A model generated the notes under the pieces. That model saw only the letters and a list, made by a program, of their open reading frames with translations, made no database searches and was not told the DNA's origin. 54,565 nucleotides of DNA from a virus (taxonomy: Duplodnaviria; Caudoviricetes), in the IMG/VR virus record IMGVR_UViG_3300001844_000164, positions 1 to 54,565 of that record; one strand, given 5' to 3'. How positions within the stretch are numbered: position 1 is the stretch's first letter; the number at the start of each line of letters is the position of its first letter. The translations under genes and the position numbers were made by a program. This document shows positions 1 to 54,565 of the stretch, piece after piece.

Positions 1-135
1 CCCCCGACCAACCCACCCCTACCCACCCCCTGGCCGGGGTGCCCCCGGCCCCCCGGAAGCCGGGCCGCCGGCTGCTGGCGCTCTCTGGCCACAGAGCGCG
101 GTGCGTTTTTTCGTTTTCGCTACTCCGTTTCCCGG

Positions 136-171
136 CACCCCCTTGTCCGGCATCCGGAAATCCGGTACACC
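136..171 (+). promoter_or_regulatory. Putative late promoter CACCCCC-TTGTCC-N17-TACACC
   Basis: One of six copies of CCCTTGnnn-N17-TAnnnn; ATG lies 5 nt after the -10 hexamer. Confidence 0.6.
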
Positions 172-176
172 AGGTC

Positions 177-404
177 ATGCCTCTCCTCTCCCGCGAAATT
201 TCCCCCGAGTCCGATTGCTGCCAGCCCGCGATGACGCACGTCCAGCGCGGAGCCCAGGCCGACTGCACCGAGTCTTCCTGCCGCCCGACCTCGTCGGCGC
301 CCGCGTGGAACTCGCAGCATGCGACCGCCCGCTCCGCCGGCCAGGCCGGCTCGAAGATGAGCGCCTCCGTGTTCGTCACCCGCGGCCGCCAGGCTTCGGA
401 CTGA
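177..404 (+). CDS. Hypothetical protein (75 aa)
   Basis: ATG177 directly behind the conserved promoter motif; no recognisable domain. Confidence 0.45.
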   Translation: MPLLSREISPESDCCQPAMTHVQRGAQADCTESSCRPTSSAPAWNSQHATARSAGQAGSKMSASVFVTRGRQASD

Positions 405-493
405 CACTTGCCCGCCGGGGGTTGCCGCGGCCAGGCCAGAGGCGACCTTCCACGACCTCGACGAGCTACCGCGCCCCGGCGGGCTCGACTCGG

Positions 494-529
494 CACCCCC
501 TTGTGCGGTATGGCGCGCCGTGATACATC
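494..529 (+). promoter_or_regulatory. Putative late promoter CACCCCC-TTGTGC-N17-TACATC
   Basis: Same motif; GTG start 6 nt downstream (leaderless geometry). Confidence 0.65.
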
Positions 530-535
530 GAGGGC

Positions 536-895
536 GTGCAATCCTTCGTTATCAAGGCGAACGACTCGAAGCCTGACCTGGTGGCTACGCTCGAGGACGC
601 TTCCGGCGCGGTCGACCTGACCGGCGCGACGGTGCAGTTTCGCCTGGCGTCGACGACTGCGGTGACGTCGGACTGCGGCGACACCCAGTACAAAAAGAAC
701 GCGGTGCTGTGGACCAAGTCCGGCCTGGTGACGAACGCCACGCAGGGCGCGGTCAAGTTTGTCTGGAGCGCCGCGGACACCGCGACGCCTGGTTTCTATC
801 TCGGCGAATTCGTCGCGACGTTCACCGGCGGCGCGAAGCAATCCTTTCCGACCTCGGGGTACATCCCGGTCATCATCAACGAATCTCTCTCGTAA
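536..895 (+). CDS. BppU-N-like fibre attachment protein
   Basis: IKxNDSxPxL...VDLTGATVQF...GAVKFVW...DTATPGxYxGEF...SFP pattern typical of BppU N-terminal-like domains. Confidence 0.7.
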   Translation: MQSFVIKANDSKPDLVATLEDASGAVDLTGATVQFRLASTTAVTSDCGDTQYKKNAVLWTKSGLVTNATQGAVKFVWSAADTATPGFYLGEFVATFTGGAKQSFPTSGYIPVIINESLS

Positions 896-901
896 CCAAC
901 C

Positions 902-1297
902 ATGCCTAAATCCACCTACCTCGCCAACAAGCTGCTCGACCTCCCGGTCGGCGCTGTCGCCTTCACCGCCCCCGCGACGCTTTACTTCGCGCTCTACACC
1001 TCCGCGCCTGGCGTGGGTGGCGGTGGAACGGAAGTCACGGGCGGCAGCTACGCCCGCGCTTCGCTCACCAACAACACGACGAACTTCCCGGCCGCCTCTT
1101 CTGGCTCCAAGTCGAACGCCACGGCCATCACTTGGACGACGGCGAGCGCGTCCTGGGGCGTCGTGACGGCGGTGGGTGTGTTCGATGCCGCCAGCGCCGG
1201 CAACCTGCTCTACTTCGCCACGATCTCCTCGAAGACGGTCGACGCGAACGACACCGTCTCGATCCCGGTCTCGAACTTCACGCTGACCGAGAGCTGA
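902..1297 (+). CDS. Small beta-rich virion/fibre-associated protein (ALYTSA...EVxGGSY family)
   Basis: STYLANKLLD...LYFALYTSAP...EVTGGSYAR...WGVVTAVGVFDAASAGNLLY, a widespread phage structural family. Confidence 0.8.
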   Translation: MPKSTYLANKLLDLPVGAVAFTAPATLYFALYTSAPGVGGGGTEVTGGSYARASLTNNTTNFPAASSGSKSNATAITWTTASASWGVVTAVGVFDAASAGNLLYFATISSKTVDANDTVSIPVSNFTLTES

Positions 1298-1311
1298 TCG
1301 CCTGACCTGCG

Positions 1312-4300
1312 GTGCAAGCCGACGTTTCCAATACGTCGGGCGCCGTCAGGCTGGCCCCGCCAGACTCGGGCCAGGCGATCACCGCCCCTTCCGCGTCGAC
1401 GACTCACGTCGCCGGCGCGGAGGCAGCGGCACTCTCCTCTCCCGCGCCCGCGAGGGCGTCGACAGTCGCCGGCGGATCGTCGGTCGAGGTCGGCTCCCTC
1501 CAGGTCACCGCCAGCGCGCCAGCGCGCCCGGCGACCTCGTTGTTTGCTGACCTGGCTGCCAGGATCGCCGGCACGGTCCGCAACGCAAGCGAGGCGTTCA
1601 TCGATTTCGCGCACGCCGCCGCCCGGGCTCTGCTCACGATCGGAGCCAAGACGGTAGGGGTTGCCGTGGTTGCCGTGACGACCGTGGCGGCGGTGTTGCG
1701 CGTCCCCCGTCTGCTCGGGCCCTCGTCATCCGGTTCGTCCGTCGTCTCGTTCCTGCTGCGGCGGACGGCCCTGCTCCTGGCATCCGTTGCCGGAGGCACG
1801 ACCCTCGCCGCGGGCGTGGCCTTCCGGCACTCGGTGACCGGGTCTTCGGCCGGGAGCACCGGGGTCTCGGTCAACCTGGTTTCCTCGGTCCCGGTCTCTC
1901 CGTCCGTCTCCGGCGGGTCCACCCCCGTCTTCCGGGCGTTCTCCTCCGTACCGCTCGCGGCCGCTCCGTCCGGTTCGTCGTCCATCGCGGTGTCGTCCGT
2001 ATCATCTGGCCGGATACAGGCGGCCCAGGTGGGGTCGACGAACGTGTCGATCGGGGCGTTCGCCCAGTTGACGTCCCAGTTCTCGAGCGACGGGCTCACC
2101 GGGGTTTCGATCTCCGCGGTGAAGGATGCGATCAATGGGGTCGCGATGACCGGGTCGTCCCTGGTCGGTGTCGAGCTTGCGTCGTTCTGCCGATCGACTG
2201 CGTACTCGGTCGGGTCTTCCTCGGTCTCCGCTGCGCCCGAGGTGGCGATGCTGCTCCCGTCCGGCTATCTGGAGATCTTCGGATACGGTCTGCTCGAGAC
2301 GTCGGATAGCCAGTTCCTGGTCCAGTCGAACGACCTGCTGTTTGATGGCAGCACGTCGGTTTCCGCGTCGGTGGCTGGGTCCGTTCGCCTGGCGTTCGAT
2401 TCGTCCGGCGCCACGTCCGTTTACATCCGCGATCGGTTCTCGGTTTCGGCAAGCGGATCAACGGGTGTTGCGGCTTCGCTTGCAGCGTCGGCGCCGCTTT
2501 CCGCTTCCGCTTCCGGTCAAGCCGGCGTCGCCACGGCCGCTTTTGTGGTCAGGCCGCTGTCCGGGTTCGAGGGATTGCTGTCCTCCGACGGAGAGCTGCT
2601 GGTCGACTCCGGAGGCGCGCAGCTCATCGCCAGGTCTCATCGCGTCGGGGTTGATGGGTCCGCTGCCGCGTCGGTTTCCGTCGCAACGTCTGCGGCGGTC
2701 AGCGTCCCGTTGTCCGGGACCACGGGCGTCCTGGTCGGGCTCAACGAGTCGGTTCCGATTCAGGCCACGGTCTCCGGCGCGTGCGCGGCATCGATTCAGA
2801 CCGCGGCGGCGTGCTCGTCCGCGTCGTCCGTTTCCGGGGCCACATCAGTCTCGTCGGCCCTCTTCAGGTCTCGTCCAGTTGCCTGGTCCTCTTCCGGTTC
2901 AACGTCCGCAGCGTTTATTCCGGCGTCGGCAGTTATCGTTGGCTTTAATTCTTCGGGGTCTAATTCAATCTCGATCGGCTTTGCCGGTGATGTGATCGCG
3001 CCGGCCTTTTCCGGGACCACGTCAGTTTCCGCGTCGGTCTTCTCGAGCGTTCCCGTTTCGTTTGTTTCGATTGGGTCGACCGCGGCATCCGCCGTTTCGG
3101 CCCGCGTCGTTCTGCTCGATGCGCTTGGCGACCTGGTGACCGACGCCGGGGAGGCGATTGTTGACCAATTTGGCAACCCTCTCGGCGTCCCCGGCAGCGT
3201 CGGGACCGCCGGATCTTCCTCGGTGTCAGTCTCGAGGGTTGACGCATCCGTCCGCCTTCTGGCGTCGGCGTCCGGCTCATGCTCGACCTCTGCATCGATC
3301 GTGGACAGCCGGCTTGCATCGGCATCGACGGCCGGGGCGACGTTCGTCTCGGCGCAAACGAGCCGCTTCCGGCGCACTCCCGTTTCTTCGGCCGGGGCGA
3401 CGTCAGTCTCGGCGGCTACCGTTGCTGACGTGCGGCCGGCGGCATCGGCGACAGGGGCTGCATCAATCTCCACGTCGCTGTTTGCGACGGTCCCGCTGTC
3501 GGCTTCAGCCTCCGGGTCTTCGTCGCCGGCGTTCTCGCTCACCGGCGGCAGTTCGTCGTCTGTCGCCGTCGCCGGGTCCTCCCTGGCATCGTTCTCCCTG
3601 GCGTCCTCCGCGCCCATCTCGGCGTCTGTCTCTGGCGCCACGTCCGTCGTTCCGTCGGTGCCGACGTCGTCTGTCATCCTGTCCGGGTTTCTGGACGCAT
3701 CCCCCGGCGGTCTCCTGGTCGGGTCTGATGGCGGATACCTGGTGGGCGACGGAATGGTGCTCGAGGGGGCGACGGCGGTTGCCGCGGATACGCAGTCCCA
3801 GACTCGCGCCCAGGTCACCGTGTCTGGGGTAACGTCAACCACGGTTTCCGTTGCGGCGCTGGCGCCCGTCGCAATGGCAACTTCCGGTTCCACGTCGGCC
3901 GCCGGATCTCTGTTCACGTCGGCGCTCCTTCAGGCGGCATCGGCCGGGTCAAGCTCGGTTGCCGGCGACACGTCCTCGTCAGCCCGGGCGTCCGTTTCCT
4001 CGGCCGGCAGCACCTCGGTTGCGGTCACTACCGCTGGCGCCGGGACCAATTCGGTTGCCCTGGTTGGCTCCACCTCGGTCGCTGCGGCCCCCGGAGTGGC
4101 CTCCCGCCGCGGTTTCTCGTCCTCCGGGTCGACATCGCCGGCGGCCACGGTCTTTTCCAACGTCCCCCTGGCTTTCAGCTCGTCCGGGTCGACGTCAATA
4201 GCTGCTGCGGCTCCCCAGGTTGAGTATCTGTTTGACGGATACCTGCTGACAAGCGCCGGGGATTACCTGGCGACCTCGTCCGGCGATCTCCTGGTCGGCT

Positions 4301-7300
4301 CCGGGCAGGTTTTCGACGGGAAAACGGTCCTGGATTGCACCCTGTCGTCGGTTTGCGCGGCGCCTACGTCGATTTCAGGCTCCTGCGCGGTGTCGACAAC
4401 GACCGCGGTGCTGGTCCCGGTGGCGGTAGCGGCGTCAGGGGCAACGGGATCGTCGATTTCAGTCTTCGCGTCGGTCCGGGCGTCGTTTTCGGCGACTCTG
4501 ACCACGACTCTGGCCGCGACTCTGGCCTCTCATCGCCGCGTTTCGGCCTCCGTCGCGGGTTCGTCGTCCGTTTCTGCGGTAGCCTACGGGTCAGTTCCCA
4601 GCTCCGCGGCAGTTTTTGGATCTTCCGTCGTTTCCGCAGTCGTTTCAGGGTCAGTTCCAGCCTCCGCGTCTTTGTCCGGGTCCACTTCGGCCTCGGCTGC
4701 GACGCAAATTGCGACCGTTCTTTCCGTCTCGAGCTCCGGTTCGTCATCGGTGGCTTCGACGACGTCTGCGAGCGCCCCGGTGATCTTCTCATCGGCTGGC
4801 TCGTCGGCGGTTACCCTGGCCCCGCAGGGAAGCAACCTCATGTCCGCCTCATCCGCGGGGTCCACGACAGTTTCTGGCGCCCTGGTCGGATCTGTTCCGG
4901 AATTCGGCACCTCCGCAGGGTCCACGTCGGTGTCGGTGACGACTACGGCGGCGGCATTCGTCGCAGCGTCGTCGTCCGGGTCGACCTCGGCCAGCATCAG
5001 CACCGCGTCAGCGGTTCCGGTTACGGCTTCCTCTTCTGGCTCTTCGACAGTCGCCGCAACGGTCAACGCCGCCGGCGTCAATTCCTGGAACTCCTCGGGC
5101 TCAACGTCGGTTTCGGCGTCCATCGCTGCGGCGGCGCGAACGGCGTTCGCTTCTTCTGGCTCAACCTCCGCCGTCGTCACCGGCTCCGCGGCCGGCGTAT
5201 TGTCTGGCACCGCGTCAGGCGCCACGACGGTCGCCGGCGCTGTTTTCGCGTCAGTTCCCGCGCCCACCGCTTCGTCTGGATCAACGTCTGCCACGGCGAG
5301 CATCGCGGCCGACGCCAGGGCTTCCGCCGCGGTCTCCGGGTCGACGTCTCCCGCGTTTTCTGTCGCGTCCTCGGTCCCGGTCCAGACGGCCGCATCGGGC
5401 GCTACGTCGGTCGCAATCACCGCGCCGTCGGCAGTCACGTTGCAGGACGGATTCTTCACCACGTCTGACGGCCACCTTCTTCTCGCTTCCGACGGTTCAT
5501 ACCTGGTTGGTGCGGGCCAGGTCTTCGACGGAGCGACTGCGGTGGTTGCGGACACGCGGGTGACTTCGTCCGTGTCTGTGGCGTCGTCCGGTTCGACTTC
5601 TCTGGCGGTTAGCGCGATCGCCACGACCCCGGTTGCGGCGGCATCCTCCGGCGCCACGTCCATCTTTGTGACGCCGATCGCCAGCGTTTCAGCCTCTGCT
5701 TCGGTGACCGGGAATTCCGCGCCAGCGTTTTCTGTTTTCGATTCCAGGCGTGCTTCCGTTTCTGCGTCTGGCTCCACTTCGGTCTCTTCTGCGATTGTTT
5801 CGGCGGTTCCGATTTCGGTGTCTCTTTCTGGTTCCTCGGCCGTCTCGGCGACTAGCGTTGCCTCGGTCAGGTCTTCGTTTTCATCGTCCGGAGCCACGGC
5901 GGCGTCTGCGTCAACCGCCATCTCGGCGAGCATTCAGGCGAGTGCATCCGGGTCCACTTCGGTCGCCGGCTCTACGGTTTCCGACGTTCGTTCGCTGTTC
6001 TCTTCGTCTGGCTCAACGCAGATTTCTTTTCCGCTCCTCGGCTCCGTTCCTTTGGCCGGAACGTCGGTCGGATCAACGTCAGTCGCCGGAATCCTGGTCG
6101 GCGCCGTCCCGGAAAACTCCGTCTCATCCTCCGGGTCGTCTGCGGTCACGTTCAACGTCGTCGGAGCAGTTAGGCCGCCCCTGGCCCTGTCCGGCGCAAC
6201 CGCGGCATCAGCCACGACCGCCATTGCTGCGGCCGTTTCGGCATCCTCTTCCGGATCGACGTCAATACTGGCTGCTTTTTCTGGTACAGTACCTGTTGCT
6301 GCGACTTCTGTCGGATCGTCGGCTCTTTCGTTTACGACTGCCATTGCCGCCAGGATTTCAGCAGCATCGTCCGGCTCCGCGTCGGTTGCGGTTGGGACGG
6401 TTAGCGCGTCGACAACTTCGTCCGGGTCGACTTCCGGGTCGACCAGCGTCACGGGAAATGTCGCCGCTTCTGTACCCATCACGGCTTCCTCGGCAGGGAA
6501 CTCAACCGCATCGGTTTCTACGGCTGCCTCGGCCACTATCCAGGCAAGCTCGGCTGGGTCCTCCGCGGTAGTGTCCAACGCGGTCGGAGCCGTTCGCGTC
6601 ACGTTTGGTTCCACCGGAGCCTCCTCTGTTTCCGCTTTGCTGCCCGGTTTCGACGGGCTCCTGGACGGATTCCTTCTCACTTCTGACGGTCACCTGCTTC
6701 TTGCCTCCGACGGTTCCTACCTGGTTGGCGCGGGTCAGGTTTTCGACGGGTCTACGTCGCTTCTCGTCGACACGCGGATCTCTTCATCCGTCCCCGCGGC
6801 GTCATCTGGTTCAACATCGGTCGCCGCGAACGCGATCGCGAGCACTCCGGCAATGGCGGCGTCCTCCGGCGCCACGTCAGTCTCTGCCACGGCGATCGCC
6901 ACCGTGCGTGCGGTGGCATCCGTCTCCGGCGCTTCCACTCCGACCTTTTCCGTCGCCGACGCCAGGCGGGCGGTCGTCACCATCTCCGGGACCTCGTCAA
7001 TTTCAGCCTCGGTCTTTTCGACGGCCCCTGTCGCGGCGTCTGTTGCGGGTTCCTCCTCGGTCAATGCGACGGCGATCGCTTCAGTCAGGTCCTCGCTATC
7101 CTTGTCCGGGTCCACGGCGCTTTCGGCGACGACTGCGGTCTCGGCAACCGCGTCGGCGTCTTCGTCCGGATCGACGTCGGTTTCTGGAACTACCGTGGCG
7201 GCAGTTCCTGTTTCCGCGTCGTCGTCCGGTGCGACGCAAGTCATATCTGCACCTGCCGGAGCCGTGTACCTGGTGGGCGCTTTGTCCGGGTCCACCGCCG

Positions 7301-8553
7301 TGTCCGGCATCCTGGTCGGTTCTGTCCCCACCACCTCGGTCTTGTCCGCCGGCGCGACTTCGGTCGCGTTCAACACGATCGCGGACGTCCGTCCGTCGTT
7401 CGCGTCGTCTGGCGCCACCACCATGTCGTCGACGACAGCCATCGCCGCCGCCACCGCCGCGAGCTCCGCCGGATCGACGACCGTTTCCGCTGCGTTCTAC
7501 GGCAGCGTCTTCTTGTCGTTCACTTCCTCTGGGTCGACGACCGCCTCTAGTACTGTCGTCGCCGCGGCGCGCACTTCCTACACCTCCTCCGGAGCCACTT
7601 CGCTCTCCGTCGGTGCAGTCAACGCCACCACCACTTCCTCCGGATCAACTTCCGGGTCCACGACGGTCTCCGGAGCTATCTCCGCAGCAGTTCCTGGCGC
7701 CGCATCCATCTCCGGCTCCACCGCGGTTTCCGCGGCGACTGCGGTTTCGGCCCTGGTTCTCGCCAGCTCGTCCGGCGCAACGGTGCCGGCCGCAAACCTG
7801 TCAGGCACCGTCCGGGTCACTTTCAGCTCCGCCGGTGCCACGTCTGTCTCTGTGGCCGCACCGTCGTCCGTTCCTCTCCAGGATGGGTATCTGGTAACCT
7901 CCGACGGTCACTTGCTGCTCGGTTCCGACGGAACCTACCTGGCCGGCTCCGGCCACGTTTTCGACGGCGCCACGTCCGTCTCGGCCGGCACGACGATCGC
8001 GGCGACGATCCCCGCCTCGTCGTCGGGCTCAACCTCTGTTTCGGCTTCGGCGGTCGCGTCTGTTTCGTCCTCTGCGACCTCCGCCGGTTCCACGTCCGTC
8101 GCCGCCTCCCTGGCGCCGCAGGTCCGCGTCACTTTCACCTCCGCCGGTTCTACGTCCAGCGCGGTCACCGCGGTGGCGGCCGCGCCCCTTTCTGCGACCT
8201 CCGCCGGTTCCACGTCCGTCGCCGCCTCCCTGGCGCCGCAGGTCCCCGTCACCTTCAGCTCCGCCGGCTCCACTTCCAACGCGGCCACGGTGGCGGCTGC
8301 GGTTCCGTCCTCTGCGACCTCCGCCGGCTCCACGTCCGTCGCCGCCTCCCTGGCGCCGCAGGTCCGCGTCACTTTCAGCTCCGCCGGAGCCACTTCCAAC
8401 ACCGCGGCGACGGTCGTCGCGGCGGCCGTTCCCGTGTCTATCTCCGGGTCCAACAGCATCTCCGTCGCCTTTGGCGCCGACCCCAAGTCCCTCCTGCTGG
8501 ACAATGGCGATTACTTCGTCACGTCCGCCGGGTCCACCCTTGTCACGTCCTAG
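1312..8553 (+). CDS. Giant Ser/Ala/Thr/Val/Gly-rich repeat protein (2413 aa), putative virion filament/scaffold
   Basis: 7.2-kb uninterrupted ORF; ~20-aa period SxGSTSVSA; very few charged residues; sits among fibre genes; start codon uncertain. Confidence 0.8.
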   Translation: MQADVSNTSGAVRLAPPDSGQAITAPSASTTHVAGAEAAALSSPAPARASTVAGGSSVEVGSLQVTASAPARPATSLFADLAARIAGTVRNASEAFIDFAHAAARALLTIGAKTVGVAVVAVTTVAAVLRVPRLLGPSSSGSSVVSFLLRRTALLLASVAGGTTLAAGVAFRHSVTGSSAGSTGVSVNLVSSVPVSPSVSGGSTPVFRAFSSVPLAAAPSGSSSIAVSSVSSGRIQAAQVGSTNVSIGAFAQLTSQFSSDGLTGVSISAVKDAINGVAMTGSSLVGVELASFCRSTAYSVGSSSVSAAPEVAMLLPSGYLEIFGYGLLETSDSQFLVQSNDLLFDGSTSVSASVAGSVRLAFDSSGATSVYIRDRFSVSASGSTGVAASLAASAPLSASASGQAGVATAAFVVRPLSGFEGLLSSDGELLVDSGGAQLIARSHRVGVDGSAAASVSVATSAAVSVPLSGTTGVLVGLNESVPIQATVSGACAASIQTAAACSSASSVSGATSVSSALFRSRPVAWSSSGSTSAAFIPASAVIVGFNSSGSNSISIGFAGDVIAPAFSGTTSVSASVFSSVPVSFVSIGSTAASAVSARVVLLDALGDLVTDAGEAIVDQFGNPLGVPGSVGTAGSSSVSVSRVDASVRLLASASGSCSTSASIVDSRLASASTAGATFVSAQTSRFRRTPVSSAGATSVSAATVADVRPAASATGAASISTSLFATVPLSASASGSSSPAFSLTGGSSSSVAVAGSSLASFSLASSAPISASVSGATSVVPSVPTSSVILSGFLDASPGGLLVGSDGGYLVGDGMVLEGATAVAADTQSQTRAQVTVSGVTSTTVSVAALAPVAMATSGSTSAAGSLFTSALLQAASAGSSSVAGDTSSSARASVSSAGSTSVAVTTAGAGTNSVALVGSTSVAAAPGVASRRGFSSSGSTSPAATVFSNVPLAFSSSGSTSIAAAAPQVEYLFDGYLLTSAGDYLATSSGDLLVGSGQVFDGKTVLDCTLSSVCAAPTSISGSCAVSTTTAVLVPVAVAASGATGSSISVFASVRASFSATLTTTLAATLASHRRVSASVAGSSSVSAVAYGSVPSSAAVFGSSVVSAVVSGSVPASASLSGSTSASAATQIATVLSVSSSGSSSVASTTSASAPVIFSSAGSSAVTLAPQGSNLMSASSAGSTTVSGALVGSVPEFGTSAGSTSVSVTTTAAAFVAASSSGSTSASISTASAVPVTASSSGSSTVAATVNAAGVNSWNSSGSTSVSASIAAAARTAFASSGSTSAVVTGSAAGVLSGTASGATTVAGAVFASVPAPTASSGSTSATASIAADARASAAVSGSTSPAFSVASSVPVQTAASGATSVAITAPSAVTLQDGFFTTSDGHLLLASDGSYLVGAGQVFDGATAVVADTRVTSSVSVASSGSTSLAVSAIATTPVAAASSGATSIFVTPIASVSASASVTGNSAPAFSVFDSRRASVSASGSTSVSSAIVSAVPISVSLSGSSAVSATSVASVRSSFSSSGATAASASTAISASIQASASGSTSVAGSTVSDVRSLFSSSGSTQISFPLLGSVPLAGTSVGSTSVAGILVGAVPENSVSSSGSSAVTFNVVGAVRPPLALSGATAASATTAIAAAVSASSSGSTSILAAFSGTVPVAATSVGSSALSFTTAIAARISAASSGSASVAVGTVSASTTSSGSTSGSTSVTGNVAASVPITASSAGNSTASVSTAASATIQASSAGSSAVVSNAVGAVRVTFGSTGASSVSALLPGFDGLLDGFLLTSDGHLLLASDGSYLVGAGQVFDGSTSLLVDTRISSSVPAASSGSTSVAANAIASTPAMAASSGATSVSATAIATVRAVASVSGASTPTFSVADARRAVVTISGTSSISASVFSTAPVAASVAGSSSVNATAIASVRSSLSLSGSTALSATTAVSATASASSSGSTSVSGTTVAAVPVSASSSGATQVISAPAGAVYLVGALSGSTAVSGILVGSVPTTSVLSAGATSVAFNTIADVRPSFASSGATTMSSTTAIAAATAASSAGSTTVSAAFYGSVFLSFTSSGSTTASSTVVAAARTSYTSSGATSLSVGAVNATTTSSGSTSGSTTVSGAISAAVPGAASISGSTAVSAATAVSALVLASSSGATVPAANLSGTVRVTFSSAGATSVSVAAPSSVPLQDGYLVTSDGHLLLGSDGTYLAGSGHVFDGATSVSAGTTIAATIPASSSGSTSVSASAVASVSSSATSAGSTSVAASLAPQVRVTFTSAGSTSSAVTAVAAAPLSATSAGSTSVAASLAPQVPVTFSSAGSTSNAATVAAAVPSSATSAGSTSVAASLAPQVRVTFSSAGATSNTAATVVAAAVPVSISGSNSISVAFGADPKSLLLDNGDYFVTSAGSTLVTS
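8071..8430 (+). repeat. 120-bp tandem repeat x3 (40 aa) in the giant ORF
   Basis: tctgcgacctccgccggYtccacgtccgtcgccgcctccctggcgccgcaggtc starts at 8071, 8191 and 8311. Confidence 0.9.
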
Positions 8554-8574
8554 AGAATTCAATACGCTCCTGTC

Positions 8575-9012
8575 ATGGCCACCAGAATCAAAGACATTGC
8601 CAGCACGGTCAGCACGCCGACGACCGACGACTACATCGCTCTCGACGGGTCAACGAGCGGCACGCGCAAGATGATCCTTTCGGACCTGCGCGACACGAAG
8701 GGCAATGTGCGGGCGATTCCGCAGAATTCCCAGACCTCTGCCTACAGCCTTGCCGCGGCGGATGCCGGCAAGCACATCTCAATCACGACCGGAGGCGTCA
8801 CGGTTCCGAGCGGCGTGTTCTCCGCGGGCGACGCGGTGACCATCTTCAACAACTCCGGCTCGAATCAGACGATCACGCAGGGCGCCAGCGTGACGATGCG
8901 TCAGGCCGGCACCGCCAACACCGGCAACCGCACACTCGCGCAGTACGGTCTCTGCACCGTTCTCTGCGTTGCCTCGAACACCTTCGTCATCACCGGCAGC
9001 GGGTTGAGCTGA
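8575..9012 (+). CDS. Short fibre/adaptor protein
   Basis: N-terminal RIKDI...DDYIALDG...TRKMILSDL resembles the K/R-I-S/K-D/E-L fibre N-terminus; C-terminal YSLAAADAGK...ITQGASVT...LAQYG beta domain common in phage fibre proteins. Confidence 0.7.
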   Translation: MATRIKDIASTVSTPTTDDYIALDGSTSGTRKMILSDLRDTKGNVRAIPQNSQTSAYSLAAADAGKHISITTGGVTVPSGVFSAGDAVTIFNNSGSNQTITQGASVTMRQAGTANTGNRTLAQYGLCTVLCVASNTFVITGSGLS

Positions 9013-9013
9013 C

Positions 9014-9823
9014 ATGAGCATCGTCCAAGTCCTCGCCGCCGTCGACGACGGCTACCCGGTGGTGAACAACGCCACCGGCGGAGACGTCATCTATCGGATC
9101 GGCAAGTGGCAGTACCACAAATTCACTTCGGCTGGCACTTTTGAGTTCACCGTGATGGGCAACGGGTCGTTGCCCGTGAAACTCTATGTCGCATCCGGCG
9201 GTGATGGCGGTTTTTCAGCAGACGGTCGCGCTGGCGGAGGCGATGCTCCTACCAACGGCGCTAGTGGCGCACCCGGCGGAATGTACGGTTTTCAGGGCGC
9301 TTTGACCGCAAACAATTTCGGGATCAACTCCCCAAAAACAGTCACGATAGGTGCTGGTGGCTCTCCCGGCTTCGGCGGCTCGGCGTCGCAGATCGGTATT
9401 CACGGAGCAACGAATTACTCGAACACCAACGGAGGAGCTGGAGGATCGGGAGGAGCAGCCGGGTCTTCGTACACCAATGCTTTGGATGGAAATTCCGGCG
9501 GCAACGGGCAAAATATGTCGACCGAGTTCCCGAACGAAAGGGGTTACTTTTCTGGCGGTGGTGGTGGTGGCGGTGGCGGCGCCGGTGACGTCGCGTCTAA
9601 CCAAGGCGGCGGAGGCGCCGGTAACGGCGGCGGCGGTGATGGTGGTGGCGGCGGAGGTACAGGCTACGATGGTTCCGCCGCAAGCGACGGCCTCGCCAAC
9701 ACAGGCGGCGGCGGAGGTGGTGGCGGCGGAGCTGGGTATGATCCTAACAACGCCAACAACGGCGGCTCTGGTGGCAGCGGCGGCAGCGGAATCGTTCTCG
9801 TGAAATTCCAGTACGCAAACTGA
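9014..9823 (+). CDS. Glycine-rich fibre/receptor-binding protein
   Basis: ATGG...YHKFTSAGTF start, GGGGG runs, ANTGGGGGG and GGSGIVLVKF end, typical of phage Gly-rich domain proteins. Confidence 0.8.
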   Translation: MSIVQVLAAVDDGYPVVNNATGGDVIYRIGKWQYHKFTSAGTFEFTVMGNGSLPVKLYVASGGDGGFSADGRAGGGDAPTNGASGAPGGMYGFQGALTANNFGINSPKTVTIGAGGSPGFGGSASQIGIHGATNYSNTNGGAGGSGGAAGSSYTNALDGNSGGNGQNMSTEFPNERGYFSGGGGGGGGGAGDVASNQGGGGAGNGGGGDGGGGGGTGYDGSAASDGLANTGGGGGGGGGAGYDPNNANNGGSGGSGGSGIVLVKFQYAN

Positions 9824-9824
9824 C

Positions 9825-10127
9825 ATGGCACACTTTGCTGAAATCTCTACCGCCAACGTGGTGCAGCGCGTCTTGGTCGTGCCAGACGGTCAAGAGCATC
9901 GCGGCCAAGATTTCCTCGCCAACGACCTTCAGCTTGGTGGCGAGTGGATCAAGACCAGCTACAACACGCGCCGCGGCGTCCACATCCGCGGCGGAGTTCC
10001 GTTCCGAAAAAACTACGCCGGAATCGGGTACACCTACGACGCGACCCGCGACGCATTCATCCCACCCAAACCTGCGGGCGATAACTGGGTGCTGGACGAG
10101 GAGACCTGCTGGTGGGTCAAACCATGA
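9825..10127 (+). CDS. Conserved phage protein typically following Gly-rich fibre genes (possible chaperone)
   Basis: MAHFAEI...WIKTSYN...FRKNYAGIGYTYDATRDAFIPPKP...WVLDEETCWW signature. Confidence 0.8.
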   Translation: MAHFAEISTANVVQRVLVVPDGQEHRGQDFLANDLQLGGEWIKTSYNTRRGVHIRGGVPFRKNYAGIGYTYDATRDAFIPPKPAGDNWVLDEETCWWVKP

Positions 10128-10555
10128 GCCTCCTCTCCTTCCTCGCCAGCGCCGCCGGCGGTACGGTCCTCGGCGGCCTCACCCAACTCCTGGCCACGTT
10201 TGCCTCCGAGGCCAAAGAGTGGAGCGCGTCGAAGCGCCGCATCGCCGAGCTCCAGGCGATCAAGGAGCGCGACATCGCGATCGGCGAACTCCAGGCATTC
10301 ATCAAGGCCCAGGAGGGCTTCACGTCGACCTACACGCCGCCCGTCACCGCCCCGGGCTGGACGCACGCGGTATTCACGATCGTCGAGGCGTTCATCAAGT
10401 TGGTGCGGCCGATCATGGTCGTCGGCGCGTGCTGGTATCTGTGGACGCTTCCTTCGGCCGACCTCGCTGGGCTCCGGCCGGAGATCGTCGCCTTCTGCTT
10501 CTCGGTCGGCTACGCCTGGATCGGCATCCGGCACCAGCGCCAGCTTGGGAAGTAA
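10124..10555 (+). CDS. Putative holin-like membrane protein
   Basis: ATGA overlap with the upstream gene; hydrophobic N-terminus, coiled segment, LVRP motif then two hydrophobic helices and a basic C-terminus (3TM-holin-like layout). Confidence 0.55.
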   Translation: MSLLSFLASAAGGTVLGGLTQLLATFASEAKEWSASKRRIAELQAIKERDIAIGELQAFIKAQEGFTSTYTPPVTAPGWTHAVFTIVEAFIKLVRPIMVVGACWYLWTLPSADLAGLRPEIVAFCFSVGYAWIGIRHQRQLGK

Positions 10556-12217
10556 ATGGCCACCGTCCCCGAGGAACTCCTGCTCGCGCGCATCAAGCGC
10601 GAGAGTGAAGCTCGGGCCGCGGCCGACGCTGCTCTAGAGGCCGCCCTGGCCTCCGCTACGGCGGAATCAAAGCAGAAGATCGACGCCATCGCGTCCCGGC
10701 TGTCGGCAAAGATTGGGAGCTCCACGGTCACGTCGTCCGCGATCGTCGGCGAAATCAAGCGCACCCAGGTTGAGCCTGGATTCGCGCTGGCGGAAGACCT
10801 GCTGACTCTCCAGGCGACAGTCACCGACGGACAGAACACCAGCGCGGCCAGCGTTGAGGAGCTGCGCGTCGCGATGGCGGACCAAAACCAGGCGTTCGCC
10901 CAGGACGTGCTCACGGTGAGGGCGCAGTTCAATAAGAACATCGCCCAGGTCACCGACGACATCACGGCCCAGGCCACGGCCAACTCGGCGACAGCGTCGC
11001 GAGTGACTACACTCGAGTCTACGGTCGCCAACCCGACGACCGGCCTGGCCCAGGCACATTCTCGGATCACGGCCGAGGAGTCCGCCCGGGCCACCGCGGT
11101 CGACGCGGTCGCGACGCGCACAACGACGCTGGAATCGACGGTCAACAACCCGACGACCGGCGTGGCGGCGACCTCCGCGAGGCTTACCACCGAGGAGTCC
11201 ACCCGCGCCACCGCGGACTCGGCGCTCTCCTCGAGGACGACTACCCTGGAATCGACGGTCAACAACGCGACGACGGGCGTGGCGGCAACTTACGCGAAGA
11301 TCGTAACCGAGGAAACGACTCGGGCCACCGCCGACAGCGCGCTCTCGTCGCGGGCCACCACGCTGGAATCGACGGTCAACAACCCGACGACGGGCGTTGC
11401 CGCAACCGCCTCCCGCATTTCGACGGTGGAGTCGACCTACGCCTCGAAGACCTACGCCGACACCAAGAAGTCCGAGGCGATCACCGCGGCCGCGGCCGAC
11501 GCCACGGCCAAAGTCTCGACGGAGTCCTCGGCCCGCGCTCAAGCCGACGGATTCCTTTCGGCGAAATACGTCCTGCGCGTCGATACCAACGGCCGCGTCG
11601 CCGGCATGGAGATCACGTCGTCAACCTCGGCGAACGCTGGAACGACGAACGAGATCAAGTTCACCGCCGACTCGTTCAAGGTCTTCAACAACAGCACCGA
11701 CATCTCGCCGTTCACGGTCGTCGGCGGAGTGGTCTACTTGACGAACGCAGTCGTCGAGCAGCTCAAAGCCAACATCCAGATCACCACCCCGAAAATCCTC
11801 GGCGGTCGTCTGGAGCTGAATGGCGAGTGCGTCGTCTGCACCAACCAGACCTCCGGCATCGTCCGCGTCAACGGTGGCGTCGGCGACGGCCCCGGGAACG
11901 GCGGCCAGGTTGATTGTTTCGGGTCAACGTGGCCGGGCCCTTACGCCGGCGCCGTGTTCATCACGCCGGCCAACGTAGGCACCGGCCATGTGCGGATTCG
12001 AGACCGCTCCGGTCTTGACCGAATCCACATCGACACGGCCGGACTCTGCAACGTGTCCAACGCCCGATTCAGCGACACGAATTTCAACGCGCATCCGAGT
12101 TCCAACAACCAGATCGAGTGTGGCGAGCAGCCTGGATCGACCAGCGGAACCTACCTCGCCATGCGCGTGAACGGCCGCACCGTCTACGTTCCCTTCTACA
12201 CTTCAGTCCCAACTTGA
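10556..12217 (+). CDS. Tail fibre/tip protein with coiled-coil repeats and DUF1983-like domain
   Basis: YVLRVDTNGRVAGM...FTADSFKV...PFTVVGGVVYLTNA matches the lambda-J C-terminal-like (DUF1983) pattern. Confidence 0.75.
   Translation: MATVPEELLLARIKRESEARAAADAALEAALASATAESKQKIDAIASRLSAKIGSSTVTSSAIVGEIKRTQVEPGFALAEDLLTLQATVTDGQNTSAASVEELRVAMADQNQAFAQDVLTVRAQFNKNIAQVTDDITAQATANSATASRVTTLESTVANPTTGLAQAHSRITAEESARATAVDAVATRTTTLESTVNNPTTGVAATSARLTTEESTRATADSALSSRTTTLESTVNNATTGVAATYAKIVTEETTRATADSALSSRATTLESTVNNPTTGVAATASRISTVESTYASKTYADTKKSEAITAAAADATAKVSTESSARAQADGFLSAKYVLRVDTNGRVAGMEITSSTSANAGTTNEIKFTADSFKVFNNSTDISPFTVVGGVVYLTNAVVEQLKANIQITTPKILGGRLELNGECVVCTNQTSGIVRVNGGVGDGPGNGGQVDCFGSTWPGPYAGAVFITPANVGTGHVRIRDRSGLDRIHIDTAGLCNVSNARFSDTNFNAHPSSNNQIECGEQPGSTSGTYLAMRVNGRTVYVPFYTSVPT
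11003..11430 (+). repeat. 117-bp (39 aa) tandem repeat, about 4 copies
   Basis: The L codon of LESTVxN falls at 11012, 11129, 11246 and 11363. Confidence 0.9.
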
Positions 12218-13968
12218 GAAAGTACGGAGCTATTTTCCCCGACGACTGGTCGGAGGCGATGGTGGAGCTGATCTGCTACGCGCAAAACCGCACCGTCGAG
12301 CAGGGCGGGCTTGGCCAGCAAGCCCACCTGCGAAACGCGATGATCGCGCTCTGGCCCAACATCTACGCCGGCGAGGTGGAGCCTGGAGTCCCGCGATGGC
12401 GCGACGACCTGGAGCTGCTCACCTGGGCCTGGTGCAAGTACAAGATTGTCTCGGTCATCGGTCACGCTTCCGCTGCGAAAACGCACACGTTCGGGCACAT
12501 CGCGGCCGCTAGTTACATCGCCGACCCGCAGAATTCCATCATCACCCTCACCTCGACCCACCTTCCCGGGCTCCGCAAGCGTCTGTGGGCCGACACGGTG
12601 TCCGCGATGAGGACGGCGCAGATTGCTCCAGGCACGCTCGGCGGTCTGATGTTCGACGTCCGAAATCACGACATGACGATGCGTCCTGCCGGGACCAAGG
12701 AGGACAAGTATGTCATCGAGGGAATCGCGACTGACCGTGGTCAGGATGCCGTTGAAAAGATTCAGGGGACGCACTCGAGGAAGCGGCGGTACGTCGTCAT
12801 CGACGAGGCCCAGGGAACGCCGTCTGCCATATTTGAGGCCGCGGCCAACCTGATGACGGACCCGGACTTCAGGATGGCCCAGCTCGCCAACCCGACGCGG
12901 CGCTATTCAGAATTTGGAACATGGTGTGAACCCGTAACAGGGTGGGGGCACATCGATCCCGACGTGGACCAGTTCTGGGAAACCAAGCGCGGCGGCGTCT
13001 GCATCCGCCTGGACGGCCTCAAGTCGGCCAACATCAAGCACGGGAAGACGGTATTCCCGTTCCTGATACGCCAGGACTACCTTGACTCGGTGGCCAAGGC
13101 ATTCGGCGAGGGGTCGCCGCGGTGGTGGACGTTCGTCCGAGGCTGGTTCGCCCCCGAGGGCCTCTTCGGCGTCATCTTCCCGTCGTCGATCCTGGCCCGG
13201 GCGGAAAAGAAGCTCGAGTACCAGATGAAGCCGGTGCGCGTGGCCGCGCTCGACCCTGCGTTCGAGGGCGGAGATCAATGCGCCCTGGCGATCGCCGAGT
13301 ACGGTTCCGCCAACGGTTCCTCGTTCGCGATGAACATGGTCTCGTCGACGCCGGTGAAAGTCGCTGTCACCGACAAGTCCGAGCCGCTCGACTACCTGAT
13401 CGCGCATGAGGTGAAGCGCATCTGCACCAAGTTTGAGGTGAAGCCGGAGAACTTCATCCTGGACGTTACCGGCGCCGGCCGCGGCGTCGCCGCCATCCTC
13501 GAGAAGGAATGGAGCCCGGAGATCAACCGCTGCAATTTTGGCGGCGGCGCCACCGAACGGAGACTCAAAAAGTCCGACTCGGAAAACTGTAGCGAGCTGT
13601 TCGACCGATTCGTCTCCGAACTGTGGTGGGCTGGACGAGCCTGGATGGAGGAGGGCCTGGTGGGCGGGCTGAACGAGGACTACAAGGTCCTCCGCGACCA
13701 GCTCATCGCGAGGCAGTACGAGACGATCAAAGACAAGAAGATAAGAATCGAAACGAAGAAGGAGATGAAGGAGAGGCTCGGCTACTCCCCGGACGAGGCC
13801 GACGCTTTTGTGATGCTTGTCGAGCTGCTCCGCCGGAAGGGCGGGGTTGCCGGCATGGCGCTCTCCAACGCGGCCGGCAGTCGCGATTCGCGAATGACGA
13901 AACGGGCCGTGCGGTACAGCAACGTGATGAATCCCGACCGGGAATTCAGCAGCGCGGAGGCCGCTTAA
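12214..13968 (+). CDS. terL: Terminase large subunit
   Basis: Walker A-like GHASAAKT, Walker B VVIDEAQ, motif LANP, nuclease ALDPAFEGGD and SPDEADAF; TTG start overlapping the upstream TGA is inferred (alternative ATG 12259). Confidence 0.9.
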   Translation: MRKYGAIFPDDWSEAMVELICYAQNRTVEQGGLGQQAHLRNAMIALWPNIYAGEVEPGVPRWRDDLELLTWAWCKYKIVSVIGHASAAKTHTFGHIAAASYIADPQNSIITLTSTHLPGLRKRLWADTVSAMRTAQIAPGTLGGLMFDVRNHDMTMRPAGTKEDKYVIEGIATDRGQDAVEKIQGTHSRKRRYVVIDEAQGTPSAIFEAAANLMTDPDFRMAQLANPTRRYSEFGTWCEPVTGWGHIDPDVDQFWETKRGGVCIRLDGLKSANIKHGKTVFPFLIRQDYLDSVAKAFGEGSPRWWTFVRGWFAPEGLFGVIFPSSILARAEKKLEYQMKPVRVAALDPAFEGGDQCALAIAEYGSANGSSFAMNMVSSTPVKVAVTDKSEPLDYLIAHEVKRICTKFEVKPENFILDVTGAGRGVAAILEKEWSPEINRCNFGGGATERRLKKSDSENCSELFDRFVSELWWAGRAWMEEGLVGGLNEDYKVLRDQLIARQYETIKDKKIRIETKKEMKERLGYSPDEADAFVMLVELLRRKGGVAGMALSNAAGSRDSRMTKRAVRYSNVMNPDREFSSAEAA

Positions 13969-14019
13969 CGTCCGATATACCGCACCTTAACCCGGCGTAA
14001 CGTCCAATATATCGTACCT
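13966..14019. repeat. Imperfect 22-bp direct repeat x2, intergenic
   Basis: taacgtccgatataccgcacct (13966) and taacgtccaatatatcgtacct (13998). Confidence 0.8.
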
Positions 14020-14020
14020 C

Positions 14021-14662
14021 ATGGCCCTGATCCGATCCTTCCGCGATGTGCCGCCCGGCGGCTGGCGCTACGTCCAGCCAGAGACCGGCGTCCGCTTTGA
14101 GTGCGACACTTTCGAGGGCCTGGTCGCGATGGTGCGCCCACACCGCGACTACAAGGGCATCCCCTCCACCACGCTCGCGGCTGACATCCAGCGCCAGCTC
14201 TGCATCAGCCTGGACACCTCCTGGTGCGCCCCGGAGCCTGGCGAAGACTACCGCCCGGTGGAGGATCTCACGTCCCGCCTGACGACCAGCATGGCGCTTT
14301 CCTTGGGTAAGGCGGTGGCCGGGGTCCTGGCCGAGGTCGCCGCCGGCCGCACCCCGCTTTGTCCGCCGGAGGAGGCCGCCGCCCGGGCGGCCGTTTGCCG
14401 CGGGTGTCCGCTCAACAAGCCCGCCAGCCTGTGCTCCTGCTCTGCGGTATACAAGGCGATCGAGGCGTCGATCCCCAAGGACCGACGCCAGGCCGGCATC
14501 AGCGTCTGCATGGCTTGCGGCTGCTCGCTCCAGGCCAAGGCCAACCTGCCCCTGGGGGTCGTCCAGGCAGCCAATTCCCCCGGCGTCACCTTCCCGCCCT
14601 GGTGCTGGCAGCGCCTCGACGCCCCCTTGCGGGGTAGTCCGGGGTCGGATACAAGGGCCTGA
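14021..14662 (+). CDS. Cys-rich hypothetical protein (putative metal-binding)
   Basis: PPGGWRY N-terminus; CRGCP, CSC, CMACGC, WCW motifs; lies between terL and portal. Confidence 0.75.
   Translation: MALIRSFRDVPPGGWRYVQPETGVRFECDTFEGLVAMVRPHRDYKGIPSTTLAADIQRQLCISLDTSWCAPEPGEDYRPVEDLTSRLTTSMALSLGKAVAGVLAEVAAGRTPLCPPEEAAARAAVCRGCPLNKPASLCSCSAVYKAIEASIPKDRRQAGISVCMACGCSLQAKANLPLGVVQAANSPGVTFPPWCWQRLDAPLRGSPGSDTRA
14622..14655 (+). promoter_or_regulatory. Putative late promoter CCCCC-TTGCGG-N17-TACAAG
   Basis: Same motif, 10 nt before the portal ATG. Confidence 0.55.
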
Positions 14663-14665
14663 CGC

Positions 14666-16777
14666 ATGGAATCCTCCTCGCCATCCACGCTTCCGACGCC
14701 GTCGGAACGCCGCATCCGCGACGCCGCGACGGCCCGGTCCCTCTGGCGCAAGCTCCGCACCGCATCGGAACTCCGGAGAAACAAGTGGTTGCAGGTCCAG
14801 AACCAGCTCGACGGTGCTCCGCCGTTTTCCAACAAGGAGCTGCTCGAGCTTGGCCAGAGCTGGCGCTGCAATGTCAATTTCCGCGACGCCGCGTCGACCC
14901 TGGAGCAGGTGATGATAAGCTACTGGCGGCTCCTGCACGACACGACCAATTTGGCCTCGGTCCAGTACGTTACCCCGGACGACCCGAATGGTGAAAAATG
15001 GGAGCAGTTTTTTCAACAGGCGTTCAATAGGTTCATCGACGACTGGGGGCCGGATTACGTCCGAAACTACCTGCTGTTCTCGCAGAACCACGTCTCCTTC
15101 GGCGTCGGCGTCAGTTTTTGGAACGACAAGTTCTCTCCGCGCTGGGAAGCGGTCCGCATCGGCGAGGTCGAGGTGCCCACCCGGGCGAAGGCCAGCGTCG
15201 AAAAGCTCACCCTCTTTGGCGTGCGCCAGGAGATTGAGGTCGACTTTCTGTGGGAGCTGATTCGCTCCCCCGATTCAAAGGCCACCGCGACGAAACGCGG
15301 ATGGAACCCCGGCGCGATCGAGGAGCTGCTGGTCCGCGAATTCGTGAAGCAGGACGGCGCCGTCTCCACTCCGGTGACCGGGCACGATGTGCTGGAGCTC
15401 CAGCGCCTCATGCGCGACAACGCGCTCGGCGTCACGACCGGCCACGATCCGGTGAAGCTGGTCCACATCTTGGTCCGCGATTACGACGGCAAGATCTCGC
15501 GGATGATCTTCGCCGAGATGCAGGAGCACCAGTCAGAGTTCCTCTTCGACGACAGCGGCGCTGACAGCCGGCCGGACAGCATGAACCACACCCTGGCCGC
15601 CGTCTTCTTCGACGCCGGCAACGGCGATTGGTGGGGCACCAAGGGTTTCGGGGTTAAGAATTTCCAGCTCTCGACGGTCCAGAACCGGCTCAAGAGCCGG
15701 GCTGTCGACCGCACGCTGATCGACGGGCTCAACTTCCGGGACCTTTCTGAAGGTGGTCGTGAAACGGTCCCGATCACCAGCGTCGGTCCGTTCAATTTTC
15801 TGCCAAAGGACGTTGAGCAGGTTGGCAGCTACCCAACCGGACGATCGATCATCGAAACGATCGAGCTGCTGGACTCGCAGCAGAGCTACAACAACGCGCG
15901 CTACCGCGACCAGGGGAAGCAGATTCAGCAGACCGACACGGCCACCCAGGCGAACATCCTGGCCAACATCCAGAGCCAGGTCGACGTCGCCAACGCGACG
16001 CTCTATTTGCGCCAGATCGCCCGCAACATTTTCACCGAGCAGTTCCGCCGGCTGCGGATGCGCGGCAACCCGGATGCCGACGCCAAGCTCTTCAAGAAGC
16101 GGTGCGTCGACGAGCTCGGGATGCCGGAAAAGGTCTTCCACGACGGCGAGATCTCGATCCGCACGGGCGCCGATCCCGGCGCCATGAATCTCGCGATGCA
16201 GGGCGACCTCGCGATCCAGGGCCTCCAGCTTCCCGACGCCAACCGGCGCTGGATGCAGGAAAAGTGGGTCACCGCGAAATTCGGCTCCCAGGCCGTGGCC
16301 AAGGCGCTCAACCCGGTCGACGCCACCGCCGAGATCAAGAGCCAGCGCCTCGCGCTCATGGAGAATTCCGACATGGGCGAGGGCAATCCGCTGCCGGTCG
16401 ATCCGCAGGACAATCACGCCGCGCACGCGCCGCAGCACCTCATGCCGCTCGAGGTCATCGTCCACAACTACGACGCCACCGGCCGCATCGACCCGAACGG
16501 CCTCATCGCGCTTCAGAACGCGCTGCCGCATCTCGAGTCCCATTTCGAGTACCTGAAGCAGGACAAGCTCCAGGAGGCGCTCTTCAAGGAGCTGTGGCCG
16601 CGGTTCACCGCCGTCCGCTCCGCCGCCGAGGGAATCTTCCGCATGGTCGAGAAGATGCACAACGAGACGCAGCAAGCGCAGCAGGGTGGTTTCGATCCGG
16701 CGGGCCAGGTGGGTGCCATGTCGCAGCAGTCTTCCCCCAGTCCCAATGCTCAAGTCCCTCCTCCGTCGCCTCCTTAA
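14666..16777 (+). CDS. Probable portal protein
   Basis: 703 aa, position between terL and scaffold/capsid, helical content, DNHAAH...H motif and Q/P-rich tail typical of podovirus-like portals. Confidence 0.75.
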   Translation: MESSSPSTLPTPSERRIRDAATARSLWRKLRTASELRRNKWLQVQNQLDGAPPFSNKELLELGQSWRCNVNFRDAASTLEQVMISYWRLLHDTTNLASVQYVTPDDPNGEKWEQFFQQAFNRFIDDWGPDYVRNYLLFSQNHVSFGVGVSFWNDKFSPRWEAVRIGEVEVPTRAKASVEKLTLFGVRQEIEVDFLWELIRSPDSKATATKRGWNPGAIEELLVREFVKQDGAVSTPVTGHDVLELQRLMRDNALGVTTGHDPVKLVHILVRDYDGKISRMIFAEMQEHQSEFLFDDSGADSRPDSMNHTLAAVFFDAGNGDWWGTKGFGVKNFQLSTVQNRLKSRAVDRTLIDGLNFRDLSEGGRETVPITSVGPFNFLPKDVEQVGSYPTGRSIIETIELLDSQQSYNNARYRDQGKQIQQTDTATQANILANIQSQVDVANATLYLRQIARNIFTEQFRRLRMRGNPDADAKLFKKRCVDELGMPEKVFHDGEISIRTGADPGAMNLAMQGDLAIQGLQLPDANRRWMQEKWVTAKFGSQAVAKALNPVDATAEIKSQRLALMENSDMGEGNPLPVDPQDNHAAHAPQHLMPLEVIVHNYDATGRIDPNGLIALQNALPHLESHFEYLKQDKLQEALFKELWPRFTAVRSAAEGIFRMVEKMHNETQQAQQGGFDPAGQVGAMSQQSSPSPNAQVPPPSPP

Positions 16778-17087
16778 ACTGACACCGCAGGTCGTCATTA
16801 TTCCTGCCGCCAACCGGGAGCCGCTCACCCAGCGTGAGCGAATGGAACTGCGAGAGTGGCTCGCGTCGTCCATGACGCAGCGGGCGCTCTCGCTCATGGA
16901 ATCAAAGCATCCCGGCACCATGCTCAAGTTCCCGTCCTACGCACGCAGCGAGTGGGATGAGCGGGCCGCGGTTACGTTCCTGGCGAAGGTGAAAGGCTGG
17001 GAGCTCTACCGCGACCAGCTCCTTCAGCTTGCCGAAACACCGCGCGAGATGCGTGAGCCCACCGAAAACTTCCCGTCAACTGAATGA
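16746..17087 (+). CDS. Hypothetical protein (head module)
   Basis: ATG16746; its stop overlaps the next ATG (ATGA). Confidence 0.65.
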   Translation: MLKSLLRRLLKLTPQVVIIPAANREPLTQRERMELREWLASSMTQRALSLMESKHPGTMLKFPSYARSEWDERAAVTFLAKVKGWELYRDQLLQLAETPREMREPTENFPSTE

Positions 17088-18262
17088 GCACCGAAACCAG
17101 TCCCACCACACCCCCGGCCGACGCCGGGGACGATCACCTCGCAGCGGCGAATTCTTTTTTCGACGCCGCCGCCGCTAAAGAGCCGGCCAAGGAGCCGGCC
17201 AAGGAGCCGGCCAAGGAGCCGGCGAAAGCCGCCGCCCCGGACCCTCTCGCCTCCGTTGTAAAGGCCGCCGCCAAGGCGGCCCCGGCGGCTCCAGCAGAGG
17301 CGTCGACGCTCGAGGACATCGACAAGGGCCTCCAGGCGCCTCCGGACAATGCCAAGTCCCGCGCCGGGTGGGACGAGCTCAAGAAGCGCGCCACCGAGGA
17401 ACGTCGCCTCCGTCTCGAGCTCGAGGCGAAGATGAAGTCCGCGCCTCCGGTGGCTGCGGATGAGGCGACCAAGGCGCGACTCTCCGAGCTCGAGAAACAG
17501 AACAAGGAGTACAGCGATCGCCTCAAGGTCTTCGACCTGAAGAACCACCCGGAGTTTTCCGCCAGGTACGTTCAGCCGGCGCAGCAAGCGAAGGCCGCGA
17601 TGGCGAACATCGCGAAGAGCGACGAGGTCGAGGTGAACGTCGACGAGATGCTCTCTATGAAGGGCAAGGCGCTCAACAACGCGGTGTCCGACGCGATGGA
17701 GCGCATGACCCCCTACGCCCGGGTGAAGTTCCAGGCGGCCCTTGACGCCTACTTCGCCGCCCAGACTGGGGCCGACCAGGCGCTCGCCCAGGCGGAGGAA
17801 ACGCTCAAGACCATGAAGAGCTCGGGCGGCGCCAAGTCCCGGGCGTCGTTTGATTCCGTTGCCGGCGGGTACAAGGACACATTCCTCCCCGCCCAGGCTG
17901 CGGAAAAGGCGACGGAGGAGGAAGCGAAGCTCATCAACGAGTACAACGTCGCCCTGGCCGGCGTCGGTCCCCAGGCGGAAAAATACGCCTTCGGCGACAT
18001 CGACGAGAAGGGCGCCGCCGACCTCGCCCACAAGGCCGCGCTCTATGACTTCACCATGTCGCACGGCATTCCGCGCATCGCGTCGCTCTACAACTCGGCC
18101 CTGGCGTCCCGCGACGCCAAGATCGCCGAGCTCGAGGCCCAGGTGAAGGCGATGACGGCGGCCAGCCCGCAGGTCGGTTCCGGCGCCGGCGCCCCGCCCG
18201 AGGGCGAGGGCACCGCACCCGAGTCGCATCTGTCTGCCGCGCAGAAGTACTTCTCGAGGTAG
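17084..18262 (+). CDS. Probable capsid scaffolding protein
   Basis: Ala/Pro/Glu/Lys-rich disordered N-terminus and coiled coils, directly upstream of the capsid gene. Confidence 0.7.
   Translation: MSTETSPTTPPADAGDDHLAAANSFFDAAAAKEPAKEPAKEPAKEPAKAAAPDPLASVVKAAAKAAPAAPAEASTLEDIDKGLQAPPDNAKSRAGWDELKKRATEERRLRLELEAKMKSAPPVAADEATKARLSELEKQNKEYSDRLKVFDLKNHPEFSARYVQPAQQAKAAMANIAKSDEVEVNVDEMLSMKGKALNNAVSDAMERMTPYARVKFQAALDAYFAAQTGADQALAQAEETLKTMKSSGGAKSRASFDSVAGGYKDTFLPAQAAEKATEEEAKLINEYNVALAGVGPQAEKYAFGDIDEKGAADLAHKAALYDFTMSHGIPRIASLYNSALASRDAKIAELEAQVKAMTAASPQVGSGAGAPPEGEGTAPESHLSAAQKYFSR
17177..17224 (+). repeat. 12-bp tandem repeat x4 (KEPA)
   Basis: aaRgagccggcS four times. Confidence 0.9.
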
Positions 18263-18284
18263 TCCCGCCTGGCCTCGGCTCAAC

Positions 18285-18317
18285 CCGGCACCCCCTTGCA
18301 AAGGGTGCCGGTTTTTT
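18285..18317 (+). terminator. Intrinsic terminator overlapping a promoter motif
   Basis: ccggcaccc-N9-gggtgccgg followed by tttttt. Confidence 0.8.
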
Positions 18318-18324
18318 GTATCCA
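18289..18324 (+). promoter_or_regulatory. Putative capsid-gene promoter CACCCCC-TTGCAA-N17-TATCCA
   Basis: Same motif, upstream of the capsid gene leader. Confidence 0.6.
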
Positions 18325-18461
18325 CTCGGCTACGACGATCTGTAGCTGCACCCCGGGCCTGGCAAACCGGCGGATCGGAAAGCTCACAAGGGCGGCTGGC
18401 GACCGCTGGGAAACGCGCAAGCGCGACCCGGACAGACACCTAACCTTAATCCTTTCCGACA

Positions 18462-19667
18462 ATGGCTGACATCAACAACTACTTCGTCGAGCGCCGGAAT
18501 CAGTTCCACAAGACTGTTTACCAGAAGCTCTGGCGTTCCAATCCATTCCGCACTCTGGTTCCCATGAGTGCTTTCGACCTCTCTGAAGGTCGCACGCCCA
18601 CCGTCCGGACGCTCACCCATGAGCTGCCGACCGCCTACCCGACCGCGATGTCGGAGGTGACTCTTTCCGACGGTGTGGGCAACACCGAGTGCGCTCCGAT
18701 CGCCACGACCATCAAGCGCGGCGAGATTCAGCGCACCTTCAAGCTCTTCCAGACGAGCTTCAACACCGACGTGGTGTGCTTGAGCGACCTCAAGCGCGCC
18801 GTGGACGCCGCCCAGACCGTCGCCGGTTTCGAGCGCGCCCTCTCGGAGTACATCAACGTCTGGTGGGGTGACTGGTATCGCATCCAGAACATCGCCCAGG
18901 TGAACAACAAGGCGGTGACCCGCACCAGCGGCTCGCTCATCGTCGCTGAATCCACCGCCGCGGACTTCACCGGCATCGGCGCTTCCCTGCCGAACGACTA
19001 CCTCGGCTGGGACCACCTCAAGCAGATCTACTGGCAGCTCTGCCGCAACGGCCTCGCCGACGAACTCGCCGTCGGCCGTGACGGCAAGGGTCGCCCGGTG
19101 ATTCCGCTGCACGCCGGCCCTGGCACCATCGCCCGCCTGTTCACCGACAGCACCATCAAGGACTCGGTCAAGTACTTCGAGCCCGCGAAGAACCTGGAGC
19201 TGCTCGGCTACGATGGCGCGGTGAACGGCTTCCTGCCGGTCGTCGACCTGTTCCCGATCCGCTTTGGTAAGTCGGGTGGCATCGCTTCGGCCGCGGATCT
19301 CACGCTGGCCAACTCGATCTACCCGACCTCCAACACGGCGGCGACGGTCGGCCGCAAGTACATCGCCAACGCCGCTTACAACCTCAACGGTGTGAACGGT
19401 GGCCTGGCCGAGTACGAAGTCGCTACCATCCTCGGCCGCCAGGTCTGGGAGGCGAAGTTCGAGACCACGGACCCGACGCAGTTCAGCGGCATGAGCTTCC
19501 AGCCGTTCAACTACATCGGCGAGTTCAACTGGATCAACCAGCGCACCTTCCAGGGTGACAACGACCGCGGCAACCTCGGCTACTACCTGGCCGACATCCG
19601 CTGCGGTGCGAAGCCGATCTTCCCCGAGCTCGGCTACAGCATCCTGACCAAGGCGTCCGCTGACTGA
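18462..19667 (+). CDS. Major capsid protein
   Basis: 401 aa after the scaffold, strongly biased codons, own promoter motif and downstream terminator. Confidence 0.8.
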   Translation: MADINNYFVERRNQFHKTVYQKLWRSNPFRTLVPMSAFDLSEGRTPTVRTLTHELPTAYPTAMSEVTLSDGVGNTECAPIATTIKRGEIQRTFKLFQTSFNTDVVCLSDLKRAVDAAQTVAGFERALSEYINVWWGDWYRIQNIAQVNNKAVTRTSGSLIVAESTAADFTGIGASLPNDYLGWDHLKQIYWQLCRNGLADELAVGRDGKGRPVIPLHAGPGTIARLFTDSTIKDSVKYFEPAKNLELLGYDGAVNGFLPVVDLFPIRFGKSGGIASAADLTLANSIYPTSNTAATVGRKYIANAAYNLNGVNGGLAEYEVATILGRQVWEAKFETTDPTQFSGMSFQPFNYIGEFNWINQRTFQGDNDRGNLGYYLADIRCGAKPIFPELGYSILTKASAD

Positions 19668-19680
19668 TAGGTTTCCATGT

Positions 19681-19717
19681 AGCGGAGCCCTGGTTCGCCG
19701 GGGCTCCGCTTCTTTTT
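19681..19717 (+). terminator. Intrinsic terminator
   Basis: 13-bp stem agcggagccctgg, TTCG loop, ccggggctccgct, then tcttttt. Confidence 0.9.
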
Positions 19718-19726
19718 AGCACGACA

Positions 19727-19882
19727 ATGGAAGTACACAAAACCGCGGTGACCGGAGTCGGCGGCCTCCTCGCCATGCTCACCATCGAGCAGCTCAACGT
19801 GTATCTTGGGACGCTGATCGCGCTCCTGACCATCGCTCACCTCATTATCCTGATCGTGAAGTCGCTCCGCAAAAAGCGTTGA
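19727..19882 (+). CDS. Small membrane protein, holin-like (51 aa, not in ORF track)
   Basis: MEVHKTAVTGVGGLLAMLTIEQLNVYLGTLIALLTIAHLIILIVKSLRKKR: two hydrophobic segments and a basic tail. Confidence 0.65.
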   Translation: MEVHKTAVTGVGGLLAMLTIEQLNVYLGTLIALLTIAHLIILIVKSLRKKR

Positions 19883-19898
19883 GCGCAGTCTCCGTCAC

Positions 19899-21350
19899 AT
19901 GAACGAACTCCCGCTCGGCTCCCTCCCTCGGATTTCCAGCATCCCCGGGCCTCGAGGCCCCAAGGGCGACCCGGGAGAACCTGGGACCAACGGGACCAAC
20001 GGAGTCTCCCCTTTCACCACGACCACGTCGCCGTTCGTGATGCCCGCCTCCGGCGGGTCCGTCACGGTGACGGTCGCAAACACCGCCTGGGTCGCGGTAG
20101 GCCAGCCAGTCTACATCGAGGGCGCCGGCCACTTTTCTGTCGCCACCATCCTTTCCGGAACTTCCTTTTCGCTCACCGCCCAGGCTTCTGCCGGCAACGT
20201 CTCCGCCGGCACCGTGGTCGCGTCCGGCAAGAAGGTTTCCGTCGGCGCGGTGATGGTGCAGGACACCAGCATCACCAACGGGCTCAACTCCCGCATCACC
20301 GCTCTCGAATCGGCTCCCGGCGGAAACCGCAACTGGTATTCCACCTCGGCGCCCTCCGCGGTCACCAACACCCTCCGCGTCGGCGACATCTGGTTCGATA
20401 CCGACGACGGCTACAAGATGTATCGATGGGACGGGACGCAATGGCAGGTCGCGCAGCGCGAACTCGCGCTCTCTGACTTCGGCACCGGCATCCGCCCGAT
20501 CGTCAAGGTCAACAGCCTCCCGACCAGCGGCTACTCCGACGGCGACTTCGTTTGGCTCCAGACCGACGGGAAACTCTACCGCCGGGTCGGCGGTTCGTGG
20601 ACCAAGGCGATCGCCTCGGGCGACCTGGTCGGCCAGATTGACGGCCAGACCATGATCGTCGACGGCACGATCATCGCCCAGAAGCTGGGCGTCAACTCCG
20701 TCACCGCGGACAAGGTCGGCACCAACCAGATCATCACCAACTCCGCGAACATCGCGGACGGAACGATCACCAACGCGCACATCTCAACGCTGGACGCCGG
20801 CAAAATCACCGCGGGCGACATCGCGTCGGTGAATCTTGGATACGCGGGCGCGCTGTTTCATCCGCTGTACCACAAGACGGCGGCGGTTTCGTTGCAGTCG
20901 CGCCTTTTCCGGGCGACTGAATTCGGCACCAGCTTCGCCGACAACTTCATTTTCACCGCCGGCAGTTCGTTCTCCTTTTCGCAGCCGACGCCGGTCACCG
21001 CCTACGGTCCCGGGCATGTCTCTTGGCGCTCGGGCAACGCGCCCGCGTTCTGCCCGGACAGCGGTAACAACCTGCTGGTGCAGCTCCAGGGCCGCCTCAT
21101 CGGCTACCAGGGGCCGATACTCCTCTACTGCAAGGTCAACGGCGGCGCCGCGCAGCCGCTCGCCTCCGCGTATTCCGAGGCCGGCGGCACTTCGTACCAG
21201 CGCGCCGTGATCGACTCGACCCGCAAGCTCGCCGGGGTTTCTCCGACGTCGATGATCCAGTTCTATGTCGCTCCGGCCGACGCCAACGGGGCGGTGGCGG
21301 CGAACGTCACTTGCCGCTACGAATTGGACGTCACGTTCTTCAACTGGTAA
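19899..21350 (+). CDS. Tail fibre protein
   Basis: Short collagen GPRGPKGDPGEPG, GDIWFDTDDG..YRWDG and DGKLYR beta motifs, I/VTADK-type beta-helix repeats. Confidence 0.75.
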   Translation: MNELPLGSLPRISSIPGPRGPKGDPGEPGTNGTNGVSPFTTTTSPFVMPASGGSVTVTVANTAWVAVGQPVYIEGAGHFSVATILSGTSFSLTAQASAGNVSAGTVVASGKKVSVGAVMVQDTSITNGLNSRITALESAPGGNRNWYSTSAPSAVTNTLRVGDIWFDTDDGYKMYRWDGTQWQVAQRELALSDFGTGIRPIVKVNSLPTSGYSDGDFVWLQTDGKLYRRVGGSWTKAIASGDLVGQIDGQTMIVDGTIIAQKLGVNSVTADKVGTNQIITNSANIADGTITNAHISTLDAGKITAGDIASVNLGYAGALFHPLYHKTAAVSLQSRLFRATEFGTSFADNFIFTAGSSFSFSQPTPVTAYGPGHVSWRSGNAPAFCPDSGNNLLVQLQGRLIGYQGPILLYCKVNGGAAQPLASAYSEAGGTSYQRAVIDSTRKLAGVSPTSMIQFYVAPADANGAVAANVTCRYELDVTFFNW

Positions 21351-21356
21351 CCGCCC

Positions 21357-22280
21357 ATGATCAAGCGCACCTACGGCGACGTGAAGGAAGAGCTGCGCCG
21401 GGTTGCCGGGCAGACCGGGCTTGTCGTCGACGACGCCCGGCTCAAGGTCGCGGTCAACCTGGCCCAGGAGCGCCTCTGCACGATGGGCGAGTGGCCTTTC
21501 CAGTACGCCCGCTTGAAATTCCGCCAGTACGGCGGGGTGGTTGCGCTTCCGACTCAATACGAGGCGATCGTTCACACGGCGATTGACCGCCAGCCGGTTG
21601 AAATCCAACCACCGTGGTTCGAGTTCCTCGAGTACGGCCCCGGACCGTACATCAAAAACGAGTGGTGTCAGTACGGGCTCGATATGGGCGAGCACCCGAC
21701 CTACGTCGGCCCCGGCGGCGCGGCGGTCAAGATTGCGTCCACCAACGGCGCCGACAACGGGAGCGTCGTCGTCCACGGTTTTGACGTCAACGGACTCTCT
21801 CAAACCGTTTCCTACGCTCTCCCCGAGGCCACGGCGACCGCCGAGTGGTCGCGAATCACCCGGGTGATTAAGCCCGAGACGGCCGGCGATGTGGTGCTCA
21901 CGTTCGTTGACCGATTCGGAAACGAGACGGTCGGGGCCGACTACCGCCCGCGTGACCGCAACCCGAGCTTCCGGCTCTACCGCTTTACCGAAATCGCCGA
22001 CGACAAGACCAAGATGGTGGACGCTATCGTGCGTCGCCGTCTGTTTGAAATCGAGCAGGACACCGACGAGCTGTACGTCACCAACCTAAACGCGCTGCGG
22101 CTCGGGGTGAAGGCGGTCGCATTCCTCGACAAGGGCGACCTCCAAGCGAGCGAGGCGGCCTACCAGACTGCCGCTCAAATTCTCAAGGACGAGGCAGGAC
22201 TCTATCGCGCTCGCCGCAATCCGGCTCCCGTCAATGTGACCCGCGTCGCATCGATGAGCGAACGCAACGACATCTACTGA
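21357..22280 (+). CDS. Probable head-tail adaptor (tail tubular protein A-like)
   Basis: Position and size; N-terminal TYGDVKEEL...VNLAQERL helix pattern. Confidence 0.6.
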   Translation: MIKRTYGDVKEELRRVAGQTGLVVDDARLKVAVNLAQERLCTMGEWPFQYARLKFRQYGGVVALPTQYEAIVHTAIDRQPVEIQPPWFEFLEYGPGPYIKNEWCQYGLDMGEHPTYVGPGGAAVKIASTNGADNGSVVVHGFDVNGLSQTVSYALPEATATAEWSRITRVIKPETAGDVVLTFVDRFGNETVGADYRPRDRNPSFRLYRFTEIADDKTKMVDAIVRRRLFEIEQDTDELYVTNLNALRLGVKAVAFLDKGDLQASEAAYQTAAQILKDEAGLYRARRNPAPVNVTRVASMSERNDIY

Positions 22281-23998
22281 TGCCGACGACTGACGGATGG
22301 CTCGCAGACACCCAGGCCACGGTCGTCGACGGGATGAACCGCGGCCGGGAGCCCGAGCTGCTCGGTGAGCAGCAAGTACACTTCCTTCGCAACGTCTCGA
22401 CGCGCGGCGGCCGGGTGAGGTCCCGCCCGCGCTTCGTCAAGCGGGCCACGTTGCCGGTCGGTCTCATGCAGGGGGCCTCGGTCTTCTCCGGCACGTCCGA
22501 AATCCTAGTCTCGTTGAGCGGCAAGGTCTACGCGGTGAACCCCCGGACCTGGGTGGCGACCGAAAAGACGACCACGACCACGCGCAACTCATCGAAGATG
22601 CCGCGGGTGTGGTTCTGCGAGACCGCCGGCTCGATCGTCATGCAGGACGGTCAGTCCCGCCCGTTCGTTTACGACGGCGCCGAGTTCCGCCGGGCGACGG
22701 GCGATGAGGTCCCGGTCGGCCGGGCGATGGCTTACGGCAACGGCCGGCTGGCCGTGGTGGTGAACTCCGGCAGCGATGTGAGGCTGGGCGACATCCGCCA
22801 GCCGGAGCATCAATCCGAACTCAAGTTCACCGAAACCTACAGCCTCTCCGGCGGCGGAGATTTCTCTTTCCCCTCTCCCGTCCGCTCCCTCGCGGTTCTC
22901 CCGGTGGTCGACACCGGCAGCGGCCAGGGCGCCCTGGTTGTGGGCTGCGAAACCTCGGTCTACACGCTCAAGACCCAGATCACCCAGCGCGACCTTTGGG
23001 GCGAGGTCGGGTTCCAGACCGTGCTTTTGCCCACCCGGGGCATCGCCGGCGCGAACGCCGTCGTCGCGGTCAACCAGGACCTGTACTTTCGCAGCGGTGA
23101 CGGGCTGCGATCTGTCCGCACCTCCACCGCAGACTACGACGCGCCGGGACTCGCGCCGCTGTCGGTGGAGGTGCGGCACCGCTTCGACTACGACGCGCCT
23201 TTCCTGCTCCAGGACGCGAGCGTCGCCTACTTCGACAATCGGCTGCTCTGCACCCACAGCCCGTTCATTTACGGGCCGCGGTCGCTCGCCCAGGGACTGA
23301 TCTCGCTCAACTACGACGCCTTGTCCGGCCGCGGCCAGAAGTCGGCTCCGGTTTACGACGGCGAGTGGGACGGCGTGATCGCGGCCCAAGTATTCACGGG
23401 TCGCGTGCTTGGCGTCGAACGCTGCTTCATCCTCGGCCGAGACAGCGCCGGCGTGAACGCGCTCTACGAGATCCTGCCGGAAAACGCGGTCCAGTCCGGT
23501 GACGAGCCGGGCCAGGCGATCGAGACGCGGGTGCTTTTTGGCGACTCGCCGGGAGTCCTCAAGAACCTCCGCCGCTGCGACGTTCAATTTTCCGACATCC
23601 GCGGCGGCCTGGTTGTCCGGGTCTACTTCCGCCCGGTGAAGTACCCGTACTGGGTGAAGTGGGATGAGTTCACCGTCGATGCCCCGCCGGCGCAGCCCTG
23701 GGGCCGCGTGGTCGCGCAGCACCGCAGCCTCCTGTCCACCCGGACGCCCGTTGAGCACGTCGACCCGACCACGGGCCGGCTGATTTCCTGCGCCACCGGG
23801 TTCCAGGTGCGGATCGAGTGGGATGGGTTCGCCAGGCTCGACTACCTCCAGCTCTTCCAGGAGCGCCTCGCCTCCTCGCCCTACGCCGACAACCAGGCGT
23901 CCAACGCCCAAACGGACGTGGTCACCGTGCCCTCCTGGGCCGTTTCCCCGTCGTTTTGGTACACCCACCCCGTCTCGCCCTTGGCGGGTATCCAGTAA
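22280..23998 (+). CDS. Probable tail nozzle (tail tubular protein B / P22 gp10-like)
   Basis: 572-aa beta-propeller-like sequence (LRNV.TRGG...RP, DLYFRS.DG.RS) following the adaptor. Confidence 0.7.
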   Translation: MPTTDGWLADTQATVVDGMNRGREPELLGEQQVHFLRNVSTRGGRVRSRPRFVKRATLPVGLMQGASVFSGTSEILVSLSGKVYAVNPRTWVATEKTTTTTRNSSKMPRVWFCETAGSIVMQDGQSRPFVYDGAEFRRATGDEVPVGRAMAYGNGRLAVVVNSGSDVRLGDIRQPEHQSELKFTETYSLSGGGDFSFPSPVRSLAVLPVVDTGSGQGALVVGCETSVYTLKTQITQRDLWGEVGFQTVLLPTRGIAGANAVVAVNQDLYFRSGDGLRSVRTSTADYDAPGLAPLSVEVRHRFDYDAPFLLQDASVAYFDNRLLCTHSPFIYGPRSLAQGLISLNYDALSGRGQKSAPVYDGEWDGVIAAQVFTGRVLGVERCFILGRDSAGVNALYEILPENAVQSGDEPGQAIETRVLFGDSPGVLKNLRRCDVQFSDIRGGLVVRVYFRPVKYPYWVKWDEFTVDAPPAQPWGRVVAQHRSLLSTRTPVEHVDPTTGRLISCATGFQVRIEWDGFARLDYLQLFQERLASSPYADNQASNAQTDVVTVPSWAVSPSFWYTHPVSPLAGIQ

Positions 23999-24015
23999 TC
24001 GTCTACACCTTTCCC

Positions 24016-24855
24016 ATGCCGAACCTCGCGATCCAGCCCGCCAACGCCCCGGTCGACGCGCCGTTTCCTCCGGTGTCCGCCCAGGCGATGCTCAATTTCG
24101 TCGCGGCCTACCTCCAGATTTCCGGCCTCGAGAACCTCCAGGGCATCATCAAGTCGTCCACCGCGCCGGCGGTCGACGACCAGGACAAAGCGTGGCTGCG
24201 GCTCGATCCCAGCACCAACCGCCCGCTCGGCATTTACGCCTACACCGGCGAGTGGACCCCGATTCCGCTGGTCGTGCAGTCGGGCGAGACGACGCCGTCA
24301 GGCCCCAAAAAGGGTGAGCTGTTCTTCAACTCGCAGCTCGGTCTCCTGGTCTATGACGGGTCGCAATGGACCTCGAACCTGTTCCCGACCGGAACCACGG
24401 CGAACCGGCCCAAGGACGTTCCGATCAACCACCTCTACTTCGACACCGACATCTCGAGGCTCCTGCGCTACACCACGCTGGGCTGGACGACGTTCGACGG
24501 CGCCGTCGGTGACCTCAAGATGGTCGACGCCGCGGACGAGGATGAGGCGCTGACGAAGAACCCCGGCTGGGTCGTCTACTCCGCGATGCAGGGCCGTTTC
24601 CCGATCGGCGCATCCGACACCTACGGTGCCGGCTCGATCGGCGGCTCCGGCACCGTTTCCTGGAGCGCCAAGGGACGCAGCGCCGCCGGCGGCAGCCGTG
24701 AGGCGAGCGCGAGCTTCATCAACACGCTTTCGATCGACGGCTCCGACGTCACCGCGGACATGCGAAAGATGGATGCCACGACCGACGTCGGGAGCGGTTC
24801 GTTCAAGACCGTGCCGCCCTACCGGGCGGTGATCTTCCTCCGAAAGGACTTCTAA
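24016..24855 (+). CDS. Tail fibre/collar-domain protein
   Basis: GELFFN...VYDG.QW, LYFDTD motifs; C-terminal GW...GRFPIG...PPYRAVIFLRK collar-like motif. Confidence 0.65.
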   Translation: MPNLAIQPANAPVDAPFPPVSAQAMLNFVAAYLQISGLENLQGIIKSSTAPAVDDQDKAWLRLDPSTNRPLGIYAYTGEWTPIPLVVQSGETTPSGPKKGELFFNSQLGLLVYDGSQWTSNLFPTGTTANRPKDVPINHLYFDTDISRLLRYTTLGWTTFDGAVGDLKMVDAADEDEALTKNPGWVVYSAMQGRFPIGASDTYGAGSIGGSGTVSWSAKGRSAAGGSREASASFINTLSIDGSDVTADMRKMDATTDVGSGSFKTVPPYRAVIFLRKDF

Positions 24856-24857
24856 AG

Positions 24858-25604
24858 ATGGACCCCTTCACAATCGCGTTGATGGCCCAGGCCGGGGGAC
24901 AAATCCTCGGCAGCGTGCTCGGCAAACAGAAGGCTCCGCAGCAAGCGAGCTACACGCCCGTCGACCCTGCCGCGGTCCAGAAACAGGCGATTTCCGGCAA
25001 CCTCCAGAACATGGCCGGCGCCCAGGAGCTGGCGTCGAAGACGAATGCGTTCAACCAGGGCCAGGCCACCAGCCTCCTGGAATCCGCGATGCCGGGCTTC
25101 GGCGCCATGCAGAAGCGCCTCATGGCGCAGGTGAACGAGGATCTCAACTCGCAGGACAAGCTGCCGGCCGACGTCCAGTCGCAGATTGCCCGCTACGCGG
25201 CCGAGAAGGGGGTCACCCGGGGCACCGCCGGCAACTTCAACGGCTTTTCCCTGGTCAAGGATTTCGGGTTCAATCTCATGGACTGGAAGAACGCCTCGCG
25301 CACGCGGGCGCTCAACACCCTCTCGACGGTTTTCGGAATGACGCCTAGGGTGAACCCCATGTCCCCAATGGCCATGATGGTCGACCCGAACGCCGCGATC
25401 GGCGTTCAGAGCCAGAACAACCAGATGGCGTACAATTCGGCCCAGGCTGGGTTCAACGCGCAAGCCGCGGCTCAAAACTACAACCGCATGCTGCTCGCCA
25501 GCTCCGTCAGCAACATGGCCAACGCAGCCGCGATGCCGAGCATGATGGAGGGATACCAGAAGATGGGCCTCTTCAACAAGCCGAACCCCTCGGGAGGTAA
25601 GTAA
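24858..25604 (+). CDS. Putative ejection (internal virion) protein 1
   Basis: MDPFTIALMA..GG..LG N-terminus, Gln/Ala/Met-rich, first of three genes of increasing size. Confidence 0.6.
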   Translation: MDPFTIALMAQAGGQILGSVLGKQKAPQQASYTPVDPAAVQKQAISGNLQNMAGAQELASKTNAFNQGQATSLLESAMPGFGAMQKRLMAQVNEDLNSQDKLPADVQSQIARYAAEKGVTRGTAGNFNGFSLVKDFGFNLMDWKNASRTRALNTLSTVFGMTPRVNPMSPMAMMVDPNAAIGVQSQNNQMAYNSAQAGFNAQAAAQNYNRMLLASSVSNMANAAAMPSMMEGYQKMGLFNKPNPSGGK

Positions 25605-25606
25605 AC

Positions 25607-26995
25607 ATGCCCTTCGCCGAATTCTCCCCGGGCAACGCCGGATTGGCGCTGCCGCAGCAATCGTTCCAGAACGGCCTCGCCGCGATGCAAGCGGCCGGGA
25701 CGATGGCGGAGCACCGTGTGTCGCTCATGGAGCGGGCGCAGCGGATGGCGCAGGACAAGGAGAAGTTTGAGATGGAGAAGCAGCGGTTCGCTGACCTCCG
25801 CGTGCTCGACGTGATGAACATCGCGAAGAGCACCATCGAGCTCACGCGGCTGAACAATTCGTTGCAGCTCGACGACGAAAAGCTGCAAGCTGAAAAGGCG
25901 GCCACGGAGGCCCAGCTCCGGCAGTCGCGCAATCAGATCGCGGAGGACAAAGCGGCCGAGCAGTTGCTCGCCGACATGCCCCAGGCGCTCGCGTCGTGGA
26001 AGGACATCAAGGAAGACGACTACCAGGGACTGATGAAGGCCCAGGCCCGATTCAACCAAAGTTACGGCGCTCTATCGCTGAATCCGAAATATGCCGCGCG
26101 CGTCGCGCAGGTGGCCGGTCACCACATCGACACGCTGAATGCCCGCATCAACAGCGCGCTGAACCTGTCTGAAAACAGCGCGCTGGAGATCCGCACGCGC
26201 CTCGAGGACACGCTGCTGATGCCGGAGGCCACGCCGCAGGACCAGCAGCAGAAGACGAAGCTGCTGTCCGAGCTCCTCCGCTCTCCCGACGCTCGCCGCG
26301 CCCGCCTTTCGCCTGGTGAGCAGGGTAAGGCGCTCAACGCCGCCGTGCAGGGTGCGATGAAGACCATGATGGAGCGCCAGGCCGAGCTGGCCAAGATCAA
26401 CGCGACGGGCGATCAGAACCGCCAGACGGCCGCGGCCAAGGCGGAGACCGACAAGAAGGAGGCGCCGCAGTACCTCGTCGAGAAGTCGATGAAGATCGAC
26501 CAGACCGAGAAGGATCTCGCCGACCTTGAGCAGATGGCGAACAAGCAGGTCACCGGGCCGATCGTCGGATTCCTCCGCGGGCTCAACCCGTATGACACCG
26601 ACGCCAAGACGTTCGAGGCCAAGCTGCGCGCCGCCGTTCCGAACCTGGCCCGCGGCATCTTCTCTGAAGTCGGCGTTCTGACGGACACCGACATCAAGAA
26701 CTACATGCTGACGCTGCCGAACGTCAAAACACCGGAGGATCAGGTCAAAGCTCTGGTGCAGATGCTGCGCGGTACTCTTGAGCGCCAGCGGGAAACGCTG
26801 GGAGGCGTCGTCCAGGGGCAAGGTTACAAGACCGGCGGGTTGACGCTGAAAGGCGGCAAGGAAAGCGGCATGACCGACGGCCAGGAACTCACTCTGCCGT
26901 ACAACGGCTCCAACATCACCGGGACGGTCATCACGATGAACGGAAAGAAAGCTCTGCGTACTGCTGACGGCAAAGTCTACCCGATCAACCAATGA
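25607..26995 (+). CDS. Putative ejection protein 2
   Basis: Helical 462-aa protein with GVLTDTDI-type motif seen in ejection proteins; position. Confidence 0.6.
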   Translation: MPFAEFSPGNAGLALPQQSFQNGLAAMQAAGTMAEHRVSLMERAQRMAQDKEKFEMEKQRFADLRVLDVMNIAKSTIELTRLNNSLQLDDEKLQAEKAATEAQLRQSRNQIAEDKAAEQLLADMPQALASWKDIKEDDYQGLMKAQARFNQSYGALSLNPKYAARVAQVAGHHIDTLNARINSALNLSENSALEIRTRLEDTLLMPEATPQDQQQKTKLLSELLRSPDARRARLSPGEQGKALNAAVQGAMKTMMERQAELAKINATGDQNRQTAAAKAETDKKEAPQYLVEKSMKIDQTEKDLADLEQMANKQVTGPIVGFLRGLNPYDTDAKTFEAKLRAAVPNLARGIFSEVGVLTDTDIKNYMLTLPNVKTPEDQVKALVQMLRGTLERQRETLGGVVQGQGYKTGGLTLKGGKESGMTDGQELTLPYNGSNITGTVITMNGKKALRTADGKVYPINQ

Positions 26996-29900
26996 CCCTC
27001 GGAGACCCGATCACCCAGGACCCCAAGAAGAACTCCGGCCCGTCACTCGGGGCTCCCGTTTCCCTGGGAGCCCCGGTCGACCCTCTTGCCGAGGACACGC
27101 CGATCGAGGTTTTTGAGCAATGGGAGAAGTCGCTCCCGCAGCCCGGGCTGGCGGCTCAAGCCGGCGAAGTTGCCGCGCACTTCGGCGAGGGCCTCTACGA
27201 GGCGACCAAAACCGTCGCCGGACTGGGACTGAAGAATCTCCGCACCCTCGTAGACCCGACGCAGACGGTCGACGACAAGATGCAGACCTACAAGGAGACC
27301 GCGGCCACCGGCGCCGAGATCGCGGCGAATGCCTACAAGGGTTTCGCCGGCATGGGGTCGTACCTGGCTTCCGCCGGCCCCCAGGTGCGGAATGCGAGCA
27401 TGGACCTGCTGTCCACCGACGCGAATGAGCGCGCCGACGCACGCACCACCGCGGCCAAGGCCAGGCGCACGCACATGCGGAACATGCGCGACCTCTCGGC
27501 CTCGTCGAACGACGGCCGCGTGATGGCTGACGCGCTGTTCAACGCCATCGCCGAGTCTGCGACCAACGCCGGCATCGCCGGGTTCGACTCCAAGTCCAAT
27601 TCGATGACCGACACCAAGGTCAACGAGAAGGGCGCTGAATTCCTTTCCAACTTCGTCGATCCGGACATGGGCGCATACATCGTCCGGAAGGTCGCCAAGT
27701 GGGCCGGGAAGGACGTCGTCCGGAGCGAGGCTGCACGCCAGGCTGTCACCGATTTCCCGTACACCGGGAGATTCGCCGAGGCCCAGCGCGCCGTTGCCGA
27801 GGCGTCGAACAAGGTCGCCGAGAGTGAGTATTCGATGGAAGCCACCCGCGCCGCGGGCGGCGTGGTGCCCCAGGACATGGCCCTCACCCATGAGCGCCTG
27901 GTTAAGGAACAGGCTCAAGCCACGGTTCACTTCCAGAAGACCGTCGACGAGATGCGGAGGCAGCAGATGGAGCTGGGGCTCGAGAGCGAGCTCGGCAAGT
28001 CGACCGCCCAGGTCGCCACCGGCCGCGTGGTCGAGGGCGCCGGCAAGCTAGCCCAGAAGGGCGCCGATTTCGTCGGCAAGGTCGACGACGCGATCGACCG
28101 GATGCTGTCCCGGGCAACGGACGGAAGCGCCGCGGCCAGGCGGATGGCTGACCAGCAGGTCAAGAACGTGGTGCCTGGCATCGGCGCGCTGCCGGTCACC
28201 GAGAGCACTCTCCGCGGCACCGGGCAGTTCCTGGAGGAAGCCGGCCGCCTCATGGCGGAGCGCGAGTCCTCGCTGCCGTACTTCCAGAGCCTCAAGCGCG
28301 CCCTCCCGGAGGGCAGCGTAGGCCGCCGGGCGGCCGGAATGGCGGAGAATCTCGAGTTCCTGGCGAACACCGGGCGTTGGGCCTTCGACACCGCCGCAGA
28401 CGCCGGCAAAGGCGCCGCAATCGGCGCCGGATTCGGCGTCCTGGCCGGCGATACCTCCGGCGGAGCGATGCAGGGCGCACTCTTCGGCATGGTCGGCTCG
28501 CAGTACGGTCAATGGGCGAAGATGAACAGCCCGGAGCAGGTCTACCTTCAGCAGCGCGTCGACATCGAGAAGGCAAGCCAGCGGCGCGACGGCATGCCCA
28601 ACAACCAGAAGACCGAGTACGATGGGCTGTCCAACTACCAAAAGCTCCTGGTCGCGACCTTCGAGCAAGCGCACCCCGACCTCTCGATCAATTTCGTCCG
28701 CGAGAAAGGCCAAGGCGCCGCCGGCTGGTACGACTACAACGGCAAGGTCGGATCAGTCACGGTCGACTTGGACCACCCCACCCCGTTCACCGGGCTGCTC
28801 CAGCATGAGGTCAAGCACCACCTGGCGCTCAACCCCGAGGTTGCCCAGTCGGTCCGGACTCAACTCATCGGCGACCCGGATTCCGGGGTCCCTGGAGTGT
28901 TCGTCGAGCGGGACGCGGCCGGACGACCGATCGTCCGCGAGATCCCGGACGCCCAGGTGCCCGGGCTCGTCCGCCGCGAGTTCGCGCTGAACCAGGACTT
29001 CTACGCCCGCCGCGAGGAGTACCTTTCCCGTCTGCGGGACGCCGGCAAGCCGACGATCGACTACGAGCGCAGCAACGCCCGAATCGCCGAGGAGATCTGG
29101 GCCGAGCTCACCGCGGTCAACCTCATGCACCGCCAAGCGAACGGCCGATTCGACATCCTGGCTGAACAGGCGATGGGCCCGGTGCAGCGCCGGCTGGCCG
29201 ACATGTTCGCCAACAGCGACCTGGTCGCCAACTCGAGCTTCATCCAGAAGGCTCTGGGCAAGTTTGGCGTCGTCTTCGACGGGTTCACCGGCCGTGCGGC
29301 CAACACCGGGCTGTTCTCCGAGCAGCCGGACGTCCCGGGCATCCGGAACATGGTCGAGCAGTACTACCGGAAGAGCGACGACAAGCGTGCCGCCGATTCT
29401 GACCCGGAGACGCGCGACGTGCGGATGTACACCGAGGCGGAAATCCTCAAGTCGCCGGAGCTGATGGACATGTTCTCCGCCGGCCACGACGTCGTGCGCG
29501 ACCCGGTGAGCGGCAAGCTGCGTTTCACCTCCGAAAAGGAGGCGAAGGCCCGCGCCGAGGATTTCGTCAAGACCCTCACCCAGGAGCTCGACAGTTACGC
29601 CGGCAACGAAGCCGGGGTCGTCCGCCGCATGGAGACGGCCGACGAAAAGGGCCGCAAGCAGCTCGTCTGGATGGGCACCAGGATTCCGGAGGGAGTGATC
29701 GCGAAGATGGAGCAGAGCGGCAGGTTCAACGCCGTCCAGCTCCAGAACCTCCGCGTCCTTTCCGATATCCTCGGCGGCGGCCTCGGCAACGAGGTCAACA
29801 TGAAGTACCAGCCGGCGATGAAGCGCGGCGGCGCTCTCTACCGCAGCCGCCCGATCACCGACCGCACCGAGACGCCCATGACGATCCGGGTAACCCTGGA

Positions 29901-32900
29901 CGGCAACGTGGCGATCAACACGGTCAGCCAGGAGAAGTTGATCCGAAACGCCGTCAACGCGATCAAGCAGGGCCGCGCCGACCTCTTCGGAAACGATTTC
30001 CAGACGCTTTGGAAGGACATCAACACCTACCTGTCGAACCACGCCAACGGGCTTGCCGGCGACGCCAACGGCCTGGGCGTGGAAAAGAAGGACTTCATCA
30101 ACTCGCTCTTCGGGCAGCTCACGCTTCAGCAGCGTGACTTCAACCCGTTCCTCCAGGAGCTGTCGGTCAAACAGGCGCGCAACCTGGGCATCGTCCAGAC
30201 CCGCCGCCTCGACCGGATCAACCAGCTCCACACCCTGTCGACCACGTTCAAGCCGGACTACACCAAGGTCGCGCGCAATTACGCCCCCGGGTTTGGCGGG
30301 CGGCTCCGCGAGCAGGACTTGATCGAGGACCCGACGCGCTACTTCAAAAACTCGGACGGAACGCCGCGTCCGTTGTATCGCGGGCACTCCCACTCCGACC
30401 CGTTCCTAGCAAAGTCTGACAATACCGTCCCAACCTTCACGGACTCGAAGGACATCGCGGCAGTTTACGCCGGCGAACAAGCCGGAGCCAGAGTCGGCCG
30501 CTACACCGTCGACGTGCAGCGCCCGCTGAAGATCGGCAACCTGTTTGAGGACGTCGTCGAGTACCGCGACCTGGAGCAAGCCATCACAAAGTCCGGTGCC
30601 GTAAGCCCCGAGGAATTTCGCTCCTGGGCCGAGGAATTCGGCGCTCTGTGGCGGAACGAGGGAGACGAAAACACGCTGCGTGGTTGGGAGAAGGAAAACA
30701 TCGGCCTGGACGACATTTACACCTCGACGTGGTACGTCGCCGACAACGCAAAGTTCAAGGAATTGGCCGAGCGTGCCGGGTATGACGGATACGTCTACCG
30801 CGGGTCATTCACCTCGGAAGACAAGTTCCTGCGGGATTCAAAGAAGGTGGAGCAAGAGAGCAGCTACAACTACAGGACGCTGTCCTCGCTAGAGGCCAGG
30901 CCGCTCCGGCCGGAGCAGGTAAAACCGGCTCCGGTTGGTGAAGGTGAGAAGTTTTCACCTGGCGCCAGGCAACTTGGAGAGAACGCCGACTTCACCGCGA
31001 TCCCGACCGACGAGGAGCTGCGCGCCGCGATGCAGAAGGCGCACGGCGACAAGCCTGGGAGCAGGGCGGAAAAAATCGGCGGCGCCCGCGGTCTTGAGGC
31101 CGGCTACCCGGTCGACGTCCGCATCGACATTCCGACCTTCAACAAGTCGGGCGAGTACGCAGTCACGGTCCATGAGCGCGGAATCGGAACCGTCATCGGA
31201 TACGACAGCATGGTCGCAATCGACAACCCGACGTTCAAATCGAACGAGGCGGCGGCGGAGCGAATCCGCGATGGCAAGAGCAACAAGACCCCGATTGCTG
31301 TGGTGCGCGGCGACTTCAACCCGAGCCGCGACATCCCCAAGGACATCAACAAGTGGACCGCCGTCGGCTTCGACCCGGTCGACCACTCGTACTTCTACGA
31401 CAAGCGCACCGACGAGCCGGTGATCTCCGGCAAGAAGGCGATCAGCGTCGGCAACACCGTCTTCGTCAAGAACCCCGTCTACGGCAAGAAGTCTGGCGTC
31501 CGCTACTCTCCGGGAGCTAGTGCGCGGGATGCCGCCGAGGCGGCTGACTTTTCGACGCGCGAGAAGTACTACCACATCAGCGGAAAAAGCCTGGGTGCTT
31601 TGGACGACAAACGGGTGCTGTACATCACCCCTGACCCCAACTTCACGGGAATCAGCAGCGATAATCCCGCAAAAACATCCGACGAGCTGTGGTTGAAACG
31701 CGGCGCCAAAATTTTCGACGCACACCGCGACGCGGACAAACTAGACTTGCCCGCCAACCATAAGGCTCACAACGCCCAGTTGAAAGCCGCGTATGCCAAG
31801 GTCGAAGACCTAGGAATTGACGAGGTGTGGAAGAAAGACAGGGCCGCTTACGATACTTGGTACGCGGGAGACTACGCTTGGATCGAGGACCACATCGACG
31901 AGATCAGGGCGCTTGGGTACGACGCTTTCATCACCAGGGAAAACGGCACGAACAACCTTGGCATCCTCAACCCGGAAATTGTGAAGTCGGCAAACCCGAT
32001 TACGCGGGGGGACGACGGCAAGGAGATCCCGCTATCGGAGCGGTTTGGGCGGAGGCACGATGTCCGCTACTCCCCTGGCTCCGAAAAAGATCCAACGACG
32101 GGCCTTTATTCTCCCCTGGAGCAGACGCTGGCTGCGATCCCCGCAAAGGCCACGCGCCAGCAGATTGAAGCGGCGCTGCGCGATGGCGTGAAGGAAAAGG
32201 GTCAGCTCGTCGCCCGCCCGGCGAAAAAGGAAGAGATGGACGACGTCCGCGACGCGACCGGCCGCACGTTCACCGAATTCCTCAAGGATAACCCCCAGGC
32301 CACTCGCGAGCAGATGCTCGACTTCGTCCGGGAGAATCGCGTCAAGGTGACTCCGAACACCGGAGGAACGCCCGTTCACAAAGTGACTTTCGACGGGGAA
32401 GAGGGCGATTTCGCGCGAGAATACGGCACCAGGGCTGAAGCCTTTGCTGCGATCGAGGACGAGGTCCAGCGGCGTGCGGACGAGATCGTCCTAGACAAGG
32501 TCGCCGGCAAGATCGAGGACGATAGGACCGGGGAATGGCTCTACATCGACCACCAGGAAGGTTCTGACTTGTGGGAGGTCAAGATTGGCAGCGGCGTAAA
32601 CTCGGCAAGTAATCCCGCGTACACGGCTGCGGACATTCGGTACTATTCTTTCGATGAGGCGCTGATGGGCCTGGCCGAATACAAAAACAGGATTGTGCGC
32701 GAAGAGAGGCAGCGGTACGACGTCTCGACAGAAGGAGAAGAGGGTCGGTTCGCGCAGTACACGCTGCCGGGCGGTACTGATTACCGCGAGCACGTCCTGA
32801 CGTTCCCCGAACAGGGCGAGCGCATCAGCGGGCGAACCAAGTTCAAGGACCAGACCTCGGTCGATGAGTTCCTGACTGACATCTCGGCCTCCGGTCTCGA

Positions 32901-35898
32901 AGGCGCCGACTATGCGCGGGTCGACGACGGTCTTGTCGTCGACTTCAACAACCTATCGACGGATCAGTTCCGGGCGTTCCTCGACAACGCTGCCAGCCAC
33001 AACGGGAGGACGGATATCACTCGCAAGAGCGCGGGACGGACTTTCAGTTCCAGCCATTTCCCGCACGACACGGGATACCTGGCCCACATCCGGACCACCA
33101 GGCGCACTTCAAGAAGCGGAGCAGACGCTCCCGTAAAGCAGGTGTACATGGTCGAGGAAATCCAGAGCGACCTCCACCAGCAGGGCCGCGAGAAGGGTTA
33201 CTACGGGAAGGACTTGAGTCAGAAAGATAACGACCTGGCCAACGAGGTCGTGAGGCTTCAGCAGCGTTCGTTCGCCGCCGAACGGGAATTCCAAAGAGAG
33301 ATCATCAGACACAAACAGGAGCTAGAAAAGACCACACGCGAGCTTACCAAAGCCGCTTCGGAAAGTCCTCTTTTGACGTCTGTGCTCTCGTCGCAATCCA
33401 TTGACCGACTTACCTATCACACCAATTCGCGCTTTGTAATCAACTTTGTCGACACGCTAATTGAAAAAGGCGTTGAACAGAAACTCTTCGCAGCGGACGA
33501 CGCACGACTTGGGAAAATTTTAGAGATTAGAAGCAAGCTGTCCGAGCAAAGAAAACAGCGCGAACAACTCATCGAATCCAAGGATGCCTTCGATGAGGAG
33601 ATGCGGACAGCAATGAGGGATGCGAACAAGGCTCGCCATTCCTTCCAGGAAGAAAACAGCGGACTCATCGCCGACGCCCCGTTCAAGAAGACCTGGCATG
33701 AACTAGCGTTCAAATACGCGCTCAACGAGGCGGTCCACAACGGCGCCGACTACATGGCCTGGACCACCGGCCGGCAACAGGCTGACAGGTACAATCAGTC
33801 GAGCGTGGTGAACCAAATCAATTGGGAGAACAAAGCCGACACCGGGAAAATCGTGCGGATCTCAACTAACCACGATCGGATGGAAATCGTGTTCAACGTC
33901 GATGAAAAGGGTGTGGTCTCCGCGATTCAGGAACAATTCGACGGAAGACGCCTGTCCGAGGTCGTAGGAAACGAAGTCGCCGCCAAGATTCTGGGAGCTA
34001 CTGACGGCACGTTGTCCGGAGACGGACTGAACATCGGCGGCGAAGGCATGGTCGGGTTCTATGACCGCATGATCCCGCAGTTCGCGGACCGCTATTTGAA
34101 GAAGTACGGCGTCCAGACCGAAACGATCGGGATAGGCACAGACCGTCCCGATTCAAACGTGAAAGTCCACGCCGTCGCGATCACGCCCAAGCTCCGCGAG
34201 GACATCCTGGCCTTCGGCCAGCCCATGTACGCCCCGGGGAGCAAGAAGAACTCCCGCCCGATCACCGACGTCGCCGATCAGACGTTTGAAGTGAAGGCCA
34301 AGGGCAAGGCGCCAATGATGATGTCCATCCGCGATCGGTATCAGGACCAGATGGTCCACGCCGAGGCGATGCCGCTCGAGTTCGAGGTGGACAGCAAGGG
34401 GAAGGTCAAACTCCGGAAAAATGGGCCCAAGATCATCACGCGCGACTACGACTTCTTCGACTCTCCCGTCGTCGAAGCGTTGAAAATCAACCAGGACGTG
34501 CTCGACGACCTTCGGACAAAGCTCAACGTCGCCACGCTGGGCGAAATCAAGAACGGCTACCTGGATTCCGAGCTCACCGTCGCCGAGAAGGACGCGATGA
34601 AGAAGATGGTGAACGCCTACTCCGACCGGGCGATCGCCGACTTCAAGCGGTACGCCGACGATCCGGAGGTCAAGGCGGCGGCCGGCTGGTACTCCGACAT
34701 CGCCGAGTTCTTCAAGGGCCTCATTCCGGACCAGACCGACCGCACCAAGTTCCTCGAGTTCCTGGGCGGAACCTCGCCGAACACTTCCGTCGAGCAGAAC
34801 TTCCTCTACGCGCTCGACCTCTACAACCGCTGGAAGCAGGGTGACCTAGACTCGCTGCACCAGGCTTACCGCAAGGTGCTCAACGAGTTCGAGCCTATGG
34901 TTTCCGAGTTCGCGGAACGCAAGCCGGTCATGCTGAAGAACGGCAAGCAGAGCATGAAGCTCGGCCAGCCGGTTTTCGAGTGGAGCTTCAAGCCGGGAGG
35001 CGAGGACGCATTCCGCAAGGCGTACTACGACGCGCTGGTGGCCGACGGGTTCCCAAAGTCGGAAGCTCGCGCAGAGTCTACGGATGACTTCAGCGAGGCG
35101 ATGTTCTGGACCTACCTCCACCTGAAGAACGGCGTGCAGCTCGAGCGCGCCGGCGAGGGCGGCGGGAAGTACGGCGTGCATACGGACCGCATCCTCCAGA
35201 TCCTCGACAACTCCTGGCGCAGCACGACCGACGCCCCCAAGGCTCCAAACTTCACCGAGAACCTCGCGGGATTGTCCACCCGGGCGACGATCGACGTGTG
35301 GGCCGCCCGCTGGCTTCGCCGGCTGGGTCACGACGGATTGAGTCAGAAGTGGCGCCTCCTGCCCATGTCTGAAAAAGGCGTGGCAAACTTCGACTTCTTC
35401 CTCGGCCAGGAAATCTTCGCCGAGACCACCCGCCGCATCAACGACCAGTTTTCCGAGCAGCTCGGCCGCAAGATCGGCGCCGACGACCTCCAGGCGATCA
35501 TGTGGTTTGCCGAAAAGCGCGAATGGCGTAACCGCGGCTGGGCGCAGATCGAGGACCTCGGCGACTTCCGCCAGTACTCCTACAAGATGCAGCCGCAGAA
35601 CGACGGCACATTCCTGCTCAAGGACGTCGTGCTCAACTCGACCTCAATCGACTTCCTCAAGAGCTTGAGCGGCGTCCAGGTCGAGGGCGCCAAGCTCATG
35701 TCGCTCGACAACAAGGCGGCCAAAAAGATCGGCAAGTTGCAGGAGAAGCTCGCCGAGATCTCTGAAAACCTGGCGCAAATTCCGGAGAAAGAGCGCGGGA
35801 AAAAGTGGGTCAAACAGTACTCCGACACGGCCAAAAAGGTGTTGGCATTGAACGCGGGGCGTGAGAAAAAGTACTCAACCTCCGATTACCGTGAATAG
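26992..35898 (+). CDS. Giant ejection / large polyvalent protein (2968 aa): Gly-rich membrane segment, HExxH peptidase, two ART-like domains, EEIQSD domain, HhH-glycosylase-like domain
   Basis: QHEVKHH...EEIWAE; LYRGH...TFTDS...GYDGYVY; YYHIS...LYITPD...GYDAF...DDGKEIPLSERF..DVRYS; LAHIR...EEIQSD...GFYD; GWY...TSP...PK..NF..NL.G...TIDVW...LQAIMW. Confidence 0.85.
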   Translation: MTLGDPITQDPKKNSGPSLGAPVSLGAPVDPLAEDTPIEVFEQWEKSLPQPGLAAQAGEVAAHFGEGLYEATKTVAGLGLKNLRTLVDPTQTVDDKMQTYKETAATGAEIAANAYKGFAGMGSYLASAGPQVRNASMDLLSTDANERADARTTAAKARRTHMRNMRDLSASSNDGRVMADALFNAIAESATNAGIAGFDSKSNSMTDTKVNEKGAEFLSNFVDPDMGAYIVRKVAKWAGKDVVRSEAARQAVTDFPYTGRFAEAQRAVAEASNKVAESEYSMEATRAAGGVVPQDMALTHERLVKEQAQATVHFQKTVDEMRRQQMELGLESELGKSTAQVATGRVVEGAGKLAQKGADFVGKVDDAIDRMLSRATDGSAAARRMADQQVKNVVPGIGALPVTESTLRGTGQFLEEAGRLMAERESSLPYFQSLKRALPEGSVGRRAAGMAENLEFLANTGRWAFDTAADAGKGAAIGAGFGVLAGDTSGGAMQGALFGMVGSQYGQWAKMNSPEQVYLQQRVDIEKASQRRDGMPNNQKTEYDGLSNYQKLLVATFEQAHPDLSINFVREKGQGAAGWYDYNGKVGSVTVDLDHPTPFTGLLQHEVKHHLALNPEVAQSVRTQLIGDPDSGVPGVFVERDAAGRPIVREIPDAQVPGLVRREFALNQDFYARREEYLSRLRDAGKPTIDYERSNARIAEEIWAELTAVNLMHRQANGRFDILAEQAMGPVQRRLADMFANSDLVANSSFIQKALGKFGVVFDGFTGRAANTGLFSEQPDVPGIRNMVEQYYRKSDDKRAADSDPETRDVRMYTEAEILKSPELMDMFSAGHDVVRDPVSGKLRFTSEKEAKARAEDFVKTLTQELDSYAGNEAGVVRRMETADEKGRKQLVWMGTRIPEGVIAKMEQSGRFNAVQLQNLRVLSDILGGGLGNEVNMKYQPAMKRGGALYRSRPITDRTETPMTIRVTLDGNVAINTVSQEKLIRNAVNAIKQGRADLFGNDFQTLWKDINTYLSNHANGLAGDANGLGVEKKDFINSLFGQLTLQQRDFNPFLQELSVKQARNLGIVQTRRLDRINQLHTLSTTFKPDYTKVARNYAPGFGGRLREQDLIEDPTRYFKNSDGTPRPLYRGHSHSDPFLAKSDNTVPTFTDSKDIAAVYAGEQAGARVGRYTVDVQRPLKIGNLFEDVVEYRDLEQAITKSGAVSPEEFRSWAEEFGALWRNEGDENTLRGWEKENIGLDDIYTSTWYVADNAKFKELAERAGYDGYVYRGSFTSEDKFLRDSKKVEQESSYNYRTLSSLEARPLRPEQVKPAPVGEGEKFSPGARQLGENADFTAIPTDEELRAAMQKAHGDKPGSRAEKIGGARGLEAGYPVDVRIDIPTFNKSGEYAVTVHERGIGTVIGYDSMVAIDNPTFKSNEAAAERIRDGKSNKTPIAVVRGDFNPSRDIPKDINKWTAVGFDPVDHSYFYDKRTDEPVISGKKAISVGNTVFVKNPVYGKKSGVRYSPGASARDAAEAADFSTREKYYHISGKSLGALDDKRVLYITPDPNFTGISSDNPAKTSDELWLKRGAKIFDAHRDADKLDLPANHKAHNAQLKAAYAKVEDLGIDEVWKKDRAAYDTWYAGDYAWIEDHIDEIRALGYDAFITRENGTNNLGILNPEIVKSANPITRGDDGKEIPLSERFGRRHDVRYSPGSEKDPTTGLYSPLEQTLAAIPAKATRQQIEAALRDGVKEKGQLVARPAKKEEMDDVRDATGRTFTEFLKDNPQATREQMLDFVRENRVKVTPNTGGTPVHKVTFDGEEGDFAREYGTRAEAFAAIEDEVQRRADEIVLDKVAGKIEDDRTGEWLYIDHQEGSDLWEVKIGSGVNSASNPAYTAADIRYYSFDEALMGLAEYKNRIVREERQRYDVSTEGEEGRFAQYTLPGGTDYREHVLTFPEQGERISGRTKFKDQTSVDEFLTDISASGLEGADYARVDDGLVVDFNNLSTDQFRAFLDNAASHNGRTDITRKSAGRTFSSSHFPHDTGYLAHIRTTRRTSRSGADAPVKQVYMVEEIQSDLHQQGREKGYYGKDLSQKDNDLANEVVRLQQRSFAAEREFQREIIRHKQELEKTTRELTKAASESPLLTSVLSSQSIDRLTYHTNSRFVINFVDTLIEKGVEQKLFAADDARLGKILEIRSKLSEQRKQREQLIESKDAFDEEMRTAMRDANKARHSFQEENSGLIADAPFKKTWHELAFKYALNEAVHNGADYMAWTTGRQQADRYNQSSVVNQINWENKADTGKIVRISTNHDRMEIVFNVDEKGVVSAIQEQFDGRRLSEVVGNEVAAKILGATDGTLSGDGLNIGGEGMVGFYDRMIPQFADRYLKKYGVQTETIGIGTDRPDSNVKVHAVAITPKLREDILAFGQPMYAPGSKKNSRPITDVADQTFEVKAKGKAPMMMSIRDRYQDQMVHAEAMPLEFEVDSKGKVKLRKNGPKIITRDYDFFDSPVVEALKINQDVLDDLRTKLNVATLGEIKNGYLDSELTVAEKDAMKKMVNAYSDRAIADFKRYADDPEVKAAAGWYSDIAEFFKGLIPDQTDRTKFLEFLGGTSPNTSVEQNFLYALDLYNRWKQGDLDSLHQAYRKVLNEFEPMVSEFAERKPVMLKNGKQSMKLGQPVFEWSFKPGGEDAFRKAYYDALVADGFPKSEARAESTDDFSEAMFWTYLHLKNGVQLERAGEGGGKYGVHTDRILQILDNSWRSTTDAPKAPNFTENLAGLSTRATIDVWAARWLRRLGHDGLSQKWRLLPMSEKGVANFDFFLGQEIFAETTRRINDQFSEQLGRKIGADDLQAIMWFAEKREWRNRGWAQIEDLGDFRQYSYKMQPQNDGTFLLKDVVLNSTSIDFLKSLSGVQVEGAKLMSLDNKAAKKIGKLQEKLAEISENLAQIPEKERGKKWVKQYSDTAKKVLALNAGREKKYSTSDYRE

Positions 35899-36145
35899 TC
35901 CCGATCCTCGCCTCGAAAAGCTGGTCTCCGGCGCCCAGCGGCACGTCGCCGACCCAGGCTACGAATCAGCCAGGTCGCAGCGTGCGCTGCGGGCCCTGGG
36001 CGACTACGAGCGGAAGAAGGCGGCGGTCCTGACCAAGTACCAGGACAAGCCGGCTTCCACGCCGGCCGCCGCGCCCAAAAAGCGCAAGGTCCGGGTCGTC
36101 CGGGACGACAGCGGCGCCATCACCGGGTTCGAGGCTGCGGACTAA
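35891..36145 (+). CDS. Hypothetical protein
   Basis: GTG start overlapping the giant gene end; basic C-terminal KVRVVRDDSGAITG hairpin motif. Confidence 0.6.
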   Translation: MNSPDPRLEKLVSGAQRHVADPGYESARSQRALRALGDYERKKAAVLTKYQDKPASTPAAAPKKRKVRVVRDDSGAITGFEAAD

Positions 36146-36151
36146 CCCGAT

Positions 36152-36186
36152 ACCCCCTTGCGCGGGGGTCCTGGAATTCGTAGGCT
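36152..36186 (+). promoter_or_regulatory. Putative late promoter ACCCCC-TTGCGC-N17-TAGGCT
   Basis: Same motif, with a good -10 hexamer 9 nt before ATG36196. Confidence 0.65.
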
Positions 36187-36195
36187 GCCCGCACT

Positions 36196-36615
36196 ATGGC
36201 GATCACCTCCGCGTTCTGCACTTCGGCGAAGTCCGAGTTTCTCCAGGGCACTCACACGTCGGCCGACACCTACAAGATCGCGCTGTACACCAGCGCCGCG
36301 GCCCTGGACGCGACGACCACCGCCTACGCCGCGACGAACGAAGTGAGCGGCACGAACTACTCGGCCGGCGGCACCACGCTGACCGGGTTCACGGTCACGA
36401 CTTCCGGCACGACCGCGATCCTCGACTTCACGACTGACCCCTCCTGGCCGAACTCGACGATCACCGCCCGCGGCGCGCTGATTTACAACTCGACCAAGAG
36501 CAACAAGGCGATCGCGGTGTACGATTTCGGTGCGGACAAGACCTCGTCGAACGGCACGTTCACGGTCCAATTCCCGACCCCCGACGCCGCCAACGGCCTC
36601 CTCCGCATCGCCTAA
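36196..36615 (+). CDS. Small beta-rich virion protein (ALYTSA...EVSGTNY family), distant paralogue of 902-1297
   Basis: MAITSAFCTSAKSEFL...KIALYTSAA...EVSGTNYSAGG...ITARGALIYN...DFGADKTS, a widespread phage structural family. Confidence 0.8.
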   Translation: MAITSAFCTSAKSEFLQGTHTSADTYKIALYTSAAALDATTTAYAATNEVSGTNYSAGGTTLTGFTVTTSGTTAILDFTTDPSWPNSTITARGALIYNSTKSNKAIAVYDFGADKTSSNGTFTVQFPTPDAANGLLRIA

Positions 36616-36618
36616 AAG

Positions 36619-37413
36619 ATGGCGATCACCACGCTAGACGGCGCGGTGGCGGGGATGAGCGCCCCGCAGCCGTTCATCAAGATCGGAGCGGCCACGGTCG
36701 CCGGCCGATTCTATTCGCCGTTCTACGTCACGGGATTTCCCGGCGCTGCGACCGCGCCGGCTCCCGGCATCGCCGGCGCCGCGCTGACGACCTACGCCGG
36801 CCAACTGCCGTTCAGCAATCCAATCACCGGCAACTCGTACCTCGCCCGCTTCTCGGCCAACTCCAGCGCGACCGGGAGGCTCATGCTCTGCGACCGCCTA
36901 TGGCACAATAGCGGCATCGCGACCAACTCGACCGCGGCGCAGACAATTAACTCGGCCGCGTGGCCGGCGCGGGACTCGAACGGAACGGTGAACGGAGAAG
37001 ACGTGCTGATCGGTGTCGAAATCGTGACTGCGACGACCAACACGTCGAACTGCACGATGACCTACACCAATTCCGCCGGCACGGCGGCGAGGACGTCGAT
37101 AGCTGTCTCGGTCGCGTCCGCTGGCTCCGCCGGAAACTTCTTCCCGCTATCGCTTGCCGCCGGCGACACCGGCGTGCGCTCGATCCAGACCGTGACCTTC
37201 GCCACGCAGCTCGGCGGTGGCTCCGTCTCGCTCGTCGCCTACCGCATCCTTTCCGAGATCGACGTGTTCACCGCCAACGTCGGCGCGGTGCAGGATATGT
37301 TTGGGTGCGGGTTCCCGCGGCTCTACGACAACACGGTGCCGTTTCTGCTATTCCTCCCGGCAACGACGACGGCCCCGACGCTCGTCGGCTCCATCTCGTA
37401 CTCGCAGGGATAA
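36619..37413 (+). CDS. Hypothetical beta-rich virion protein
   Basis: LMLCDRLWHNSG and LAAGDTGVRSIQ motifs; within the second fibre cassette. Confidence 0.75.
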   Translation: MAITTLDGAVAGMSAPQPFIKIGAATVAGRFYSPFYVTGFPGAATAPAPGIAGAALTTYAGQLPFSNPITGNSYLARFSANSSATGRLMLCDRLWHNSGIATNSTAAQTINSAAWPARDSNGTVNGEDVLIGVEIVTATTNTSNCTMTYTNSAGTAARTSIAVSVASAGSAGNFFPLSLAAGDTGVRSIQTVTFATQLGGGSVSLVAYRILSEIDVFTANVGAVQDMFGCGFPRLYDNTVPFLLFLPATTTAPTLVGSISYSQG

Positions 37414-37421
37414 CCTGACCC

Positions 37422-39341
37422 GTGGCCTCCGCGGGCACAGGTAGGTTCCCAAACCACGGCCGGCTGCAACGGCCGAGCCTGACGAAGCAGACGCCGGACG
37501 GCGCGCTAGCGGTCGCGGCCAACACCTTTTTCTTCGGGGCGTCGACTCCCGCGGTCAACGTCACCGCATCGGTCAGCGGAGTTCAGGGAGCCGGATCGTT
37601 TGGCGTCGTTGACGCTCTTGGAAGTGCCGTATCCACGGTAACAGGACAAAGCGGAGCGGGAGCGGTGGGTGCGGTAACGGCGATAGCTGTCTCCAACGTG
37701 ACTGCGACCGTCACCGGGCAATCCGCCACCGGGTTCTACGGTCCTGTTCAAGTCACCATCGGCGCGACGGGTGACGCACCCGGGCAGGTTGCCCTGGGTG
37801 TGGTCGGCCCGGTCACCGTGGCGATCGCGGTCGATGTTTCGGTTCCTGGTCAGCAGGGTTCCGGGCAAGTCGGGTCTCCGTCGGTCTTCTTCGGGTCGAC
37901 CACGACTGTTTCTGGTCAGGTCGGAACCGGCCAGGTCGGCACCGTCAGCGTCGGCTCCGGAATCACCGTCGATGTCACCGGCCAGGTCGGAACCGGCCAG
38001 GTCGGCTCCGTCAGCATCACCGCCACCGTTTCGGTCACGGCCTCGGTGTCCGGAGTTTTCGGTCACGGCCAGGTCGGGACGATCGGGACGACCGGGGGAG
38101 TATCGACCATCCCCACCGGCCAGCAGGGAACCGGCCAGGTCGGGACCCCGACCATCTCCGCCGCCGCCACCACCGACGTTGTCGGCCGGCAGGGGACCGG
38201 CCAGGTCGGCACACTCTCCGTCACCGCGCAGCAGCAGGTCACGGCCCCGGTCACCGGCCTGGAAGCGGCCGGGCAGACCGGGGCCCTGGCAGTCTCGGCC
38301 TCGTCCAGCGCGAGCATTACCGGCCAGCAGGGCGCCGGGCAAACGGGTTCCCTGACCGTATTTGCCCAGGTCTATGTCACCACCACCCCCGCGGGTGTGG
38401 AGGGCCTAGGATTGGTCGGAACGGCGGCTGGCAGGGGCTTCGCGGTCGCCACCCCGGCGGGCGTGACGGGCCTGGGCGAGGTCGGGACCGTGGACGCCTC
38501 GGGCGACTTGATCGCCCGGCCTTCCGGCGTGTCTGGAGCCGGCCAAGTCGGCCAGGCGTCGGTCTCGATCGACATGTGTTACGGGCCCGCCGGCGTCCAG
38601 GCGGTGGGCGAGGTCGGAGCGGTGGCGATTTCGGCCGGCATGTGCTACGGGCCAGCCGGCATCGAGGCGGTGGGCGAGGTCGGCACGGTCGATGTCAGCC
38701 CGGATGCCTCGGCCCAGGGCGTCGAGGGGATCGGCCTGGTCGGCCTGGTCAACCTCAAGGCGGACGGTTGCGCTCCGCTCGATTCCGGAGTGGTCGCCCT
38801 GGGCGTGGTGGGCCACGCCACGATCGCGATCGACATGTGCTACGGGCCCGCCGGCGTCGAGGCGGTAGGCGAGGTCGGCACGGTCGGGTTCATTCTTTCC
38901 TCCGAGGTCGAGATCGACGGCATCCACGCAAACGGGCTGCTCGGTTTCCCCCGCATCCGGACGACCGGGGTGTATTCAGTCTCCGGCGTCGCCGGCGCCG
39001 GCCAGGTCGGGTCGGTCTACGCCGCCCAGGACCGCAGCGTGGTCGTCACGTTCCCGGGCCAGAGCCGCGAGGCCCAGGTCGGTTTCCTCCAGGTCATCAT
39101 CGGAGAGACCCAGAAGATGGACGACGGTCCTCCGGTGCGCGGGCGCCGGAACTCGACGACCTGGATGAAGGGCGTCTCGGCCTCGGCCAAAGCCGGCCGC
39201 CCGAGGTCAGGGGCCGGCAGCGGCGCTTCGTTTGCGGGCCAGGCTGGCGTGGTCCTCTCCGGGCGGCCGCGGATCTTCGCGATCCAGAATCCGACCGAGC
39301 AGCAGCTCGAGGAAGCGATGGCGCTTCTGTTCGACGAATAA
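37422..39341 (+). CDS. Gly/Val/Thr-rich repeat protein (~20-aa period), putative filament
   Basis: Recurrent VxGxxGxGQVGTV units over ~530 aa; GTG start uncertain. Confidence 0.75.
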   Translation: MASAGTGRFPNHGRLQRPSLTKQTPDGALAVAANTFFFGASTPAVNVTASVSGVQGAGSFGVVDALGSAVSTVTGQSGAGAVGAVTAIAVSNVTATVTGQSATGFYGPVQVTIGATGDAPGQVALGVVGPVTVAIAVDVSVPGQQGSGQVGSPSVFFGSTTTVSGQVGTGQVGTVSVGSGITVDVTGQVGTGQVGSVSITATVSVTASVSGVFGHGQVGTIGTTGGVSTIPTGQQGTGQVGTPTISAAATTDVVGRQGTGQVGTLSVTAQQQVTAPVTGLEAAGQTGALAVSASSSASITGQQGAGQTGSLTVFAQVYVTTTPAGVEGLGLVGTAAGRGFAVATPAGVTGLGEVGTVDASGDLIARPSGVSGAGQVGQASVSIDMCYGPAGVQAVGEVGAVAISAGMCYGPAGIEAVGEVGTVDVSPDASAQGVEGIGLVGLVNLKADGCAPLDSGVVALGVVGHATIAIDMCYGPAGVEAVGEVGTVGFILSSEVEIDGIHANGLLGFPRIRTTGVYSVSGVAGAGQVGSVYAAQDRSVVVTFPGQSREAQVGFLQVIIGETQKMDDGPPVRGRRNSTTWMKGVSASAKAGRPRSGAGSGASFAGQAGVVLSGRPRIFAIQNPTEQQLEEAMALLFDE

Positions 39342-39368
39342 AAAAGCCCCGGATTTCTCCGGGGCTTC
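39340..39368. terminator. Terminator between convergent late and early arms
   Basis: aagccccgga-tttc-tccggggctt, with an A-run giving a U-tract on the minus strand. Confidence 0.85.
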
Positions 39369-39370
39369 GA

Positions 39371-39538
39371 CTACTTCTTCGCCTCTTTGAGGATCGCCTC
39401 AATCACGATGTCGGATTGCGACTTGAGCCTCATCGCGGCGAGGGTTTTGAGGATGACGCCCACCCGGACGGGGACCCGGACGCACAGCGGGATGCGGGGT
39501 CCGAGTTCCGGGTTTTTGAGCGGTCGGCCTTTCCTCAC
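39371..39538 (-). CDS. Small ribbon-helix-helix-like regulator (55 aa)
   Basis: GTGA overlap with the DUF932 stop; GRP...PLCVRVP...LKTLAA...SQSDIVIEAI. Confidence 0.65.
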   Translation of the reverse strand: MRKGRPLKNPELGPRIPLCVRVPVRVGVILKTLAAMRLKSQSDIVIEAILKEAKK

Positions 39539-40353
39539 GCAAGCACCTCCTGACCGGAGGCGACCGACTCCGCGAGGTTCCAGAGCGACGTGTTGATCCG
39601 CTCGTTCGCGGCGATGCCGGTGATCTTCCGGATGCGGCGGGTGCTGCGCTCGGCGGTCGGGTTGCCCTGGTCGTCGAGACGAGCGAAAGAGGCGTTGAAG
39701 CCACCGCGGACGAGGCGCTCCTGGACGACGTTGAACGTCGTCCAAAGGCTGCGGTTCATGTCCGACACGCGAAGCGGGGTGACGAGCTGCTGCGCGTTGA
39801 CCTCCGGGCCGTTGGTCGGCCAGCGGTAAGCGACGCCGCGGGTGGCGAACGCGAGCTGCTGCGCGGGCGAGAGCTCGATTTCCCGCCAGAGGTCGACGCG
39901 ACTGATGACTTTGTCGAAGTTAGCCCGGAGCTCGCGGGCGCCGGCGACCACGCGGTTTTCGAGGTCACCGCCGCGGTGGTAAAACACCCCGCCCGCGACC
40001 TTGATGCCGGCGTAGAGCTGGTTGGTGCATGCGAAGCGGAGGAAGCCCGCGATGAGACGCACGGCGCTGCCGCCATCCGAGCTGTTCGCGAGGCGCACAA
40101 GCGGGCGCCCCTCGGCATGGTGAGGCAAAGCCGGGTGCGTCAGCGCGATTTCGTGGCGGTTGTGCTCAAGGGACTCGCGCTTGCGCCCGCGGGTCTGCTT
40201 CGCGTCGGTTACCTGCCAACCGTCCTGCTGGAGCGCGTCGAGGACGTGCGCCGTCGTGACGTGGGCGTAGGACGCGGACAGCGAGCTGTCCGGCGTGATT
40301 GAGAAAGCCGCGGGCGCGAGCTCGCGGACTTGAGCGGTGGTGATCGTGTTCAT
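39535..40353 (-). CDS. DUF932/DUF945 family protein
   Basis: APAAF...S.SY.HV.T...NSSDG.S...AG.LRFACTN...SLWTTFNVVQE.L.RGG...IN.SLW. Confidence 0.85.
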   Translation of the reverse strand: MNTITTAQVRELAPAAFSITPDSSLSASYAHVTTAHVLDALQQDGWQVTDAKQTRGRKRESLEHNRHEIALTHPALPHHAEGRPLVRLANSSDGGSAVRLIAGFLRFACTNQLYAGIKVAGGVFYHRGGDLENRVVAGARELRANFDKVISRVDLWREIELSPAQQLAFATRGVAYRWPTNGPEVNAQQLVTPLRVSDMNRSLWTTFNVVQERLVRGGFNASFARLDDQGNPTAERSTRRIRKITGIAANERINTSLWNLAESVASGQEVLA

Positions 40354-40408
40354 GGTAGGGATGACGCCGACCACCGTGAGAGCGTTTTTTACAAACGCAA
40401 TACATATT

Positions 40409-40599
40409 TCGCGATACCAGGCTCGCGATACCAGCAGCGCCGCTTACCCAGCGTTACGCGCGCATTCCGGCAGCCAGGGCCTGGAGAATTTCATAGGTAA
40501 GTGGACACCAGCAGACACCTGGAAACATGTCTCTCGGTCCAAGAAATACTACGGGGCGCAGAGCTAAATTTGGCGCTTGATACCAGGGTGCGATACCAC
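40409..40599. promoter_or_regulatory. Putative attP region with integrase arm-type repeats
   Basis: TCGCGATACCAG at 40409 and 40423, TGATACCAG at 40578, GCGATACCAC at 40590, directly upstream of int. Confidence 0.6.
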
Positions 40600-40611
40600 C
40601 TGACTGGACGT

Positions 40612-41802
40612 GTGAGCACAATCCCTACCAAAACCAGGACAGAGTGGACAAAGACAGGCACCATCGGCCTCTACCAGAGGTACTGCGGGACCTATTACTC
40701 CCGCTATTCGATCAACGGCGCGCGGACCTTCCGCTCGCTCAAGACTGACGTCTACACCGTCGCCAAGCTCCGGCACGCCCGGCGCACGGGCGACGTCGAA
40801 ACCGCTCGCCAGAAGGGCGTTACCATCGACGCGGATCTCCGCACCCTGGGCGCCCTGGCCGCCGCCCTGGAGGCGGAGGTGGCCAGCTCCCAGGCCGCGC
40901 CGGCCACGAAAACCGGCTACCGCAACTGGATCGCGAGGCTCCGGGAGAACTGGCAGGGCGACTTCGAGACCGCCCAGGCGAGGCTGGTATCACGCGATAC
41001 CATCTCCGAACTGCGCCAGTTTTTGCTCACCAAGGCGCCCCGCCGCAAGCAGCCGGACCGCTGCGGCTACAAGCCCGCGGTCGTGAACCAGACCCTCACC
41101 GCCCTGCGCCTCATGCTCGAGATCGCGGTGCGCCACCACGTCATCCTCCAGAACCCGTTCAGCGACGGCACGGCGATCCGGCAGTCAGTCTACCTGCCGG
41201 CCGACACCAGGCGCCCGGAGATCCCGGAGAACGCGGTCATGGAACGGATCTTCGCCGAAATGGCGCGCGTCCCGGACGCCGAGAACTACGACGACCTCAC
41301 GCTCAAGTTCTTCCAGTCTTGCGCGGAGAATTCGGCCGAGCATGCGCGCTTCCTGGCCTACTCCGGCCTCCGGCTGTCGGAGGCCCAGGCCGCGACCTGG
41401 GACGACGTCAAGGGTGACTGGCTGGTCGTCCGCGGGACCAAGACCGAGACGAGCGCCCGCCGGGTGCCCATCGTTCCCGCGCTCCGGGCGCTCCTGGACC
41501 AGATCAAGACCAAGCGCATCGCCGGCCCGATCCTGGGCGTGAAAACGTCCATCGACGCCATGCAGCGGGCGTGCGCCCGCCTTGGGCTGCCGCCGCTGCG
41601 CCATCACGACCTGCGGCACTTCTTCGCCACGGCGTGCATCGAAAGCGGCGTCGACATCCCGACCGTCGCCGACTGGCTCGGCCACGCGGACGGCGGAACG
41701 CTGCTGATGCGGACCTACCGCCACCTGCGGTCCAAGCACTCGCTCGACGCGGCGCAGAAGCTCACCTTTGGGCTGCCGCCCGCTCAATCGAAGAGCGCGT
41801 GA
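40612..41802 (+). CDS. int: Tyrosine integrase
   Basis: AYSGLRLSEA, GTKT, HDLRHFFAT, LGH and downstream Y catalytic motifs; GTG40612 start inferred. Confidence 0.93.
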   Translation: MSTIPTKTRTEWTKTGTIGLYQRYCGTYYSRYSINGARTFRSLKTDVYTVAKLRHARRTGDVETARQKGVTIDADLRTLGALAAALEAEVASSQAAPATKTGYRNWIARLRENWQGDFETAQARLVSRDTISELRQFLLTKAPRRKQPDRCGYKPAVVNQTLTALRLMLEIAVRHHVILQNPFSDGTAIRQSVYLPADTRRPEIPENAVMERIFAEMARVPDAENYDDLTLKFFQSCAENSAEHARFLAYSGLRLSEAQAATWDDVKGDWLVVRGTKTETSARRVPIVPALRALLDQIKTKRIAGPILGVKTSIDAMQRACARLGLPPLRHHDLRHFFATACIESGVDIPTVADWLGHADGGTLLMRTYRHLRSKHSLDAAQKLTFGLPPAQSKSA

Positions 41803-42064
41803 TGAGCACGCGGCTCGTTCCTGGCACGCGGTCGAGCTGACCGACCGCGAGCCAGTTGTAAATCGTGGCCCGCGACACTCCGCCCAGGAGTTCGCGGGCT
41901 TTTTTTATCGGCACCGCAAGCTGCTCGGGAGCCGGCGCCGGCGACGGGCCCTCGAGGCCGCCGTGGCACGCCTGGGCGACGGAGAGAGCGTCCTCCTCGC
42001 TCACCGCATCGAACCAGATGCGGATGAGGCGGCCGCGGCAGGGGACAAGCGCCGAGTAGTTCAT
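41762..42064 (-). CDS. Excisionase-like HTH protein
   Basis: AVPIKKARELLGGVSRATIYNWL..GQL...RVLITRSSI; convergent with and overlapping int. Confidence 0.75.
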   Translation of the reverse strand: MNYSALVPCRGRLIRIWFDAVSEEDALSVAQACHGGLEGPSPAPAPEQLAVPIKKARELLGGVSRATIYNWLAVGQLDRVPGTSRVLITRSSIERAAAQR

Positions 42065-42249
42065 GTGTGTACGATCACGCCGACGCGGAGGCACGCCCAG
42101 ACCAGGCCGAGCGTCATGTCCACGCGGATACAGCGGACGGCCTTTTCGCCGCGCAGGATGTAGTCGTACTGGGAGCCGAGCATGATGCCGAGGCGGATGT
42201 CGATCGGCTCGTTGCCCCAGGTGAAAACGAATTGTGGGATGAATCTCAT
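42061..42249 (-). CDS. Hypothetical protein (62 aa)
   Basis: ATGA overlaps at both ends. Confidence 0.6.
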   Translation of the reverse strand: MRFIPQFVFTWGNEPIDIRLGIMLGSQYDYILRGEKAVRCIRVDMTLGLVWACLRVGVIVHT

Positions 42250-44381
42250 AGTTCCTCCGGTCGCATGATCTTGAATCCCCGTTTCTGGTTGTTGCGGTGC
42301 AGAGACAGCCAGGGGACCTGCTGCTCGCACAGATGGTTGAGCTGCTGCTTGACGTGGTTGCGGATGTCAGCGACCCGCGGTAGCTGGGCGCGCACGACAT
42401 CGTTCGCCTGGATCTCTGACACCAGGTCAGAGGCGGTCCCAAACCAGTACTGCTCCTTGTCCTTCGCTTGCCGGAAGTACTGGACGCGCCAGGTGTCCAG
42501 CGTCTCGCGGAGTGCGGCCGCCGGCGATGCGTCCGAGGCAATGTCCATCATTTCCGGGTGCAGCCAGGAGTCGTGCCCGAACCTCCAGACCTCGTCCTGC
42601 TTCGACAGCAGCCATTCCGGCGTCTTCCAGCCGGCCATGAAGTCGGCGAATGCCTGGCGCTCGCGGGCCACCGTCTCCTCGCAGCCGGAAAAATCGGTCG
42701 AGGTCTTCCGGGCGAGGAGAATGACCAGCTTGTCGCGGATCGATCCCTCGATCGACGGCAGCATCTGGACAGAGGTCGCGTCCGAGTTGAGCGTGACGAT
42801 CAACCGGCCGTTGAACCGGTGGGTTACCGCTTTCCGGAATTTGGGATGAAACTCCTGGTACGGGTTCGCGACCAGTTTCTTGACCGCGGCCGAGTACTGC
42901 TGATGCCGCTTGCGCTCGCTCGCTGCCGCCGCGTCGTCGACCGACCAGACGGGCGCGTGGAAGAGCTGCTCATTGAACCCGGAGTGCCCCAGGATAAAAG
43001 AGGTGGCCTCCTGGTGCCCTCCCATAAGCCCGCCAATGACGTGCTGCGAGAGGAACGTCTTGCCGGCCGAGACGTCGCCGCAGATGAAAAGCGCGTGCCC
43101 TTTGCGGGGCTTTCCAACCCTTGCCGTGTTGTAGAAGCGGCCGAGCCAACTCAATAGCACGTCTAGCTGCTGGCGGTCAAATAGCCCGCCAAGATACTGC
43201 GCGAGCCAGGGAAATCCGTCGCCCCATTCCCGGACCTGGCCCGTGGTCGGGTGCGGCTTCACGCGCGAGATGTTGAGGTACTTGGAATTGTTGTCGTGAA
43301 CAACCTCCTCGGGGAGGAAGATGCACGGGAAAGCACCGTCGACGCGGCGCGTGTTCTCGATCGCAGAAAGGGCGCTGGCTACTTCAGAAGTGGCGCTGCG
43401 CCGGGTATCGTTGGAAAGCCCGTGGTCGGTCTGCAACCGCCGGCCCATCTGATTACCAGCGAACGCTTGCCAGATCCCCGAGGCGTCCTTCTCCCAGTAG
43501 AGCTGGCCGTCGTAGTAGATCGCGTTGATGGCTCCGCCAATCTTGTTGGCGCGGTACTCGGCGACGAACTGGGCGCCCAGCACTTCCGCCCAGGGCATGA
43601 ATTTCGCCTCGCCCGTCCATGCCTGGACTCCGGTGGCCCGCAACGTGCATCCGGTGGGGTTATCCGCCTTCGGGTCCCAGAACCGAACGCCCTTGGCCCC
43701 TTCGAGGAACGGGCCGGGCCAGCGGCCGGGCCAGCGGCGGTCGACCTCGGCGGCCACCGCTTCCATCGGGACCACCGGGCCGTCGACCTTCCACTTCGCC
43801 TTCTCGCTCGCGTCGCAGAGCGCCGCCATCACCAGGTTCGCCGGCAACCTGGCGTCGCCCCAAGGCTGCCGCCAGTTGGTCCCCAGCTCGTAAGGCGTGT
43901 GAGGATTGTTCCAGGCCACTTCGTCGAGCCCGGGAAGGTGGTCCTTCACTTTGAGCTCCTTCGCCATCGCGACCTTGAACTTGCCCATGACCTCCGCGGA
44001 AAACGCGGGAACCGGGCGCTCGAAGACCCAGATCAACCGGGCTTTTCCCGAGAACGTAGTCGTAACCCAGGTAGGAGCGCGACCGGCGCTGAACTTCAGC
44101 TTGGCCAGCTCGGCGTTGATCGCCTCCGGCATGCCGTCGTAGTCGGCGATCAACCCGTGCATGTACTTGATCGGGTTCTGCCCGCTCGACCGCTGCGCCG
44201 GAAATTCCGGCTCGGCGAGCGTGTAGAAAACGTGCTCGGTGCTCGCGTCGTGGCACCACTTCGCGAACTCGTCCTTCGCCGCAAACTGCGGGCGCGTAGA
44301 CAAGGACGGGAGCGACGCCAGCTCCGCCTTGAACAGCTCGGACGAGCTGTGGTTCCTGATGTAGAAGGCGACGGGGTTCAC
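42246..44381 (-). CDS. Primase-helicase (N-terminal primase-like, C-terminal P-loop DUF5906/SF3-like)
   Basis: IADYD and TFSG..RLIW N-terminal motifs; GDVSAGKT Walker A, SVDD Walker B, IVTLN. Confidence 0.8.
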   Translation of the reverse strand: MNPVAFYIRNHSSSELFKAELASLPSLSTRPQFAAKDEFAKWCHDASTEHVFYTLAEPEFPAQRSSGQNPIKYMHGLIADYDGMPEAINAELAKLKFSAGRAPTWVTTTFSGKARLIWVFERPVPAFSAEVMGKFKVAMAKELKVKDHLPGLDEVAWNNPHTPYELGTNWRQPWGDARLPANLVMAALCDASEKAKWKVDGPVVPMEAVAAEVDRRWPGRWPGPFLEGAKGVRFWDPKADNPTGCTLRATGVQAWTGEAKFMPWAEVLGAQFVAEYRANKIGGAINAIYYDGQLYWEKDASGIWQAFAGNQMGRRLQTDHGLSNDTRRSATSEVASALSAIENTRRVDGAFPCIFLPEEVVHDNNSKYLNISRVKPHPTTGQVREWGDGFPWLAQYLGGLFDRQQLDVLLSWLGRFYNTARVGKPRKGHALFICGDVSAGKTFLSQHVIGGLMGGHQEATSFILGHSGFNEQLFHAPVWSVDDAAAASERKRHQQYSAAVKKLVANPYQEFHPKFRKAVTHRFNGRLIVTLNSDATSVQMLPSIEGSIRDKLVILLARKTSTDFSGCEETVARERQAFADFMAGWKTPEWLLSKQDEVWRFGHDSWLHPEMMDIASDASPAAALRETLDTWRVQYFRQAKDKEQYWFGTASDLVSEIQANDVVRAQLPRVADIRNHVKQQLNHLCEQQVPWLSLHRNNQKRGFKIMRPEEL

Positions 44382-44797
44382 GGCATCTTGATCGGTTCGA
44401 TGGTGATCGTGCGCCCGGCGGTGGTGACGCTCGGCTTAACCCCCTGACGGTACGGCAGGTCGTTCAGCGCCGCGGGCAGCCGACCAGCGGCAATCTCCCC
44501 TTCGGTCCAGTCCATCGCGGCGGCGTTCCAAAGGATCGCGCCCATGTGGTCCTCGGACGTGTCGCCCTCCGCCCAGGCCAGGATGTGGCGCAGGAGCGAG
44601 TCCTGGTAGTGCGACAAAGCGATGCCCTTCATCCAATTGTTCCGCGAGTACTTCCTGGCGCCGTCTTCAAAGCGGCGCGCAATCCGCCGCAACGAGCACG
44701 GCGGGATTGCGTGGAAATGACCCTTTCCCACCGAGGCGTCGCGAACAGCCCCGGTCCCGTACTCGGTACGGCTTCCTGTGTCTGGTAGTGAGTTCAT
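44378..44797 (-). CDS. dATP/dGTP diphosphohydrolase domain protein (DUF5664)
   Basis: TGAVRD...KG....IP...GARKY..NNW.KG...SLLRH...EDH...ILWNA. Confidence 0.85.
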   Translation of the reverse strand: MNSLPDTGSRTEYGTGAVRDASVGKGHFHAIPPCSLRRIARRFEDGARKYSRNNWMKGIALSHYQDSLLRHILAWAEGDTSEDHMGAILWNAAAMDWTEGEIAAGRLPAALNDLPYRQGVKPSVTTAGRTITIEPIKMP

Positions 44798-45171
44798 CGA
44801 GAGAAAATTTCCCAGCCGGCACGGTGGTGCAGCGTGCTCAAGGCAAGATTCACGTTGGTGCGGTGCCGCGTGCTTTTTGGGAGAAACGCCCATCGCCCGG
44901 CGGTGGTGACCCAAACGGCCAGCACGTCGAAATTGGGTGAGGTGCGGGTGTTGCGTTTAACGGAGATGCGGCAGTACGCCTTCCCTCCCATCGGGTGCGG
45001 GTTGCACCCCTTCACCTGGACGCGGTAGAGGCGTTTGCCTGTGTCGACGATCGCGTCGTAGCCGGGCGCCGAGGAAAACGGTACGCTCACCAGGAACCCC
45101 TTCGCCTGGGCGTCCATGACGAAGCGGGCCTCCGTCTCGCGGCCGAAATCCAGATGCTTGGCGGTGGTCAT
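44794..45171 (-). CDS. PD-(D/E)XK endonuclease (homing-endonuclease-like, PDDEXK_5 type)
   Basis: G..TE..F...G..VS.P....YDAIVD.....RVQVK...FDVLAV. Confidence 0.8.
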   Translation of the reverse strand: MTTAKHLDFGRETEARFVMDAQAKGFLVSVPFSSAPGYDAIVDTGKRLYRVQVKGCNPHPMGGKAYCRISVKRNTRTSPNFDVLAVWVTTAGRWAFLPKSTRHRTNVNLALSTLHHRAGWEIFSR

Positions 45172-47234
45172 TTTTTGTAGTGCTGGGCGACCTCGGCTTC
45201 CGCGGCCACCGGGAGATCCGCCGCCCAGGACGGCGTGGTCGTGAGCAGCCGCACGATTTCGTCCGGGGTCACGTTCTCGTCGACCTCAACGACAACCTCG
45301 TCGTGAACGTGAAACAGGACGCGGTGCCCGGCCCGCTCGATGTTGAGCATCCCGTGCAGGAACAGGTCACGCGCGACGGCCTGGACGTAGTTCTCAACCA
45401 GGAGCCCGCCGTAGGTGCGTTGGGGGATTCCCCGGGGATTGCCCGGCTTGCACATCCAGCCGGTCGCGGTGACCGCAAAGTACCGGAGCACGCGGCCGGA
45501 CGGCAGCTCGTTCTCGAACAGACCGTCGAGAGCCGACGCCTTGAAGTCTTTGTCGAACCGGTCCCAGAGGCCCTTAATCAACTGATTCGATCGGCGGAAC
45601 GACGTGACCTGGAGCCACGAATTGACCCAGACATTTCGTGTCTGCTCGTCTGCCTCGTTGGTAAAGAACATGAGCGCCTTCTTCGACGGGGCGTGCCCGA
45701 GCTCCTGAACCAACCAAAGCAGGTAGCTCTTGAATTCCTCGACCGCCTTGTCGCTCGGCTTGACTCCAAACACCGCCAGGAACTCCTCCTCATTCCCGAG
45801 GTAGCCGCGCGCCATCTCGACGAACTTGTGCCAGCCGGCGCCGTAACCCAGGGCGAGCACGCGCGCCTTGGCCAACGCGTAAACCTGCGGAGCCTCCTTC
45901 TTCAGGTTGCCGGCGGTCCAACCCATCGAGGTGCGGGCGTGAGCCTCGTAGGGGCCCATGCCGGCCGCGCAGAGCGTGAGGAAATCAAGGTTGCCGACCG
46001 CCCAGTTGAGCACCCGCGGCTCGATCTGTGACAGGTCCGCGATGACCATCTTCCGGCCTGGGCCGGCGACGATCCTGGCTCGAACGTCGACGACGTAGGC
46101 GGCGCCCTTCGCCGAGTCCATCCAGCCAAACTCCGCGTCGAAGCAAAGCGGCGCCTTCATCAGGTTCTGCAAATTGAACTTGGCCGCACCGCTCCACCTT
46201 CCGGTCTTCGCGGCGCCCATGTACTTGAGGCCCAGGGCGGCACGGCCGTCCGGGCGGATGCGGGCCTGGAGCGCCCGGTAGACCGACAGGGCCCGGTCGA
46301 TGCGGCGATAGCGGCCGAGCTCGATCACCGCAGGGACGCGCTCGCCGTACTCGTCGAGCCACTCCAAAAACTCCTTCGCCTTTTGGGCCGTCGTGGACGG
46401 CGGCGGCACGCCGCACTTCAAGCACTCCTTGTCCAGGGCGGCCTTGCTCCGGAGGGCAACAGGCTTGCCGTGCTCGTCCTCGGTATCCACCCAAGGAATA
46501 CGCTTGCGGACGTGATGAAGCGCCGTCTCGAGGACGCTGATGTCCCGGTCCACGGCCGCCCGGTCAACCGGGACGCCGCGAAATTCGATTTCGGCGGTGT
46601 GCAGCGATGCCTGGCGCTCATGCTCGGGCCACCCGGGCGACAGGTGAGCCCAGAGCAGCCAGCACAGCGCGGCGTCCTCGAGGGCATAGGTCAGCACGCG
46701 GTCGCGTTCGCTCACGGGCACGTCGTTCCAGCGCACGCCGTCCATGTCGGAGCGCACCGCCTTATCCAACTTGACGCGGAATTGGCACTCGGCCGCCTGG
46801 GCAATCGCCCTGGGAAGGTGCGAGTAGACCGCCAGGTCGGCGGTGTCGTGCCAGACCTTCCAGGCTTCCGCCTTGGACATGTCAGGGCCCCAGACGGTCA
46901 TGTCCGGCACCTTGCGCTGCTCGACCAGGCGCTCGAACACATGGCGATCGAAGTTCGCGTTGTGACTCACCCAGACGCGGCCGGCAACCTTCTCCCAGGG
47001 CGCCGTGCGCGGGTCGCCCACATACTGCACGTCGGGCGCGTAAATGGACACCATGTAGGCATCCCATTCCGGGTGGCGGCAGTAACCGTAGTTGCCTGAA
47101 AGCTCGACGGTGCAGGGCGTCGTGCCATCGCGCCGCGCCTTCTTCTCCGACCGGTAAAAGGTCTCGAAGTCGACGGCAACGGCATCCTGGCCTCCGGTGG
47201 TGGAGGCCAGCAGGGCTTGGATTTCGGCTCTCAC
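45168..47234 (-). CDS. polA: DNA polymerase family A with 3'-5' exonuclease
   Basis: ExoI VDFET, ExoII HNANFD, ExoIII YALED; motif A ADLSQIE, motif B KARVLALGYG, motif C HVHDE; GTGA-overlap start inferred. Confidence 0.93.
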   Translation of the reverse strand: MRAEIQALLASTTGGQDAVAVDFETFYRSEKKARRDGTTPCTVELSGNYGYCRHPEWDAYMVSIYAPDVQYVGDPRTAPWEKVAGRVWVSHNANFDRHVFERLVEQRKVPDMTVWGPDMSKAEAWKVWHDTADLAVYSHLPRAIAQAAECQFRVKLDKAVRSDMDGVRWNDVPVSERDRVLTYALEDAALCWLLWAHLSPGWPEHERQASLHTAEIEFRGVPVDRAAVDRDISVLETALHHVRKRIPWVDTEDEHGKPVALRSKAALDKECLKCGVPPPSTTAQKAKEFLEWLDEYGERVPAVIELGRYRRIDRALSVYRALQARIRPDGRAALGLKYMGAAKTGRWSGAAKFNLQNLMKAPLCFDAEFGWMDSAKGAAYVVDVRARIVAGPGRKMVIADLSQIEPRVLNWAVGNLDFLTLCAAGMGPYEAHARTSMGWTAGNLKKEAPQVYALAKARVLALGYGAGWHKFVEMARGYLGNEEEFLAVFGVKPSDKAVEEFKSYLLWLVQELGHAPSKKALMFFTNEADEQTRNVWVNSWLQVTSFRRSNQLIKGLWDRFDKDFKASALDGLFENELPSGRVLRYFAVTATGWMCKPGNPRGIPQRTYGGLLVENYVQAVARDLFLHGMLNIERAGHRVLFHVHDEVVVEVDENVTPDEIVRLLTTTPSWAADLPVAAEAEVAQHYKK

Positions 47235-47437
47235 TTGCTGGTACGCAGCAGCACCAGGGCGATCTCGCCCGTCGCGTTGTTGGTCACAATCTCGACCGGC
47301 CACCCGCTTTTCCGGGTGATCCGCTGCCGCTCACGCTCGAGCCAGGCGCGGTAGGTCATAGGCCCATCGCGGGTCTCGACCATGTCTTCCTCCTTGCCGA
47401 CCACCGTGATGTAGTGGAGTATCCGGTCCGTGTTCAT
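47231..47437 (-). CDS. Hypothetical protein (68 aa)
   Basis: ATG preceded by AGGA; stop overlaps the polA start. Confidence 0.6.
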   Translation of the reverse strand: MNTDRILHYITVVGKEEDMVETRDGPMTYRAWLERERQRITRKSGWPVEIVTNNATGEIALVLLRTSK

Positions 47438-47466
47438 TCTGTCCTTGGTAGGGATGTGTGAATACA

Positions 47467-47498
47467 CCCCAGGGCGGCGTTCGCGCGCCGCCCCGGGG
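47467..47498 (-). terminator. Strong intergenic hairpin (terminator or processing site)
   Basis: 13-bp stem ccccagggcggcg / cgccgccccgggg with 6-nt loop; only a weak U-tract. Confidence 0.5.
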
Positions 47499-47505
47499 CC
47501 CTGAA

Positions 47506-48276
47506 TCAGGCTGCTCCGTAGTTCGCGGTGATCCACTCGACGACCTCGGCCGGGAGCGGGTCTCCCTTGGCGATACGAGGCTCGTACCATGAGTTCTGCG
47601 GACCGCTCACCAGCGTGGCGGACAGCGTCCAGGAATGGGTCCAGGCAGCGGCCTTGTTGAACAGCGCCCGGTGATTGAGGCCCTTGGTCTCGATCCCCTT
47701 GCCAAGGGCCAGCTTGTGGGCGTGCTCGAAGACGCGCCGCCAGACCTCGCGGTATCCGCCGCGCTGGTACGAGCACTTGGCCGCGGTCAGCTCGAGCTTG
47801 CCGGCCTTGAGGACGAACTCGCCGCTGGTGTCGCCATCGGGCTTGATGACCAGGTAACCGATCCGCCCGGCTTCCTCGACCCGGTTGCGGTACTGGTTGT
47901 CGAAATCGACCGCGTATCCGGCCTTGGCCGCCTCCTGGGCGCTCTGGAACGTGCGCCGGTTCTTGTCCTCCGGCGAACCGTACTTGATCTCGCGACCGTC
48001 GCGCCAGGTCTCGCGGTAGAACTTCATCACCTCGACGGGGATGACCTTGACGGTCTCACCGAGGAGGATGTTCCCGAGCACCAGGTTTCCGGCCTTGTTG
48101 CGGAACTGGGTGGCCAGGGGGCCGACGTTGTTGACCAAGCCGAGGACCGGCACCTCGACGTCGCGGGCGACGTCGTCGTACTGGTCGGCGTTGTAGTTAC
48201 CGAGCTCGGCCGGAGAGGCCGGGACAATGGCGGCCGAGGGTTCCTCGACTGCGCCGGGTGTGATCTTGGTTTTCAT
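47506..48276 (-). CDS. Hypothetical replication protein, possibly ssDNA-binding
   Basis: Position between Cas4-like nuclease and PolA; DVEVP.L.LV...GPL and SWYEP motifs. Confidence 0.55.
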   Translation of the reverse strand: MKTKITPGAVEEPSAAIVPASPAELGNYNADQYDDVARDVEVPVLGLVNNVGPLATQFRNKAGNLVLGNILLGETVKVIPVEVMKFYRETWRDGREIKYGSPEDKNRRTFQSAQEAAKAGYAVDFDNQYRNRVEEAGRIGYLVIKPDGDTSGEFVLKAGKLELTAAKCSYQRGGYREVWRRVFEHAHKLALGKGIETKGLNHRALFNKAAAWTHSWTLSATLVSGPQNSWYEPRIAKGDPLPAEVVEWITANYGAA

Positions 48277-48285
48277 GGGACGAAA

Positions 48286-49431
48286 TCAGATTTTGGCGGG
48301 GCGGGCCCGCACCAGCTTTGGCGTCGGCTCCGGGCGCTCGACCGCATCCAGGTCGACCAGGCGCTGCCCAAACGCGGCAACGACCTGCGCCTTCTCACCG
48401 CGAGCCGCGCGGCTCTTGAGGGTGTCCTCGACCTTGGTCCAGGACAACGTGGCGGCGTCGATGAGATCCTGGGCCGAGATGCCAAACTCCTGGGCGGCCA
48501 GGAGAAGGCCCTCCGGGCTCGTCACGCGGCGCCGGCCCTTGGTCCAGTCAATGACGTAGCCGGCAGGGACGTTGTCGGCGCTCTCGAGGGCCGCGGTGAG
48601 GTTGTGGTGCCGCACCGACGCGGCCCATGTCTCCATGAGCCCAGCCAGCTCCTGGAGCTGCGCCCGCTGCACGGGGTCCTTGACCTCGCTTGCGTGCGTC
48701 TGCTGCGGAACGGCGGGCCGTTGACCGTAGCCCTCTGGGTCGTAAGCCCGCCCGAGCTGGTCGGCGATGCGGCGGAGGGCCACGCAACGGCCGGCGGCGC
48801 CGCAGTAGCGGCAGACGTCGTAGCTCGGGTTCAGGCTCGCGCCGCGATACCTCTTTGTGTCGGTCGCCCGGGCGCGGGCCAGGTTGCTGAAGATCTCGAG
48901 CTTGAGGCGCGGCACGTCAGCCCGGGTGAACGGCTCGCTCGTCCGCGTGACCGCGTTCAGCCGAGGCATGACGAAGTGAACGTGGATGCGCTCGACCCCC
49001 GGGAACCGCCAATCCTCAAAGATCCCGATCACATAGTCCTTACCCTGGAGGTTGATCTCCGCGTCGGGCACCTCCTTGGCCCTGACGAATTTCCAATCCA
49101 AAAGGTGCGCGGTGCCGTCATGGCAAACAATCAGGCGGTCGCAGTAACCCCAGCGCCCTTCGATCGTGTTAACTTTGAACTCATTGATCACGCTGGAGTC
49201 CAGCTCCGTGAGCTGCGAGGCATAGTGCTCGCAGATGGCGACCATGCGCTCCTCGAACCCGCTTTCCAGCTCGCCGGAGTCACCGGACTCCAGGGCGGCG
49301 TGCCCGCGGGTGCCCTGCTCGGTCACCCAATGCGCCCGCTTGCCGGACGGCTGCGGCCGGTAGCCGGGGCACATAGCCAGGGCGCCCTGTTGGGACGCGC
49401 TGCGCTCGGCGTGCGGACGTTCGTTGCTCAT
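48286..49431 (-). CDS. Cas4-like PD-(D/E)XK exonuclease (DUF2800-like)
   Basis: HAERSAS...CPG...GTRGH...E...GYCD...DWKF...Q...Y...CRYC...C. Confidence 0.85.
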   Translation of the reverse strand: MSNERPHAERSASQQGALAMCPGYRPQPSGKRAHWVTEQGTRGHAALESGDSGELESGFEERMVAICEHYASQLTELDSSVINEFKVNTIEGRWGYCDRLIVCHDGTAHLLDWKFVRAKEVPDAEINLQGKDYVIGIFEDWRFPGVERIHVHFVMPRLNAVTRTSEPFTRADVPRLKLEIFSNLARARATDTKRYRGASLNPSYDVCRYCGAAGRCVALRRIADQLGRAYDPEGYGQRPAVPQQTHASEVKDPVQRAQLQELAGLMETWAASVRHHNLTAALESADNVPAGYVIDWTKGRRRVTSPEGLLLAAQEFGISAQDLIDAATLSWTKVEDTLKSRAARGEKAQVVAAFGQRLVDLDAVERPEPTPKLVRARPAKI

Positions 49432-49490
49432 GCCGCCGAGCGAAGCGATCCCGACCAGGCTGTCACCTGCGCGGATGTATTACAGATGTA

Positions 49491-49664
49491 TTACTCCCGC
49501 TGCCGCATTTCGCGGCACTTCTGGAACACGTCCTCCTCCACCAGGCGCAGGACGCCCAGCGCCTCGCAGATGCTCATGTCCGCTTCTTGCTGGTAGCGGT
49601 TGAGGAGCGAGAGGATTTCGCGGTGGAGCATTTCGGGCGCCGAGGGCTGTTGCGTGTCTTCCAT
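49491..49664 (-). CDS. Hypothetical protein (57 aa, not in ORF track)
   Basis: MEDTQQPSAPEMLHREILSLLNRYQQEADMSICEALGVLRLVEEDVFQKCREMRQRE: helical, with typical codon usage. Confidence 0.6.
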   Translation of the reverse strand: MEDTQQPSAPEMLHREILSLLNRYQQEADMSICEALGVLRLVEEDVFQKCREMRQRE

Positions 49665-49963
49665 TGGTGAAGCGGATTCGCGATGAAGAGCGGAGTGAGA
49701 GGTCCGACGTAGGCGCAGGCCACATTGAAGTCGAAATACTCGATCGCCTCGTCACGGTCCATGCCCTGGTCCATCAGGATCTCAAGGCACATCGCCATCG
49801 AGTACACCGCCCGCACCTCGTTTTCTTCGCAGCCGTCGTCCGGGAAGAACCCGAGGAAAGCGGCATCGAAACCGTCGGCCAAGAGTGAGCTTTTGTCGTA
49901 GTCATCGAGGGCATCGCAGATGTCCTTGCGCGTTGGATACGTCTTTGCGGTGGGCTTTTTCAT
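49574..49963 (-). CDS. Conserved phage hypothetical protein
   Basis: LADGFD.A.LG...AVYS...EAIEYFDFNV..AYVG..TP.FI; the C-terminal extension overlaps the next gene. Confidence 0.75.
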   Translation of the reverse strand: MKKPTAKTYPTRKDICDALDDYDKSSLLADGFDAAFLGFFPDDGCEENEVRAVYSMAMCLEILMDQGMDRDEAIEYFDFNVACAYVGPLTPLFIANPLHQWKTRNSPRRPKCSTAKSSRSSTATSKKRT

Positions 49964-51246
49964 GTGGTTAGTGGGTCAAGATCTCCATCGTTGATCGTCT
50001 CGATCTGGTTGGCTTTTCGCTCCACCGCCGCCTTCACGCGGCGCTCGATGCTGTTCTCGAGCGTGAGCACGGTGCGGAACGCGGGCGTCTTCTGCCCCAC
50101 CCGGCGGTTGCGGCCCAGGGCCTGGACCAGGTCGCGGGCGTTCTCCGGGGGCGAGATCAGCGAGTGCCGCGGAAACCTGCCGTGCGTATCATGCAGACTG
50201 ATACCAACACCGCCGGCGCCGGTCTGAAGCACCAGGCAGCGCGAGCGGTCAGCCTGGAACAGGTCGATCGCATGCTCGCGGTCCCGGTCCGACGCACGAC
50301 CGTCGATGACGTGCGCCGCGAGCGCCTGGGAAACTGCGTCGATTGAGTCGTGGAAGTTCAGGAAAATGGGCACGCTCAAGCCCGAGGACATCAGGTCGCG
50401 GGCCAGGTCGATGATCGCCGGCACCTTTGCGAGCTCGGCCAACTGACGTGCGCGCAGCCGCTCGACCGCCGAGTTGATCGCCTCACGCTTCAACGCCTCG
50501 AGCTCGGACACGCGCGACCACGCGGCCTCCATGCGCTCCAGGTCAGCCTCCTTCGCGGGCAACTCACGCACGTCGGTGGTGGCCTCCGGGAAACCAGGGA
50601 TCTCGTCGTAGCTCTTGCGGTGGCCCCGACTCGGAAACAGCTCGGAATTCAAACGCTTCAGAGCTGACGGGTCATGCCTGGAATCGAACACGAAACCAAA
50701 CCCGTCACGGATGACGCCGAACCGAGCCTGGAACGCTTGCCAACCAAAGTGATCGCCGTCGTGCAGCCCGAGCAAATACCCGGTCGCGTAGAGGTCGGTG
50801 GGGTCCACCGCGAGCGTGGCGCTCATCACCAGGGTGGGAATGCCCTGGCGCTTCGCAGCCGTGAGCAGCTTGGCATTCTGCGACGTGCGGTTCTTGCAGT
50901 AGTGCGCTTCGTCGAAGACCAGGAGCGTCGGCTTCGGCACCGTCCACCGCCACCGCCGATTTTTGATTTCCCACTCACCCCTGGCGGTGTGCCCGAGCTT
51001 GTGCTGCTCGTAGTTGGAAATACAGCGCACCGGGGCACCAACCGCTTTCGCCGCCCGGGTCCAATGGGGGATGACCACCTTGGGGCAGATGACCACCATC
51101 GGGTGCTGCATCTCGCGGGCGACAAACGACGCAACGAACGTCTTGCCGAAACCGGCTACTGAAGCCTCGGCCGAGGCGCCACGCTCACGCAGGAGCCTGA
51201 CGTGGTGGCCGATTGCGTCCTGCTGAAACGGCAGAGGCTCGATCAT
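49960..51246 (-). CDS. SF2 (SNF2-like) helicase
   Basis: GFGKT, FDEAH, MSAT, GGVGISLHD, QALGRNRR. Confidence 0.9.
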   Translation of the reverse strand: MIEPLPFQQDAIGHHVRLLRERGASAEASVAGFGKTFVASFVAREMQHPMVVICPKVVIPHWTRAAKAVGAPVRCISNYEQHKLGHTARGEWEIKNRRWRWTVPKPTLLVFDEAHYCKNRTSQNAKLLTAAKRQGIPTLVMSATLAVDPTDLYATGYLLGLHDGDHFGWQAFQARFGVIRDGFGFVFDSRHDPSALKRLNSELFPSRGHRKSYDEIPGFPEATTDVRELPAKEADLERMEAAWSRVSELEALKREAINSAVERLRARQLAELAKVPAIIDLARDLMSSGLSVPIFLNFHDSIDAVSQALAAHVIDGRASDRDREHAIDLFQADRSRCLVLQTGAGGVGISLHDTHGRFPRHSLISPPENARDLVQALGRNRRVGQKTPAFRTVLTLENSIERRVKAAVERKANQIETINDGDLDPLTT

Positions 51247-51731
51247 GGCTCTTCCCACCGGTTCCAGTCGAACGGCAGACGATTGACGACGTACTGGCTG
51301 ATGAGCAGCGCGTCCGCGATCGCCAGGGTGACCTTGAGGTCGGGGAACATGCCTTGGGCGATCGCCTTGAGCTGTCGCTTACGGTCAGGGCCCTGGCCAA
51401 TGACGTCAGGAGCCACCACCTTCTGCCACGCTTGCGGCGTGAAACAGCGCACCGGGATGCCCGACACCCGGAGGGCGCTCACCCAGGCTCCGTAGTTCTC
51501 CCCAAACGCGAACGCCGCGCTCACCCCCATCGCCGGCGAGGCCCAGACCTTCTCGATCAACGCAACGATCGGGAACACCGACAGATTGTTGGCGCGCAGG
51601 AACGCGCAGAGCTTCACCAGGTCCTGCGGCCCCGAATACGCGCAGACGCTGGCAATCGTGCCGTCAGGCCGGCGGACGACGTAGCCACCGGACGCCCCGG
51701 GATCGATGGCAACAAAAAGGGAGGGCTGCAT
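51243..51731 (-). CDS. RuvC-like Holliday junction resolvase
   Basis: AIDPGASGG, IEKV, AFAFGENYG, TPQAWQK, ADALLI. Confidence 0.85.
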   Translation of the reverse strand: MQPSLFVAIDPGASGGYVVRRPDGTIASVCAYSGPQDLVKLCAFLRANNLSVFPIVALIEKVWASPAMGVSAAFAFGENYGAWVSALRVSGIPVRCFTPQAWQKVVAPDVIGQGPDRKRQLKAIAQGMFPDLKVTLAIADALLISQYVVNRLPFDWNRWEEP

Positions 51732-51780
51732 CCTGTGTGGTGATACAGGACACGGCCCTCCCGTGAAGAGGCTTGTTGTA

Positions 51781-52125
51781 TTACGCCGCCAGGTGCTTGT
51801 ACCTGAACTCCTCGCTTCTGCGCGGGTGGTAGAGGCGATGCCGGCGGCTCATAATCTTTCGCACCGCCGATTCGCTCACGTTGAAACGCTTGGCCACGTC
51901 GATCACCGACAGGAACGTGGTCGTGGAGACCGCGTAGATGTCGTCGTGCAACGCTTCCGTCATCTCCACCCGCACCTTGGCGCGCGGCGTGGCCACGCGA
52001 GGAATCGATGCGAGCACCTGGCGATCGACCTTGGGCGCCGCCGGCTTGTCCAGATTCGGGCAATGCTTGGCGACCAGAAACTCGAGCGCACGCATCGCCG
52101 AGCTCGCCGATTCAGCGTAGCTCAT
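51781..52125 (-). CDS. HTH-containing hypothetical protein
   Basis: SVIDVAKRFNVSESAVRKIM helix-turn-helix. Confidence 0.7.
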   Translation of the reverse strand: MSYAESASSAMRALEFLVAKHCPNLDKPAAPKVDRQVLASIPRVATPRAKVRVEMTEALHDDIYAVSTTTFLSVIDVAKRFNVSESAVRKIMSRRHRLYHPRRSEEFRYKHLAA

Positions 52126-52219
52126 CGTCGTCCTCCTTCCGCGGCTTGATGAACGGCCACACCGCGACCAGCGCGATCGCGAACAGCGTGAGGTAGATCC
52201 AGTCAACGATGCGGCTCAT
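52112..52219 (-). CDS. Small single-TM peptide (35 aa, not in ORF track)
   Basis: MSRIVDWIYLTLFAIALVAVWPFIKPRKEDDDELR; ATGA overlap with the upstream gene. Confidence 0.55.
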   Translation of the reverse strand: MSRIVDWIYLTLFAIALVAVWPFIKPRKEDDDELR

Positions 52220-52398
52220 GGCTCCTCATCCTCGACTTCGATCCATCCCGGATGCAGCACGACCTTGCCGTTGAAGTTATCGGCCGAATGGAGGTCCATG
52301 AACGAACCGTCCACGTCCTTCACCACGACCGGCGTCATCCTATGCACGCCACGCGCCCGCATCCGGGCCACAATCTCCTCGAGTTGCGCGAGCGTCAT
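52216..52398 (-). CDS. Hypothetical protein (60 aa)
   Basis: MTLAQLEEIV... with ATGA overlaps at both ends. Confidence 0.6.
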   Translation of the reverse strand: MTLAQLEEIVARMRARGVHRMTPVVVKDVDGSFMDLHSADNFNGKVVLHPGWIEVEDEEP

Positions 52399-52808
52399 GT
52401 CCGGACTCCGAACTCCGGCGCGGACGCGACGGCAACGGACACCAGGCCGTTGAGCGAACCATAACCCAGCCGCTTCGCCGCGATGCGGTACGCAACCAGC
52501 GTGCGTGGCGAGCAGGAGAACGCGAGCGGGCGCGACGTGAGCTTGCTGTTCAGTCGCGAGTACAGGAGCCGCACCGGCCCGTAGGCCGGCTTGGTCCGCG
52601 ACGGCGACAGGAAGCCGTCCAGGGCGCCGCGGATGACCGCAGAACGCGATTGGTGCGTGTGGTGGGCAAGGCAATCAACCGCTTCAGCGATGACGCCAGG
52701 AGGGCGCAGCGTGGTGACCGCGCGTCGTGTATCAGGACTCATGGGACGGGTAGGTGAAACGACGGTTGCGAGGCCACGGCCAAACTCAAGCGCGGAAGTT
52801 ACCAACAT
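52395..52808 (-). CDS. CopG/RHH-like regulator, first gene of the early operon
   Basis: VTTLRPP...EAVDCLA....SRSAVIRGALD; a second possible RHH in the C-terminal half; start 52808 or 52742. Confidence 0.6.
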   Translation of the reverse strand: MLVTSALEFGRGLATVVSPTRPMSPDTRRAVTTLRPPGVIAEAVDCLAHHTHQSRSAVIRGALDGFLSPSRTKPAYGPVRLLYSRLNSKLTSRPLAFSCSPRTLVAYRIAAKRLGYGSLNGLVSVAVASAPEFGVRT

Positions 52809-52894
52809 GTATTACACCCCCAGGGGCAGTAAGTGTTTCTGCGCTTGAATTCGCGGGCGGGCACCGCAGCGTCGCGAGCCGTCCCTACCAAGAC

Positions 52895-53278
52895 ATGAAA
52901 CACATCGCGATGTACCTCGCGCTGCTGGCGTTCGCGCATGCAGCGCCCCCTCCGGGCTTTTTCAAGGCCCTGCACCAAGTGGAAACAGGCGGAAGGCTCG
53001 GTGCCATCCGTGGAGATAGCGGGAAGGCGCTCGGGCCCCTGCAAATTCACAAGAGCTATCACCAGGATGCCAGGGTGCCTGGCGAATACATCCAGGTCGC
53101 CGACTACGAGTACGCCGTGCGCGTTGTATCCGCGTACCTGCGACGCTACGCCCGGGCCGCCTGGGAATCGGGCGATGTCGTCACCCTGGCCCGCGTCCAC
53201 AACGGAGGGCCAAAGGGCCACACCAAGCCGGCGACCGAGCGGTATGCGGCGAAGGTCCTTGCCGCGATGGGAAAGTAA
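52895..53278 (+). CDS. Lysozyme-like muralytic enzyme with signal peptide (putative endolysin)
   Basis: ALHQVETGG...GD.G.ALGPLQI...Y..DA...ARVHNGGP.G; N-terminal MKH-hydrophobic-AHA signal. Confidence 0.8.
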   Translation: MKHIAMYLALLAFAHAAPPPGFFKALHQVETGGRLGAIRGDSGKALGPLQIHKSYHQDARVPGEYIQVADYEYAVRVVSAYLRRYARAAWESGDVVTLARVHNGGPKGHTKPATERYAAKVLAAMGK

Positions 53279-53282
53279 CGCG

Positions 53283-53495
53283 ATGAAAGCAATACTCGAA
53301 TTCAACCTGCCTGACGACCAGGCGCAGTACACCCTGGCCAACGCGGCATCGGCCATGCACTCCGTCCTCGTCGACCTGGACGTCGAGATGCGCCACATCA
53401 TCAAGTACCAGGACGACGCAACGCCCGAGGTTCGCGCCCTGGCTGAACACATCCGGCGGGAAATCGGCGAGATCCTGGAGCAATTAGACGGCTAA
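53283..53495 (+). CDS. Conserved phage hypothetical protein
   Basis: MKAILEFNLPDD...L.DLD.EMR...KY family pattern. Confidence 0.75.
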   Translation: MKAILEFNLPDDQAQYTLANAASAMHSVLVDLDVEMRHIIKYQDDATPEVRALAEHIRREIGEILEQLDG

Positions 53496-53526
53496 TCGGG
53501 ATGTGAAGGGAAACTGATGGACCGCG

Positions 53527-53556
53527 AGCCCGGGAGACGGAAATCCCGGGCTTTTT
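53527..53556 (+). terminator. Intrinsic terminator
   Basis: agcccggga-N8-tcccgggct followed by tttt. Confidence 0.85.
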
Positions 53557-53565
53557 CGTGCCTGG

Positions 53566-53825
53566 GTGACAGAGTGACAAGGCGGTGACAGGGGGTTGTC
53601 ACCGCTTAACTCACTAGGCACCAGAGGGATCGGTGAGAAGTGACAAAGTGACAAGAAAATTTTCAAACCCTTATATATAAATTTCATATTCATACTTATC
53701 TTATTACCATTCTCTCTCACACATATTTAGAAAATTATGTCACTCTGTCACTAGCTCCGTAAGTCGTTGGCGCCCTAGGCCGGATTCGGTGACAAGTGTT
53801 TGTCACTCGCTGTCACCTTTGTCAC
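53566..53825. other. Putative replication origin: 12 GTGACA/TGTCAC iterons around an AT-rich core
   Basis: Six hexamers on each side of a strongly AT-rich tract (53654-53737) in a high-GC genome. Confidence 0.75.
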
Positions 53826-53932
53826 CGCCTCCGATCCTGGCCAATTTGCGGGCCATCGGCCGCCTTGCCGCTGTCCTGACCCTCGGACGGCGAAACACCA
53901 GGCTGAAACGCGAACAGACGGCGCCCGGCGGG

Positions 53933-53964
53933 CCCTTGTGCGCTTCGCGCCAGGCTGGTACGTT
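53933..53964 (+). promoter_or_regulatory. Putative late promoter CCC-TTGTGC-N17-TACGTT
   Basis: Same motif, 12 nt before ATG53977. Confidence 0.6.
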
Positions 53965-53976
53965 GGGGCGTCCCGC

Positions 53977-54510
53977 ATGGCCAAGCCGAACATCTTCTCC
54001 GACGTTCACCTCAAGTTCATCCGTCATGCGTACATGCGGATGATGCTGCCGCCCTCCGAGGTCACGGCTCACCTCAACGCCAAGTACAAGACCGACTACG
54101 CAGTCACCCAGGTGCAGCGCGTCATCAACGGCCGCGGCTGGTCGAAGCGGCGCAAGGCCGTGGTCGAGAAGGCCGGCGAGATCGAGGAGAAGAAGGACTC
54201 GGCGATCGTGCGTGAGCTGGCCGGCGCGCACGCTCGAGTGATGGACAAGGTCGCCCAGGGCGCAGTCGATGGACTCGATCGTGCGGCCGCGTTCGTCCGC
54301 GAAGCGCGCGACGCCCGCTCGCTCAACGCTGCTGCCTCGGCGCTCAAGTCGCTCACCGCAACGTACCGCTGCGCTGCTGGTATCGACACTTCAACTACAG
54401 CCCGAGGCCCGAGCGTGTACCAGTTCAACTTCAGCGCGACGAACATCGACGAGGAGCCCAAGCGCGTGGTCGAGGTCGCCACGACCGAGGCGGATGAGGG
54501 CGACGACTGA
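53977..54510 (+). CDS. Putative terminase small subunit
   Basis: N-terminal HTH-like region ending in GWSKRR, helical oligomerisation segment, acidic tail; first gene of the late arm. Confidence 0.55.
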   Translation: MAKPNIFSDVHLKFIRHAYMRMMLPPSEVTAHLNAKYKTDYAVTQVQRVINGRGWSKRRKAVVEKAGEIEEKKDSAIVRELAGAHARVMDKVAQGAVDGLDRAAAFVREARDARSLNAAASALKSLTATYRCAAGIDTSTTARGPSVYQFNFSATNIDEEPKRVVEVATTEADEGDD

Positions 54511-54565
54511 CAGGTAGCTCGCACTCCGCCCGCCCCGCCCGATCCTCCCCGCTCTCGACCCCGCA

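Follow-up and report, generated by a model that had tools for sequence, protein, structure and literature searches.

To our knowledge, three podophages are so far known to have chain-like fibres, in which small dimers sit on a rope; between 3 and 11 of these dimers have been resolved. According to the report on Pseudomonas podophage A1002 (PMC13730344), the fibre is flexible and multivalent and is assembled by beta-augmentation: gp80-like dimers (gp40/gp41) form an augmented beta-sheet with the rope-like fibre-dock domain of gp39, a single polypeptide with 11 serial docking sites. This rope belongs to a split nozzle protein, as one of its domains, and terminates in an Ig-like domain; its docking sites are all of one kind, and side branches are absent. 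According to the same report, the Ralstonia podophage GP4 (originally described by Zheng et al. 2023, J Mol Biol) carries five gp80 dimers on a separately encoded rope, in a chain-like fibre that reportedly docks onto the capsid. The GP4 rope, we infer, is gp79 (325 aa), which is encoded by the gene after gp80, has a 20-aa period and falls under the threshold for the motif termed M below; a search of gp79 against PDB sequences, among which gp79 itself was not found, gave nothing useful.

The window analysed here is a stretch of 54,565 nucleotides from a virus of the Caudoviricetes (IMG/VR record IMGVR_UViG_3300001844_000164), and its candidate fibre module comprises the following features, compared where indicated with locus L005:

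536..895, plus strand: 119-aa protein, first gene of the syntenic module, 73% identity with its positional counterpart in L005; a possible adaptor of fibre or collar
902..1297, plus strand: 131-aa gp80-like fibre protein, the presumed beads (PF23140 Gp80, PDB 8JOU, phrog_240)
1312..8553, plus strand: 2,413-aa giant protein, putative scaffold ("rope"), with an N-terminal head, about 90 units of 20 aa and nine M motifs
1312..2019, plus strand: N-terminal region of the giant protein (aa 1-236), conserved in the L005 homologue
8575..8715, plus strand: putative K-type N-terminal plug of the adaptor (aa 1-47), from the K-type profile and alignment
8716..9009, plus strand: aa 48-145 of the adaptor, a C-terminal beta-sandwich domain of a type widespread at fibre ends (relatives, AlphaFold2, Foldseek)
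9014..9823, plus strand: 269-aa Gly-rich protein, the presumed displayed head (composition; PF21722-related position in other loci)
9825..10127, plus strand: 100-aa protein after the Gly-rich gene (phrog_7759, E 5.6e-28)

The giant gene starts 15 nt past the end of the gp80-like gene, in an order shared with L005 and with most gp80-positive loci; it is flanked 5' by this gene of the GP4 gp80 family and 3' by the gene for the K-type adaptor, which is followed by the Gly-rich gene. The 119-aa protein has no Pfam match, no meaningful PDB sequence match and weak PHROG matches of unknown function, and proteins with the same start as the 9825..10127 product also follow the Gly-rich gene in the cyanosiphophage-like loci L044, L046, L061, L062 and L066. 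The reading tentatively favoured here is that genes 902-10127 encode a branched chain-like virion fibre, in which the 2,413-aa protein would be a rope with two docking systems, one of them a set of nine adaptor sockets.

The product of ORF 902-1297 matches PF23140 Gp80 ("Podophage GP4 fiber I protein gp80") with E 1.4e-37 and 129.3 bits against a cut-off of 27, its residues 4-129 aligning to positions 3-128 of 128, and it also matches PDB 8JOU chain a (E 4.4e-11), phrog_240 (E 3.7e-20) and its L005 counterpart (84% identity). This gene, directly upstream of the giant gene, was absent from an earlier account of the DNA made by a model from the letters and open reading frames (hereafter the sequence-only reading). 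As in GP4 fibre I (PDB 8JOU), a gp80-family gene immediately precedes a repeat gene of 20-aa period; the two phages also share a temperate lifestyle, each encoding a tyrosine integrase and a protein of about 3,000 aa. Blastp of the window proteins against GP4 matched gp80 and the integrase only, and the phage is therefore not a close relative of GP4, which has no K-type fibre; unlike GP4, with its five dimers and a candidate rope of 325 aa, the protein here has 2,413 aa and about 90 units. In 57 of 100 gp80-positive sources, GP4 with gp79 among them, the 3 kb downstream contain the start of an ORF of at least 150 aa whose period is 20 or 40 aa, compared with 51 of 1,874 other ORFs. Given the gp80-family gene upstream, the giant protein is most likely a rope, and it is to its 20-aa array, not to the M motifs, that the gp80-like dimers would dock; the M motif is lacking in most ropes encoded after gp80-like genes. 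Rope membership is assigned from context and architecture, because no sequence or fold similarity of the giant protein to a solved rope was found: its rope module gave no match to PDB sequences at E up to 10, no sequence similarity to the A1002 rope was found, and the AlphaFold2 model of the 20-aa array had a mean pLDDT of 52.5, too low for a fold search.

ORF 1312-8553 has no internal stop, and its 2,413-aa translation (S 581, A 468, V 296, T 240, G 223, with merely 55 D, 15 E and 4 K) is an almost uncharged Ser/Ala/Val/Thr/Gly array of strict 20-aa period, interrupted at nine places by M motifs. At lags 20 and 406 the residue self-match reaches 0.272 and 0.276, respectively (mean 0.139), and Gly is invariant at every 20th residue in 12 aligned 120-aa windows of the protein. 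Locus L005 holds a syntenic 1,155-aa homologue with conserved motifs and ends and with inter-motif arrays of other lengths; aa 1-236, possibly the point of attachment to the virion, are 45% identical to it over 236 aa (E 7e-37). Pfam and PHROGs gave only noise for the giant protein and the 145-aa adaptor, and among proteins of 1,327-4,223 aa no relative of aa 1360-1830 of the giant protein was found at E 0.001 or better. That the 20-aa units dock gp80-like dimers is proposed by analogy alone with ropes that the array does not resemble in sequence, and the gp80-like copy number implied by the branched-rope model is very large, so an arrangement that must be weighed, unlikely as it is, has the M motifs docking the adaptor while the array serves only as a spacer, flexible or folding on its own, and the virion carries the gp80-like protein at another place. 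The evidence on M and the adaptor given below (co-occurrence and co-folding) would serve this arrangement equally well, but against it, periodic ORFs follow gp80-like genes at the frequencies given above, the published ropes dock gp80-like dimers, and the array is not confidently self-folding at its mean pLDDT.

The sequence-only reading had claimed nine spaced LxxxDGxxL motifs in the giant protein. All nine were located, with offsets of a few bases, and the example that it quoted corresponds to aa 1785-1806; the sites are real, but they are not copies of one word, each consisting instead of 3-4 tandem 8-residue units. Their positions and scores with a 24-column M profile are:

2251..2349, plus strand: M site 1 (aa 314-346), degenerate, 8.1 bits
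2560..2631, plus strand: M site 2 (aa 417-440), 9.4 bits
3109..3186, plus strand: M site 3 (aa 600-625), degenerate, 5.5 bits
3676..3771, plus strand: M site 4 (aa 789-820), 11.5 bits
4219..4320, plus strand: M site 5 (aa 970-1003), 13.9 bits
5437..5532, plus strand: M site 6 (aa 1376-1407), 16.6 bits
6655..6750, plus strand: M site 7 (aa 1782-1813), 18.0 bits, the segment used for the co-fold
7873..7968, plus strand: M site 8 (aa 2188-2219), 17.7 bits
8488..8550, plus strand: M site 9 (aa 2393-2413), at the C-terminus, degenerate, conserved in L005, 5.1 bits

The M motif is rich in Asp, Leu and aromatic residues, with 3-4 units of the form phi-phi-phi-x-S/E-D/x-G-x and usually VFDG at the end. 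The nine sites occupy about 12% of the length of the giant protein; by hand count, 37 of its 55 Asp residues are inside them or at most about 8 residues away. A strict regular expression for M has 10 matches in the giant protein against an overall rate of 0.08 per 1,000 aa in 1.35 million residues of ORF translations (170 sources, including the window). With the 24-column profile, which was built partly from the giant protein's own nine sites, all nine score 5.1-18.0 bits and seven score at least 7 bits, while opposite-strand ORFs (525,027 residues) score 4.4 bits at best. The profile was used in place of a loose periodic detector, which was dropped as too permissive (0.23 matches per 1,000 aa). 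A total of 46 representative proteins were found with 1-5 copies of an LLLEDG-type motif; the 3,819-aa protein P0010 proved to be a false positive by the 24-column profile. Viral contigs yielded no relatives of the motif-bearing proteins P0008, P0011 and P0022, the phage collection gave no match to P0015, and P0011 matches two rhizobiophages only through a motif-free domain, at loci without M, the K-type N-terminus (K) or gp80. A literature search returned papers on chain-like fibres and no description of the M motif or of a K-type N-terminus; the M-K pair is defined in this analysis and is not a described family, and no claim is made that it is unpublished.

Genomic co-occurrence of motif and adaptor, the absence of which the sequence-only reading had named as evidence against docking, was found: among 175 phage loci or records, 19 have M and K together, none has M alone, four have K alone and 152 have neither (Fisher p = 7e-22, ignoring kinship among sources). 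One of the four K-alone sources, L150, was rejected as a spurious opposite-strand ORF. The distance from the M gene to the start of the following K gene is at most 32 nt in 17 of the 19 sources; in L158 the two genes abut in reverse order, and in L100 they are 1.4 kb apart. Some of the positive loci supplied the seeds of the M and K profiles, and many of the positives are related to one another; the number of independent architectures with the pair is counted as about five, not 19. The contexts are GTA-like siphophage tail proteins, Zobellviridae fibre modules and the giant protein described here. In 12 GTA-like siphophage loci, a tail protein of 296-298 aa ends in M, which takes up its final 26 residues, and is encoded directly before a K-type fibre; searches of PDB sequences with the 298-aa motif-bearing tail protein and with one K-type fibre gave nothing useful. 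K-type N-termini beside proteins with LxTEDG-like motifs, an association that the sequence-only reading had put forward, were seen in Roseobacter phages CRP-4 and CRP-5 and in Methylophilales phage MEP402. Because a gp80-like gene is absent from the examined DNA of 12 of the 19 M-positive loci and M is absent from 93 of 100 gp80-positive sources, the motif tracks K and not gp80. In L049, L059 and L091, K is present without M in the DNA examined, and K-type ends should therefore be able to attach elsewhere.

The 145-aa protein encoded at 8575-9012 begins with the RIKDI / DDYIALDG / TRK pattern and ORF 9014-9823 is Gly-rich, both as the sequence-only reading had described. When the adaptor was modelled alone with AlphaFold2, its N-terminal 47 aa had a pLDDT of 47-69 and its C-terminal domain 96-98. 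Viral contigs contain 280 relatives of the C-terminal domain, which shows 76.5% identity to Synechococcus phage S-B28, stands at the C-terminal end of fibres of many shaft types and also caps collagen-like fibres, which from this character are taken to be trimeric. Its predicted fold may resemble those of T4 gp9 and gp10 and of the N-terminal region of CBA120 TSP4, the similarity being moderate (TM 0.42-0.52): Foldseek aligned the domain to CBA120 TSP4 residues 1-335 (7rfo_B) with E 9.6e-4, TM 0.46 and rmsd 3.9 A over 107 columns, and the adaptor to T4 gp9 (1qex) with E 3.9e-3 and to 2fl8 with E 0.31, while the match with the best E-value, to the Pa223 capsid spike (E 3.6e-6), superposed poorly, at an rmsd of 15 A. 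In branched tailspike complexes, T4 gp10-like domains are platforms that hold further fibres or spikes. Unlike those platforms, the adaptor domain lies at a C-terminal fibre end, and its presumed client is a Gly-rich protein of PF21722 type. The pairing of adaptor and Gly-rich protein, proposed in the sequence-only reading, is conserved across loci: genes with adaptor-type domains in other loci are followed by a PF21722 Gly-rich protein, and in L158 a K-type plug is fused straight to a Gly-rich body. Against PF21722 Gly_rich_2, the ORF 9014-9823 product scores 16.3 bits, under the cut-off of 24.3, its L005 counterpart 23.9 bits and the proteins at the same position in L008, L061 and L107 50.5-65.9 bits; the product is best called a divergent relative of PF21722, not a certified member.

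Co-folding of three K-type N-termini with one M segment (site 7) gave 0.53 over three runs (0.50-0.56), against 0.00 for the best of three controls, with contact agreement of at least 82% and a partner pLDDT of at least 55; no contacts are given by the co-fold. Of 80 solved complexes, 58 reached the mark used, as did 2 of 110 mismatched pairs; only seven of the 80 solved complexes, but both passing mismatches, did so at 0.60 or under. This calibration holds only roughly here, where own alignments and three copies were used. The predicted binding of motif and adaptor is weakly supported, and the docking interpretation of the sequence-only reading as a whole is partly supported.

A reading in which the giant protein is a rope that carries gp80-like dimers, and the M motifs are hinges, fold-back points or ties to the capsid or tail, with the adaptor attached elsewhere or at the C-terminal end only, is judged quite unlikely. 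The weakness of the co-fold and the three K-type fibres that have no nearby M are in its favour, as is the chain-like fibre of GP4, which reportedly docks onto the capsid, and an 8-residue periodicity could make a small self-contained beta unit. It is opposed by the fact that none of the 19 M-positive sources lacks K, by the gp80-positive sources that do without M (93 of 100) and by the 12 siphophage-like loci, where M is the C-terminal tail of a protein that is not a rope and a hinge would make no sense. That the M motifs, and not the 20-aa units, dock the gp80-like dimers is very improbable: the genes are adjacent and nine sites would correspond to a modest number of dimers like those of GP4 and A1002, but the motif is missing from most ropes after gp80-like genes, and the M-positive and gp80-positive sources overlap as poorly as counted above. 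Hardly credible is the proposal that ORF 1312-8553 is a chance-open low-complexity frame in GC-rich DNA or a non-structural Ser-rich protein, which would suit its extreme composition (AT skew -0.39), the lack of a Pfam or PHROG family and the lack of relatives of similar length at E 0.001 or better, but not its place within a fibre module, its syntenic homologue with conserved ends and motifs, or a comparison of two 406-aa modules (aa 1376-1781 and 1782-2187; 61% DNA identity) whose differences number 141, 87 and 243 at codon positions 1, 2 and 3, so that, being mostly at the third position, they indicate a real coding sequence.

In the branched-fibre model that is tentatively favoured, the about 90 units of 20 aa, each predicted to form two short strands, would dock dimers of the 131-aa gp80-like protein by beta-sheet augmentation, and each M motif would be a linear socket that captures the approximately 45-residue N-termini of one adaptor trimer, these N-termini being disordered when alone. 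The C-terminal platform of the adaptor would then hold the Gly-rich protein, and the resulting fibre would be very roughly 100-250 nm long (by our own extrapolation from the 300 A spanned by 11 dimers in A1002), with up to nine side branches. With 45-90 dimers on every rope, one virion would need the gp80-like protein in hundreds of copies, a large number that counts against the model. The arrangement, as the sequence-only reading proposed, is like a cellulosome scaffoldin (cohesin-dockerin) in having a long scaffold with repeated sockets and a short plug that recruits modules; unlike in scaffoldin, to which there is no homology, the socket would be a linear motif of about 30 residues and not a folded cohesin, and the plug would probably be the N-termini of a trimer. 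Anchoring through such a segment has a parallel in the Pa223 capsid spike gp52 (PDB 9NY6), a trimer anchored, according to its description (bioRxiv 10.1101/2025.06.11.659172), solely by an N-terminal segment of about 40 residues; unlike the proposed adaptor, gp52 is anchored to capsid proteins and has a body of triple beta-helix plus TNF-like knob in that account.

It is possible, though doubtful, that M and K constitute a portable plug-and-socket code, in which 3-4 beta units of 8 residues capture the N-termini of a trimer in unrelated tails (siphophage tails, Zobellviridae ropes), and that nine sockets and about 90 gp80-docking units make the fibre described here the longest and most branched bottle-brush phage fibre known. 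If the 2,413-aa protein is a rope, a known design has been stretched about ten-fold, and if it carries a second, orthogonal docking system, a linear fibre becomes a branched one. A general M-K plug-and-socket would account for the widespread unannotated LLLEDG-type motif, would provide a sequence rule for pairing fibres with scaffolds in uncultured phages, and would offer a small modular handle for swapping receptor-binding modules in host-range work.

The M motif, an Asp/Leu/aromatic repeat-unit motif of the giant protein, was proposed in the sequence-only reading to dock the 145-aa adaptor encoded by the next gene; this proposal is partly supported, by strong comparative evidence and a weak structural prediction. 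The window comprises a complete virus record from IMG/VR (54,565 bases, approximately 65% G+C) and is a temperate tailed phage. The features discussed are as follows:

536-895, + strand: ORF of 119 aa, in a same-strand gene run
902-1297, + strand: gp80-like protein of 131 aa, PF23140, in the same run
1312-8553, + strand: giant protein of 2,413 aa, in the same run
8575-9012, + strand: adaptor of 145 aa, in the same run
9014-9823, + strand: Gly-rich protein of 269 aa, in the same run
9825-10127, + strand: protein of 100 aa, phrog_7759, E 5.6e-28, in the same run
10556-12217, + strand: tail-fibre protein of 553 aa, phrog_496, E 5.8e-13
12118-13968, + strand: large terminase, ORF as listed
26992-35898, + strand: second giant ORF of 2,968 aa, matching PF25735 and phrog_586 only
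40501-41802, + strand: tyrosine integrase, phrog_1, E 5.9e-40

The listed terminase ORF shares 100 nt with the end of the tail-fibre ORF, so the real terminase start is probably farther downstream; the tail-fibre protein contains several tandem repeats of ~37 aa that are rich in T, E and S. The 2,968-aa ORF contains an L5 gp82-like segment (aa 1397-1485; PF25735, 27.8 bits), its other match being phrog_586, and may be a large internal virion protein comparable to the 3,224-aa DarB-like protein of the Ralstonia podophage GP4; comparison with the GP4 proteins by blastp gave no similarity. Past the integrase (42000-54565), ORFs are mostly on the minus strand, including two of 711 aa, and may represent either early phage genes or flanking host DNA.

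The nine interruptions of the repeat array are present where the sequence-only reading placed them, and the motifs are spaced as it described, but the single word LxxxDGxxL does not describe them: they consist of three to four tandem 8-residue units, phi-phi-phi-x-S-D-G-x, mostly closed by VFDG. These sites stand far above background by regular expression, by profile and against an opposite-strand ORF null, and they are kept in the syntenic 1,155-aa homologue of locus L005, whose inter-motif arrays have other lengths. Among 1.84 billion representative proteins, a profile search matched 47 at E <= 0.001, and 46 of these contain one to five copies as judged by the 24-column M profile; the nine copies of the giant protein are the highest number seen. 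For three of the 46 (P0008, P0011, P0022), the search for genomic context found no relatives in viral contigs. These three, P0015 and P0025 are unrelated small proteins of 250-430 aa with three to five LLLE(D/N)G-type copies, some with rope-like spacing, so multivalent putative sockets are not peculiar to this phage.

The sequence-only reading had tied docking to the genomic co-occurrence of the motif with the adaptor family, and co-occurrence is observed. With one profile of M and one of the adaptor's type of N-terminus (K), both partly seeded from positive loci, 175 sources were scored: the window, 160 IMG/VR loci (the best 80 of 280 relatives by the adaptor C-terminal domain or the best 80 of 540 by the gp80-like protein) and 14 stretches of named phages. 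Both M and K occur in 19 sources; none has M only, four have K only and 152 have neither (Fisher p = 7e-22, computed ignoring the relatedness of the sources). One K-alone match, in L150, is a spurious opposite-strand ORF. The 19 positives represent about five architectures, not 19 independent events: the window with L005; the Zobellviridae phages CRP-4, CRP-5 and MEP402, with the motif on a rope (a protein with serial docking sites for gp80-like dimers) of 250-275 aa; locus L100, whose 918-aa rope has M at its N-terminus and also a lectin domain; locus L158; and twelve GTA-like siphophage loci, which fall into three sequence subgroups. In the siphophage loci, M forms the C-terminal 26 residues of a tail protein of 296-298 aa, a K-type fibre gene (806-1,141 aa) comes next, and there is no gp80-like gene; their M motifs were first detected by a regular expression from the window alone, and their K ends by a profile that excluded them. 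In 17 of the 19 sources, the K gene starts at most 32 nt past the M gene; L158 has two K-type genes immediately upstream of its M gene, and in L100 a distance of 1.4 kb separates the pair. At L158 8902-11716, tandem paralogues of 250 and 252 aa fuse the K-type N-terminus straight to a Gly-rich body; after them comes a 434-aa rope, which carries an M motif at its N-terminus and has ~18 units of 20 aa. The L100 rope (10010-12766) opens with the M motif, has a concanavalin A-like lectin domain (PF13385, E 4.3e-12) next and ~30 units of 20 aa after that; it appears to carry its own sugar-binding domain.

The 131-aa protein encoded 15 nt upstream of the giant gene belongs clearly to PF23140 ('Podophage GP4 fiber I protein gp80', E 1.4e-37) and also matches PDB 8JOU chain a; this family identity was absent from the earlier interpretation. 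According to the A1002 paper (PMC13730344), gp80-fold proteins are dimers strung along a 'rope', with an augmented beta-sheet formed between each dimer and the rope; in GP4 the rope is encoded separately and carries five dimers, and in the Pseudomonas podophage A1002 eleven dimers sit on a ~300 A fibre-dock domain (gp39 residues 243-468, 3-32 and 96-107). We infer that the GP4 rope is gp79 (325 aa), encoded by the gene after gp80, which has a 20-aa period and no match among PDB sequences. A periodic ORF (20 or 40 aa; length at least 150 aa) starts within 3 kb downstream in 57 of 100 gp80-positive sources, compared with 51 periodic ORFs among the 1,874 other ORFs of that size. The median length of the downstream periodic ORFs is 253 aa, and the longest are those of the window (2,413 aa), L095 (at least 1,388 aa, reaching the contig end), L005 (1,155 aa) and L100 (918 aa). 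Given the gp80-family neighbour and the periodic ORFs that follow gp80-like genes, the giant protein is best read, by analogy, as an outsized rope. Most ropes after gp80-like genes (many loci from L097 to L169; e.g. L099 1609-2490 and 2499-4385) end in short W-T repeats, and the next gene encodes a fibre with the N-terminus MADT(T/F)T(T)NL..TKPE, containing DTWG; these two ends might work together as M and K would, making another plug-and-socket pair.

The likeliest alternative, itself of low probability, is that M docks the adaptor and the array carries no gp80-like dimers; the periodic ORFs that follow gp80-like genes speak for dimers. Next is the alternative that the giant protein is a rope whose M motifs do not dock the adaptor, which has the co-occurrence against it and draws on the weakness of the structural prediction. 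A co-fold of three K-type N-termini (55 aa each, alignment of 15 rows) and a single motif segment (50 aa, alignment of 20 rows) points weakly to binding, with a score of 0.53 (runs 0.53, 0.56 and 0.50) versus 0.00 for the best of three controls; at least 82% of contacts agree between runs, and the partner pLDDT is at least 55. Of 80 solved complexes, 58 reached the co-fold mark, as did 2 of 110 mismatched pairs; those that reached it at 0.60 or below were just 7 of the 80 solved complexes and both passing mismatches. This calibration holds just roughly for custom alignments and three copies. A third and unlikely alternative, that gp80-like dimers sit on the M motifs, would suit the adjacency of the two genes in the window; M is absent from 93 of the 100 gp80-positive sources, where fibres have another N-terminus, and M and K are both absent from six further cultured gp80-positive phages. 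Twelve M loci lack gp80 and most gp80 loci lack M: it is the K-type N-terminus, not gp80, that accompanies the motif.

As a putative rope, the giant protein is composed mainly of Ser (24%), Ala (19%), Val (12%), Thr (10%) and Gly (9%); charged residues are very scarce. A strict period of 20 residues runs through its body (self-match 0.272 at lag 20 versus a mean of 0.139), with Gly invariant at every 20th residue in 12 aligned stretches of the protein; there is also a higher-order repeat of 406 residues, and the inter-motif arrays sum to ~90 units of 20 aa. The strong AT skew at 2001-8000 (-0.33 to -0.39; coding-strand T far exceeds A) is limited to the giant gene and presumably follows from its Ser/Val/Ala codon make-up. 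AlphaFold2 models a six-unit stretch with two short strands per unit at a mean pLDDT of just 52.5, which fits a chain needing partners to fold, without proving so. The weakest alternative, that the giant ORF is no fibre at all, draws on its extreme composition; the differences between two 406-aa modules (141, 87 and 243 at codon positions 1, 2 and 3), being mostly third-position, argue for a selected coding sequence rather than a chance open frame.

In the adaptor modelled alone, the N-terminal 47 residues are disordered (pLDDT 47-69) and the beta-sandwich is confident (pLDDT 96-98). This sandwich is a very common fibre-end domain that caps ORFs of 125 to 1,663 residues (stop to stop) with many shaft types; some of these are collagen-like, so the adaptor is presumably a trimer. 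The C-terminal domain is 76.5% identical to that of the marine, T7-like Synechococcus phage S-B28 (L001 5644-6297), which, for a phage of 65% G+C, suggests recent horizontal exchange of the domain between very different phages. By Foldseek the modelled fold of this domain has moderate similarity to the CBA120 TSP4 N-terminal region, to T4 gp9 and to the baseplate protein of a Klebsiella phage, with a weaker match to T4 gp10; T4 gp9/gp10- and TSP4-like domains are platforms for further fibres, a lead to what the adaptor may do. The best E-value belongs to the Pa223 capsid spike, with a poor superposition; this spike is described (bioRxiv 10.1101/2025.06.11.659172) as a trimer anchored solely via its N-terminal 41 residues. 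A Gly-rich PF21722 protein comes after the adaptor-type domain in many loci, the window's own scoring under the Pfam cut-off, and the phrog_7759 protein follows the Gly-rich gene in the window and in five cyanosiphophage-like loci (L044, L046, L061, L062, L066), making it a fourth conserved member of the adaptor module. The idea that the adaptor displays the Gly-rich head is strengthened by this conserved pairing and by the fusion of the K plug to a Gly-rich body in L158, which support a chain of scaffold, adaptor and Gly-rich head. With its gp80-family neighbour, the giant protein gains a more specific identity than a scaffold, and is best read as the rope of a chain-like fibre.
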